Both the position numbers and the translations under genes were made by a program. A DNA stretch of 64,000 bases from Octopus vulgaris (taxonomy: Eukaryota), in NCBI GenBank assembly GCA_951406725.2, contig OX597825.1, forward strand, positions 58,280,001 to 58,344,000. The letters are read 5' to 3'. Under the pieces are notes generated by a model. That model did no database searches. It had not been told where the DNA came from and worked only from the letters and a program-made list of their open reading frames with translations. Of the stretch, positions 1 to 64,000 are shown piece after piece. The first letter of the stretch is position 1; each line of letters opens with the position of its first letter.

Positions 1-2050
1 TCAACATCTGAAAACCAGGGAAGCAAGCAAATAGAAAAACTGAGAGAGAGAGAGAGAGAGAGTACATCAAAATCAATTAGGCTGTGAAAGTGAGTGAAAA
101 GTGAAACAAGAGAAAATATGTAGAGGAATTTTCCCAAAAAGATGTGGCATCCCAAAGAAATCTGGAAAAAACTTTTCAACATCACCAAGGAATTTCAGGA
201 AATTGGTAAACCACTTCCTACCTAGTCGAAGACAAGGATGGTAATGCTCTTACAAACTAGCAGAATCAGTTAGAGAGATCAGAGGAGCATTTTCAAGAGC
301 TTCTAAATTGTCCTGCTATAGTCAATGATCCAGACACACCTCCAGCAGAGACTTAGCTGAAACTCCAACACAAGGAGAAATATGGAAAGCAATCCTCAAA
401 ATGAGAGACAGGAAAGCACCAGACCCAGATTGAAGCCCAACTGAACCATTAGAAGAGGATGTAAATTTATTGGTTGAAGTCTTCTACTACCTGTTCAAAA
501 AAAATTAGGAATACAGAGAGGTTGCCAGATGACTGGAAACATGGCCATATCATTAAACTTCCAGAGAAAGTAAACCTAAGGGACTTCATCATTTGGAGAG
601 GTATCACATGCCTTTCCATCCTTGGAAAGGTATTTGACTGGGTGCTCCTTGAAAGGATGAAAGATCAGGTGGACAAACTTTTATGTGATGAAAAAGATGG
701 ATTCCAACAGGAGAGATCATGCACTGATCAGACAGCCATACTTTGAATATTAATCAGCCACTGGAATAGAACACCTCCTTGTATGAGAGCAGTGGGGCTA
801 AAAAGTTCCTGACTTTAAGGGTATCACTAAAGGCCAGGCTGGAGGTCCAACTTTCCGAGTTCTTTTACAGGGCTTAGAGAAACTGAAGGACTACTGTAAT
901 AAATGTGTGAACCTGAGAGGGGAATATGTTGAGTAAAATTATAATTAACTGATCCTCCTGTATTTTCTTTTACACAAAACCAGGAACTTTTAAACACCCC
1001 TTTGTACACAACCTTCATCGATTATAAAAATTTGACAGGATGGACAGGGTGGCACAGTGGAAATTGCTTTGACATTTTGTTATCCCAAAGATGATTACAT
1101 CGGTCAGGGCTGCTCATGAACAATCAACATTCCAAGTAGTATGTGATGGAACTTTGATGAAATCAGTCATTATCCTGATGGGAGTGAGACGATCTCTTTT
1201 TCTTTTCTTAATGGCAATTGACTGGGTGATAAAATAAACAACCATAGTATAACCCAGAGGAATATGATGGTCCTTCTTCAACCATCAGGAAGATATTGAC
1301 TTTGTTGATGACATTACACTTCCCTGTTAGCACCAAATTTACATGGAGGAGAAGGTCACAGAAATGAGTGTAACATCAATGGAAGTTGGTCCCAAGATCG
1401 ACATCAGGAAGGCAAAAAGCATCAGAGTACACACAGTCAATAATATCAGCTTCACAGTCAGGAAAGAGGAAACTGAAAATTTTAGTAATTTAGCATATCT
1501 GAGAAGCATTGTCAATAAGGAGGGTAGAACAGATCAGGGCATAAAAACAAAGATTGGTAAGCTGCCTTCAGTGTGCTTAGACCCATCTGGAGACCACAGA
1601 CCTTGTTATCAAGCACAACACTCAGGATCTTTAACATGAATGTGTAGATGGTTCTGCTATGCACATGTGAAACATAGTGAGTCACAAAGCTCCAAACATT
1701 TGTGAATAGATATCTCTGAGATATCCTTTGAGTGAGATGGCAGAAGAGACTCACAAACAAAGCCTTGTAGAAACACAACATATTGAAACTCAAATCAAAA
1801 CAAATAAGTGTGGTTAGCTAGGACATACACCTAACAGAAACTAGTTTCCAACATTACAAGGTAAGCTCTCTGATGGACACCCCAAGAGAGATAGAAACAT
1901 GACATACCAAAAGCAGCAAAGAGAAGGCCCACAGAAACTGAAACACTGGCAGGTGGTTACACCAAGGGACAATTGTATTCCATTGCCAAAGACTGAGGTA
2001 GATAGAAATCCCTTGTTGGTTTTATATGCGCTACACATAGTCAAACAAAT
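1..2050 (+). mobile_element. Decayed RTE-clade non-LTR retrotransposon (RT region, many stops/frameshifts)
   Basis: 474..746 encodes LPDDWKHGHIIKLPEK..WRGITCLSILGKVF..GFQQERSCTDQ; EDIDFVDDI (FADD-like) near 1290; RTE-like C-terminal remnants to ~2050. Confidence 0.85.
782..1006. mobile_element. Tc1/mariner-type MITE inserted into the RTE remnant
   Basis: TA at both ends; inverted termini aaaagttcctgacttt / aaaaccaggaactttt; RTE sequence resumes after it; sister copies at 34171..34386 and ~11890. Confidence 0.75.
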
Positions 2051-2527
2051 TAATATAATATAACATAACATACTTCTTACATATCAGGAAGTTGGGGCAG
2101 TGGCGTTCTATGAGGTGTATGACCATATGAGGCAGCCTCTTTGGTGAGAGTAATGGTCAAACGTAGGCTGATGGTAAACTATATTTAAGAAAGAGGGTCA
2201 CCAATTTGGCTATCATGTGAAGTGGCCAAAACTCGTGCAATGTCCCTGATACACTACTGAGTTAGCAATGTCAGGATCACCATTATAATATTGAAAGGTG
2301 CCAGGACCTGATGATGGAACAGACACAATACCTTCTTTAGAAATTGGTGATGATGCTGGTAACATATCTAAAATGAACAGAAGTTGATGGCACTGAGCTT
2401 TCAAATGTTCTCATCTCTGTTTCATAATTTATTTTTAGCTAGGTTTTGAAAAAGAATTTTCGAAGCTAAACCTCTTTGTGTATAAACTAATTAAAGGGCA
2501 CTACCTGTACCCTTTGATTGGTTTATC

Positions 2528-3116
2528 CTGTTGCATGTAAACATTTGGTATTTTTTGTTCAGTTAACTGCATTGCTCTAGACCTTTTAGCACTTCACTTG
2601 TTAACTCAGTTAAAGAATAATGATTCTTTCTGATATGTATTCCTCATTACTTTATTCTCCATTATCTCCTCTCTCCAGACATACAAACACCTGTACAATA
2701 TCTGAGTGATTTATAATAATGAAGATTAGCTATAATAAGTGTGGTTAGCTAGGACATACACCTAACAGAAACTAGTTTCCAACATTACAAGGCAAGCCCT
2801 TTGTATCTTAAGATCTCATCGCCACTATTTTTACCTTTTTCCAGTTTCACCCCAATCACTCCTACCCCCTCTTTTATAGTAAGAGAAGCTATCTAGCTCC
2901 CCATACAGCAAGGAAACATTATAGATCATTCAGAAATTGTACAGGTATTTGTATGTCTGGAGAAAGAAGATATTGGAGAATAAAATCATGATGAAAATGA
3001 GGAAGACAAAACAGAAAGAATCATTATTCTTTTATTCAGTTAACGAGTGAAGTGCTAAAAGGTCTAGAACAATGTAGTTAACTGAACAAGAAATATTAAA
3101 CATTTACATGCTACAG
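2528..3116. repeat. Imperfect inverted repeat, ~190-bp arms (2528..2717 / 2918..3116)
   Basis: e.g. ctagaccttttagcacttcact vs agtgaagtgctaaaaggtctag; tccagacatacaaacacctgtacaat vs attgtacaggtatttgtatgtctgga. Confidence 0.85.
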
Positions 3117-4134
3117 CTTTTTTCTGTCCTCTCTCTCTCACTTTAACCCTTTATCCCTACTGTGGCTCCATTCATTCAAAGAGGGTCTTGGTTTTACAGG
3201 CTGCATAGCAATCTCACTAGTATTGGTGCCAAAAAAGGGCACCCACTTCACACTGTATAATGGTTGGCATCAGGAAGGGCATCCAGCTGTAGAAAAATTC
3301 TTTCTCAGAAAGAAAGAAATGCCAAATTTCTTGCCTTTTCTCTTCTCCATGAGGTAGTGATACTGTTCTGAAAGTTTGACAATCAGTTTATACCTGTCTC
3401 ATAAGATGTGTGTAATAGTAAAACTATACCTCCTATGCAATAAATATGTAAATATGCTCAGGTTCTAGTTTCTAGTGTCCTGAAAAGTGACACTGAAAAT
3501 TTTATTCCACTAAAATAAACTGTAGCCTTTTCATTGTTCAAAGTGTCTAAGTCATCTATTATAAATCCATTGATGTCTAGAATACACTCATTATAGGAAT
3601 AAAAAGTGAAGCTAGTACATGACTGCTACTGTATTCTTTAAGTGCAGAAGGATGAAAGATAAAAATCAGCTTGGTGGGATTCAAACTCAAAATCTAAAGG
3701 AGTAGTAAATACTGCAACACATTTTGTCTGACACTAATGATTTGTTAAACCCTTTTTAAGGTGAGAAGATGTGATTTTTGTAAAATTTGGCTGTTATTTC
3801 TAGTGATTAGATAGAGCCTGCATGAGTAATTGTGTCACTCAGTCCATATATAATATTTCACATGGTTTGGGCAATGACATGTGACTTTTTATCATAATGA
3901 TTCGCTTAACCTTTTTGCTATCATATTTCTGTTGTTTCAATAAATATTAAAGATGAAGAATTAGTAGTATAACATTGTCATTATTAATCTGTTGTTTTGA
4001 CCATAAATTAGCATGAAATTTTGAGGGAAGGTTCTAATTGATTACTTTAAAATAGGAAGTCTGTATCATAGGATCAGGGCTGGAGTTGATATTAAAAGGG
4101 CTGTGTTCCATAATGTCTGCTCTCTTATGGTGTT

Positions 4135-4370
4135 TAGTGGAGGTACATGGCTTAGTGGTTAAGGTGTTGGGCTTATAATTGTAAGATTGTGGTTTTGATT
4201 GCTGGACCGGGTGACACATTGTGTTCTTGAGCAAAACACTTCATTTCATGTTGCTCCAATCCACTCAGCTGGCAAAAAGAGTAATCCTATGGGGAATGAA
4301 TATGCCATGGAAACCAGGAAGCCAGCCCTTATGAACTGGCATAACTTGAGAAGGAAACTTTATCTTTTTT
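4135..4370 (+). mobile_element. tRNA-derived SINE (family also at ~15480, ~23200, 44945..45195, 45857..46018, ~52475)
   Basis: A-box-like tggcttagtgg, B-box-like ggttttgattgc, shared body gtgttcttgagcaaaacacttcatttc. Confidence 0.65.
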
Positions 4371-5396
4371 ATAATGGTATTTGTATGTAGTGTAGGGATT
4401 TGAAGCCAAACACAAGATATTAAGTAAAGAATCACTAGTAAACCACTACAGTTTCACATGATTCATCTATAAATTAGGCAGTCAGCATGAAACTGTGATA
4501 TAGCTCATAAGATGATGTAAGATGTGCCCGCTTTTCACCTTACAAAAATTGTTTGGTGCCCAACTCAGCCAGATGGCCATAGGCATTCACGCAGATGGCC
4601 CTGGGCATTCAAACAGATGGCTTTGAGCATTCATGCAGACAGCTTCAGGCAGTTATGCAGATGGTGTTGGCAGACTACTAAGCCTTGGCATGATTTCAGA
4701 GCAAATTTTATCTCAAACCTTTCCAACCTCAGAGTAACAGCCAGTATTTTAATTTTTTCACATCCTTTTCATTTGAGTGATTCCAAATAAAATGTTTTGC
4801 AGTTGGGGTTCAAATCCCTACAGGAGACTTCTCCCAATCATTTGCAGTGTTTTGACAGACCACTAAGACAGATGACTTTGGCAGACTTCTATGACAGATG
4901 ACCTCAGTAGACAACTAACAGCAGATGGTCTTGTCAGCATTCACACAGAGCACCTTGGGCACTCACAGAATGCAGATCGCTAAGATCAGACCACCTTCAG
5001 CTTTCAGACAGATCACCTCGAGAAAGAAATAGCTTGTGGTACACAATGTACCACAAGTAGCCTTCTACCAGACACAGTACGGTTCTCTCCTCCCAGTTGG
5101 CTGTTATATTATCAGCATCTTCCTTTTGCAAACAGCCAACACAGTAAATCATATCCAGCAATAAATATGCTACAGGTTAAAAGTTAAAAGTCCATGAATT
5201 GTTTCTTTTATTATACATACAAACGGCTAAGGGTTGCTTCTAGATTCAACTCATTTGTGTCTGGTGTACAGACTCATCTACTGAATGACGACTATAGTGT
5301 TGTAGGATAAAACAGGTTAAGAATCTGACCTCCCAAGTAGGTTCTTTTCTGTCGAAAAAGGGAAGAGAAGAATAGTGAATATCAATGAAAGAGCTA

Positions 5397-6620
5397 AGCT
5401 ATGACTACAGATTGGTCCCCTTCGACAACAATATGTTTCGTTTCAGAAAAAAAAATTGCGTATCTTTTAATGAAATTTTGCAGAGTTATATTTTTGAAAA
5501 TATAGATTACGATTATATTGATTGATAATATTGGTTTCAAATTATGGCACAAAGCCAGCAATTTCGGTGAAGGGGATAAGTTGATAACATCGACCCCAGT
5601 AATCAACTGGTACTTATTTTTTGGCTTCCAAAAGGATGAAAGTCAAAGTCAGCCGCGGCAGAATTTGCTAATATTAAAAATTAATTTTTTTTCTTTCTTC
5701 GCTTATTTGTGTTTTCTTCGGTTTTGGATTTCTATTTATGTGATTCTGGATTATATATGTATCATGTGTGTGTGTGTTATATACGTAATTATTAAATTCG
5801 AAGAATCGAAATAAAGTATAAGTGCTTTCTATAAAAAAAATTAGGTAATCTTTCAGTATATGGTGATTAAAAAGTAAGTAAAGATTGGAGGACTAACAAG
5901 GGGAGATAAATACGTCAGCTTAACGTTGACATTGGCTATAGCCACCAAAAAGTGAGCAAAAGTCTCTTTCTTTGGTACAGAATTCCTCTATATAAGCGCG
6001 TGTAAATATGAAACGAATAAATTATCTGACGTCGTAATTTTCTTTTTACCCGCACCCATATATTCTCCACATTTTGCATATGGGCGTCGTTATTTGTCGG
6101 ATCTACAAAGTTCTGATGCACAATCACTTCGTGAGTGGACATACCGTTATTTAGGTATGAGAGCCTAATTATTTCCTCTTTAATTTTTATTTATTTTTCA
6201 AACACCATCTACTGACAGATTACCAAAATGTTTAAGGTGTTTTGAATTATTCCTCACCTAATTTTATTTCCTTATAACATTTTGAAATGCGTGTTTTTAA
6301 GAGACGATTTTCAGAAATACTTTACAGAGAGTGTTAATTATGTAATGTTAATGTTTGAAACATATAAGCTTGAAAAAGAAAAAAAAGGTGAAAACAGGTA
6401 AAATTACAGAAATTAGTTATCCTAAAGCCAAAGCAGCTGGGGGAGGAAGGAGAAAAACGATCAAAAACTCTTTCGCAAGTCCTTTTTTTGTAAATCTTAT
6501 CAATATAATTGCAATCTACATCATCGAAAACATATTTCTGCAAAATTTCCTTAAATAATATGCAATTATCAGAAAGTTATGACAAAACGGAAGTCTGTGG
6601 CACCAATCTGTACTTGTGCC
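5397..6620 (-). mobile_element. Merlin/IS1016 (ISXO2-like) DNA transposon remnant with terminal inverted repeats
   Basis: 5936..6142 encodes HEVIVHQNFVDPTNNDAHMQNVENIWVRVKRK (Merlin DDE-region motif H..V.H..NFVDP...AH.Q..E..W); ~5406..5522 is an imperfect reverse complement of ~6499..6612; SINE fragment nested at ~5525..5665. Confidence 0.75.
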
Positions 6621-6926
6621 CGTTAATCGAGTCGTTCTCCTTACACAACTTTGGTCAGTTGCTACAGCAACTGTCAATGTTTATTGTGGTACAACGAGAT
6701 TTAATACTGAAGTCTCGATCAAATCTCGTGTTATCTATCATGGCGTCTTACTCTGGTTTGTTTCTCCATTAACTTTCTTCTAAATTTCTTTCTTCCCTTT
6801 TTCATTTGATGTAATTTAAAAAAGAGGAGAAAATAACTATAATAGAAAATAAGCTGTTGTTTGTGATATTTTGTTCATCCAAATACAAACTCGTGGAAGC
6901 TGTGAGCATTGACAGTGTGTTTTATA

Positions 6927-8201
6927 ATGAATCCGTCATCATCGGCTTACAGTGATGATACATATTATCATCAGCATCACCAACGTGGCCAACAGAGTAG
7001 ACCACTACCTCCACCACCAATACCTCCATCACAACAACATCAACCATATGACACAAATAATGACAACTTCTCTTCCAGATCCTACGGCGAGAGCCAACGT
7101 ACGTTCCGCAACTTTCCCCCTAGCGAACAACAGCACCGGGGTACCAGATATAACCATCCTGATGAGGGAAATTATTATAAAGATCATGACTCCAAAAACT
7201 ACCCCCCACCTTACGGCCGAACTGAAGGAGCTTTGCCACCGTATAATTATTCTGATCATCCAAGGTCTAGGCTTGAGCAAGGAAGTAATACTAACAACAA
7301 CAATAATAACACGAGGAACATGTTACATTCGAACTCTCTTCCACCAATCACTAATGACAACAACTACCCGCCGAAATACAGCAGAAGCGGTTTCAGACCA
7401 GAACAGTTTCCTAACACTAACGTACCACCACCACCGCCGCCGCCACGCCCACCGCCATTACACATGCATCAACAAGTGACGACAAGGTTACCGTCACAGC
7501 CACCACCGACTCGTCCTCAACCACCGCTGCCACCACTCATCAGGGACCAAGCTGGATTCTACTCGGGAGTGAATTACATTCCCCAACAGAAGAACGTTGC
7601 AACACCAGAGTATCCGGCCAACTTCAACCTGCCCCCTTTCCCCGGCCTCGACACATCGTGTCCCCCACCTTCCCTGCCGCCTCTGCCACCCCTACCACTA
7701 CCACCGGTGATACCCCATACTTCATCTGCCCCATCCTCTGCTGGTCCATCACCACTGCCTCCACAGTATTTGAAACCTTGTTCTGCACCGATGTATCTAG
7801 GAACCGACAGTTCTAATTCCATTGTTTCTAGCATCCCATCCAATGCCACTTCTGTTCCCCCTCCTCCCCCTCTCGGTCCCAGTTTTATTTCTCCCCCGCC
7901 CCCTCCTCTGGCCGACACCTTAAATACGAATCAATTGCACGGGGATAATAATTTTAATACTCCATCAAACAGTGGACTGTCTGATGTGACTTTAGCGACA
8001 TCAAACTTCAGTGTTCCACCTCCACTCACGCCAGTTTATGGGAACAGGATCCCACAAAAACCTGACAGTTCTGTAGATTCTGAATATTCCCAAATCGATG
8101 ATGCCTTACAACTCCAAAGACAACAAGACAAAGAATGGATTAAGCAAAAGTTTTCCACGAAAATCCAGGACCGGCCTGTAAAGAAACCTTCAACCATCAC
8201 G
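6927..8201 (+). CDS. PDCD7: PDCD7 / U11-59K exon 1 (425 codons, Pro/Asn/Gln/Tyr-rich low complexity)
   Basis: ATG 6927 in the 482-aa ORF; donor ACG/gtatgt at 8202; phase 0 into exon 2. Confidence 0.85.
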
Positions 8202-10740
8202 GTATGTTCAGATTGGAAGATTTTCTTAGCATTTTATTGTTTAGCTCCAGATTGGACAGACGAACGAATGAATGTATTTGACTCGTGTCTTTGTTTCAGG
8301 CATAGTGTATCGAGGAAGACATTATCCAAAGTGTCTTCTGTCTCTTGTATAATTTGAAATGACAATCTACATCTGACAGTGTAGTTGCTAATGTACAAAA
8401 AGATGAGATGGTCACAACTGGAATATCTCTGATCATAGGTCAGCGTGACCAAAGCTGCTTGGTGTTAAATAGCATACGTGAAATATGCTTTCAAGAGTGT
8501 AGATTATGTAATGTTGATATTTCTAACATAAATCGGCATAATTAAATAAATAAAGGGAAAATTGCTTGCAGTATAGAAACTGGTGGTAACAAAGTTGGGG
8601 AAAGGTGGCGATGGTGTTGGGGGTGAAGTATTATCCGAAGTTACACTCCCCTGACATTTTATTTTTCTAAAACGATAAAACTGAAGGGCACCAACTTATA
8701 GTAATACTGATTAGAATGCTTCAGGAAAGAATTACAAGATGGATTCATCAAGCTGAGCCAACTGGTAGGAGACCCAGGAATAGACCGAGAATGAGATGGT
8801 TTAATAATATCCATGGTCTCAGTGGTCTAATGACAGTTGATAAGTCAAGGAGGTGCCTGAGGACTCTCCAAGAATAGTGAGTAGAGAACACGGATGGATT
8901 TGAATATACCCATTTTACTTTTATGCTATTTGTAATGCATTCCTCTTATAAGTTTCAGTTTTAAGGCAGTGTTTATAATGTACTGAGTTAAAGTCTGAGC
9001 CTTGAGTAAATGTGTTGCACAGGTGATTATAAATACTTTGTGGTTCAAATCTAGGCACCATGTTGTGTCCAAGACAGACATTGAATACTCAACAGCTTAG
9101 TCCATTTAGTACCAATGAGTAAAACAGCTTACCATTATAAGCAGCTACACCATTGTAAATTTGAGATGCGTTTCATAAACTTCCACTACTGAGTTCAGTT
9201 TCATGTATATTTTATTGTGAGAAATCGGTGTGGGTATTACAGGTGAAAATATTGTAACTCTTGGGGAAAGTGATTAAGTAATCAGGTTTGGATTTTTCAC
9301 TTGGCAAACCTACAGTTTCTTCATTTTAGTTCTTGTAAATATGCTTAATTGTAAAGTATTAGATGAATATGGCAACAGAATAATCTATAATAGATCAATA
9401 GTTATAGAGTGATATTGATTGGTAGATTATTTTACTGACACAATAAGTAAAACAGCGATCAGTTATATTAATGGATCAAATATGAAATCTGAGGAGAAGA
9501 GCGATGGCTTGTGTCAGTGTAAGAGAATTTGATAAGAGATCAGTTATGGTGAAGGGCATAGTCTCCAATGTTTCTGGCCCTTTGCACTGTGTCTGAGAGT
9601 GGTCATCATTTTTAAGTTCTATGCTGACATAATTTGGATGAAATTTCATGGTCAGATGTCTCTCCTGATGTCAACCTTTATTTGTTTTCATGTATTCCAC
9701 ATCCTCACACATCAGACCTCTGAGCTGTCAGACTTTTTGTTCATTCAGAACATAAACAATACCACCACTGCCCAAGTAGTGTCAATGTAGAGACAGCCTT
9801 CCATACAGTTACTATCAAATTCCATTCACAAGGCATTGATCAGCCCTCTAAAGCAAGAAACATGTTTTGTCTTTTCCCTTCTTTCATTCTTTAATTTCTC
9901 ATCTTCATGCATAAAACCACTCCCCTCACTGTTATAGCTCCCCTCAGTTGAAGGGGATTTAGTCTTGCAAACTTCATGGCTAACTCATTGCAAAAAAGAA
10001 AAATCACAATACAGTGTGTACTGTAAAGTGGATGGTGTTTGGAAGGGCTGTAGAAACCATGCCAAAGCATGGAACACAATGCAGTTTTGGACCTGTCAGA
10101 TCTTGCCATAGATGCTGAAAGATGATTATGATAGTCCTGCCTGTTATTTAAGAAGAGAGTATAAAAGTGTTGTCACTGACATTTTGAGGCTAATTATATT
10201 AATAAGTTATTGCATTGCTTGGATTTAGTAGTTCCTTTCTTGTTTCAAACACATACTCTAATTGATTTATTAGGATGAAAAGCATATAACAGCTATGTTA
10301 ATGAAGATTGCTTTCTTTTTAAATTTAAATATCATGGACATCCTAGTGATTTTGGGATGTGGTACTCCAGGCTGTTATCATTCCCTGGTTAAATATGACT
10401 GCTTTTGAAATAACTCTAACAATCAGGACTATAAATGATCCTTTCACACTAGTGTAAGATTAACAATGGCTAGGTCTGTGCATGTATATATCATATTTCA
10501 TGTGAACGTGAAAATTGATATTAACCCAAAGTGTGCAGAGAAGCACTATTTCATCAACTAATTCCATACTTCAATGTCCCCAGTTAATAATGCGGGTGAT
10601 GGTGATAATCATCTTCATCCACCTAGCTTATACTAATAATAAACTTATATTGTTTATATCGTAATAAACTTTATTGGATCATTGATTCAAATAATATCTG
10701 GTATAATATATCAGTTTTTAAATTCAAATTTGTTATTCAG

Positions 10741-10884
10741 ATCTGGGAATCACAGAATCTTGTCCGTCAAATGCTGCTGACTGCTGGACAACTTCATAAA
10801 TTTAAGAAAACCCTAGAGAATATTCATGAAACTGCCACTGAAGAGGAATGGTTGGCTGAAATTAGAAGAATTGAAGCAACAAAG
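10741..10884 (+). CDS. PDCD7: PDCD7 exon 2
   Basis: ttcag/ IWESQNLVRQMLLTAGQLHKFKKTLENIHETATEEEWLAEIRRIEATK /gtaaca; 144 nt, phase 0-0. Confidence 0.85.
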
Positions 10885-11113
10885 GTAACATATTTATATT
10901 TTATGCATGACACATCTTTTCACTGTTTTTGTTTTACATATTCATTTTTTTATTATGTTAATGTTGGTCAGATGATTCCTGTCAGCAAAATTGTTTTTTT
11001 CAGTTGGATGTTCTATGCAGTTATTTCGCCTGCTGGATATAGAAGCTAAATTTCTCAAATCACACCCTAGTGTTGTGGTAAAAAATAAGGACACAAAATA
11101 ATGTAAACATAGA

Positions 11114-11331
11114 TATAGTAATCCCTCACCATATCGCGGACTCAGTACATCGCGGTTCACCTATCGCGCACTCAATACATCGCTGATTTTTCTGGCTGAT
11201 GTATGTAAATTTATATCGTGGAGTCCTCAGTATATCCAGATATCTGCAGTTGATAGGTAGTTATATTTTTTTAGATTTTAATTATTTCTGTGGAAGGTTT
11301 TGGAACCTGCGATAGTCGAGGGATTACTGTA
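11114..11331. mobile_element. pogo/Tigger-like MITE
   Basis: TIRs tatagtaatccctcaccatatcgc / gcgatagtcgagggattactgta with TA ends. Confidence 0.7.
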
Positions 11332-12384
11332 TACAAAAAAAATGATGGCAGGGCCTGCTTAATCAAAGTTGAATGGAGAGTAACAATTGTGATCTTGGAG
11401 TGGAAACTGTTTATTGTCAGTTGGGTAAATAAGAATAGGTAGAGTTCTTGGTAGGTTTGAAGACACATGTGCAAGAGTTACTGCTCATGATGTGATTTTG
11501 TGTACCAGTGTGTGTTGCCTACCACTACAAATGCATCAAAAACATGGACTATCAAGAAGAGCATTGAAAATAAAGTAAGATCCATGGAATAACAAAAGTG
11601 GAGAAATAACAGGATAATGGTGGTAACAGGTTTAACAGATATTATATGGAGAATAATCCAGAAATGGTTTTTCATGGGATGTGTTTAGAAGAAAGCATAA
11701 CAGATAGTACAGCAAATTGACAAAGTGGACACCATGTCTAGAAAAGAGAATGAAAGGAAGACCATGCAGAAGTTGGAATGAAGACTTTGTTAAATTCTTT
11801 GGCATCCAAACATGCATGAGGAAAACAGCAGATCATGGTTGGTGGAGGCCTTCATCCGGCAGTGGACTGAACAATGTGCAAAAATGATGTATGAGGGGGT
11901 ACTGAAAAGTTCCTGGCTTTAAGGGTATCATGAAAGTTTGATACTTAGTCTGTCCTTCCTCACAGTTGCATTAGTTTATATGTCTCCAGAAGATTGTCCT
12001 TTGCAGATATCCCTAATCGTTTTGGTTGCCTCATTTTCCAAGATCTGATCCTTTCATAATCCACACTCAAGTCTGCAGGTTTTTCTTGGGTTAATTCTAA
12101 AACTCACTCATTACTGCATTTCCCTTTGTCATCTTGCTTACAACACTTTATCATCGCTATATGGGGTGGGGAGTTGGTCAGCTTTGCCTTTCATTCTTTC
12201 AGTGTCTATAAAATATGGTACCACTTGAGTACTAGGGTTAGGGTTGATTTTTATTTTGATGCCAAAATATTGAGACATTGCAAGTGAGGTGTTGACTATG
12301 ATAAACCAACCAACCAACCAATATAAAGACAAAAGCAAAAAAATTGTATTACTTATATATTCCTGAAAAACGTATTTTTTGTAG

Positions 12385-12474
12385 GAGACATTGGAAGATT
12401 TACGTCGGAAAATCACTGATAAAAATCTGATTGAAGAACTGGAAAAGAAGGTGAAAGCAAGACTAAAGAAAAGG
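12385..12474 (+). CDS. PDCD7: PDCD7 exon 3
   Basis: tgtag/ ETLEDLRRKITDKNLIEELEKKVKARLKKR /gtaagt; 90 nt, phase 0-0. Confidence 0.9.
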
Positions 12475-14340
12475 GTAAGTTTATTGATTGTTTTACTAAC
12501 TGATCTATGTGACCAAGATGTCTGCCAAGGCAGACAACACTCAGACATTTCATCTGTTAATGTCCTGTTTCTTATGGGGGATATTTCCAGTTTCATTAGC
12601 AACAATGTTAAAATTCAGAGTTGCCTAAAACATTTCATGAGATATTATTACTACTAGTGCATGACCCCTTATTTTATACCTGGAATAAGTAATTCTTTCT
12701 TTCAAGGAAATACAGGTATATATATATTCCACAAAGGATTAAACAAAGGAACATAAAACAGTATTGAAATAAAAGAAACATTTAATAGATCAAAATACAT
12801 ATTAGTTTTTAACTATTTTTCTACATGCAATATTATATACAACAAACCACAGACAGAAAATTTTGACAGCCAGTGTCTGTATATATACTATAATTTTAGA
12901 AAATTTTATATTTTCATAATTGGGATGCTGGTGAGATCCTCTTGGTAGAGTAAATTTACACTGACCAGCAAGAATTTTTACCTCTGATGAATTCCCAACA
13001 ATATAGTTATTAAAATTCAGTAAGAGAAAAACAAATATTTATTCATAAGTTAAGAGATTCATCATTTTTTTTGTTCCTTTCTGTAATGAATTACTTCTTT
13101 TAAGAGAAAATAAATATGCACACAGAAGCAGACATACATATGGCAAGAGAGTTAGAGAGAGACAGAGAGTGTATTCAGTGAGAGCTCAAGATAAAAAGTG
13201 ATGGAATCTTCTTGTTGTATCACTTGCTTACACTTTGTGAAACTACTCATTCTTCATTCATGACAAATTGTTCAATAAATAATAAAATGAATTTTAAAAT
13301 GCTTGTAAGCAAATAATCATTCAACAATATTCTGAAATGATTGAACGCGAGAAACTGAAGTGGACATTGCCTGAGTCATCTAGGTTACTTGTGTATTGAG
13401 TGAGAGACTGAGGTAAAAACAGTGATAGGAAGATAAGCAAATAGATAGATACATGGCATTTCTTATTGTGAGGAAAGTAACTTATTTAAATTTAACGGAG
13501 AAAAATGAATATTTATTTATAAGTTTTCTTACGATAAATTAAAAAGAAACAATGATTCATAATAGTTCTTTCCATTTTGATGGAATTTTATTTTTAAGAG
13601 TGGTAGGTTAATGCTTTTAATAACTGTGTTGAGAAATATATAAGTGTGCGTGTGTACATAAGTACATACATACTGTAGGAGGGAGAGCGGTGAGGGAGTA
13701 GTGAGCCAAACCAGAAGTTATGTTGCAGACCGATTCCACAAAAATCATCATAATGATTACTGTTATTATTACCATCTTCATCATTATTATTAGTTGTGGC
13801 TAAGTTGGCCTTTTGTCATTCCAGAGTCAATACAATAAATTACCAGTCATGTATTGGGAATAATTTCACTGACCTTCCTGCCTCCCAAATATTCTGCCTT
13901 GCTAAAGCTATAAACTACTACTACTACTACTTGGGTGGCAGAGTCATTAGCATGCCAGATGAAACTACTTGTGGCAGTTCATTGTCTTTACATTCTGAGT
14001 TCAACTGCTACTGGGATTGACTTTATCGCTCATCCTTTCAAGATCAATAAAATAAGTACCATTTGAGCATAGGGGTCGATGTAAATGACTTGCCCCTCTC
14101 CTGAAATTGCTCACCTTGTAGCAAAATTTGAAACCATTACTACTACTACTACAACTACTAAAGCAGTGAGGTAGCAGTATTTCATCTGTTGCTACATTCT
14201 GAGTTCAAATTCTGTCAAGGTTGACATTGTCTTTCATCCTTTTGGAGTCAATTAAATAAGTACTAGTGAAACACTGGGGTCAATGTGATCGACTTATCCC
14301 CTCCCCCCAAATTTTAGGCCTTGTGCCTACAGTAGAAAGG

Positions 14341-14381
<41 letters not shown>

Positions 14382-14805
14382 CATCATTATTAAGGTGGCT
14401 TTTTATGATCTGAGTTCAAATGCCACCCTGGTCATCTTTGCCTTTTATCCATTTGGGTGATTAAATAAAATACCAGTCAGGTATTGATGGGTGGGATCAC
14501 TTTAATCAACTAACTCTTCTTTTCAAAAATTTCTGGCTTTGTGCTAAGTTTAGAAACCATTATTATGAATGGAGCTCTGAATCTCAAAATTGGAAGGAAG
14601 TTGTACACAGCATTGTAGCATTGAGTTATGTCCCTTTATGATCTTAGTTTAGCTCTTTTGCTTGCTTGGTGGCTGGTAGTATTTTAAATTTACCTTGAGT
14701 AATCAATTCAGGAAATGGGAGGGGTAGTTTTATCATTTATACCATCTCTCAAAACTATGTGGCCTTATGTCTGTGATGGAAGTTAAGGGTATCGGATGTT
14801 ATTGA

Positions 14806-15029
14806 GCTAGCAGAAGCGTTAGCACGCCGGGCGAAATGCTTTGCGGTACTTCATCTACCGTTACGTTGTGAGTTCAAATTCCGCCGAGGTCGACTTTGCC
14901 TTTCATCCTTTCAGGGTCGATAAATTAAGCACCAGTTACGCACTGGGGTCGATGTAATCGACTTAATAACCTATGTCTGTCCTTGTTTGTCCCCTCTATG
15001 TTTAGCCCCTTGTGGGTAATAAAGAAATA
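14806..15029 (+). mobile_element. Young tRNA-related SINE with 18-bp target-site duplication (older copies at ~13935, 14160, 20277, 28170, 35940-36515, 59910)
   Basis: ggtatcggatgttattga at 14788..14805 and 15030..15047; CpGs retained; B-box-like gagttcaaattcc. Confidence 0.85.
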
Positions 15030-15739
15030 GGTATCGGATGTTATTGACTTTAAGATACTGGGCTAAATGGTTTATAGTATTTAGTTATGGTTCCTTATGT
15101 TCAGAGTTCCAATTTCACTCAAGTCACATTTATTCTTCATTCCACTTGGGTGATGGAAAATAAGACATGTGCTGTGATCAGTTTACAACAATTCTTCAGC
15201 TAATGCCTGACTTTCTGCTACAAGAATTCCTCCTCCTACTCCCCATCATCATCATCATCACTATTATTAGGGTGTTGGAGTGGCAAAAATGTGAGCATAC
15301 TGGAATAATTTCCTACTGTATTCAAATTTCATCCCCCTTACGTCAAGTGTCCAAAACTTGTAAGGTTGGTGGCTGATTTTTGTTCCCACCCTGCCAAAAG
15401 GTTCATCTAAGCAAGTACCAGTAAAATAGTTTCATTCTATCAACAGTATATACTCCTCCTCTACACATTTGTGTCCTCGTGCCAGTGTGATGGCCTAGCG
15501 TTTGCACTCATGATCATGTGATTATGGTTTTTATTCTTAGACGTGATGGTGCTTTGTGTTCTTGAGCAAAACACTTCATCTCAAGTTGCTCTATGATCAC
15601 TTCAACAGCTGGTATGTGGTACACCATGCACCTGTTCAGGTAACATAGATTTGATGGAGGGGGTGAGCTAATATACAGCACATACATTTGATCTCTCTAA
15701 AACAAATAATTTGTGCAGGTCTTTTGGCAAAAGATGAAC

Positions 15740-16523
15740 GATCATACATCATCTTCAACAGGATTGGAATGATACAGAGAAGGTTATTGTATTGTGAATG
15801 GATGAGGATAGCTGTATGAAAAAATGTCACACCCTAACGGTTGTGGGAACCTGTGGAAGAGGTAGACCCAGGAAGACCTGGGATGAGGTGGTGAAGCATG
15901 ATCTTTGAACATTGGGCCTCACGGAGGCAATAACAATCAACTGAGACCATTGGAGATATGCTGTGCTTGAGAAGACCTGGCAAGCCAAGTGAGACCGTAA
16001 CTGTGGCCTATGCGAGTGTCGCATAACCGCCCCATTCAAGAGTACTTTTCAATCGTTGGGCAATATACTGTGCTTGAGAAGACCTGGTGAGTCAAGTGAA
16101 ATCATTGTCGTGGCCGATGCCAGTACCGCCAAACTGGTACCTGTGCCAGCTGACATGTAAAAAGCACCATACGAGTGTGGTCAATGCCAGTCCTACCAGA
16201 CTGGCTCCTGTTCTGGAGGCACATAAAATGCACCATACGGACGTGATCGATACCAGTGCCACCTGACTGGTTCTGTGCTGGTGGCATGTGAAAGGCACCA
16301 TTCACGTCTGGTTGTTATCAGTGTTGCCTGACTAGCCCTCATGCTGGTGGCATGTAAAAAGCACCCACTATACTCTTGGAGTGGTTGGCATTAGGCAGGG
16401 CATCCAGCTATAGAATCTTTGGTAGATCAGACTGGAACCTGGTGCAACCTTCTGGCTTGCCAGTCCTCAGTCAAACCATCCAACTCATGCCAGCATGGAA
16501 AGCAGACATTAAATGATGATGAT
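15740..16523 (+). mobile_element. RTE LINE 3' end / RTE-derived non-autonomous repeat with (GAT)n tail
   Basis: GRGRPRKTWDEVVKHD remnant near 15855; shared block ggaagggcatccagct..ccatgccagcatggaaagc..gatgatgat recurring many times in both orientations. Confidence 0.8.
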
Positions 16524-17993
16524 TAATTAAGTAATGCAGTGGTACACTATGCATATTTTTTATTTGCATAGCTACAGTTAGTAGCTATGCAAGTACAGCT
16601 ACTAATTATTGTATCATAAATACTAAAGTGATACTTGTTTTGAAAACCTGGTAGACTTGAAACAAATATATTTTTGAGTCTTGTTTATGGAGTATTAAGT
16701 AAAAACCTACTCTAAATGGCATAAATCACAAGTTTGATCTTGTGACGATGATGTTTGTTGGAGAAAAACTTTTACCTTCCAACCTTGTGATTCATTTGTA
16801 ATTGTAATTAACACAGGAAAACCTAAGATTTTGCTGAAGTTAAAGTACCACTGAACATAGTTGGTGTTTTAATAAGTGGCTTTTATGAAGAGGCTGTTTC
16901 TTGAATGTAAGTTGGGTTTTGTAGAAGCTGATCAACTTGTGGACCTAGGTAACCAAGATATTATCTTGATGGTGTTGCAGACATAATTTCTATCTAGTGG
17001 AAATAACATAATGATAGCTGCTTAAAAGAAACAGTAGAAATACAGGTAGAATATATACAGATTGATGAAAGAAATAGATGATAAAAAAAATAACTGACTA
17101 AATAACAAAAATTAAGAGAGACAGTGGCTGGATAAATAAGTTGCCATATTTTCCAGCATACAAGTTGAATTTTTCGGCCCCAAAGGTAGTCAACTAAAAC
17201 ACCAAGATGACTCCAGAGGACCAAAAATTCCATGTAAAATGCATCAGGATTTGGAAAGATGGTGACAATGTTTGAATGTTTATGCTATGCTTACACTATA
17301 TACAATGTTGACTTGTCATCATCATCATTTAGCATCTGTTTTCCATGCTGGCATGGGTTGGATGATTTGACAGAAGCTGACTAAGCAAAAGACTGCACCA
17401 GGATTCAGTATCTGTTTAGGCATGTTTTTTACAGCTGGATGCCCTTCCTAACACCAACTACCCCACTCAGTGGACTGAGTGCTTTTTATGTGGCACCAGC
17501 ACAGGTGAGGTCAGTTTTGGCATAGTTTTTACAACTAGATGCCCTTCCAAGCTCCAACTGCTTTACAGTGTGGACTGGATGCTTTTTATATGGCACCAAC
17601 ATTGGCAGGGTCACCAAGTAACTGGCAAGGAAAATATGGTAAAATTTTCTAAACTGTTGACATCTTCTTTAGATAATTACATTTGAATTAGATTAATTTC
17701 TGATTATCATTAAAACTCTTTTTCTTGTATATACATATCATATATGTATCTGAACCAGTCTGGGGCTGTTTGATAATGACTTGAGATCAGAACTGAATGA
17801 AACAAAAGTCATAGGCACAAAAAGTATGATCCTATTAATGATAATTCAACTTGGATATTTAGACCTTTAATGGCATTAGGAAGGGCATCCAGATGTAAAA
17901 ACCATGCCAAAGTAGACATGGAGCCGAGGCAGCTCTTCAGCTGGCCAGCTCCTGTTAAAACATCCAACCCATACCGGCATGGAAAAATATACC

Positions 17994-18213
17994 TTAACCC
18001 TTTAGTTTTTAAACCAATTATACCCATATTGTACTTGTTATATGTTCAAACTGGCCAGATCTGGCCTCTCACACCTACCTTGCAGTATCTTTTTAAAATA
18101 GACAACCACATCATCGATATCTCAAAGTTACAAGATAATGTGAGATCAATTCCAAACAATGTGAATAAATAAACATTATACTCGACAGAATGATCTTAAT
18201 ACTTAAGGGTTAA
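17994..18213. mobile_element. piggyBac-type MITE nested in an RTE 3' end (sister copies 24931..25137, 61879..62108)
   Basis: TTAA-CCCT...AGGG-TTAA termini; host RTE tail resumes after the second TTAA. Confidence 0.75.
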
Positions 18214-18276
18214 AGGATAATGATGATGAATGGATGAAAAAAGGAAAATGAAAGGTTGGAATACCATGAGTAAAAT

Positions 18277-18665
18277 CATCATCATCATTGTTTAACGTCC
18301 ACTTTCCATGCTAGCACGATTTGACTGAGGACTGGCAAACTAGATGGCTGCACCAAACTCCAATCTTGATCTGGCAGAGTTTCTACAGCTGGATGCCCTT
18401 CCTACTGCCAACCACTCCAAGAGTGTAGTGGGTGCTTTTACATGCCACTGGCACGGGGGCCAGTCAGGCAGTACTGGCAACAACCTCGCTCGAATCTTTT
18501 TACACATACCACCAACACAGGTGACAGTAAGGCGCTGCTGGTAACGATCACACTCGAATGGTGCCTTTTATGTGCCACTGGCACAGAAGCCAGTTAGCCG
18601 CTCTGGCAACGATCACTCTTGGATCTGCTTTTAGCACCCTACTAGCACGGGGCTCAAGTGCCAAT
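18277..18665 (-). mobile_element. RTE-derived repeat, reverse orientation (others at 17317, 19080, 22022, 33054, 38181, 49925, 62418, 62890)
   Basis: catcatcatt gtttaacgtccactttccatgct..cagctggatgcccttcct. Confidence 0.75.
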
Positions 18666-19802
18666 GAAAAGAAATAAGTTATTAATCCTTTTGATGCTAA
18701 CTTGCCTGATATCACCCCTGGTTCCATGATACAAGCTTCCTGTTTTAAAGTGGTCTAAATTAAAACTTTCCATCAGAATTTTATGTTAATCAGTTTGAAA
18801 CACCAGTGTAATAATGACAGTTATTTTACTAAATTCTTTATTAGTTTCAAAATTAATTTAAACAATGGCAGAGTATTTGAATGGAAATATGGTAATAAAA
18901 GGATGAAAGGAAACATGAATGAAGTATTACAAAAATAAAAACGGCTGTGCTTGAGAAGACCTGGCAAGCCAAGTGAGACCGTAACTGTGGTCTATGCGAG
19001 TGTCTCATAACCGCCTCATTTAAGAGTACTCTTCAATCGTTAACCATTTCTTACACACACACACACACACATCCTCCTCCTCATCATCATTTAACATCCA
19101 TATTCCATGTTGGCACATGTGATTTCACAGGATCCATTGGGTCCAAGAACTGCATCATGCTCCTGTGTCTGCTTTGACATGGTTTCTATGGCTGGATACT
19201 CTTCCTAATGCAAGCCACTTTACAGCATGTACTGGGTGCTTCTAATCATGCCACCAGCACCAGTAAGGTTGCCATGCAGCTCACATGACTACAAACCCTG
19301 AGAGAGTGGAGTCATCTTCATGCTAGGAGATGAGAAATATGAAAGAAGGTGGGTGGTACAGAGCAGGTTCTTGAAGAGGATCTGCATGGTTACTCACATT
19401 TAGTTGGAGAGGGAGAGAAAAAGAAGAATGAAATGATCAGTAGGAGCTTCAAAGAGATAGATAATGGCAATGAGGTGTCTGTGTGGCCCCTCAAGACACA
19501 AGGTGAGTAGAAAAATGGCTGGATAGGGGATTGGTTTGCAAGGTTATATAAATACATACGTATATATTATTTATTTAAAAAGAATCTATATTGTCTGTCA
19601 TATCTGAAACTTTAACTGAATTCCTATTTGGTTGCAGTATGTATGGCTCAAGCTTCCCTGGTGTGACCTATTGGAAATATACATGGTGTACCTTTAGGAA
19701 GTCTATATTCCATTTTGACTGACCAATCTAGGCAGTTACTCCACTTGCCTGTTTCAGCCTTGTGCCTCTTTAAAAAAAAAAATCAGATAAAACAAAACAT
19801 AT

Positions 19803-19911
19803 ATATCCTTTGTTTAAAACAAAAATTATATTAATGCTCTGGCTAATATATCAAAGTTGATCAAAGAATGGGCTTCGAAACTCATATATCCTTTTACTTT
19901 GAATATCCTTT
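19803..19911 (+). promoter_or_regulatory. Cluster of three U12-type 5' splice-site motifs (USSE-like tandem at 19886/19903) in PDCD7 intron 3
   Basis: ATATCCTTT at 19803..19811, 19886..19894 and 19903..19911; tandem pair 17 nt apart start to start; host gene encodes a U11 snRNP protein. Confidence 0.7.
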
Positions 19912-20039
19912 ACATTAATGCACAATATTTGTGTGTCAGGGAGTGACATTTTTTATTTTCTTTTTATTGTAAGTTCAAGCAATTATGTGTTTCTAGTGAC
20001 CATCCCTGTCAGTGCCTTTTTGTATTTCTGCAATATAAG

Positions 20040-21120
20040 TGGATATCATGTTTATAACATGTATTGATAGGTTATTGTTATAGTACACTTAAAGATGTGT
20101 GATAGCATCATTATATTATCATATTAATGGGGTGTACCTTGATGTCATGTTATATAGCATGTCCTGTTATTATAGTATGTTTCTTTTTAATAGCTTGTTA
20201 TTATAGTTGATATCATGCTGTTATAGCATTTGTTGATATCCTATTATTTCTTCTGTTAATATTGTTTATAGAACTAAGGTGGCAAGCTGGCTGAATCGTT
20301 TGCATGCTGGTTAAAATGCTTCACAGCATTTCATCCATCATTATGTTCTGAGTTCAAATTCCACCAAGGTTGACTTTTCCATTCATCCTTTTGGGATCAA
20401 TAAAATAACTACCAGTTGAACTCAGAGGGTCAATGTAATCGACTTAACTCCTCCTAAAATTACTGACCTTGTACTAAAATTTGAAATCAGTATTGTTTAC
20501 AGAACTTGCTGATACAGTATAAATTGCTATTACATCTGATGATATTACAGTTACTGCATGTGTTGATATCACATTGTTATGATGATTGTTATAGCCTTTG
20601 AAAGCATAGCACTGATATTATTATAGCATATGTCAATGTTGCACTGTTATGGCATTGTGCTAATATCATGTCATAGTTCATATCGATATTATGTAATTGT
20701 GCATTAGCCAATATCATGTTATAGTTCATATTGATATCATATTGTTGTGTAATAGCCAATATTATGTTGTAGTAAATGTTGATATCACATTGTTGTGCAA
20801 TGGCCAATATTACACTGCTATAGTATATGTTGATTTTACTGTTATGTGTCAATATTGTTATGGCACATGTTAATATCACTGTTATAACATGCCAATATCA
20901 CTGTGTTGTGGCATATGTTGATACCATGTTGTGCATGTGTCGGTACTGTGTTGTTATAGCACATCAATATTACATAGTCATAGCATATGTCATTATTGAA
21001 CTGTTATAACACCCATTTATAACACGTTGGCATCCATCATGTAGATATAACATGTGTTGATATCATAATGCTATAACACTTATAACACTTGTTGGTATCA
21101 TCTTGTCACAATAGCTATAT
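20040..21120. repeat. Degenerate AT-rich minisatellite (~25-30 nt units), interrupted by a SINE at ~20277..20490
   Basis: recurrent gttgatatca..tgttatagca motifs. Confidence 0.6.
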
Positions 21121-22519
21121 ATTTTGACACTACAGCAAATATTCTATTTGATTCCAAACAACTTCACCAAATTCCACCGATAATAATTCCAAGTTTGATG
21201 GTAACACTTTTTTTTCTTTGCCTGAATATTTTCAACTTCTTTGAAGCATAAGTCACCTATGGGCATCACATTTCCTTCTTAGCTAATAAATTAATTGAAT
21301 TCATTAATAAAATATTTCTTTTTCCTTTAAAGCTGCGATGAAGATTCAACTTTCAGTTAGTGGTTTTCGTTGGTTGGATGTACAATCAAACCAACCAATG
21401 AATAACAAGGTGGAAACATATAATGACATGGTTTTTTTATGTTGTTTGTTTCAGCTGTAATTTATTTGTATTTCACTGTTTTATATTTCTGTTTTCTTTC
21501 CTTCTTTAGCTCTCACACAAACACATACACACACAGATAGAAAGGAAGATAAACACAGGTATTCTTAACATATGTATATATACATGGAATACAAAATGCA
21601 GATTACAGAATAAAGAAAACAAAAGGAGTTATGTAACAGTCTTATCTCGAAAGCTGACTTGGGAGATCAGTGACTTATGCTGTAATCAAATGCATACATA
21701 ACAGCTGTGCATGATGTCATAGGTGTGTGTAACAACATAAGTTTCAATGAATTTGTTTAAGCTAGGCCTGGTGATCCTCTTTGGGAGAAAAGTATTTTTT
21801 ATTCCATAATTTGTATCTTGTATTTCACATAGATGTACGGATTAAGCCTACCCATGTTTATCTGCCTTTCTATCTACATAACAGCTTGGCTAGGATCATT
21901 CCTAAAGCTAATTTTCAATGCCTGAGGTACTGGCTCTGGATGAAGAGGTTGGAGTAAAAATTCTTAATAATCTGAGCACTAACCCTTATTCTCTATACCA
22001 TGCTTACATTGCATTCTCTTACATCATCATCATTTAATGTCTGCTTTCCATGCTGGCATGGGTTAGACAGTTTAACTGGAACTGGTAAACTGGAGAACTG
22101 CTTCAGGTTCCAGTCTGATTCAGCATGGTTTTTAACCCCTAACTGTAATGCCAACTACTCCAAAAGTGTAATGGATGCTTTTTACATGCCACTGGCATGA
22201 GTGCCATTTTCTTGACTGCCAGCAACGGCCATGACTACAATTTCATGGGTGTTATTTACATGACACTAGTAATGGCCATGACTGTGGTTTCATTTGGCTT
22301 GACAAGTATTCTCAAACCCAGCATATCGCCAAAGGTTATATTGCCTCTGTGAGGCCTGACATTTGAAGATTATGCTTCACAACCTCATCCCTCACCTCCA
22401 TGAGTCCCAACATTTAAGGATCATGCTACTGACAACGGCCACAATTATGATTTCATGGGTGCCATTTACATGACACTGGCAATAGCCATATATATATATA
22501 TATGTGTGTGTGTATATAT

Positions 22520-23050
22520 ATATTAGAAAAAATAAGGTACTCAGAAATCTGGATGGTTGTACATTTACAGATTTTTATTAATATGTCACGTGTTTTTATA
22601 AATCATATATTAGCCCTTGCATCTACTCTAGCAGAATCTTCAGATTTGGAGATTCTACTAGAGTAGAATATGTATAGGAATAATAAATTTGTACTCCACA
22701 AAAGTATAAAGTAACCCATCAGATTAATGTAAAATTGTTTTCATTATAACTGAACATCTGCTCTAGTAGAATCTGGAGATTCTACTAGAGTAGATGCAAG
22801 CGCTAATATCTGATTTATAAAAACATGTGACATATTAATAAAAATCTGTGAATATAAAACCATCCAAATTTCTGTGTACCTTATTTTTTCTAATATATAA
22901 TACCTGTTCATCACTTCCAAACCTTCTAACACACACACACACACACACACTAATGTTTGTTTTTATGTTCACTTATAATGAAAACAATTTTGCATTAATC
23001 TGATGGGTTAATTTATACTTTTGTGGAGTACAAATTTATTATTCCTATAC
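22520..23050. repeat. Nested inverted-repeat element between (TA)n/(CA)n tracts, probably a Penelope-like terminal repeat
   Basis: 22520..22640 inverted vs ~22775..22897; 22671..22748 inverted vs ~22973..23051; hammerhead-like motif in both arms. Confidence 0.65.
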
Positions 23051-24550
23051 AAGAATGTTCTGGACAGTATCTTTGAAATTTCGGTCAGCTAAGCCATTGT
23101 CAGTGGCCAAAAAGCAAACTGTTGGTATTTCAATTTCATTTCATTACAGTTGTTTCAACAGTTGATAATGACTTATCAGTACATATTATATTGATAATGA
23201 GGACATGTAGCTTAATGGTTAAGGTGTCACTCATGATCACAGGATTGTGGTTTCAATTCCCAGATCAGAGGTGCATTGTGTTCTTGAGCAAAACACTTCA
23301 TTTCTCTATGCTCAGCAGTAAATGAGTAACCCTGCAACGAATTGGTATTCCATTGAGAGGGAATGTTGATCTGTCTGCCTAGCCAGTGGGATGGCATCAT
23401 TCAAAAGCTATAGCAATGTGAGGAAGCACATTGTGACCAGTGGTGTATAACAACATCTGAGAGTCTGCTCAATACAGCGGTACCGTGCTACCAGTAATTA
23501 ACCACCTCATCAGCTAGCATGTTGAAATACCCAATGTTCATCTGGTGAGGTGAATGGTTATCCATATATAATTATTGATTATTAACAATCAAAACGATTG
23601 TAATGAAATAATTGAAATACCATCAGTCTACTTTCTTGTTATCCTTTTAAACTCTGTGTGTGTATGTGTGTGTGCTTTTGCATGCATTCTGTTGTGAATG
23701 AATGCAAGAGAATGAACTCTGCTAAAAGTACTCCAAAACATGCTGCAGATTTTAAACCAGGCAACATTTTAGACCCATTCTGCCAATTGTTTATTGGAAA
23801 GCTTTGAAAAAATCAAGACACTCATTTACTCCCTACTCTGTCCACATCTTCCTAAAAATTTCCAGATTCATCTTTACCTGGAGAAAGCACATTAAGTTCT
23901 GCCTGAAACTGGTTAAGGTATTCAAAAGAGAGAGCATAGAGAAAATTTATTGATTTAAACATTAACCAGAGGGTGTGGCTTTCAATTCCACTTTTCCTTC
24001 CCATTGCTATTTTATTGTTGAATATTTTCCACTTACTGAAATTGAAGTTCTGGTTTCTGTTCTCAATTGGAATCACTTCACTTGCATTGTGGAAGTGAAA
24101 TTTATGTTAAGCTGCTATTTTTCTTCTTTTTTTTTTTCAATTTTTTTCTTTCATTTTTTTTTGGGGGGGGGGGGGCAAATAGACTGTGTCTATAACCTTC
24201 ACAGTCTCTCTGAGATAAGGGGCCTATGTCATCATCATTTTAACATCCATTTTTTTTTCCATGCTTACATGGGGTTGGACAGAGTTTATTCAGACAGATA
24301 TTCAACGGCTGGATGCCTTTCCTGTTGTCAACCCCCACCTGCTTCCAAACTAGGTAATATTTCTCTATGACGAAACATGTTTTCACAGAGGATTGGAAAT
24401 CAATGACACTACTTGTATGACAGTGACAATCAACCCATGCTGGCATGGAAAGTGGACGTTAAACGATGACGACGATAATGATGATGCAGTGTCACGACAA
24501 GGACACAAACACATGCACACACACACACATTCTCACAAATACAAACATGT

Positions 24551-24581
<31 letters not shown>

Positions 24582-25959
24582 TATATATTTGATGAATTCC
24601 TTTTAGTTTGAAAGAGTCCCAAATAAAACTAGTTGTCTTTCATTGTTGTTAACTGAATCTGTTGTTTCAGCAGTAATCCAGGTTCTGATATTATGATTTT
24701 GTTCGTCATAAAAGAACTATATACTAGAGTATCTTAACATTACTCTGGGCTTTCCATAGCATAGATTTTCACCAGGAGGAGTGAGGGAAGATTTGTGTTA
24801 CAAAATAGACTGCTCTATGTGTGAGATTTGTAAGGTTTTTTCATAGCACTGGGTGTTTTTCATTGAGGAGTTTAGATCTAGCTACAACCATGAGGGTGGG
24901 GGATGGAATCATTGCAGTAAATACTGAATTTTAACCCTTTAGGATTTAGACAGGCCATATCCATCCCAAATATCCTACCTGTTTTATATTCAAAAAGGTA
25001 GGATCCAGCCTCTCATGCCTACCTTATATCATTCAAAAAATACACAATCACAAAGCTGTGATATAATGCATGATTAATTCAAAACAATGCAAATAAACAT
25101 TACATTTCACAGAGTAATCTAAATGCTAAGAGGTTAATGAACAAGGAATGGGTTTTATAATACCATACTTGTCTAGGATAAGAACATTAAGGGTATCTGG
25201 ACGTAGGGATTTTCTGTGGCCTCAATGGGTTTCGGCTGTTTCATTCCTTAATTATAACATACTTTTGACTATAGCAAATGCATGTCTATGAGGTGGCCAT
25301 CTAGTGGAGTCCATACACCTTTCACAACCTATGTTACACCATTGATGATCTATTCTGAAATTGTTAATTTTTATTCATGGATAAAGAGTTTATAAACAAT
25401 GAAACGATATAGCATTTCTTGGCAGAAGTTTGAAGATGACCAAAATAATGATGTTCGCTCCATTGATTTCAATGTATAAGTGTTTGAAGGAGAGGATTTA
25501 AAGAACCAAAAAGGTGAGAAAGAGAAAAAAATGTGAGAAAAAGGAAAAACGACTTTAAAAATAAAAGCATAAAAGAAGCTGCATCTATTTGTGATGGATG
25601 TGCAAATGTAATTTGAGTCCAGGTAATAATAATAATGATAATTAAACTGTCAACAGAGAAAACCTTCGCCAAGTCAGGAATGATAGAAAATACATGGTTT
25701 AAAACTGGATATCAAATGATGCTATCTGATGGAGTTTCTGTTAGTAGAAACTCAAGAAAATCAAAGTCATACAACACATGGTGTGTAAATTGAAACAGTA
25801 AGTCTTGTACAAAGTTCATCACAGTATGGCTGACTTTACAGAATTGTTTTCAAATATTACTAGAATTCATACATATCAACTTTTCTCATGCAACAGAAGA
25901 TTTTTCTTTTTAAATAAAATAGTTCCCAGTTCAATTGTAGCCCATATTTTAGATATATG

Positions 25960-26250
25960 TTTGATGGCCGTCGTGTATTGTACTATTGCTTATATATAGC
26001 TGTATTATCTACCTATATACTGTAGTGTGGCCAAATCTACCTGTATTTTGCATTATGGCCATAACTATTTGTATTCAGTATTATGACCATACCTACCTCT
26101 ACTGTATAATGTAACCATATTTTGTCTTGTGATTATACCTACCTATGTCATGACGAGATCTACTTATACTGTGGCTATATCTACCTGTATTCTATTTTAT
26201 AGTTATAATTTACACTTCTGTTTTATATTGTGACCATATCTAACTATAGT
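25960..26250. repeat. Degenerate ~27-nt tandem repeat upstream of PDCD7 exon 4
   Basis: recurrent tggccatat/ctacctgtat units. Confidence 0.5.
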
Positions 26251-26329
26251 GTAGAAGCACTCTGCTCTGCTTTCATTTTTAATGATGTTCCTTTCTGCTT
26301 GAAATGAGTTTTCTCTGAATGATTTGCAG

Positions 26330-26461
26330 GCGAGGCTGAAACGCTTACGGAAAAAAAAATATGAAGAACGAGAAAGGGCTATGTCTTTCAGGAAGGAACT
26401 GCATCGGACATTGGATGATTGGAGAGATTCCATATCTCAGAAAGAACAGCAAATTAAACAG
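26330..26461 (+). CDS. PDCD7: PDCD7 exon 4
   Basis: ttgcag/ ARLKRLRKKKYEERERAMSFRKELHRTLDDWRDSISQKEQQIKQ /gtaagg; 132 nt. Confidence 0.9.
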
Positions 26462-26774
26462 GTAAGGGATGATGATGATGACGATGATGATTGTTGTGGT
26501 GGTCTGTTTTTTTTTAATTTTGTTTTTTTGTTAGTTTTTTGGGTAAATTTTCTATTTCAATTTGACAGTAATATGCATATTCAGAAATCTATCCTGTTCC
26601 CCTACCCTTTATTTATTTTTCTCCCTTTAACTGCCTGATTACAAAACTAATATGTATATATATATACTCTTAGAAAATAGGTATGGGTTTGTGTCGGGAA
26701 GGGCATTCAACTGTAAAACAGTGCCTCAATAATATATTCGTGTTACCTATAGGAACATGAAAAAATAACAAGTG

Positions 26775-26807
<33 letters not shown>

Positions 26808-27483
26808 TTGGTAAATCATAAATCCCACCAAAAAGTACATTCCTATTTATAGAGCAGTATAGTATAAAGATAGATAAGGCCGGTGTCTATGGGATAATCC
26901 CATAGACTGACCTTATCTATCTTTATATATATATATATATATATATTTATTTATCCATCTGTCCATCCATCTTCTTCTCCCACTGTTCCTGGAAGGGTTG
27001 TAGGGGTAGAATCCCCAAGCACCTCCTCCACAGGTTCCTATCAGAAATATTAGACTTCCTTGACTGGATTCCCAAGCGTGACCAAATGAAGCTATGGATA
27101 TTACCCAACCATCTCATTCTTAGTCAACTGCCTTGTGTCCTACCTGTTGGCTTGGCTTGAAGAATCCATCTTGCTTGCCTTTCCTGTGACATTCTAATCA
27201 CATGTCTGTAATACCAGAGTTGTGACTAAGTTCATAACAACACTTCTACATCTATGTTGTTATGTCTGTGTACTTTTTTGTACAATCTTTATATTGATTT
27301 AACTAGCAGGCCTTGAAAAGGATATGACCATTGCCTCTATTGCCTCTTTTCCCTTTCTTTAACTAATTAAAGTGATTTTAATTAAAAGTTTTTACAAAAA
27401 TGATTCTTTCATACTGGGAATGTAGAACTGGAGTATTTCTCGGAATATTCTCTGATATCTAACTGGTTTACTTGTATTTTTAG

Positions 27484-27622
27484 GAGAAAGAAATGAAAGT
27501 GGCTGTTGACTCAGTCCTGGGTGAAGTTCGTAAGAAGAAGTCTGATGTTGCCAAAATGCTGGAACTGATTGGAAACTTGAGTAAACTGAGGAAAATCCGC
27601 AAAGAGAATGTTGCTAAGAAAG
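27484..27622 (+). CDS. PDCD7: PDCD7 exon 5
   Basis: EKEMKVAVDSVLGEVRKKKSDVAKMLELIGNLSKLRKIRKENVAKKG resembles vertebrate PDCD7 ELKAAADGVLSEVRKKQAD..LEKLRKLRKEAAARKG; phase 0-1. Confidence 0.93.
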
Positions 27623-28489
27623 GTGTGTTTGCATGTTTTTTTTTTTGACCATTTTGAGATGGAAGGAAGAAACCTTGTAGCTTTTTATATCCTAGATTCC
27701 TGCATAAATCAGAAGTATCCACTCAAAAAATCTCATTACCTTTACCATTTCTTGAAGAATGTCATGTTTGAAACGACTTTCCATTGAGATATGTCAAGTT
27801 CATTTAAAGCTTGAAGAAAATACCAATTCTATTTTTTGATAGATATTGGAATAACTTCGAAATTTAATTGCACAGTTAAAGTGTTAAGGTTCATCATCTA
27901 ATCTACCTGCTTCTATATCTTCAGAGGTGGGCTAGAGTTTTTTATTTATTTTTATTTCCGTGGAACTTTGGCAGTTGTCCATGCATACAAATCTTCCTTC
28001 TCCATGCCAACTGTTGCTTGAGGGAAAGGCTACTGCTCTTGGGTCAACAGAGTTCAGTACCAGTGATGCTGCATGCATTGCTGTCTGAAAGCAAAGCCTG
28101 GAACAGATACATTTTCCCCTACATGCTAATGATTCTGTCAGTTTGATGCCTTACCTATATTCATAATATTGATTTCAAATTTTGGCACAAGGCCAGCACT
28201 GTTTGTGGGAGTAAACTGATTTACACTGACCCCAGTGTTCAACTGGTACTTATTTTATCACCCCACAAAGAGGCAAGGCAAAATCAATCATGGCAGAATT
28301 TGAACTCAGAATGTAAAGATGGATGAAATGCCACAAAGTATTTTGCCTGGCATGTTAATGATTCTGCCAGCTTGCCACCAATTATTAACAGCTACACCAA
28401 CATTTTATAAAAGTGTAATTAATCCCCCTAAATCATGAGAAAATATGATTTATTTCTTTCATCTTAATGTTTTTGTTTATCTCCTTCAG

Positions 28490-28602
28490 GCTTATATACA
28501 TTATTCCATTCTGATAAGAAATTTGAGGAAGACATCTCTGGCTTACAAAGGATGCTGAATAACCAGATGGATGTCTATGAAGCAGAGCAGCGTACCCTTA
28601 TG
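28490..28602 (+). CDS. PDCD7: PDCD7 exon 6
   Basis: ttcag/ LYTLFHSDKKFEEDISGLQRMLNNQMDVYEAEQRTLM /gtaaac (cf. YEAEERALRVML); phase 1-0. Confidence 0.93.
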
Positions 28603-28793
28603 GTAAACCTATCATTATTCACCAGTTCATCCACACACCCTTGTATTATTATATTTTCCTTCATTTGCTTTATTTTTGTTGTCCCATATACAGACCCTGT
28701 GTTAAATACTGAACATCACTGGTCAGTCAAAAATATTTCATGTTAAATTTTGGATTAGGTAGTCAGAAAGAGGAAAATAAAAATAATCCCCAT

Positions 28794-29190
28794 TTTACTC
28801 TTTTACTTGTTTCAGTCATTTGACTGTGGCCATACTGGAGCACCACCTTTAGTCAGCAAATCGACCCCAGGACTTATTCTTTGTAAGCCTAGTACTTATT
28901 CTATCTGTCTCTTTTGCCGAACCGCTAAGTTACGGGGACGTAACACACCAGCATCGGTTGTCAGGCAATGTTGGGGGGACAAACACAGACACACAAACGT
29001 ATACATGCACATGTATATACATATATACGATGGGCTTCTTTGAGTTTCCGTCTACTAAATCCTCTCACAAGGCTTTGGTCGGCCCAAGACTATAGTAGAA
29101 GACACTTGCCCAAGGTGCCACGCAGTGGGACTGAACCCAGAACCATGGGTTTGTAAGCAAGCTACTTACCACACAGCCTCTCCTACGCCC
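28794..29190 (-). mobile_element. tRNA-derived SINE, near full length (others at 39471..39805, 40610..40925, 53815..54475, 61178..61580)
   Basis: head ggcgtaggagaggctgtgtggtaag..gggttcagtccc; tail ctccagtatggccacagtcaaatgactgaaacaagtaaaagagt. Confidence 0.8.
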
Positions 29191-30731
29191 CTCTAGAAAA
29201 TCATTTATGAGTTAGCAATCAGAAGGGCATCCAGTTATATTATGTTTGAATAATAATATGTATTTATCTAACCCAGGGGTAGGAAACCTCTGCGAGCAAA
29301 TTCTGTTGTGCCCACAGGCTTATATAATCGCATGTACAAATTATGGAAATTTTTCAATTATATAATTTATACAATATTCATATGCCTATTTGTAACATAG
29401 GTCGCATATCCACTACAATTTAAAATGGTTAGACTCAAACAGAAATTGTTCCATTTGAATGGAAATTTTGTTTTCACTACAAAACAAATATTGCTAGGTT
29501 TGTACCACCTCCTTGAGACCCAACTATACTCTAGCTAAAACATATAGAATACTGCATAAGTAATATAAATGTCCTAAATTCAGTGGCAGCTTTAATGAAG
29601 TTAATTTAATGTGTTAAACTTATCTTTATTAATGTATATCAAATTATACATAGAAGACCTGTCAAGCCAAGTGAAATCGTAGTTATGGCCAATACCTGTG
29701 TCATGTAACTGGCACCTGTGCTGGTAGCCCTTAAAAAGCACCCTTCAAACATTGGGCCTTACCAAGGAAATAATAAGTGACTGAGACCTTTGATCATATG
29801 TTGTGCCTGAGAAAACCCATCAAGCCAAGTGAAATTATAGTCATGGCCAATGCCGGTGTTACATAACAGGCACCTGTGCTGGTGGCATGTAAAAAAAAAT
29901 CACCCATTACACTCTTGGAGTGATTGGTGTTAGGAAGGGCATCCAGCTGTAGAAACCATGCCAAATCAGATGGAAACCTGGTGCAGCCCCCCCCTCCCAG
30001 CTTCAGTCAAACTGTCTAACCCATGCCAGCATGGAAAGCAGACACTAAATGATGATGATGATGATGATGAATAAGGGTAGGAGGGAAGACATTTACCTCA
30101 ATAAAGTTTGTGCTCAATGCAATGCTGGACATGACCATACCTGCTAGGCTCTTTAATTGTACCATTCTACCTGCAGTTATATGGCAGTGAGATGTGGCTT
30201 ACTAGGAAGAGGGAAGAAGATCGATTGGCTATGATGCAAAAGGCCTCTAGGAATATCACTGCGAGAGCATATCTAAAATGAGATAATTTGTGAATAGAGA
30301 AGAGTGAATGACATGATTGCAGAACATGGAAAGCACAAGTTCCTCTAGACTGGACATGTTGCAAAGTTTACAGTTGGTAGATGGACCTGTGCAGTTGCTG
30401 AGTGGTTTCCAAGAGATTGGTAAAAGCCTCTTGGAAGGCCTCCAAACCAATAGGAAGACAATTTAGTTAAATGATTTGGGCCAAGATGGAAAAGAATGTT
30501 GCAATCAAGAAAGTCTTGGAAGCGCATTGTGATCAGTGATATATAACATCTGATAGTCTGGTCAATATAATGATACAGCTTTACACACGCATGCAAAAAA
30601 GTTGTGTAATGACATATTTGCATGTGTGCGTGTGGGTGTATGGTGGCATATAGATTCTTGTATGCCTGTACACTAACCCTCACGCTTTTAATCTGATGCT
30701 TTGTCTAAAATGTGTTTGTTCCTTGTTGCAG

Positions 30732-30852
30732 GTTATGCTGGAATGTGAACAGGAAGAGACCAAAGAACGTGAACGTGCAAAGTCACACAAAGTTAAGAAA
30801 GAAATTGAGAAGCGAGAGAAGAAACGCGAACTACAACTTCTGTTTGGCAAAG
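30732..30852 (+). CDS. PDCD7: PDCD7 exon 7
   Basis: VMLECEQEETKERERAKSHKVKKEIEKREKKRELQLLFGK /gtttgt; phase 0-1. Confidence 0.93.
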
Positions 30853-31149
30853 GTTTGTGGAAACATTTTTTGCATTTAGCTAATATCCCTTTCTGGAACA
30901 ACGCTCCTACACATACCCTTTGATTTCTTGTATTTTAGTGATATGGACTAGGTTAGTGGTCTGCAACCTTTTTTTTTCACTTATGGTACACTTATATTCT
31001 TTTCAAAATTCGATGGTACACCTAAACTAAAAATATAACTAAAATGTCAAAGTTTGCTTGAAGCATTGTCTGATATGTAACATAGAAAGAGATAGAAGGC
31101 TAAACAATGTAAAATGGTTTGGAAGATGAGGTAACGATGATTAAGTTAC

Positions 31150-32970
31150 CCAGTAATCTTTGTTTTGTATTTATTGTTGTTGCTGTTGTTCTTTTAACTG
31201 TCCAATATTTCAAGACCAAAAAATCCCTTCATCAGGGTTTAAGGAACTTTCAGTGAATAATGTTCCAATTTCCTCTCTTTGAGATAAAATTTTTGATTTG
31301 ATTAAAATTTTTTCTCCAGTTTTTTGAGAGCGTTTTTGATAGTTACTTCGCTTTACACGTGAATGACATTAATTACCAATATAGTATTTTGCGAGATCAA
31401 TTTTTTTGTTGTATGAGATTATAATGGAAGGCAAGGTTTACGATATCAGAAGAATATCATCTTTTTGTTCTTTGTATAGTTCAGGCTTCCGGCAGGTGAA
31501 GAGAGAAAACTTTAAGTACAAATGCTATTTACAACTGGTTTTATTTACAAGTTTTATAGGATAGGTGAAGTGTGCTGCTCTCAGCTACCATCTTTAGCTG
31601 TGTGCTTTGTGCAGTAGCTCCAACAGTGCAGGTGCAAATTGCCTCTGGAGGTACACATGCAGAAAGATCCAGCCAGTGGTGGTGTTTAACCAGCGCTGCT
31701 GTGAAGTGGCACCAAAAGAGAGAGGTCTGAATCGGGTTTTCCCATTGCAAGCCTCGTTGTGATCTTGTGCATGGCAAATGGATGCAGATGAGGTCTCGCT
31801 CCAGTCCCGGAGATGGCAATGGCTCATCCAATATGGCGCTGATTGCTTGTGCCGCTACAAAGTGTTTAGTTTGTGTGCCTGTGGGTCTTTCTTTTTATGT
31901 CAAGTATTGTGTGCTGAGTTCTAATCTATCATTTATTTGCAGGTTGAGTCTATGTATGAGCAAGGCTTCCTTGATTTTCAAGTTGCCCACATTTCTATCA
32001 CTGGCTTTATGTTGGTTGATGTTTCTACATTTGTCAATGTGCTTCTTGAATGAGGATGCGCATGTGTTGAGGTGTTCTTTAATGCCAGTGAGGAGTGTTC
32101 GAATTGTACTACCAATGTAGAACTCCTTACATTTATTGCATTCAGTCTGGTATACCTCATGTCTGCTGGTACATACCTGTATCACGGATAGGCTAGTTGA
32201 TTGTTGTCTCTGGATTGCTTTTTAGACAGGTATCCATGCAGAGAAGGGTTGGAATGTGCTAACTGTATGTCCAGTCCTTTGTGGATTGCTCTGCGGATAG
32301 CTTTGGTTATGCTTTTGCTAAGATGTAATTTCATGAAACAGATGTCACAGGAGGTCTTATGACAGCGGCACCTTTGATTCTTAAGTCAACTCGTTGTGGA
32401 TGTTGGGTATCCATTCATCTTCAGTACATCTATGAAGTGCACTGTGTGAGTGATCTGGCCTTCTATCTTGCTACATTTATTCCAGATACATGTAAGTTCA
32501 TTTCTTATGTATCTGGTTTTAGCACCAAAGGGAAGAACTGATCTATAATGCACAAACAAGTCTCTGCTGGCGGTTTTCTTATAGAAGTTGATGCATATAG
32601 TACCATCATCTGTTATTCTAAGTTGTAAGTCCAGCAGAGACAAGGAACCATTTTTATCAGGGTGTTCTGTGGTAAATTATATGTTGTTATCTGCATTTGA
32701 AAATGTCATAGATATTTAGTCAGCCTCTTCACAGGATGATGTGAGGATGAGTATATCATCTATGTATTGGGTGAAGGAAACACAGGAGCAGCAGGTGTTT
32801 AGCACTCAATGTTCCAGTTGGTTCATATAGGTGATGGCTAGAAGGCCTGAGAGACTGGACCCCATGGGCAGGCCTGTTGTTTGTTTGTATGTGTGGTGAT
32901 AGAAAGTGAAATATTTATTTTCAATGATGATGGTTAGAAGCTGGTGTATGTCTAGTGGAGTGAGGGAAAT
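31150..32970 (-). mobile_element. Decayed Penelope-like element (RT + GIY-YIG endonuclease)
   Basis: minus strand YKQTTGLPMGSSLS..QYIDDILIL (~32745..32890), SLLDLQLRIT..FYKK thumb region (32386..32643), VYQTECNKCKEFYIGSTIRTL..IKEH GIY-YIG (31895..32185); CTGATGA..GAAA motif at 31201..31240. Confidence 0.88.
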
Positions 32971-33890
32971 TTGGCTACTATTTCTTGTAGGTTGAAAGAT
33001 CCTGTAAAGGAGTCACATGTAACCTTCAGCTCATGGGACTTTCCAAATGACAGCATCATCGTTTAACCTCTGCTTTCCATGCTGGCATGGGTTGGACGGT
33101 TTGACTTGGAGCTGCCAGATTCCAACTGTTTGTTAAGGCATGGTTTCTATGACTGGATACCCTTCCTAATGCCAACCACTTAACAGAGTGTGCTGGGTGC
33201 TTTTTACTTACCACTGGCTCAGGTGGTTTATGCAGCACTAGCACAGGTGCTTTAATGCAGCACCAGCATGGGTGCTCTTTAAGTGGTACTGGCACCTGAA
33301 AAGACAAACCTGTATGTGTGGAACACAGTGATTTTACTTAGCCTGATGTGTCATATCAAGTATAGCAAATTACTACATCTCCTGGTCCCTTGTCATTTCC
33401 TCAGTGAGGCCCAGCATCTGATGCCTAATGAAATAAATTACCTCCAGTTTATTTTTTAGTAATGTGGCTTACCTGATGATAAGCCTGTCTTGTGTGGCCC
33501 AGCTTCTCAAAAAGGTTACCCCTGCCTGTTGTAAAGGCTTCTTTGTTGGTTACTACTGTGGTGGATGGTTGTGTGGGGATCCTGAATAGTAGCATCTTCA
33601 TATAAAAACAGTGTGTTGCAGTGGTTACACAGAGATGACAAGGTGGACTTAGTCAATGTGGAACGATTTTGCTTTCTTTATTAGAGAAGCCTAAATTTAC
33701 TAGAACTTGTTAGTTATCTGACTCCAGGTCAACTTTAAGTGATCAAAGGTGCTTCAACCATGACCTTCTCATGCTGCTTTCAGCAGATTTAGAAACCACA
33801 TAGAAAAACCCTTAATGGGTTGCCTGTTGTTATAGTTGTGAAATAATTCTTATAGTGCCAGTAATTCTCTGGGTCTTTTCTTCCCCACAG

Positions 33891-33978
33891 ATGTCATTGA
33901 TTCAATGGATCCTTGTTACCCTTTCCTGAAATACTACACACAGGCCATTGACAATTGGGAGTCTTTTCTGCAGATTCG
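33891..33978 (+). CDS. PDCD7: PDCD7 exon 8
   Basis: ccacag/ VIDSMDPCYPFLKYYTQAIDNWESFLQIR /gtgagt (cf. PFRQYYLQAEHSLPALIQIR); phase 1-2. Confidence 0.93.
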
Positions 33979-34170
33979 GTGAGTTTTTACAACTGGAGCA
34001 ATTGTGTGTAAACAGTAATGCTGGTGTGTGTGTGCGTGGACAGTATGGTAGGTGTGTGTGTGCAAAATGAAATATAAGAATGAAAGCTGAATGAAGAGAG
34101 AACAACTGTTGTTTTGTCTTTATTACTTTAATTTGCATTGTATTGGCTTTTGAATGAATACATACACACA

Positions 34171-34386
34171 TACAAGGGAGATCTGCAAAGTTCCTGGCTT
34201 TAAGGATATTGCGAAAGGCATGGTTGGAGGCCCAACCTTCCAACTCCTTTTACAGGGTTTGGAAAAACTGAAGGACTGCTAAGTGTGTGAATCTGAGAGG
34301 GGAATATGTTGGATAAAATCATAATTAACTGATCCTCCTGTATTTTCTTTTACCCAAAGCCAAGAACTTTTCAGCATTCCCTCATA
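34171..34386. mobile_element. mariner-type MITE
   Basis: TA ends, TIRs aaagttcctggcttt / aaagccaagaactttt; same family as 782..1006. Confidence 0.75.
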
Positions 34387-34818
34387 ATATGTGTGTGTGT
34401 GTGTTTGTCTTCTTGCATTTTCGCATTGATGATTTGAGCATCTGTGACATTTGTCTCCCATAAGCATTATGTCCCATAGCTTGATGGTTTCGTTTATTCT
34501 AACATAAAGACCAGTGGAATAAAATAAAATCTTACTTGAAAAACAAGGGTTGGTGAGAGGAAGAACATCCTGCAGTTAAACAGTTTCAGTGAGTCTTGTC
34601 CAACCCATACCTGATCATTCATGGATTATATATTCATTTTGAATGGCTAGTTCTGATGACCACAATGCACTTTATTTTTTATATTTCAAAATAAGGTCTC
34701 AAATGAACACTGAAATCAAATTTTCATCTTTTTGTTAATTAAAATGTTACTACTTTGTGAAATATATAAATTTAAATACATTTTTTTACTCTCTTATTTT
34801 TTTTTTCTGTCTTTATAG

Positions 34819-34939
34819 GAGAGACTGGGATTGTTATTTGGCACCAGAAACTGCACCCGGTGCCAGTCGGATCCCTGATACTTGGGTTTTACCCCCAGAA
34901 CCTTCAAATCCAGCCTGGGCACGTTTTTTGGAAAGCTGA
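34819..34939 (+). CDS. PDCD7: PDCD7 exon 9 (terminal coding exon)
   Basis: RDWDCYLAPETAPGASRIPDTWVLPPEPSNPAWARFLES* (cf. HDWDQYL..VPQGWVLPPLPSNDIWA); summed CDS 2223 nt = 740 aa. Confidence 0.95.
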
Positions 34940-34977
34940 TATTTTCCTGTTGTAAATATAATCTGCAATTGACTGTG

Positions 34978-34983
34978 AATAAA
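34978..34983 (+). terminator. Candidate PDCD7 polyadenylation signal
   Basis: AATAAA ~40 nt after the stop, followed by GT/T-rich sequence. Confidence 0.55.
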
Positions 34984-37285
34984 CTTATTTCTTTAAGATG
35001 TGTTGCTTTGCTTCAGTTTAAAGGTTTGGTTGGTGGATGTATAGATGAATGTGTGTAGCTGATGAGAATTTTCAATGTTGTTTAGCACCAGGTCTGCCTT
35101 GTTAGTGTAGATTTATAATGAAAAACAAGATACAAGCATGGTTGGATAGTTATAAAGGCAACAGGCATTGCTTCTTAACCATGTAGTTTCATGTTTGGTC
35201 CCACTGCACAGCACTTTGGGGCAAATATCTTCTACTATAGTTCTGGGCCAAGCAAAATCTTGTGACTGAGTTTAGTGGATGGAAACTGAAAGAAGATTGT
35301 CGTGTGTGTGTGTAAATGACTTTGTGTTTCCCTCATCTTCATGTGTGCTTGCTGGTTGTAAACAATGGCTCACTGATGCTGTTGTTTGCTTGCAGTCCAC
35401 TGTGAAACAAAGCTAGGCTGCTTGATGTTGTGTGATATTTGTAAGCAGAAGGCTTATTTATATGGTGTGGCTTATTTCCAGTTCTCTACATAAACATGAC
35501 CAGGTTCTTCAATATTCAATAAATTGGAAGATTATTGCCTTGCTTGGAAACAAGTGCAGGCTGGCAACTGGATGGGCATGTGGCCACATAAAAACTTTGC
35601 CCCAACATACCCTCATATAACCTATGCGAGCCTGACAAAGTAGACACCAAAACGATAATGACCAGATACTATATATGCACACATGCATACATATACACTA
35701 AAGAAAATCCTTATACATACCAAGCAAACAACATATATTTAGACCAAATATTTTATATCATCCTCATCATTGTTTCAATGTCCACTTTTCCATGCTTGCA
35801 TGGGTGAGATGGTGAAGGCTCATGGCTCAGTAGTCAGAGCATTGGACTCAGAATGTATTGACAGATGAAATGCTTGCCCAGTGTGCTAACAACTCTGCCA
35901 GCTTGGCGCCTTAATAATTATGATGATGATGATAATAATGGTTTCAAATTTTGCCACAAGGGCAGCAAGACCCCAATACTTGACTGGTACTTAATTTATC
36001 AACCCTGAAAGGATGAAAAGCAAAGTCGACCTTGGTGGAATTTGAACTCAGAATGTAGTGGCAGATGAAATACTGCTGAGCATTTTGCCTGGTGTGCTAA
36101 TGATTCTGCCTGCTCACCACCTTAATCATAATCATAATCCTTTCTACTAAAGACACAAGGCCTGACATTTTTGGGGAGGAGACAAGTCAATTATATTGAC
36201 CCCAGTGTTTCACTGGTACTTAATTTACTGATCCCAAAAGGCTGATAGGCAAAGCTGAGCTTGGCAGAATTTGAATCCAGAACATGAAGACAGATGAAAT
36301 ACCTATTTCTTTACTACCCACAAGGGGCTAAACACAGAGAGGACAAACAGATTAAGTCAATTATATCGACCCCAGGGCGTAACTGGTACTTATTTAATTG
36401 ACCCCGAAAGGATGAAAGGCAAAGTCGACCTTGGCGGAATTTGAACTCAGAACGTAGCGGCAGATGAAATACCAGTAAGCATTTTGTCTGACTTGCTAAC
36501 AATTCTGCCAGTTCACTGATAATAATAATAATAACAGAGATAATATTCATAATATTGATGTTGATAGCAATGATGACAGACGAGTGAAGTTATAAGTTAT
36601 TTAAATACCACAAAACCTCATGCTAGCACAGAGCAAAACAAAATTTTTTGTAGACAGGTTGATGATGATGATGATGATGAGCAGAGGATAAATCTGAACG
36701 GGGTTAGTCAATACTATCAGCCCCAATATTTGACTGGTACTTTAATTCAGCAAGCCTGGAGGGATGCTTGGCAAAGTTGACCATAGCATGATTTGAACCC
36801 GGAAATACCTCATAATATTTTGTTGAACACTCTCATGATTCTGCCAATCTAGTACCCTTGTAATTAGAAGTAATGCAATTTAATTTCAAGAACTGGTTGT
36901 GCACACAAGTATAGAACACATATATTTTGATGACAGGATACATTTAATATAAATATAAAACATTGACAGGTATCAGTCCATTTAATACCATGCATTTGAA
37001 CACATAAATACTTTAGTCTTTTGTTCCATCCTAATGTTATGATGGAAAAATCCCACACAAGTCCAATAAATAATGTGAAATGTGGTACAACCATCATAGT
37101 GTCTGATGTAAATCAACAGAGGAGAAGGCAACACCAACAACATTTATGAAACATTTCAGATGGTAATATAAAAAAAAATCATCACTGTTTATCTTTTACT
37201 TGTTTCAGCCATCAGACTGTGGCCATGCTGGGGTACCGCCCCGAACTGTTGTCCAATGTGATAGTTTTTATAGCAGTATTAATAC

Positions 37286-37356
37286 TCATTTTAATGTGTT
37301 TGGTGATGTAACACCTTCAAATATGGACAGAAGATGGTTTTCAATAACATTTTGAA
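37286..37356 (-). CDS. ANKRA2: ANKRA2/RFXANK-like last coding exon
   Basis: ttcag/ VQNVIENHLLSIFEGVTSPNTLK* (cf. VQQVIESHLLKLL). Confidence 0.88.
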
Positions 37357-37763
37357 CTGAAAATAGAAGATTAAATTATTTGTATCATTTGTTTCTCATT
37401 CAACATAATTAGAAGATAATTAGAAGTTAATTATAAGATAAGCAGTATACATTATTTCAGTATGTCCTATAAAGATAGAAAACTTGAGTGCATTCCAATA
37501 GGATTTGATTGGAGCTCACAAAACAATAGAATATAATAACAAAACACAATAGGGTGTTTTATTAATTTTACCATTTAGGAAGCAAAGGCCATACATTTTG
37601 GGGTCAGAGGGAATCAATTTAGTTGACTCTGGTGTGTGTTTTACTGACCACTCTTACAGAAGGGTGAAAGACAAAGACGACTGTGACAAAATTTCAAAGA
37701 CAAAATTGAATATTACAATGCATTGCTCCCTCACTCAATAATAATGATGAAAATAATAATTAC

Positions 37764-37911
37764 CTGATTTGTGATTATGACTGACAGCTAAATCCATAGC
37801 AGTCAGTTGATCTTCATTTGCCATGGTGAGATCAGCTCCTGCTTCTAGCAGTAACTTCACACAACTGGCATGGTTATTGTTGACAGCATACATCAATGCT
37901 GTGTTACCACT
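37764..37911 (-). CDS. ANKRA2: ANKRA2-like exon 7 (ankyrin repeats)
   Basis: SGNTALMYAVNNNHASCVKLLLEAGADLTMANEDQLTAMDLAVSHNHKS /gtaatt; phase 0-1. Confidence 0.92.
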
Positions 37912-38761
37912 CTGAAAAAAAATAAAAAATAATAAACAGTTCTCTTACATCAAAAACACAAACATTTTCAACTTATAATCATCTACACAATCATGACATA
38001 AAAGAAAAAAACAAATGACTTTAATGCAGCAGTGTGCAGTGAATACAAAGATACAGAGTGTTGCAGCCAATGAGGGAGGCTGCTAGAAAAAGCAGCTGAA
38101 TCTTCCTCACATCATATTCTAATGTCTTAGCTCTTTAATTACCATGTTTTTTGTTGAAATACTCTGTTTTTGATTCACTCATCATCATCATCGTTTAACG
38201 TCTGCTTTCCATGCTAGCATGGGTTGGACGATTTGACTGAGGTATGGCGAACCAGATGGCTGCTCCAGATGCCAATCTGATCTGGCAGTGTTTCTACAGC
38301 TGGATGCCCTTCCTAATGCCAACAACTCAGAGAGTGTAGTGGATGCTTTTAAGTGCCACTGGTACAAGGGCCAGTCAGGCAGTACTGGCAATGGCCACGC
38401 TCAAATGGTGCTTTTTATGTGCCACCTGCACAGGAGCCAGTCCAGCGGCACAAGCAACGACCTCACTCAAATGTTTTTTCACGTGCCACCAGCACAAGTG
38501 CCAGTAAGGCGACGCAGGTAACGATCATGCTTGAATGGTGTTTTTTACGTGCCATCGGCTCAGAGACCAGCTTGTTGCTCTGGCAACGATCACGCTTATA
38601 TGGTACTCTTAGCGCTCCACTAGCATGGATGCCAGTCATCGAATTTGATTTTGATTCCGATTTGAAAATAATGAAAAATTTAGTACAGTAAATAAATCCA
38701 TTATGAAGCTGGTGTTGGAACATAGATTAATGTGAAATTTTGATGGATGGTTGTAATTTAG

Positions 38762-39340
38762 CAAATTAGCTCGTTAGAAAATCTCTATAAGAGACAAAAG
38801 TAGTAACCATAATGAGAAGTAATGCTTATTGCCACTTAAACATGGCTGTTCCGTAGGAGCCAACATTACTGCTATTTTTAACCCCAGGAGGATACCTCAT
38901 CCAACTGGTTATTTGATGCCATCACCTGGAGGAGGTGTCCTCCTGAGGTTAAAAATAGCAGTAATGTTGGCTCCTACGGAACAGCCATGTTTAAGTGGCA
39001 ATAAGCATTACTTCTCATTATGGTTACTGTGTTCATCTCTCATAGAAATTTTCTAAATTGCTAATTTGCTTGTTGCAAGGTCAGTGGCTGATTGTCACTT
39101 GTTTTCTATATACTGTGAGCTGGAGTGTCACTTGTTCTCTATATATTACAAGCTGGAGAGAACTACTGCTATCTCTAATGAATGAGTATCCACCATCGAA
39201 GATGACCACAAAGAGATCGAAACCATAAGGTCTGGTGGTGTCATGGCTGGAAGATGGTAGGAGTTCATTTCCCTGCTCTCAATATAGCTGGAGGAGGCAC
39301 CCTCCTGGGGTTAAAAATAGTAGGCAATAAGCATTACTTT
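38762..39340. mobile_element. Non-coding fold-back insertion with hammerhead motif and 12-bp TSD
   Basis: gttgtaatttag at 38750..38761 and 39341..39352; perfect 82-bp inverted arms 38802..38883 / 38947..39028. Confidence 0.8.
39190..39238 (+). ncRNA. Type I hammerhead ribozyme-like motif (core variant TCGAAGA)
   Basis: CCACCA-TCGAAGA-T-GACC(acaaaga)GATC-GAAA-CC(ataa)GG-TC-TGGTGG; GUC triplet at 39230..39232. Confidence 0.65.
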
Positions 39341-40309
39341 GTTGTAATTTAGATTACTTTAAAACTGGAAGTTTGTACCATAGAACTTAATGAAGTCTAT
39401 GCAGGTTGATATAAAAAAGGTTGACCCTTATGTTACCATATTTCTGTTGGAAAAGTCTGCATTTTTTCTTCTTTTCTTTTACTTGTTTCAGTCATTTGTC
39501 TGTGGCCATGCTGGAGCATCGCCTTTAGTCAAACAAATCGACCCCAGGACTTATTCTTTGTAAGCCTAGTACTTATTCTATCGGTCTCTTTTGCTGAACT
39601 GCTAAATTACGGGGACGTGAACACACCAACATTGGTTGTCAAGCGATGGTGGGGGGAACAAACACACATACACACATATATATATATATACGACGGGCAA
39701 CTTTCAGTTTCCATCTACCAAATCCACTCACAAGGCTTTGGTTGGCCCAAGGCTATAGTAGAAGACACTTGCCCAAGGTGCCACGCAATGGGACTGAAAC
39801 CCGGAGCCCAAGAAATAAAAGCAAATTTATCATTATTAAGCTGCTTTTTAGAAAATAAATTAATATGAAATTTTGATTTAGATCACCTTAAAACTTAAAG
39901 ATTATATCATAAAACAAGGGTTGATGTCAAGTGGATTCAAATCATCATCACTTAATGTCTGTGTTTCAGGCTGGCATGAGTTGGACAATTTGACAAGAAC
40001 TGATGGGTCTCAGGATTGAATCCCTGTTCCACTGTCTGCTTTGGTAAGGTTTCTACAGCTGGATCCCTTTCTAACATCAGCCATTTTACAAAGTGTATAG
40101 GGTGCTTTTTTTATGGCACCAGTACTAGAGAGATAACCATATAATTCATCTTGTCTATGGTACCTTGTCTCTGTAACATATAACTAATCTTTGTATGGCA
40201 TCTCATCTTCATAACATTATATCACTTAATCTGTGGTACCTCTTCAGGTAACATCATACTACTTACTTCACCTATAATAAACTAGTCTTTGTAACATCAC
40301 ATAACTTAC

Positions 40310-40533
40310 CTCGTCTACATAGTTCACTTCCATACCAAGTTTCAGAAGTAGTTTTACTATATCAATGTAACCATAGCAACAGGCAAACAGTAAGGCATTT
40401 TCACCCTTGTTTCCCTGTGCATATGGATTAGCACCATTTTGCAGCAGATATTCCACTGTCGCTAACTGACCATTGGCTGCAGCCCACAGCAGAGCAGTCA
40501 AACCTTGTTCATCAGGTTTATTTATGTTGAGAT
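40310..40533 (-). CDS. ANKRA2: ANKRA2-like exon 6 (ankyrin repeats)
   Basis: LNINKPDEQGLTALLWAAANGQLATVEYLLQNGANPYAQGNKGENALLFACCYGYIDIVKLLLKLGMEVNYVDE /gtaagt; phase 1-0. Confidence 0.93.
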
Positions 40534-41867
40534 CTGGAAATACAACAAAGAAGATACAAAAGATGTAATTCAATTTTCTTTTAATATGATTTTTAAAAAT
40601 CTTTTATTCTTTTATCTTTTACTTGTTTCAGACTGTGACCACAACTCAACCCTCAGGGTTTATTTTTTTTTAAAGTCTGGTACTTATCCTTTTCGCCTCT
40701 TTTTTCCAGACTGCTAAGTTACAGGGACATAAACAAACCAACAATGATTATCAAGCAGTTATGGAGAACACACACACACAAACAACAGTCTTCTTTCAGT
40801 TTCTGTCAACCAAATCCACTCACAAGGCTTTGGTTGGCTATAATAGAAGACACTTGTCCAAGGTGCCATGCAATGGGACTGAACCAGGAACTATGCTGTT
40901 GGGAAGCAAACTTCTTACCATACCTGTACTATTAATAGTTTAATTATTAATTAGTGGTTTAATTAATAATTACCAAGATTAGCAGAGTGATTAGAATGAG
41001 TCCAAAATGGCTTGAAATATTTAGTTACATCCCTTCATGTTCTGAGTTTAAATCAACTTTGCCATTCATACTTTTAGGAATACCAGTCATACTAGGGCAT
41101 ATTTAATCAATTATACTCCCCCTTTAATATTGGTTTCAAATTTTGGTACAAGGCCAGCAACTGTTGTGAATTTCTTAGAAAGGAGAGTAAGGGAGCAAAA
41201 ATCGTTTGTGGGAGCTGTGCAAACCATGTGCAAAGACACTGCCAAGAAGGTGAGAGTTGGTAATGAAGAGTAGTGGTTGTAAGTTCAAGTTACAATCTTT
41301 AAGGTGAATGTAGCCAACTAATTATTTGGTTGCTACCCACGGGCTCAACAGAACATTTAATCTGCTTCACCAAGAAAAGCAGTGTAGTAGTTATGGTATG
41401 TCGTATGGGGTACATTGTGCTGATGAGTGTATGTTATAAGAAGTATATTATGTGGAACACAGTGTAACAATTAGTGTGTCATGTGTGGTCGAGGACAGCT
41501 TAGTGAGGTAGAATACATGAAAGTTTGTTGTGTGGTGTGTAATGAGGCAGCCAGAACATGTGTGGGGTAAAGTATAGCTATGATGATGATAATGGTGGTG
41601 ATAGTGTTGATGGTCATGACAACAATGATGATGAGGATGACAGTGAAGATGATAGACAATAATAAACAAACCATTTGTGATAATAACAGTGCTGTTAACA
41701 ATGTGGATTGATATAAAAAACAAACCCACTTCCAAATGTGACAATGATGATGGTGATGGGACAAGTAACATTCTGCTTCAACCATGATGATGATGATGAC
41801 ATTTCTATATAACCAGTAACTAACAACTCACAACTCCTCCAAAGTGAGTATAAAAACATTTACTCAC

Positions 41868-41933
41868 TGTCAGTGGATTCCTGCCAGAGAAGAACCAGTT
41901 CTCCTTGTGCAGCTTTCTGGTGAATACTGATAT
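41868..41933 (-). CDS. ANKRA2: ANKRA2-like exon 5
   Basis: ISIHQKAAQGELVLLWQESTD (cf. LSVHQLAAQGE); cag/ and /gtgagt; phase 1-1. Confidence 0.9.
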
Positions 41934-42198
41934 CTGTAAAGAAAATGTAAAAAGAATGTTATCAAAGAAAGTTTTCCTATAGTTATTTTGTTTTGTGGTT
42001 GTGTGTGTGGTAGGGGTGTTTCAGTATGTCTTTCAACACATAGACAATGTAACACAGACTTTAAAAAAAGACCTTCACTATGACCGATTTATGAAGATAC
42101 ATATACATACATGATTAACAAATATTTTTACCACCAGCAATGTGATGGGTAACATACGAGTTATGAAAAATAATATACGAGAATTGATAAACTCTTAC

Positions 42199-42265
42199 TC
42201 TGAAATATTGATGGTGTTGTCGTTTGTACGTTGCCACGCTGTAGGTTGGTGATCACAGTAGAAGG
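42199..42265 (-). CDS. ANKRA2: ANKRA2-like exon 4
   Basis: PSTVITNLQRGNVQTTTPSIFQ (cf. STTLTNKHRGNEVSTTP, typical of ANKRA2/RFXANK); phase 0-1. Confidence 0.9.
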
Positions 42266-42817
42266 CTGAAAGCAGCAACAGCAAAAATATTAAGACAGAC
42301 AGGCAAAGAGAAATTCATATGATCATTAAGGGTTAGTAGATTTAAGTAAAGAGTTAACAGGAAATAAAAATGTGGTGAAGATAAAACTATAACAGTCAAT
42401 GATAATAATCATTTTCCTTTTTAAAAGTGATTGGAAGGAACATTGGAAGACTAGGAAAAATGCCTTGTAATATTTAGTTAGGGCCCTTTACATTCTAAGT
42501 TCAAATTCTGGCATAGTCACCTTTAAATTCCATCCTTCTGGGGTTAACAAAATTAAATATCTAACAAATATTGGGATCATTTTAACCAACTGTACCCTCC
42601 AACGTAAGTGATCTTATCTCCACCATCTAATGTCATTTTTCCATATTGGCATGGGTTGGATGGTTTGACAGAAGCTGGTGAGCCAGAAGACTGGATGAAG
42701 CTCAACTGTCTGTTTTGGTATGGGTTCTAATGCTGGATGTCCTTCCTAACACCAACCATTTTATAGACTGTACAGGTTGATTTTTATATGACACCAGCAC
42801 CAGCTATGTCAGAGTAG

Positions 42818-43320
42818 TTGTTGTTGTTGATGTTGTTGAGACAGCATTCACCCGGGGTGGGTTGAGCTGGCTTCATTCATCCTCAATGCTGCATCTCTCA
42901 CAAATGCCGACCAGACCTGGCAATTTGAGGCTAACGACCGCATGATCTACAACCACTCCTTATTCCAGCTGCGAACGCTGTAGATATGGGGGCCTAGGTT
43001 GGGTTCCAGATCAGCCTTGACTGTCATCAGCCAGGTTTTTCATTGTCCACCATATCGCTTTCGTCAACCCTGAAGGGGAGCTGGGGCAATTGCTTCGTAG
43101 ATGAATTCTCCTGGTTGACGACGGAGAGCATGACCCAGCCAATGCAAACGTCTTGTTAGGATGACTTGTTGGAGGGAGGTGATTTTGCACTGGTGTCGCA
43201 CCGAAATGTTGGAGACAAAGTGATGCCATCGGACACGAAGGATGCAGCGTAGACAGAGGTCATCGAAGGATTCTAGTCGCTTAATATCTTCCACCCTCAT
43301 CGGCTTATGACTCGCTGCTG
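42818..43320 (-). mobile_element. RTE-type LINE 3' fragment with (CAA)n tail
   Basis: EDIKRLESFDDLCLRCILRVRWHHFVSN..RRLHWLGHALRR; (gtt)n at 42818..42838. Confidence 0.75.
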
Positions 43321-44325
43321 TAGACATCATCATTGGTCATTATTACTTTAATGTTTACTTTCCCATTCTGGCATGGAGCCAGATGAAATTCATGAAGACA
43401 GATTTTCTAGAACTAGATGCTCTTCCTATCACCAATGCTTACCTGTTTCCAAGCAAGATAATATTTCCCCATGACTGGTTATATTTTCAAGGAAAACTGA
43501 AGACACTTTCTAAAATAGGTTTGATATTTGACTAGTACTTTATTTCATTTCCACGCTCTCTTCACAACCAGCAAAAGAATGAAGAGCAAAATTGACATTG
43601 GCAGGATCTGAACTTAAAATACTAAGAGTCAGAATAAATACTGTAAGGCATTTTGAGCAACACTCAAATGATTCTGTCAATCCACATTGGCTTCAAAATA
43701 AGTGTTTCCAATAAAAGAGCAAGGCCATGAATATGGGTGGAGAGGGACCCAACCAGGGGTAAAGCTAGGGGTAGACTGTTAACTTTTGATATAAACATAT
43801 CTAGCCAGTCTTCCTGATGTATTGAATTTTATATTAGATAATTTTATATTAGATAATGCTGGAACTATGTAAAATATATACACATATTTAATATATTTTA
43901 TGACTCTTCCATATCGATATACATACATACACACTTATACATGTGTGTATGTGTGTGTGCATGTGTATGTATATATATATATATATATATATAGTAACAA
44001 CACAAATTCACTAGTGCTGGTGCCATGAAAAAAGTGATAAGTACACTTCCTCTATTCGCAGGGTAAAAAAAAAAATATCCCAAAACATACATAAACCAAT
44101 TCAGAAAAAAAAACACACCTGGGTACTTAACTGGAATTTGTGAAGAAATTGAATCTCTGATGAATTTACTTATCAAAACATTTTTTAAAAAGAAAGTTCC
44201 AACAAAGGATATCAACTTAGAATGGTGATTGAGCTGATGTATCCTTCAAAACCACATCAAAAATCAAGATTTGCTGAAAACCAAAGTATATTACCTCCAA
44301 ACAAAGCATTATCCCAAGTACCTAC

Positions 44326-44411
44326 CCTGAATGGTGATGGGGTCACTTTGATGGCTAGGTCAGACTTTCGGTTTTTATTGATTGCTGAGTATTTCTGCAC
44401 ATGAGATTCTC
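44326..44411 (-). CDS. ANKRA2: ANKRA2-like exon 3
   Basis: ttccag/ ESHVQKYSAINKNRKSDLAIKVTPSPFR /gtaggt; phase 1-0 fits both neighbours. Confidence 0.7.
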
Positions 44412-46453
44412 CTGGAAAGAAAAAGAAACATTAAAATTATTAAGTTTAGTTGACATTGATCAGATATTAGACAAGACAAAGAGTTTATACTATACTATAA
44501 TGTGCTGAACAACATATCTAAAGGCTTTGGAGCTAACATTGGTGCAGACATGGCTGTCTGGTTAAGCAGTTTGCTTCCCAGCTGCCTGGTTTGGGTTCAG
44601 TCTCACTGCGTGGTACTCTGGACAAATGTCTATTATAACCTCAGACTGAGCAAAGTCTTGTGAGTGGATTTGGTAGACAGAAACTAAAAGAGGTCTGACT
44701 GACTGTCTGAGTGAATTTCGACCTCTTTGTCTTGACAACATGAGACAGAGTTGTAAACAAGTGCTTTGCTTTTCAAATGGTCTCCCTTGTGTTCAGTCTT
44801 CTGTATAAACATGTTCAGCTTTGGGAAAATATTGCCATGACTGGAAACAGGTGAAGGTTGTCGACAGGAAAGACAGATGACCATAGAAAACCTGTCTCAA
44901 TAAATTTCATCTGACCCATGCAAGCATGGAAAAGTGAAAAAAAAATGTTCCTTCTCAAGCCATGCCAGGCTCATAAGGGCCAGTTTCCTGGTTTCAGTGA
45001 TGTAGAAATTCCCCACTTGGATGGGATGCCAGTCCGTCGCAGGATTACTCATTTTTGCTAGCTGAGTGGACTTGTGCAAAGTGAAATGAAGTGTTTTGCT
45101 CAAGAACAGAATGTATCGCCCGGTCCAGGAATCGAAACCACAACTTTACAATCATGAGTTCAACACCATAACTACTAAGCCACGTGCCTCCACATGGAAA
45201 AGTAAATGTAGGAATAATGATGATGGTGATAATGATGATGAAGAAGAGAATGACGAGGATGGTTACAACTGTACATATTCGTTTGTACAATAGATGTGCA
45301 GACAGAAAAAGTGACAACAACTGTGTGCATATTTTGACTCCTTTTGGAATGTTCATAAGCAGCTGTGTATAATCATTTTAACATATTGTGTTGACTAAAA
45401 GACCCATGGCCGTTAGTTGACAAATTTTTTTGCTTTGTAAGAGTAATTTTCTCAGTATTTCTGCTGTTCTATCGGCAATTCTGCATTCCGAAAAAAAAAA
45501 AAAATCCAATTTGTATTATAAAAACGAATGTTAGTTTGCTTATACTTATATGCACAGAGTTGTGCATTTAGCTATTTAGCATCTAAAATTGCCAATAAAT
45601 TTGTCAGCGGGCAGTTTAGCTTAATGGTAAAGTACTCAGCTGGAGACTATGAGGGATAGGGGTTCATGTCCCATGGCTGTTGACAAATTTTTCCACTTTG
45701 TAAGGATAACTTACTCAGTATTTCTGCTGTTCTGATGGTAATTCTGTTTTTGAAAAAAAAATATAATCTAATTTGTACCTATAGATATTTTTTTTTTTTT
45801 TTTTTTTTATGTACTTGTTTCAGTCATTTGACTGCGGCCATGCTGGAGCACCGCCTTTAGAGTGGTGAAAGAGTACAGCAGGGATCACCACCTCCTGCCG
45901 GAGCCTCGTGGAGCTTTTAGGTGTTTTTTTCGCTCAATAAACACACACAACGCCCGGTCTGGGAATCGAAACCGCGATCATCCGACCGCAAGTCCGCTGC
46001 CCTAACCACTAGGCCATTATATGTTCTATAATATATCATAGCAAAGAAAAGAAACATTTCTAACACATAGTTAATTTAATATTTCATCTTTCTGCCATGA
46101 AAACGTTAATAAAATATGCAAATTAGTGTATGTAGTTTGTTCTTTGTTCAAAAGACTGAGAGAAATAGTACCTTTCTTGGAAATAAATGAAGGCTGATGA
46201 TAGGAAGAGCATCAAGGTGTAGAAAAATTACCTCAATAAGTCTTGTCTAATCCATACTAGCACTGAAGGCAAGTGTCTTCTATTATAGCCACAGGCTGTC
46301 AGTGAATTTGGTAGACAGCAACTTAAAGCCCATATATATATATATATATGAAAGTGAGTCTGGAGGGATATATTATTTATAATAATAATAATAATAATAA
46401 TAATTGTGTACAGTGCTCAGGTGCACTACAACTCATCTAAAGTGTATATATAA

Positions 46454-49219
46454 TCAGGTGTAGTTTCGGCGGATTTCGGAAAGCATGAGGGCCTTAAAAG
46501 ATGCAGTGTCATGGCAGTCAACAACTGACGCAGGCAGTTTATTCCATGCTTCAGCAACTCTGAGCGTGAAAAAATGTTTCCGAAAGTCATGGGAGCTGTA
46601 TTGTTTTCTGACTTTGTAGGCATGTCCACGTGTGTTAGACACATGGAGATCAAAAAGGTGTTCAGTGTTGTTGTTGGTGAGGTGGTTGATAACTTTGTGG
46701 GTGTTTACCAAGTCCGTCGCCAAACGCCGGAGCTTCAGTGAATCCATGCCCAGGGAAACAAGGCGCTCAGAATATGGTAGGTGTCTGATGGAGGGTATGC
46801 GTTTGGTTGCACGTCTCTGGACAGATTCCAGGAGGTCAATGTTCTGTGCAAGATAGGGGTTCCAAACTGATGATGCGAATTCCAAGTGTGGTCGTACCAT
46901 AGCTGTATACAGTTTTAAATAGATGGCTGGAGAGCGGCTAACAAAAGACCTGCTGAGTGATGCCAAGACACCCTCGGCCTTCCTGACAATCTTAGAGATA
47001 TGCTTTGACCAACGCAAATCACTGCTGACAGTGATGCCTAGGTCACGCTCACAAGAGGATTTCTTGATATCAGTGTTGTGGAGGGAGTATGTGAACGCAG
47101 GGTTTTTTCTCCCAAAATGCATGGTGGTACACTTGTCCACAGCCAGTTTCAGTTGCCAGTCTGTGATCCATTGCTGCATTGTGTCTAGGTCTGATTGCAG
47201 GAAAGAGTTGTAGACATCAGGATCTGTCCTCTTGATTTCAAGGTACAGCTTGATGTCGTCTGCATATTTCAATACTGTGGCATTCTTTAAATTGGCATCT
47301 ATGTCGTTAATGTATGCCACAAACAAGAGGGGACCAAGGACAGATCCCTGTGGTACACCCGATGACATCTCATATGGTGTAGAGTGCTGTCCTAGAACTG
47401 TGACTACCTCCTTTCGGCTGAGGATGAAGGATTTCAACCAGTTAAAAAGGTCATCCCCCACACCCATTGCAGAGAGTTTCACCATAAGCCTTTTGTGTGG
47501 CACAGAGTTGAAAGCCTTAGCAAAGTCAAGGTAGACAACATCCACCCATGAGCCACTGTCAGTAATCTGAGTAATGTCCTCAAGGAACTCGACAAGCTGG
47601 TCACTGCAGCTGGAGTTAGGGACAAATCCATATTGTGAGGGTCGGATGAGACTGTGAGAACTCCAGAAGTTCCAGAGTGTTTCTCTGACACACGATTCCA
47701 TCAGTTTTGCAATACAGCTAGTGAGACTGAATGGGCGATAGTTGACAGGTGATGTGCGGTCGCCCTTTTTGAACAGAGGAATGACACTGGCAGTTTTCCA
47801 CTGCTCCGGAGTAGCACCATTGTTGAGACAGTACTGGAAGAAAATAGAAAGCTGGTGTAAAAGGAAGTGCCTGCCACGTTTGAGAAGCAGGTATGTAACT
47901 CCATCGAGACCAGGGGAGGCATAGTTGCGCTTATTTTGAAGGTGACGTCGCAGCATTGCAGGTGTAAATTCCATAGTTGTTATGGAGTTTGCTGTTAGTG
48001 ATGGTGAAGATGGTACATTTTGACTTTCAACAGTGAATATGTTTGCATAGCACTCGGCAATGAGTTCTGCGCATTCCTTGGGGTCGTCAGTGATCTGGTT
48101 TGTGTGAGGGTTGCGAAGAGGGCCCACTGGAGAGTGAGGTCTCTGCTTTGAGTGCACATATTTCCAGAAAACCTTGCTGTCAGGATTGGCTGCTATGCAC
48201 TGTTCAAATTCAAGCACTGCTTTTTTTGTCACTTGCTTGAGATGGTTGGAGGATTTATTCCGCTTCTTCCTGTTGGTGTCTGATTTATGCAACCTGTATT
48301 CCCGTTCAGCAGTCCGACGTTCCCTCCTGGCAAGTCGGACCGCTGAAGTTTCCCAAATTGCCCTTTTGGGGCGGTTCTTCTTTTTTTGTTTACGTGGCAC
48401 TGATGCTGCACATGCTGCCCATATTGAGTCCAGGATACTCTGGAGTATAGTATTCACATCTCCAGAGTTGTAGAATTCACGCCAGTTTGGGTGCTGTAGT
48501 TCAGTGTGGTACAGGTTCCAATCTGCTCTCTTCCAATCGAAGGAAGCAGATTGGAGATGGTTCAGGTTTTTGTTGCCCGCAAGAGCCAGATTGGCGATGA
48601 TCATAGCATGATCAGAGTCACCTAGAGGTTCCTCCGTAGTGCAATTGATAACTGCTTCAGGAGTTGTGGTGAAGAGCAGGTCCAAGGTGTTGTCGCCTCT
48701 TGTTGGAGAGGTGACTACTTGTGACCAGTTTGAGTCCAGCACAAGCTCAACAAAATCGTTTGCACTCTGTGGCCAATGGAAGGTCTCCCAATCGATCTCA
48801 GGATGATTGAAATCGCCTGCAATAAACACATAAGTGGCTGTTTTCCTGGCAGCAGCTCGGAGGACATTGCAAAGCTGTGTGTCCCGATGGTAACTTGGGG
48901 GACGATAAACAACGCCAAGCAGGAGTGTTGACATGGTCATATGCACGTCACAGAAAAAAACTTCTTCTTGTGATTCGTTCAAATCGGCACAAGGAATTAC
49001 CAAAAAATTTGAACGAACGTAGACCATCACACCACCACCACGGCGGTTAGTGCGGTCCTTACGGAAGAGGTTGTACCCCGTAATGTTGAAAACCCCATCA
49101 CAGAGTAAGGAATGCGCCCATGTTTCCGTGACAGTGATGAAGTCAGGGTCAACACTTCTGACGTAGGCGTTGAACAAATGTATTTTGTTGCATAAACTGC
49201 GAGCATTTAAGGACAACAA
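46454..49219 (-). CDS. LINE ORF2: APE endonuclease + reverse transcriptase (921 codons, uninterrupted)
   Basis: VTETW, VYRPP, AGDFN, LDLL, SDH (APE); YLDFAKAF, GVPQGSVLGPLLF, YADD (RT); TRGH..FFTLRVAEAWNKLP (CR1-type C terminus). Confidence 0.95.
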   Translation of the reverse strand: MLSLNARSLCNKIHLFNAYVRSVDPDFITVTETWAHSLLCDGVFNITGYNLFRKDRTNRRGGGVMVYVRSNFLVIPCADLNESQEEVFFCDVHMTMSTLLLGVVYRPPSYHRDTQLCNVLRAAARKTATYVFIAGDFNHPEIDWETFHWPQSANDFVELVLDSNWSQVVTSPTRGDNTLDLLFTTTPEAVINCTTEEPLGDSDHAMIIANLALAGNKNLNHLQSASFDWKRADWNLYHTELQHPNWREFYNSGDVNTILQSILDSIWAACAASVPRKQKKKNRPKRAIWETSAVRLARRERRTAEREYRLHKSDTNRKKRNKSSNHLKQVTKKAVLEFEQCIAANPDSKVFWKYVHSKQRPHSPVGPLRNPHTNQITDDPKECAELIAECYANIFTVESQNVPSSPSLTANSITTMEFTPAMLRRHLQNKRNYASPGLDGVTYLLLKRGRHFLLHQLSIFFQYCLNNGATPEQWKTASVIPLFKKGDRTSPVNYRPFSLTSCIAKLMESCVRETLWNFWSSHSLIRPSQYGFVPNSSCSDQLVEFLEDITQITDSGSWVDVVYLDFAKAFNSVPHKRLMVKLSAMGVGDDLFNWLKSFILSRKEVVTVLGQHSTPYEMSSGVPQGSVLGPLLFVAYINDIDANLKNATVLKYADDIKLYLEIKRTDPDVYNSFLQSDLDTMQQWITDWQLKLAVDKCTTMHFGRKNPAFTYSLHNTDIKKSSCERDLGITVSSDLRWSKHISKIVRKAEGVLASLSRSFVSRSPAIYLKLYTAMVRPHLEFASSVWNPYLAQNIDLLESVQRRATKRIPSIRHLPYSERLVSLGMDSLKLRRLATDLVNTHKVINHLTNNNTEHLFDLHVSNTRGHAYKVRKQYSSHDFRKHFFTLRVAEAWNKLPASVVDCHDTASFKALMLSEIRRNYT

Positions 49220-49307
49220 TTTGTACCCTGCTCGCAGTTTATGATGGTGTGTAGAGGATGGCAGGTTGTTCTGGCTTAGTTTCCCTGAGTTGCTGTAGTC
49301 TTTTTAG

Positions 49308-49640
49308 TTATTGTGGGTAGAGAGCACTCAGACCAGCTGGTATCTCTCTTCCACGTTTCAGCAGTCTTGACAAATCTCCAGATTTGTCCATCTTCCGAAG
49401 ACTGAAGCTTTCCTGTAGAGCTGAGTTCCTATTCAGGGAAGCCACTACACGTAGCTTCGGACGTACATCGGACGGTAAGCCTGGGCGTGTTCGGAAGGTG
49501 GTCCGATTTTCCCGCCCAGCTTTAACTGAGGCCAGATGGTAAGAGGTTGCCTCAGTGGGGTCCGTAAAAGACAACTTGATGAGCCTAGGTTTTGGGCCAG
49601 GTCGTCCAAGGCGGATAGCACCCGTTGGGGGAAGATACCC
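49308..49640 (-). CDS. C-terminal part of LINE ORF1
   Basis: AIRLGRPGPKPRLIKLSF motif typical of CR1/L2-type ORF1; stop just upstream of ORF2. Confidence 0.6.
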   Translation of the reverse strand, partial: GYLPPTGAIRLGRPGPKPRLIKLSFTDPTEATSYHLASVKAGRENRTTFRTRPGLPSDVRPKLRVVASLNRNSALQESFSLRKMDKSGDLSRLLKRGREIPAGLSALYPQ

Positions 49641-49845
49641 TATTAACCCTCCGTTGAGTTCCAGTTGATGGTTAACCACAATGATTAATTCATTTTGAGA
49701 ACAACCAAATACTAGATGGCCCCGATGAAGCTGCATTGGAAACATGTGTAGATCATTATAATATGCTGTATATAACAATAAAATAAATGTTATGGAAGTA
49801 CAAGTCTCCATACTCTTTATTATTATTATTAATATATATATTTAT

Positions 49846-49919
<74 letters not shown>

Positions 49920-50754
49920 GTATGTCATTATGTCATCTGTTTTCCATGCTGGCATGGGTTGAGCAGTTTGCCAGGAGTTGGTCCAGGCTTCGTGTCTGTT
50001 TTGGTATGCTTTCCACAGCTGGATGCCCTTCCTAAAGCCAATCACTATACAGAGTGTACTGGGTGCTTTTATGCAGCACTGGCACAGGTGCATTTACATG
50101 GCAAGAGCCTACAAAATTAGGGATGCTTGGCTGGAGAGGGATGCAGGGGACCTGCTTGTATGCAAGAACAACCATGCTTTTATTTAAGTACAACAAACTA
50201 CCAGGAGTCTCAGGGGTCTACCTCTTCCACATGTTCCCTCTACAATTAGAGATCAGCAGCTCTTGATGCAACTGCCTTCATTCATACACATTACATGACC
50301 GAACCAGCACAGTCTTCTCTCTTGAATGCTACATCTGATGCCTCCTATACCCAGTTTTTCTCTCAAATCACTTACACTCTGCCATATATGACCACTGACA
50401 TTACCCATTCATCGGAGCATACTGGCTTCATTTCTTTCAAACCTTCACATATCCTCAGTAGTTACAGCTCATGTCTCATTGCCATGTAGCAAAGCTGTTC
50501 ATACATAGGCCTCATGCAATCTGCCTTTCACTATGAGGGAGAAGCCTGTGTGTGAGTGAGTGAGTGTTTGTTTATTTACATGAGATAGTCTGAAAAAAAA
50601 CAGATTAAAGAAAAACATATCGGACTGGAATCATTATCTCTGAATAAATAACAAAAGAGAGCATGATCACAGCTCTGAATCTCTTTGCTTGCTTAGTTTT
50701 GACTTGGAGATAAATAGCAACAATAATAATAACAAAAACAAAAGGAATTTTAAC

Positions 50755-50890
50755 CTTCAGCCAAGACTGTAGCCACTTCTAGATCATTGAGTTCCTGGTC
50801 ACTGTCGATAGGAGACATGAGGTGGTAGGAACGTCCATTGGTCAGTTTCTTCACTGGGCTAATCGGAACTCTGCTTCTACTGGTTACATG
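50755..50890 (-). CDS. ANKRA2: ANKRA2-like exon 2
   Basis: ttccag/ HVTSRSRVPISPVKKLTNGRSYHLMSPIDSDQELNDLEVATVLAE /gttaaa; open, phase 0-1. Confidence 0.65.
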
Positions 50891-51104
50891 CTGGAAGAAA
50901 TGGAAAAATAATAAAAATAAATTAATAACTGTGGCACAAGAATTGCTGCATGGTTAAGAAGTTTGCTTCATAACAATGGTAACCATGTGGTTCTGAGTTC
51001 AATCTCATTGCTTAGCGACAACACTATATAGCCTCCAGTTGACCTATGCCTTGCCAAGAGAATTTTGTAGATGGAAAATATGTGAAACCCTGTTATATGT
51101 GTGC

Positions 51105-51185
<81 letters not shown>

Positions 51186-51190
<5 letters not shown>

Positions 51191-51381
51191 AATGTGACCG
51201 CGTGTATACCGTTGGCGATTTTTTTCCTCTGTCTTCCCTTCTCTGGATCTTTCCTTCTCCTATGTTTCCAACGAAGAGCTCTGCTCGAAACGTTAAAACC
51301 CTCCTTTCCTGAGCGTCCAATAATACTATATTTGTTCCACGTCCTCCCGTTGTGTTTTTTTGTGCTTTCTTGTTTGGATTA

Positions 51382-51386
<5 letters not shown>
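51186..51386 (+). mobile_element. ~200-bp (TA)n-embedded element with decayed minimal hammerhead
   Basis: flanked by (TA)n on both sides; GTTT-CCAACGA-A-GAGC(tct)GCTC-GAAA-CGTTA-AAAC at 51264..51299. Confidence 0.6.
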
Positions 51387-51417
<31 letters not shown>

Positions 51418-51773
51418 TATGTGTGTGTTTGTGTGTACCTTTGTTTTGACATCATGTGATGATTGACAATGAGTATTACAAGTATATTGTTCATTTCCTA
51501 TGTCTTCCATGACAAAATATTACTCTGCTTGGTAGCAGGTGGAGGTTGGCAACAAGCAGGACATCTGGTTGTTGAAAATCTATCTCAACAAATTCTATCT
51601 GACCCGTGATGCATAGAAAAGCGATGTCAAAAATGATGATGGTGTCACTTTGTTGTGGTTGGGAGGTACCCGCCAAAGATGTAATGAATGTAAATTCAAT
51701 GTTTACTTGTTTGTGGCCTGGCAGACTGTTATAATTCAAACAAAAGCAGTAGAATATTTAGGCCACTACTTAC

Positions 51774-51875
51774 TTTTGTAGCAGAATCTGTTAACTTGTA
51801 TCCAGGTTCTTGTGGACTTGGGATCGCTACTGTTGACTGAGGTGGGGGAAACTGGGTTTTTGTTTTGTCAGTCAT
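51774..51875 (-). CDS. ANKRA2: ANKRA2-like first coding exon (putative ATG 51875)
   Basis: MTDKTKTQFPPPQSTVAIPSPQEPGYKLTDSATK /gtaagt; acceptor just upstream implies a 5' non-coding exon; summed CDS 900 nt = 299 aa. Confidence 0.6.
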
Positions 51876-52999
51876 ATTTCTGGAAAAGTCAAGAAGAAAC
51901 TGCAGAAGAGAAAATATCTTGAAAGTTTTAAATTTTGGATTAAAACATATTCCTATGTCTAACTACAATAAATACATCATTGCCAAAGAAAGATAAACAC
52001 AAGCTCTCCACCTCATTCCACCACCAACCATAAAACTAATTGAAAGAGGGACAACATTAAACCCTCAACAGTAACCAAAGATTAATTATCCTTGCTCCAT
52101 TGATGAGCATAGATGATGGTGACAACAAGAAGTGGAGGAGATAAGAAGAAGAAAAATGCGGTATGACATGCTGGTGAGTAGCTGCAGGAGTGGATGAGGT
52201 AAAGAGAGAGGCAGCCACATTGTATAGAGATGGTGAGATGTGGTGAGGGAGGAGAGATAATTTGGTGACATAATGGAGGTAGGTAACCAATGAGAGTCTG
52301 GGTGGAGAGAACAGAATTAATCAATGAATGATGCATAGAAAGAAAAGTTATTCTGGGTAGAGAGGAAGTGGTATCAAGAGAGAATTAAAGTTAAGATGAT
52401 GGGGAGTGGCTGTGGGTGTCTTGAGGAGGAAGAAAATTGGAAGAAGGACCCAGTTGTACATATATGTGTGTGTGTGGAGATGCATAGCTTAATAGTTAGG
52501 GTATTCAGCTTACAATCGTAAGGTTGTGAGTTCGATTCCAAGCTGTGCATTGTATCCTTGAGCAAGACACTTTATTTCATGTTTCAGTTCACTCAGCTGA
52601 CAAAAATGAGTTGTACCGTAATTCAAAGGGACAGCCTTGTCACATTCTGTGTCATACTGAATCTCACGGGCCTGTTTTCCACTCAGCACCCTTGAACTAT
52701 GTCTTTCACACACTCTCTCACAGTGCACATCCAATAGAGCAAGCTCACTTCATTTCTTTCAAGTCCTCTGCAACCAAGGTCCATGTCTTGCTACCATCCA
52801 GTATCGTAGTTCTAACATAAGTGGGCTTCATTCAGTTTCTGCCTACTAAATCCACTTACAAAGCTTTGGTTGGCCTGAGACTACAGTACAAGATGCTTAC
52901 CCAAGGTGCTGCACAGTAGGACTGAACCTGAAGGCATGTTGTTAGAAAGGAAACTTTAAAGCCATATGCCTACATCTGCACCTATATGTATGTATTTAT

Positions 53000-53790
53000 G
53001 TATGCATGCTTCACCACTTTGTCCCATGTCTTCCTGGGTTTACCACTACCACAGGTTTTTTTCCACAGTTAGAGATCGGCAGCTCTTTACACAGCTGTCC
53101 TTGTTCATATGAATCACATGACCATGGCAGCACACCTGATACCTCTTATGCCTTTTCTCTCAAGATGCTTACACTCTGTTGAACATGCACACTGACATTG
53201 CAAATCCAGTGAAGCATACTAGCTTCATTTCTTTCAAGCCAATGCATGTCCTTGGCTGTCACAGCCCATTTCTCACTGTCATGTAGCATAGCAGTTTGTA
53301 CACAGGCATCGTACAATCTTCCTTTTACTCTGAGAGAGAGGTCCTTTGTTGCCAGCAGAGAGAGGAGCTCTCTAAACTTTACCCAGTCTAATCTTATTCT
53401 CACAGCTATGCTCTTGGAACATTCACCTCCACTAACTCGGTCACCTAGATAACAGAAGCTATCTACTACCTCTAGCTTGCCCACCTGGCAGTTGATGGAG
53501 TCTATTTTCTGCACATTTTCAGTGTTTATAGTACCTGTGCATCTTCCACATACAAAAGCTAGTTTCTCTGTTAACCTTCCTCTGATATTGCTGCACCATT
53601 TGTGTCCAAGGCTTACATCAGGTGCATCTTACGGAGTTTCTACCTACGCCTTTTCTACAGATTGAGCAGGGACATCTACCTGAAGGGATTTGTGATTTTT
53701 CTGCCTTCCTACTTACTAAGACTTTGGTTTTTACTAGATTAACTCTAGGGCCCTTCGATTCTAGACCTTGCCTTCATACCTGGAACTTCT
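53000..53790 (-). mobile_element. RTE LINE RT C-terminal fragment
   Basis: LEVVDSFCYLGD..RIRLDWVKFRELL..LSLRVKGRLYDACVQTAMLH. Confidence 0.8.
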
Positions 53791-54873
53791 CTATACATAC
53801 ACACAAACATATATTTTTTACTTGTTTCAGTCATTAGACTGTGGCCATGCTGGAGCACTTCCTTGACAAATTTTTAATCAAATGAATTGACCTCAGTACT
53901 TATTTTTTAAAGTCTGGTACTTATTCTATCAATCTGTTTTGTCAAACTGTTAAGTTATACGGACGTAAACACACTAACACCTGTTGTCAAGTGGTGGTGG
54001 GGGACAAACACACATATAAAAGTAAAGAACCCTTTTGGTCATGAATGACCATGGAATTGAGCCTAGAATGTTACCCTCCTAGGCACAAGTCCAGGCAAAG
54101 TTGTTTATGGAAGACCAGCAGTCGCCCATACATACTAACCCCCTCTCCCCACGCCACCAATGTTATCCATGAGAAAGGCAAAAGCTGATACATACAGCTT
54201 GGCACAAGTGACATCGGAACTCATTTGTACAACTGAGTGAACTGAAGCAACAAAAAGTCTTGTTCAAGAACACAACACGGCTCGGTCCGGGAATCGAACT
54301 CATGATTGTTATACCGACGCTCCAACCGCTGAGCTATGTGCCTTTACACACACATACACACGGGGTTTTAAGTGCCCTAGGTTATAGTAGAAGACACTTG
54401 CCAAGGTAACATGCAGTGAGACTGAACCCGGAATCATGTGGTTGGGAAGCAAACTTCTTACCACACAGCCACGCCAAAATTATTACTGAATATATAAGAG
54501 TGTGTGTGTGTATTCGTGACCCAAAACATACAGTATGACAGTGTTCTGACGACTTGAATTACCTGGTAGGTAGCTAGTCTTTCCATTTAGCTAGAGTTAT
54601 CTCCCCTCTACATAAAGTCATTAGAATGTTCTCGTCGCTTTGTATATATTTGTATTAAAAAAAAAATTTGTAGTAAATAAACACATAGGAATTAAAATAT
54701 CTTGCAGAAGGTATATGTATATTTATATGTACTTAGATATATGGACGGAGTATTGAAATAGCCATAGCTATCACCATTTCATGGGGAGGGAAAAGGGCAA
54801 GGAATTTCGATGAGATTTTCTTTTTATCCTTCTTCTTTTAGTATTCTTGTATTACAGAGATGCAGCACGGATT

Positions 54874-54923
54874 TTTGTCAGTGAACAGGTCGCGGATTTT
54901 AGCGACGAAAATATTTTGACAAA
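54874..54923 (+). ncRNA. Minimal type I hammerhead-like motif with G3-C8 core, inside a 211-bp element (54853..55063)
   Basis: TTTGTCA-GTGAACA-G-GTCGC(ggatttta)GCGAC-GAAA-ATAT-TT-TGACAAA; element ends TACAGAGATG / CATCTCTGTA. Confidence 0.65.
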
Positions 54924-55911
54924 TTAAACTTAAATGTTGAAGTGAATCGAACGGCTTTTGTGTGTTTCTTAAATGGCTTATAAACACCTTCCACGCTGCA
55001 ATTGTTTTCGTTTCAGCACACGATCTCAGATCAAATTACTTGCTATGCGAGTACATCTCTGTATTACATGTTTATCTTTAAATTTGGAACTTTCATCCTG
55101 TTTTATATTTAATCATAATGAGTTTACTGCTGCAGTGATTAGGTGCTTTTCGCGCAAAGAAAGTTACAAGTGAAAGAATTTTTTGTGCCTGAATTTTTTT
55201 TTTTACATTACCCCTCGCCCCAATTCTTTGCCCGTTTCTTTCCCTAAAAAGTAGGGATAACCATATCAAAACTCTGCTGTTGTTTAACAAGTATAAACCA
55301 AAAACTTTTTTTTTTAAATCACACATCCGATTGTAAACGTATCGAGCAATAAATTTCATACGACAAATATATATATATGCATTCATTATACATTATGATA
55401 TCGCGAGGTTTGACAGCAGAAGTCATGTTTACGAAAAACAATTTTTTAAATCTAAAACTTCGCTCCTAATATTGACAAACAATCACATCGATTTTAAGTC
55501 TAAACTTGGTGTCTGCAACGTTGTCGGTACCCAGCTTTAAACATTGCTTCCAAAATCCATAAGTAGTCTTTTTTTTTTTTAGTTAACCAAACAAACTGAA
55601 CGTCATAGAATTGTCAAAAGATCAAAGATAATCAGATATGCCGACTGACCAAGCACATACACACATATTGAAGTCTCATGACAGCCAATTAGTGTCGGAC
55701 AACTACACACACACACACCTAGAATGATATATATGTATCTAAGTGTGATTACTTATCACTAATATTATGGAATTTACATAGATTTTTGTTTTGTGCCATT
55801 TATGGTTGAAATAAATAGAATTGTCAAAAAATGTTTTCATTCTAGTTTACACACACGCACAAAACCAAATACATAGGCATTTACATACACACATGCATCA
55901 AAAGAATGTAT

Positions 55912-56135
<224 letters not shown>

Positions 56136-56349
56136 GGATGTATACGGTGAAGACACCAGCTTACGAAATAAATAAAACCACATCTTCGAACAATAACACT
56201 TACACGATGGAATAACAAACTGATGGAGGAAATAAATAAATTGATCTAACCAATCAACTATACTGTTATGAAAACAGAACTTATTAATAAATGTACCAGA
56301 AGCGTTTCCGCACACCTTTTAACACGGGGTTATTTCATTGGCTGAGATC

Positions 56350-56645
56350 CATTAACGCATGCGCACTATCATAAGAAGGTTAGATTCGCTACTGAGCAGA
56401 GGTGAGAGTTGTGGGTGAGTAAAAAGATTTAATATCATCGAAAGCGAAGAGATCTGCTGTTGTTTGGAAAGAAGTGAAGGAAATAGAGAGAAGAGATGAG
56501 TCGTAAGTTGCTCATTGAAAGTTTTCTTAATGAATACTGTTTTTATATTATATTCATATTTGTTTCTATTTACTTGTGTTAGTTCTATGTTTATAGGTGT
56601 TTCTTTTTCTTCGAAATAATAAATCTCCGCCCGCCATGTTTTGTC
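56350..56645 (+). promoter_or_regulatory. Candidate promoter/first exon of a + strand transcript
   Basis: NRF1-like CGCATGCGCA 56356..56365, donor-like /gtaagt 56503, acceptor-like tttatag 56596, YY1-like CCGCCATGTT 56631. Confidence 0.35.
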
Positions 56646-57068
56646 CTACATTTGTGTTTGATCGTCAAATAATTTTCGCTTTCTTTCTCTCTCTCTCTCT
56701 CTCTGTTATTTTCTCTCTTTTCTGTATAATGAATTCAGATACTCTGTGTTTATGTATATATTCTCACACACTGCATTATAATAGTTTCTGTAGTATACAT
56801 ACGCACACTGTATTCAAATAGTATATTTTATACACACGCACACACATTTGTATATATTGACTTGGGAAACCAAATGACTGAAATAAGTTTTCCCCACACC
56901 GATCAATTTTCTTTGAGCAAAGTAAATTTGTTTATATTGTGTGTGTGTGTCTGTTGCAGTATATTCGCATCCTTTTCGGGACATATTTTGTTTCCATATT
57001 CTGTTGACGTTTCCAGTTTTCCACAGACCCAATGCCAGTAACGTGCTTGTGTGTGTATGTATTAGCTT

Positions 57069-57101
<33 letters not shown>

Positions 57102-57577
57102 ATGTATATATGTTGCTGGAGATAAGTCTGGAACAAACGTCGTTTGTATTTTCACACTAGCTGATAGATAAACATACAATGTTTTTTTATTCATTCTCAA
57201 CGCAAAAACAAGACGATTAGAAGTGAAAGATTTAAAAGTCAGCAGGAAACATCTGAAGACAAAGTGTATGATGTCTTTTAGGAGATAAAGGGTCTGTCCC
57301 TAACTAACAGTAAGTTTGTAAGGTCCTACTTTGTCTTCTGGACTTTTGAAGGATTAAAAGCAATGCTGACCTGGTGAGGATATTGTGATCGGAGACAAAG
57401 GAAATTTGCATCTGTCATTTTTGACATCCACCGCCCCCCTGGAAGGTGTACAAGATATGTTTGTCAACATATATATTGCAGTGTGTATATATATATATAT
57501 ATACACACATGCCATTTATACATATTTTATATGTACACACACGTATACACACATGGACATATATGCATGCTCACAGG

Positions 57578-57616
<39 letters not shown>

Positions 57617-57888
57617 CACACACAACACTCACACGCACACATTCTGTCAGATTGATGGACGACCTTTTGGTGATTTTGGTACCTTTATAGATATAATATG
57701 GGCCTGGCCAATAACATGCAAGTCACTTATTGTGGTTGCTTTGAAACGGAACCTTTTAGATAATAAACAGCTGATAACTTTTATCGGAGAAATATATGAG
57801 TACCATTACAGTATTTCGATCCATTTAATTTTAGTAACAAAAAGTATTTGGTAACCCCTGCGATTATAAGCGGCTTCCACTGAATGTG

Positions 57889-57890
<2 letters not shown>

Positions 57891-57977
<87 letters not shown>
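57891..57977. repeat. Compound (TA)n(TG)n microsatellite
   Basis: directly visible. Confidence 0.95.
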
Positions 57978-57980
<3 letters not shown>

Positions 57981-58553
57981 GTTGGGTTTAAAGTAATGAT
58001 TAACTTTGGATCTATGTATATATGTCTACCAAATGTTATGATATAATTAGACTTGTTTAGAATACATATTTTTCTTTTTGCACTCTTACAAAATCACTTT
58101 CGCAGTCAAATGTTCTTGCATCTAGGAATTTGTAGGAATTAGTTTTCGTAGAATTTGACCTCTTGCCGTCGTTGGAATATTGTGGATTATTACACCGATG
58201 ATAATAATTGACGGAGTTTTGGATCACTTTCCCGGGATTTTGTCATTTAAATTTTTTCCCGTGTGTGTGTGTGTGCGTGTTTGTTTAAAAAAAAAAAGAG
58301 AAAAAAAAGGAATATTTTAAAACCCTGATTCATCAAAATTTCAACTTCTCTCCGTTAGTTTTTTTTTTGACATTATCCGGTTTTTTATTTTCTCTATTTT
58401 TGTGTGTTTGAAATATCGGAGAAACGATTCTCCTAATCCTTTCAGAAAATTTCTAAACTTTTATCCCTTCAATCTCTGTTTCGAATTAAAAACTGTTTGT
58501 TTATTCATTTTTTAAAATTCTTGAAGAACACGAGCGTAATAAAGAGAATAGAT

Positions 58554-58811
58554 GAGATTATTTAGTAGTTCCCAACTGTCAATGTTCTGAAGAAGTCCTA
58601 AACTTGCATTTGTGTAGAAGCGAGTGGACACGGGTAATCTCTCAATACAAGTGACGAAATGCTTAACCCTCTCAGATCTGGACCCCTATGTCTAACTTTA
58701 CTCTTTACCTGCGCTCTTGAACAAAATAATAAACAGTTGTATACACAGCCCAGTAGTAACTATTGCTAGGCCTATGTCTTAACTACCGTGCAAACTAATG
58801 GACATAATCTC
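58554..58811 (+). mobile_element. Short element with imperfect inverted ends and hammerhead core
   Basis: gagattatttagtagtt / aactaatggacataatctc ends; CTGAAGA-A-GTC (58587) ... GAC-GAAA (58653..58659); AATAAA downstream. Confidence 0.55.
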
Positions 58812-59024
58812 TTACTCACACGCACACACACACACAAATACCGGAGAATAACAATAATAGAGGCTTGTCTTTCAACTAACGTATTTGACCCGAATCATTA
58901 CTTTCCTCATTACTTTCACCACTTAAATTATCCGAATCACTCATTCTCTGCGTAAGGCCAAACTCATCGTCCGAAAAATTACCATCAATAACTTCCTCAA
59001 TTGTAAGGAGTCTGGGCCTTGTTC

Positions 59025-59410
59025 ACTTACCAGGCTTAGTGTTGGGTTCGTTACACGCTCGTTTCATCGCAAGAATCTTTTTTTTTTTTTCTCGATTAAA
59101 AACAAAAGTCAACAATAACTATGGGGAAACGCCATTAACAATGAGTCATAAACACATTCGACTACAAAGTTGTAAGGTAGATCAGTTGTCTTTTTTTTTT
59201 TTAGTGTTTTATCTTTTCTTGTTCTTTACCACTTCAATGGGAAACCAATAGCGATTACGGTGGCGGAGGTAAAGAATGCGCACACCCACCCGTTTTCGGC
59301 CTAACCCTAATCGCCGAAAACGAGTGATGTGCGTATTCTTCAATTTCGCCGATTACGGTTAGGCTATTGCTGCTGTACTGGGAACCTGGCTGCGATAGGG
59401 TTAAGTTAAA
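59025..59410. promoter_or_regulatory. CpG-enriched candidate (bidirectional) promoter
   Basis: minus-strand donor CTG/gtaagt at 59030, CCAAT 59245, CTAACCCTAA 59301, local CpG enrichment. Confidence 0.35.
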
Positions 59411-59724
59411 GAACTTTATGTGTGAGATAAGAGGACAACGGAAAGTAGGTCCACCCCCCCCCCTCAAGTTTCTTTCTTCCCCCTTTACAGTAATTGTGAC
59501 ATGTCATCTATTGCCTACGTCACTTTTGAGGTTTTGGGTGGAGTTTAGAACCGAGAGACCCATCACACCCCACACACATCATCTCTCTCCGTCTTTGTGA
59601 TGCTGCTGCTGTTTTTCTTCATTTTCTCAGCATTGTTGCTTATTTAGCATTTTTGAGCAAGTTAACAGGAAAATCAGCACTTTTTCATTATTTAGCACTT
59701 TTAGCAGAATACACATGTACACAG

Positions 59725-59901
59725 CTTGTAAGGAATTTTGAAATAATATTTCATCCAAATTTAAACTAATGAAAACATTTTGTAACTTTATAACTGGAAA
59801 TATTTAGTGTCAAAAGTCCTAAATATTTCCAGTTATAAAGTTACAAAATGTTTTTATTAGTTTAAATTTGGATGAAATATTATTTCAAAATTCCTTACAA
59901 G
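59725..59901. repeat. Near-perfect 83-bp-arm palindrome with 11-nt loop
   Basis: 59725..59807 vs 59819..59901, one mismatch. Confidence 0.92.
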
Positions 59902-62360
59902 TCAATTACATTGGCCCCAGTGATCAACTGTACTTATTTTTTTTGACTGTGAAAGGGTGAAAGGCTAAGTGGACCTTGGCAGAACTTAAACTCAAAATGT
60001 CAAGATGAACAAAATGCCACTAAGCATTTTGCCTGGCATGTTAACATTCTGCCAGCTCGCTGCCTTAATAATAATACTAATGATAATAATAATAATAATA
60101 AATGCCCTGATGCAATACCAGTCAATGGCTCTCATAGCTTCTGATCTTAAATGATTGGAAGTGTTATCATGTACATTGTTTTGTCTTGGTATAAAAGATG
60201 GGCTACAGCAAATATTCTGCTCAATACCACAGATTGCTTGTCAGTTGCTTGACCTTAACCAGTTGAGCATGTCCCTTAGTGGCTGACAGTATGTGCATCT
60301 CTAATAAGCAGAAGTAGTGGGGGAGCATCATTGCCATGTGTTGAGAGGAATTCTTTGGAGTTTGGATAATTCACCTTTTGTAACATAGGTGTTTTGTTCA
60401 ACATCCTTAAACAACCTGTATTCAGGGACCATTTGAGCAGGACGGGCCACTCGACCTGAAGAAAAATCTAATAGGGCCCCACCTGCAAGGTGCTAAACTT
60501 GACCTAATATTGAACAAATTTGGGGACAAATTTATTTTATTCCAAAGTTGTTACTGGAGGAAATCCCTTTATAGATATTGGCAACATTTGCTCTTAATCT
60601 TTTAATGTCCTGAAATTCAAATGTTTTGATAGAAAGTCTATTCAGTAGCACAAATATTTTAACAAACCCAAATTGAGAAATAAGATGGAATTTCTCACTC
60701 TGTGAAATGTGGTCTATAACAACCTGACAGATGCTGCCAAGATTGTTTACTTAAAGTAAAATTAGTACAATAGTTACCACTTTGTAACACCATAAATACT
60801 GAAAACTTATATTTGTTGGAAGTGGATTAAGATATGTTAGCAAAGTTCATATATATTTTTCTTTTTGTTGTTTAATAAACTAGCATTATTTTTTCTGAAT
60901 ATTCTGTTTAGCATTCTTTTGCAGAAAGTCTAGCTTAAAACTGCAATTTTCCTTAGCAACACTACTTCCCAGATGTGTTATTACTTAGTAACTTGTTCTC
61001 TCCATTTTGGTGTGGAAGTTGCTGCTTTTAAACTTGGATTTTAAGTCTTATATTATGCGCCATTCTTTTTAATGATTTTCAAATTTTTGTTTTGTACACT
61101 AGATTCAGAATCTGTCATGATCCTTCAAATTTTTTTTATAAACATTATGAAAAACTGTTTTGTTTTTTTTTAACAATAGGCACAGGTGTGGTTGTGTGGT
61201 AAGAAGCTTACTTCCCAACCACATGGTTCTTGGTTCAGTTCCACTGCATGACACCTTGGGCTTCTTCTATAGCCTTGGGCTGACTAAAGCCTTGTGAGTA
61301 GATTTGGTAGAGGGAAACTGAAAGAAACCTTTTGTTCATAACATATCTGTGTATGTGTGTGTCTTTGTGTCTGTATTTGTTCCCCACAACTGGTTGACAA
61401 CTGGTGTTGGTGTGTTTACATCCCTTTAACTAAGCAGTTCAGCAAAAGAGACTGATAGAATGTGTACCAGGCTTAAAAACAAAACTAAGTGCTGGGGTCG
61501 ATTTGTTCAACTAAAAATTCTTCAAGGTGGTGCCCCAGCATGGCCACAGTCTAATCACTGAAACAAGTAAAAGATAAAAGATTATAGTAAAGGAATCTTG
61601 ATCCAGTCTTTTGTATATCTATAGGAATAAAGAACATGAATTTCAAAATAATGAAAGCCATTTGTATTCCATAAAAGAAAGAATTAGTATTGCACTGTTT
61701 CACTTTGTGAACATTAACAAATAGGATAAAAATGGAAACTACAAACAAAACATGTTTGTACATTTTGAATGGACATGAAACATGTTTAGATACAAAAAGG
61801 GGATAATTTTTATATTCATAAATATATTTTATTTAAAAAATGACATGCAGCTTTAAATCCTGTCTAATCAACTCTGGATTAACTCTTTAGTGTTTGCATT
61901 ATTCCACCAAAATTAATGCTTTTTTATCCACATTGTTTTGAATGAATCGTGCATTATCTTGTAGCTATGAGATTTTAATGAAGTAGCTGTTAATTTTTAA
62001 AACGATATTGTAGGGTTGGTGTGAGAGACCAGATCTGGCCAGTTTGAACATAAAACAGGCAGAATTACTTTTGGCTGGATATGGCCGGTTTAAATGCTAA
62101 AGGGTTAATAAAGAAAAGAAAATGTCACTGGCAGATTCTGAAAATTTACCAAAAATATAAAAATCCCAAAATTGTTATTTTTTTATATAGGCATAATAAA
62201 ATGTTTGATTGTGGAAGATGGATTTGAAAATCTATGCATTAAGGAATGTGTTTGGATGTTAGCTAGGGTAGGCTTCATGCCCTTTGACTAGGATGGTCTT
62301 CTCTGCTATTGAAACCATATCCTTCCAACCCATTGCTACATATTCATGTGCACGAGATAT

Positions 62361-62403
<43 letters not shown>

Positions 62404-64000
62404 TGTGTGTATGTATCATTATCATCATTGTTTAACATCTACTTTCTATGCTGGCATGAGTTGGATGGTTTGACTGAGAGCTGGCAAACCAGACGGTTCC
62501 AATCTGATCTGGCAAAGTTGCTACAGCTGGATGCCCTTCCTAAAGGCCAACCACTCAGCTCTCAATAATTTTGTGTTGAAGATGTAACCTCTCTCTGAAG
62601 TTGTTTTAACATCTTTTAAAACAAAAAATGACTCATTGGATAGAGTAATCCCAGTACACTAACTTAAAAAGAAGAAAAAAGAGAGAGACAGAGACTGGAT
62701 TGTCAGAGGGGCTTTTTTTTTTTTATCATAGACCTGTTCAGTCAGGTCTGACAGCAGCAAAATAATTACATTGTATGTTTTGAATATTCAAACGTAAATG
62801 GATTATAATTTGTTGTCTGGGGAGAGTTGTTTTATGAAGTACATCTGTGCTAAAATTTGTGAAAGATTTCAAATTACTGACATCATTATCATCATCATTT
62901 AATATCTGTTTTCCATAGTAGCATGTGTTGGACAATTTGACCAGAGCTGGTGAGCAGGAGAGCTGCACCAGGTTCCAGTCTAAGTTGGCTTGGTGTCTGT
63001 GTCTGGAGGCTCTTCCTAATGCCAACCACTTTAGAGAGTGTGCTGGGTGCTTTTTACATGGCACCAGCAGATGTGTTTTAACAACTGATGGAAGAAGGAT
63101 TGTAGTTGTTCAGTTCAAGGTCAGCTTTTTTTATGTAGAATTATGGCTAAAAGTATTTTAAGCATCACACTCAGGCAGAATGGTATATATTTCTATATTA
63201 TCCAATAGGTGTAGTATTTTATGACTGCCAAGTGAGATTTATGGGAGATTTGGCTGTTGTTTCTTGCACCAATTAAGTAACCCTTTTGTTACCATATTTC
63301 TGTTGAAACACACTTCCTTTGTTTCAATTGACTTTTACAATAATGAAAAATTTAGTAAAATAACTTTATCTGAATTGAGTTTGTGTTTAAATTAACAGGA
63401 AATTTTGATGTTAAGTTTTAATTTAGGTCATTTTAAAACTGGAAGTTTGCAGCATAGAACCAGAACAATCTTAGGCAGATTGATATCAGAAGTGTTTAAT
63501 TCTGCTGGTTAAAACCATTATGTCTTTTCCCTACTGATATATTCGTATCCATCCCAGCTGCTATCAAAGAAAATTTTGATCTATCTATATTAGAAATCAA
63601 TAATATACAGTATTATTTCTTATTAACGAGAACATGGTTTTTTTTCTTTTCCTTTTTTTTTTCAACATTTCCAGATGAGTTTAAATGTGATTCTCCTAAT
63701 TATAAATTAAGATGTTTCTATAATAAGAATTTCGTCTATTAACTTTCCAGCAACACAACAATGTCCAGTTGTTAAGTTACAGATTAGTTCTAATTGAGCG
63801 GCCATGACCACATCATCGTGTTATCTAAAACTATGTTGTATGTTGTGTCCTTCCTATTTTAAGACGATAGGGCAAGATTTGACTACTGTTTTAGCAGGCC
63901 AAGCAGCCTCATAAAAGCTCTCACATTATCTCTGTCCACTGGTTGCTGTTTTTTAGCTTCAGATCAGCTCTCACTAAGCTGACATATAGTCAAAGGAGTT

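Follow-up and report, generated by a model that had tools for sequence, protein, structure and literature searches.

The window, by which we mean the whole 64,000-nt stretch of Octopus vulgaris DNA analyzed here, carries on its forward strand the gene for PDCD7 (U11-59K), whose coding span (positions 6927 to 34939) was resolved into 9 exons by in-silico splicing and protein comparison. Exons 1 to 6 lie at 6927–8201, 10741–10884, 12385–12474, 26330–26461, 27484–27622, and 28490–28602, and 3 further exons lie near 30.7–30.9, 33.9–34.0, and 34.8–34.9 kb. Compared by eye, the first 6 exons joined in silico correspond to the first 634 residues of P0001, a protein named Octopus vulgaris PDCD7, and the exon 5 peptide is 100% identical to this protein. 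P0001 clusters with the proteins of O. sinensis and O. bimaculoides and matches human PDCD7 from the U11 snRNP structures in the PDB (E 1e-43). PDCD7 had already been named as the host gene in the sequence-only reading that this analysis followed up, and the protein matches confirm it. In the parts of the sources available to us, PDCD7 is reported as the backbone of the U11 snRNP (PMC11874965) and as bridging U11 to factors of the major spliceosome (10.1101/2020.05.18.101246), which makes it a sensible control point.

The last position of exon 3, in phase 0, is 12474, and the first of exon 4 is 26330. The intron between them, intron 3 (12475–26329, forward strand, 13,855 nt), is a phase 0 intron of the U2 type (GTAAGT ... 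CAG) with many interspersed repeats. Between 2 of its repeat-like stretches lies an 810-nt gap (19432–20241) that is repeat-free when compared with the window and a set of other loci, and positions 19600–20100 match a single place in the animal's own 2.8-Gb genome, in agreement with the non-repetitive setting that had been claimed for the features described below. Within 19700–19990, no Rfam family was matched and the predicted RNA fold was no better than that of shuffled sequences (z 0.36). Elsewhere in the window, the reverse strand carries a LINE-type element (46457–49303), whose unbroken frame of 949 codons includes endonuclease and reverse-transcriptase domains, and an ankyrin-repeat exon of a neighboring gene (40271–40603), while a weak tRNA match on the forward strand (45610–45682, 32.9 bits) is possibly the head of a short repeat.

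U12-donor-like motifs in PDCD7 intron 3

The motif ATATCCTTT, which resembles a U12-type donor, starts at 19803, 19886, and 19903 on the forward strand, the last 2 copies having a 17-nt period. The lone copy (19803–19811) lies 45 nt and the tandem of 2 (19886–19911) 128 nt past a candidate acceptor that ends at 19757. All 3 perfect 8-mers on the sense strand of intron 3 fall within 110 nt, 0.67 being expected per shuffle of the intron, and the tandem arose in 1 of 2000 shuffles and the triplet in 0 of 2000. The cluster exceeds chance for this intron. Taken singly, the 7-mer shows no enrichment in the 64-kb window (18 against 17.5 expected), and neither does the exact tandem in the whole genome (35 occurrences against 31 for a reversed control). 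Because the tandem occurs genome-wide at background level, its weight rests on its host gene and place. At the genome-wide rate, 0.00009 tandems are expected on the sense strand of PDCD7 intron 3, and, across minor-spliceosome genes taken to total 300 kb, 0.002 at this spacing or 0.017 over nine spacings; these figures apply to the intron and the gene set alone, the element having been picked after many windows and motifs were screened. Some of the other tandems in the genome are equally perfect. One of them, both copies of which begin with G (L012:1501-1526, G000:C6:19962506), has pyrimidine-rich AGs approximately 130 and 150 nt upstream and no gene recognized within 40 kb; it may be a chance match or an element of a long intron.

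The 3 PDCD7 copies are predicted to pair with the 5′ end of this genome's U11 at −6.5 to −7.1 kcal/mol, compared with −6.5 kcal/mol for the real U12 donor of RNPC3 and −4.7 kcal/mol for an imperfect copy at 20236. The genome has 5 matches to the U11 snRNA gene (L040-L043 and G000:C18:43402840), and of the 4 that were read 3 keep the full 5′ pairing end, which is changed in L043. The final intron of RNPC3 (G000:C8:58698155-58696040, reverse strand, approximately 2.1 kb) is a genuine U12-type intron of the GT-AG class, and both its donor and its branch point are clear. Together, the U11 genes and this intron indicate that the minor spliceosome works in this genome.

Candidate splice sites and a predicted poison exon

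Upstream of the motifs, a candidate U2 acceptor (19736–19757) has 16 pyrimidines in 20 positions, the best tract among the 11 AGs in 19560–19885; the 5 constitutive PDCD7 acceptors that we checked score 11 to 17 of 20. Downstream of them lies a candidate U2 donor, GTAAGT (19969–19974), with a weak exonic side. Used together, these sites would delimit a 211-nt exon (19758–19968) holding all 3 motifs. Continued from exon 3 in its phase, the frame would run for 10 codons from 19758 before a stop, and the 211-nt cassette also shifts the reading frame, so that a poison exon is plausible here, as a candidate deduced from frame and length. The motif copies, the acceptor, the donor, and the early stop had all been described in the sequence-only reading, and direct reading of the sequence bore out each of them as sequence. 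The branch point proposed with them fared less well: the heptamer GACTGAC is present at 19717–19723, but 2 AGs (19731 and 19735) intervene between it and the 19757 acceptor, which makes its assignment uncertain.

A second candidate U2 acceptor (19615–19637, 13 pyrimidines of 20) would open an exon at 19638 that stops after 19 codons. One contig of a related organism (organism B, below) begins at 19637, the G of this acceptor, which is where a contig of the exon 3–19638 junction would start; this is a weak hint of the second acceptor and could be chance, the odds of such a start being approximately 15% given 11 AGs in 325 nt and 5 contig starts nearby. As to distance, Niemela et al. (2015) reportedly placed the tandem 25 to 50 nt downstream of its target acceptor. 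The lone copy, at 45 nt, lies within this range and the tandem, at 128 nt, lies outside it, and the tract of the only AG found 25 to 50 nt ahead of the tandem, at 19856, is poor (11 pyrimidines in 20 positions).

Divergence of the motif region in relatives

The motifs and the 19757 acceptor lie in a repeat-free block (19637–19978, forward strand) that differs little in 2 relatives according to contig alignments. In organism B, 1 of 294 positions differs in 19637–19933, against 14 of 556 in 2 other wholly intronic pieces (Fisher p 0.025; a fourth piece, with 2 differences in 202 and running into exon 4, is left out of this test). In organism C, 16 of 365 aligned bases differ in 19651–19978, a count in which 37 bases enter twice and to which 16 gap letters come in addition; the pieces concerned are the sole repeat-free intronic ones among the 8 listed. 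Exon 4 of organism C has 7 differences in 126 coding positions, 4 to 5 of them at approximately 25 synonymous sites, and compared with this rate, the block is less diverged (p 0.03 to 0.007, with neutral divergence taken from exon 4 alone). Organism C shares 3 amino-acid changes with the O. bimaculoides protein (residues 496, 519, and 523). These alignments, from a few longest pieces of runs chosen for holding the stretch, point to constraint at the level of the block as a whole, and the low divergence reaches the acceptor region upstream of the motifs. A metagenome search for intron 3 of animal PDCD7 yielded 1 PDCD7 stretch among 316 candidates, a 3′ fragment without intron 3. The metagenome contig L053 carries the last exons of an animal PDCD7 and is probably host DNA.

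Sequencing runs across intron 3

Part of the stretch is contained in 20 of 24 sequencing runs, none of them recorded as RNA (their kinds are guesses), which carries no information on expression, and 4 of the 24 were aligned to 12340–26500 at likeness 88: 2 of organism A, 1 of organism B, and 1 of organism C. Repeat-derived contigs filled the resulting tables. None of the joints and loose ends listed (15 of 1185 and 24 of 5526, respectively; for letter differences, 40 of 269) falls at 19758 or 19968. The constitutive joint of exons 3 and 4 is likewise absent from them, which renders this result uninformative. Contigs from runs X4, X7, and X14 (3 of the 4 runs) span the 19757 acceptor unspliced and one X1 contig so spans the 19969 donor, and contigs read through all 3 U12-donor-like motifs, although rare forms get lost from contigs. 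The depth at exon 3 equals that at exon 4 in 3 runs, and the listed piece of one record, 1124 nt in length, aligns at exon 4; this suggests that spliced mRNA is present. With 4 repeat-like X7 pieces excluded, 19 of the 20 near-identical organism A and B pieces listed lie at or downstream of 19348 (19348–26357); this spread would fit retention of the intron's 3′ half as well as a library bias toward 3′ ends. Depth was low or zero in repeat-free bins of the upstream intron (e.g., 16597–17069), an observation to which we give no evidential weight. Among 49 short and 7990 near-length protein candidates, no truncated PDCD7 ending in the poison peptide was found, such products being rarely called.

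Usual USSE hosts and other minor-spliceosome genes

According to the available text of a 2021 review (PMC8329584), USSE regulation occurs in SNRNP48 and RNPC3 only, and no USSE in PDCD7 is described in the literature searched, which is in line with the suggestion that PDCD7 is an undescribed host; the original USSE papers and their supplements lie outside that search and may bear on novelty and distance. In the parts of PMC3584512 and PMC12179342 available to us, no further USSE host genes appear. The octopus SNRNP48 (U11-48K; L046:3863-5155, reverse strand, G000:C1 at approximately 163.650–163.651 Mb) is one intact open frame of 431 codons with an intronless coding sequence, matches human 48K (E 1e-31), and is apparently single-copy, being the sole real match among 16 candidates. 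An intron is required for the known poison-exon switch, which this coding sequence therefore cannot contain. C4 also carries a two-finger CHHC gene (L032/L033, G000:C4:57.80 Mb) that we take to be GTSF1-like, and C3 what looks like a broken processed copy of it (L044, G000:C3:80037805).

We scanned 7 gene regions of 30 to 100 kb each (PDCD7, RNPC3, SNRNP48 (50 kb), SNRNP35, SNRNP25, ZMAT5, and RBM41) for tandems whose 2 copies together have no more than 1 mismatch, at spacings from 12 to 25 nt. The gene called ZMAT5 is presumed to be so from an N-terminal motif; the mapping was confined to coding exons and covered ZMAT5 and SNRNP25 in part, and ZCRB1 (31K), which was not located in the genome, is outside the scanned set. 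A sense-strand tandem was present in 1 of the 7 regions, that of PDCD7. None was found in the regions of RNPC3, SNRNP48, SNRNP35, SNRNP25, ZMAT5, and RBM41, from which more degenerate elements or elements at distant UTR exons could escape, and none in the controls (350 kb of antisense strand and 424 kb of partly overlapping background). Allowing 2 mismatches added 6 sense pairs against 4 antisense pairs, which is about background, and those near RNPC3 and SNRNP48 sit upstream of the coding start. The sequence-only reading had asked whether these 2 genes keep a USSE in the same species: SNRNP48 is intronless and the RNPC3 region is without a tandem at this threshold. The gene matched by a second RNPC3 search pattern proved to be RBM41, not RNPC3, and then led to RNPC3.

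Long unbroken frames were seen in several genes for RNA-binding proteins, namely SNRNP35 and a gene that we presume to be ELAV-like (the 2 frames being at L090:2416-3288 and L093:1011-1952, both on the reverse strand), as well as in 2 multi-RRM genes (G000:C10:102.746 Mb and C23:9.278 Mb) whose frames have 661 and 643 codons. Genes of this class may commonly have lost introns here.

Discussion

PDCD7 encodes a U11/U12 di-snRNP protein, and its intron 3 contains U12-donor-like motifs with a U2-type 3′ splice site predicted upstream of them. In the published USSE system, as given in the accessible part of PMC5473595, an upstream acceptor is activated through exon definition by bound U11, and the resulting RNA undergoes decay or stays in the nucleus; in human cells, nuclear retention applies both to the 48K exon that contains the USSE and to the long isoform of 65K (PMC5473595). 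By analogy, U11 or U11/U12 snRNP, when abundant, would bind the PDCD7 motifs without splicing there and would recruit U2-type factors to the upstream acceptor, most likely that at 19757, via exon definition; the lone copy at 45 nt may define the exon while the tandem may stabilize binding. Exon 3 would then join the intronic exon and meet a stop after 10 codons. The RNA would either close at the 19969 donor and undergo nonsense-mediated decay or retain the rest of the intron and stay nuclear, and with either outcome U11-59K would drop when U11 snRNP is high. We consider such a U11-sensing negative-feedback element the best explanation of the locus, with a probability of roughly 0.5. The host gene, the pairing with U11, the rarity of the cluster, the apparent constraint in 2 relatives, and the usual hosts without a tandem speak for the USSE reading put forward from the sequence; the part of it that does not fit is the distance of 128 nt between the tandem and the acceptor. 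The distance from USSE to acceptor is constrained, according to the available text of PMC8329584. We did not file the element as a USSE on account of this distance, set against 25 to 50 nt, and because use of the acceptor is a prediction, and we call it USSE-like rather than a proven USSE. As judged from sequence comparisons, it is a real and probably functional U11-binding element in a newly reported host gene.

Three other explanations were weighed against the feedback element. The motifs could be a chance cluster in an AT-rich intron, in a block that is constrained for another reason (a different regulatory element or an unrelated cryptic exon) or that appears so by a sampling effect. The tandem is no commoner genome-wide than its reversed control, many windows and motifs were screened before the PDCD7 cluster was picked, the constraint p-values are modest, the geometry departs from the rule of 25 to 50 nt, and none of the 15 of 1185 joints listed is at the candidate sites, all of which speaks for this reading. 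However, a coincidence would have to place 3 perfect copies within 110 nt, as 0 of 2000 shuffles did, on the sense strand of a U11 snRNP gene and beside the best acceptor of the stretch, in a genome where the 2 usual host genes have no tandem, and we regard it as unlikely. Alternatively, U11 bound to the motifs could mainly stall the removal of intron 3 and hold unspliced pre-mRNA in the nucleus without producing any new exon. The distance of 128 nt would then require no explanation, and the unspliced contigs across acceptor and donor, like the concentration of 19 of the 20 near-identical pieces at or beyond 19348, would be accounted for, although a 3′ library bias could produce the same spread. 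The precedent cuts both ways: in the part of PMC5473595 available, nuclear retention of human 65K requires U11 binding to the USSE, but it also requires USSE-directed splicing. Retention by itself would, moreover, leave the low divergence of the acceptor region upstream of the motifs to be explained, and we think it improbable as the main mode of action.

Least probable of the 3, in our estimation, is that one of the motifs truly serves as the donor of an alternative minor intron of the AT-AC type, in which case the minor spliceosome itself would make the unproductive isoform. A U12-type intron has, besides its U12 donor, a U12 branch point 10 to 20 nt ahead of the acceptor. In their pairing with U11 the motifs equal the real donor of RNPC3, and a weak branch-point-like 9-mer near 25246 is followed by AC dinucleotides (25246–25273), but a strict U12 branch point is absent from 19800–26330 (6 loose matches), whereas the minor intron of RNPC3 has one. 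Contigs also read through all 3 motifs, and a donor would not need 3 copies. There is precedent for such an arrangement in Drosophila dUrp, in the available text of PMC3584512.

If the feedback element is real, the location of the motifs bears on how it came about. The PDCD7 switch could have taken over once the introns of SNRNP48, and the ancestral switch along with them, were gone. We tentatively propose, at somewhat less than even odds, that in octopus the U11 switch was lost from the intronless SNRNP48 and is missing from RNPC3, and that a three-site version newly arose in PDCD7. A third host in a genome where the usual hosts have no tandem would mean that selection keeps a U11-sensing loop and not a particular gene, and a relocation would mean that the U11 particle, not the gene, is the level at which the loop is conserved, and that the loop could evolve anew in another subunit and with another geometry. 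The 3 copies in PDCD7, one near the acceptor and 2 far from it, would also be a natural setting in which to test the rules that distance and duplication follow in U11-driven exon definition.

Comparison with known systems

With the USSE of SNRNP48, as it appears in the accessible parts of PMC5473595 and PMC8329584, the octopus element shares tandem U12-donor-like motifs in an intron of a gene for a U11 snRNP protein, a U2 acceptor upstream of them, and a predicted premature stop. It differs in its host, PDCD7, in having a third copy upstream, in the 128 nt between tandem and acceptor, and in the position of its motifs inside a candidate 211-nt cassette, and the octopus SNRNP48 is itself without a coding intron. 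The USSE of RNPC3 (available part of PMC5473595) resembles it in that the level of U11 cross-regulates a protein that is not itself a reader of the 5′ splice site, and in that the motif would remain in the unproductive RNA and could hold this RNA in the nucleus. The 65K element, however, lies in the 3′UTR and alters UTR length, whereas that of PDCD7 lies mid-gene and would truncate the protein. In the cross-regulation of U1C and U1-70K and in the AS-NMD of the dUrp U12 intron, as given in the portions of PMC5473595 and PMC3584512 available to us, splice-site-like sequences in a gene for an snRNP protein likewise read the level of an snRNP; those systems rely on the major spliceosome or on a genuine minor intron, whereas the PDCD7 sites look like decoys.

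What the first reader, a model, noticed from the sequence alone, without database searches (positions are those of the whole stretch)
54853..55063. Hammerhead-shaped motif with a compensatory G3-C8 catalytic core
Seen: 7-bp stem I (TTTGTCA/TGACAAA), 5-bp stem II (GTCGC/GCGAC), GAAA, and a single A-U stem III closed by the palindromic tetraloop ATAT. The core reads GUGAACA instead of CUGANGA. Established: C3-G8 is a tertiary Watson-Crick pair whose swap can retain activity, and minimal type I hammerheads with palindromic loop 3 typify Penelope-like elements/retrozymes. Inference: a variant ribozyme that CUGANGA-based searches would miss, carried by a 211-bp CpG-retaining element with 10-bp inverted ends and flanking tgtattaca direct repeats.
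Basis: partly seen in the sequence, partly recalled or inferred. Interest (0 to 1): 0.8.

Follow-up and report, generated by a model that had tools for sequence, protein, structure and literature searches.

The report
Swapped-core hammerhead in octopus Penelope element
The stretch is one of several thousand short copies of the front end of a Penelope-like jumping gene in an octopus genome, and it carries a small self-cutting "hammerhead" RNA shape in which two paired core letters are naturally swapped, a variant that standard searches miss but whose cutting has not been shown.

Summary
The "10-bp inverted ends" are not: four of their ten bases belong to a 9-bp target-site duplication. The element is a 202-bp solo head (pseudo-LTR plus ORF start) of a young Neptune-type Penelope-like retrotransposon (PLE). 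A loose core pattern has 7,761 matches, and 92 of the first 100 listed read G3-C8. A near-complete parent with reverse transcriptase and GIY-YIG nuclease was found. Sister families in this genome, and two of three distant relatives, keep C3-G8; the third has U3-A8. The swap is therefore a real, derived double change, with covariation in stems I and II and a palindromic loop 3. Against a required activity: about 250 excess copies carry an unpaired G3·G8 core, a sister family mostly reads C9, and none of 78 copies begins at the cut site. Best reading: a weak, dimer- or protein-assisted PLE hammerhead that is dispensable for insertion. Five literature searches found no natural G3-C8 core, but four key papers were unavailable. 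Two unchecked scan notes report G3-C8 in protist PLEs. Verdict: new variant of a known kind.

The parts
54848..54856 (+). Left target-site duplication (9 bp)
   Evidence: Identical to 55060-55068; other copies have different duplications of other lengths
54857..54857 (+). Extra G present in neither the parent element nor the duplicated target (possibly a reverse-transcribed cap; weak)
   Evidence: Parent has C or T here; duplication ends one base before +1 with a G between in 5 of 29 query-biased copies; mixed in the unbiased set
54858..55059 (+). Solo head of a Neptune-type Penelope-like element: end of the pseudo-LTR plus start of the ORF
   Evidence: 97% identical to the pseudo-LTR head of near-complete element L103; 40 of 40 scored genome hits 96-100% identical
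54874..54880 (+). Hammerhead stem I, 5' strand
   Evidence: Each of 7 pairs kept in 86-91 of 92 young copies
54881..54887 (+). Core G3-U4-G5-A6-A7-C8-A9 (3-8 pair swapped)
   Evidence: 92 of first 100 listed of 7,761 pattern matches read G3-C8; C3-G8 in sister families
54888..54888 (+). Inserted nucleotide between A9 and G10.1 (here G)
   Evidence: Sequence; an insertion here is a hallmark of PLE hammerheads, published consensus H; G also in 3 of 3 distant relatives
54889..54906 (+). Stem II (5 bp) with 8-nt loop
   Evidence: G-C vs A-U change on both sides at the 4th pair in the sister family
54907..54916 (+). G12-A13-A14-A15.1, palindromic loop 3, U16.1, U17; predicted cut after 54916
   Evidence: A15.1 to U16.1 is palindromic: 6 nt in 87 of 92 young copies, 4 nt in 7 of 14 older G3-C8 copies
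54917..54923 (+). Hammerhead stem I, 3' strand
54973..55059 (+). First 29 codons of the PLE ORF; holds the two inferred reverse-transcription start zones
   Evidence: Continues in frame into the RT-GIY-YIG ORF in L103; 3' ends of 78 copies are bimodal
55060..55068 (+). Right target-site duplication (9 bp)

Best explanation
The insert is a dead-on-arrival copy of the first ~200 nt of the RNA of a Neptune-type Penelope-like element. Shown: the parent element (pseudo-LTR, ORF with RT, zinc-finger linker and GIY-YIG nuclease, second pseudo-LTR) and the copy anatomy. Inferred from PLE biochemistry: the element's protein nicks AT-rich DNA and starts reverse transcription inside the RNA at about +148 or +206. 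When it does so near the RNA's 5' end it copies only the head, giving thousands of solo heads with variable duplications, (TA)n flanks and inverted partial partners. The head carries the PLE minimal type I hammerhead (shown as structure and homology). In this lineage its tertiary 3-8 pair was swapped from C-G to G-C and kept through at least two waves of amplification. Inferred: it cuts weakly after U54916, only as a dimer through the palindromic loop 3 (for example the two pseudo-LTR copies in one transcript) and probably with help from the element's protein. A single head stays uncut, which is why solo copies usually include the sequence 5' of the cut site. Cutting is not needed for insertion.
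For: Parent element L103 and intact RT (YVDD), CX3CXXC linker and GIY-YIG motifs. 3' ends: 26 of 78 at +143 to +150 and 47 of 78 at +198 to +209; 5' ends: 37 of 78 at -3 to +4, 0 at +60. This matches the two internal start sites and the use of uncut RNA reported for the anole PLE (PMC11167929). Covariation: the 3-8 pair is G-C in 17 and C-G in 11 of 34 rows, 3 unpaired. Older family search with 3 and 8 left free: 79 C-G and 4 G-C of the first 100 of 322 (counted by hand). Older G3-C8 family: 301 matches. Active sister PLE (61% RT identity) has C3 in 96 and G8 in 100 of the first 100 of 4,597 matches, with two-sided changes in stems I and II. Distant relatives carry C3-G8 (2) and U3-A8 (1) with palindromic loop 3. 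Closing stem III costs 5.4 kcal/mol in the monomer, while the double hammerhead (-28.8) equals two open monomers (-28.2). The C3G/G8C double mutant partly restores cutting in a PLE hammerhead, which needs the element's protein.
Against: No cleavage data. G3·G8 has 299 matches against 52 for C3·C8, and 20 of 22 G3·G8 rows in the tree sit outside the large C3-G8 clade, 17 of them in the young group with the window's copy: masters with an unpaired core did spread. The active sister family mostly reads C at position 9 (85 of first 100), so cores here drift. A single origin of G3 is supported in two trees but a downstream-only tree needs 2 changes, and a 7-row C3-G8 clade nests weakly among G3 rows. 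Rows were gathered partly by patterns that fix positions 3 and 8, and relatedness inflates the pair counts.
Confidence: 0.62

Rival explanations
1. Same PLE origin, but the motif is a vestigial or non-cutting hammerhead. Stems are kept as a fold for protein binding or translation control, and the G3-C8 state arose by drift through a tolerated mismatch.
For: About 250 excess G3·G8 copies; sister family with C9; no 5' ends at the cut site; hammerhead mutants do not affect insertion in vitro; Naiad PLEs proliferate without canonical hammerheads (PMC8557442).
Against: Every large family examined ends in a Watson-Crick 3-8 pair (G-C, C-G, or U-A in one relative). GAAA and the palindromic loop 3 persist while N7, loop II and loop 3 length change. 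U4, G5 and A6 were fixed by my patterns and do not count.
Confidence: 0.27
2. G3 was fixed for a DNA- or splicing-level reason: it creates TCAGT (initiator-like, recalled) and a pyrimidine-CAG acceptor-like site. C8 followed as compensation or as part of an AG|GT site.
For: The sequence shows these motifs directly; PLE promoters and an intron lie in this part of the pseudo-LTR in Drosophila Penelope (PMC2377424); G3 is kept even where position 8 varies (299 vs 52).
Against: Genomic 5' ends pile up about 20 nt upstream of G3, not at it; no joint at these sites in the laid contigs (weak); the sister PLE is active without these motifs.
Confidence: 0.07
3. A non-LTR retrozyme: a non-autonomous 200-nt unit that multiplies as circular RNA and inserts as tandem arrays.
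For: Size and type I hammerhead with palindromic loop 3 fit; solo monomers are described for retrozymes (bioRxiv 10.64898/2026.07.22.740005).
Against: No same-strand neighbours within 1 kb among the first 100 listed matches, but 8 head-to-head pairs; ends are not permuted at the cut site; the sequence is the head of a coding PLE.
Confidence: 0.03
4. A miniature DNA transposon with terminal inverted repeats and a 9-bp duplication.
For: This one copy shows GAGATG/CATCTC ends inside a 9-bp direct repeat.
Against: Variable duplication lengths, ragged 5' ends, two 3' end classes, inverted partial copies and an RT parent.
Confidence: 0.01

Closest known systems
Minimal type I hammerheads in PLE pseudo-LTRs (Cervera and de la Pena 2014, PMC4209133)
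   Same: Type I, one-pair stem III with palindromic loop, nucleotide inserted between 9 and 10.1, G10.1-C11.1, position in the pseudo-LTR, thousands of solo copies, opposite-strand pairs.
   Different: Core is G3-C8; the parts read report C3-G8 and a natural U3-A8 only. The inserted nucleotide is G where their consensus has H. Stem I is longer (7 bp) than stem II (5 bp).
Anolis Poseidon PLE, PAc (Frangieh et al. 2024, PMC11167929)
   Same: Two internal reverse-transcription starts in the ORF 5' end, AT-rich targets, uncut RNA as the main template.
   Different: There C3G/G8C is an engineered partial rescue; here it is the natural family state. Different clade (zinc-finger linker); the hammerhead lies 57 nt upstream of the start codon instead of overlapping it.
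Neptune-clade PLEs (as described in Craig et al. 2021, PMC8557442)
   Same: C-terminal GIY-YIG, CX2-5CxxC linker, tandem and inverted insertions, tail, microsatellite targeting.
   Different: Neptune and Nematis were not separated by a tree here; no named reference elements were available.
Natural core variants of hammerheads (Perreault et al. 2011, PMC3088659)
   Same: Natural covariation at the 3-8 pair.
   Different: Section 8 lists U3-A8, not G3-C8.
Non-LTR retrozymes
   Same: Small size, type I hammerhead, PLE ancestry.
   Different: No tandem arrays seen; includes the ORF start; ends set by PLE reverse transcription.

Membership tests
Penelope-like element (EN+) | Single ORF with RT and C-terminal GIY-YIG | tested here: met
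   YVDD, GIY-YIG Pfam PF01541 above cut-off in the parent family. Pfam did not call the RT; it rests on motifs and on homologs named RT-domain proteins.
Penelope-like element (EN+) | Pseudo-LTR direct repeats overlapping the ORF start | tested here: met
   L103 3804-4921 repeated at 8081-9182, 98%
Penelope-like element (EN+) | Inverted 5'-truncated partner copies and optional tail | tested here: met
Neptune clade | CX2-5CxxC linker between RT and nuclease | tested here: met
   CQSNCAVC at residue 896 of the L097 frame; shared with Nematis
Neptune clade | Phylogenetic placement with reference Neptune RTs | not tested
   No labelled references in the tools
Hammerhead ribozyme | Three-way junction with stems I, II, III | tested here: met
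   stem III is one pair in the monomer, six in the dimer
Hammerhead ribozyme | Consensus core CUGANGA / GAAA / UH read literally | tested here: not met
   G3 and C8 depart from it; no Rfam hammerhead match
Hammerhead ribozyme | Watson-Crick pair between positions 3 and 8 | tested here: met
   G-C here, C-G in sisters, U-A in one relative; a G·G subfamily is the exception
Hammerhead ribozyme | Self-cleavage 3' of N17 | not testable with these tools
   Genomic 5' ends show no pile-up at +60; only contigs were available
PLE minimal hammerhead | Nucleotide inserted between 9 and 10.1; palindromic loop 3 | tested here: met
   G54888; palindromes of 6 and 4 nt in young and old G3-C8 copies
Non-LTR retrozyme | Head-to-tail tandem units each with a hammerhead | tested here: not met
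   None within 1 kb among 100 listed of 7,761 matches
Non-LTR retrozyme | Circular RNA | not testable with these tools
   No raw RNA reads offered
MITE / DNA transposon | Family-wide terminal inverted repeats and fixed-length duplication | tested here: not met

The most novel reading that the evidence does not exclude
This is an unreported natural G3-C8 hammerhead present in about 7,000 copies. The octopus Neptune families also record a ribozyme core crossing a fitness valley in vivo: C3-G8, G3·G8 and G3-C8 all exist as amplified subfamilies, beside a sister family with C9. The two most recently amplified families both carry cores expected to be weakened, so a slow ribozyme may be what lets a PLE keep its capped RNA and flood the genome. 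PLE families scored as lacking a hammerhead may then often carry swapped cores.
Probability: 0.3. Interest if true: 0.7.

Novelty: new variant of a known kind. Interest (0 to 1): 0.47.

Why it matters
The function of PLE hammerheads is an open question. One genome here offers a natural allelic series (C3-G8, G3-C8, G3·G8, C9) on closely related elements with copy numbers and, for the sister family, intact ORFs, so cleavage rate can be set against proliferation. It would also show that the G3-C8 swap, known as an engineered partial rescue, is used in nature, and that CUGANGA descriptors and Rfam undercount PLE ribozymes by thousands of copies in a single genome.

Tried and rejected
Rfam: no hammerhead match. 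Two same-strand pairs taken for full elements were segmental duplications (L088, L089). Expression: no RNA holder listed; the four runs laid were contigs only, so starts, ends, cleavage and circles could not be read, and no splice-like or back joint at the motif was listed. Splicing to the acceptor-like site before +1: no shared upstream exon found; upstream 22-mers hit only microsatellite in the parent, and no canonical donor was found in its 3' region. Cap-derived extra G: clear in 5 of 29 query-biased copies, not separable from target or inverted-copy microhomology in the unbiased set; kept as a weak hint only. Stem I was left out of the formal pair count because MAFFT misaligned it and was counted by anchors instead. 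Viral contigs hold no relative. Rows dropped before trees: 26 of 186 (short alignments) and thinning to 89; 17 name prefixes set aside (16 chimeric or truncated young rows and one duplicate) and 13 of 133. Papers not held: Lunse 2017, Przybilski and Hammann 2007, Hammann 2012, Seehafer 2011. Earlier-findings look-ups by place and by sequence were empty.

Full report
OBSERVATION. The stems, the GUGAACA core, GAAA and the ATAT loop are at the stated places. A descriptor allowing any Watson-Crick 3-8 pair finds only this site in the window; 0 of 100 shuffles match at equal stringency and 7 of 100 at loose stringency. Rfam gives no hammerhead match. The claimed inverted ends are a feature of this copy only: a 9-bp target-site duplication (54848-54856, 55060-55068) supplies four of the ten bases, and other copies continue differently and have other duplications.

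WHAT IT IS. The window lies in a 2.8-Gb genome. A protein that its source names from Octopus vulgaris matches it at 100%, so the host is an octopus. The element is a young repeat: 40 of 596 candidates were scored and all were 96-100% identical. A 17-nt core pattern with positions 3, 7 and 8 free has 7,761 matches against 4 for the reversed control; 92 of the first 100 listed are G3-C8 (counted by hand). Copies that extend upstream (471 exact matches) share more than 1.5 kb that leads to a GIY-YIG domain. L103 (G000:C4, about 22,955,800-22,961,180) is a near-complete element: 1.1-kb pseudo-LTR, ORF starting inside it, RT, CX3CXXC linker, nuclease, second pseudo-LTR; its ORF has a stop and a frameshift. 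The window insert equals the last 202 nt of that pseudo-LTR, including the first 29 codons. The linker points to the Neptune or Nematis clade (PMC8557442, passages); no tree with labelled references was made.

HOW THE COPIES AROSE. In 78 copies picked by a pattern downstream of the ribozyme (from 70 loci among the first 100 of 4,371 matches), 3' ends fall in two groups, 26 at +143 to +150 and 47 at +198 to +209. 5' ends pile up at -3 to +4 (37); 8 run further upstream, 33 are truncated between +6 and +88, and none starts at the cut site (+60; nearest +57 and +55). One inverted piece in the query-biased set starts at +60, with microhomology. The set includes both members of inverted pairs and at least one duplicated locus. 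Two internal start sites, AT-rich targets and uncut RNA as template are what was shown in vitro for the anole PLE (PMC11167929, parts 1-2 of the text). I infer the same mechanism here.

THE SWAP IS REAL AND DERIVED. Older families are homologous over the whole head. With positions 3 and 8 free, the first 100 of 322 matches give 79 C-G, 4 G-C and 17 others (by hand). A separate pattern finds 301 older G3-C8 matches, some of them chance or too decayed to align. The currently active sister PLE (RT 61% identical, N-terminus 39%, intact 1,312-aa frames) has its hammerhead at the same place, with C3-G8, a C-G for U-A change in stem I and an A-U for G-C change in stem II; it has 4,597 matches. On 34 hand-picked rows the 3-8 pair is G-C 17, C-G 11, U-G 2, G-U 1, unpaired 3; 0 of 500 shuffles reach the covariation score, but relatedness and my choice of rows inflate this. 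Loop 3 stays palindromic while changing length between young and old G3-C8 copies; in the C3-G8 sister it is only near-palindromic. Of 8 metagenome loci scanned, 3 have a hammerhead behind the ORF: two C3-G8 and one U3-A8, all with the inserted G and a palindromic loop 3. So C3-G8 is the outgroup state. Trees: G3 rows form one side of a branch at 100/97 and at 93 with positions 3 and 8 masked. A downstream-only tree needs 2 changes, and in a larger tree a 7-row C3-G8 clade nests among G3 rows at 83/82. One origin is likely but not settled. The same core letters appear in laid contigs of a second organism label (X18).

AGAINST A REQUIRED ACTIVITY. G3·G8 has 299 matches and C3·C8 only 52. If 52 is the level of point decay, about 250 copies came from masters with an unpaired core; 17 of 22 such rows lie in the young group with the window's copy. 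The sister family reads C at position 9 in 85 of the first 100. Hammerhead mutants did not affect insertion in vitro, and Naiad PLEs spread without canonical hammerheads. These points fit a weak, dispensable ribozyme, but also a vestige.

MECHANISM. Most likely a slow hammerhead that needs a partner copy: closing stem III costs 5.4 kcal/mol in the monomer, while the double hammerhead is as stable as two open monomers. It probably also needs the element's protein, as in the anole PLE, where C3G/G8C partly restored cutting (also PMC8495972, passage). Full-length transcripts hold two copies and could be cut; a lone 5' head is not, and is copied whole. Shown: anatomy, homology, covariation, end distribution. 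Inferred: dimer use, protein help, any cutting at all.

COMPARISON AND NOVELTY. It is a member of the PLE minimal hammerheads (PMC4209133, parts 1-2 and a supplement search; one supplement file could not be searched) by every structural test but the literal core. Natural U3-A8 is published. Searches for a natural G3-C8 core found only engineered uses. Four papers that could list it were not held, so absence from print is not established; Lunse 2017 is known to me only from recall and from a review (PMC6765202, passages and part of section 11). Also seen: PMC2377424 (abstract, sections 16 and 18), PMC3884650 (passages), bioRxiv 10.64898/2026.07.22.740005 (part 1 of 5). Two unchecked notes of this scan describe G3-C8 plus one extra nucleotide in protist PLEs; I did not test them, and they came after my reading. 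Verdict: new variant of a known kind, interest 0.47.

Noticed in passing
L236:2130-2167 and 6718-6755 (also L237-L240): A second young Neptune-type PLE with intact 1,312-aa ORFs has a hammerhead reading C at position 9 in 85 of the first 100 of 4,597 matches; it too escapes a CUGANGA search.
   Followed up: partly
L255-L284: A subfamily of the same element with an unpaired G3·G8 core amplified to roughly 250 copies.
   Followed up: partly
L242:2497 onward: A distant relative from a metagenome contig has a candidate hammerhead with U3-A8 and C9 behind its ORF.
   Followed up: no
L103:4703-4721 (upstream of the window insert's +1 in the parent): A branch-point-like CTAAC, pyrimidine tract and YAG end exactly where solo copies begin; intron acceptor or transcription start is unresolved.
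   Followed up: partly
L103:8035-8960: The pseudo-LTR carries about 0.9 kb rich in TACA and CA microsatellite, so the element spreads microsatellites as well as inserting into (TA)n.
   Followed up: no
L093:927-3365: A different PLE (RT frame and GIY-YIG frame split by one stop) lies next to a copy of this family.
   Followed up: no
window:46457-49303 (-): 949-aa open frame with endonuclease and RVT_1 domains: a young LINE.
   Followed up: partly
window:6906-8354 (+): 483-aa open frame rich in Pro, Gln, Asn and Ser, with no Pfam match; possibly a large exon.
   Followed up: no
window:54400-54475: End of a common interspersed repeat also seen in many other loci; resembles an octopus tRNA-derived SINE (recalled, not tested).
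   Followed up: no
L088, L089: Copies of the element lie inside 3.4-kb and 2.6-kb tandem segmental duplications.
   Followed up: no
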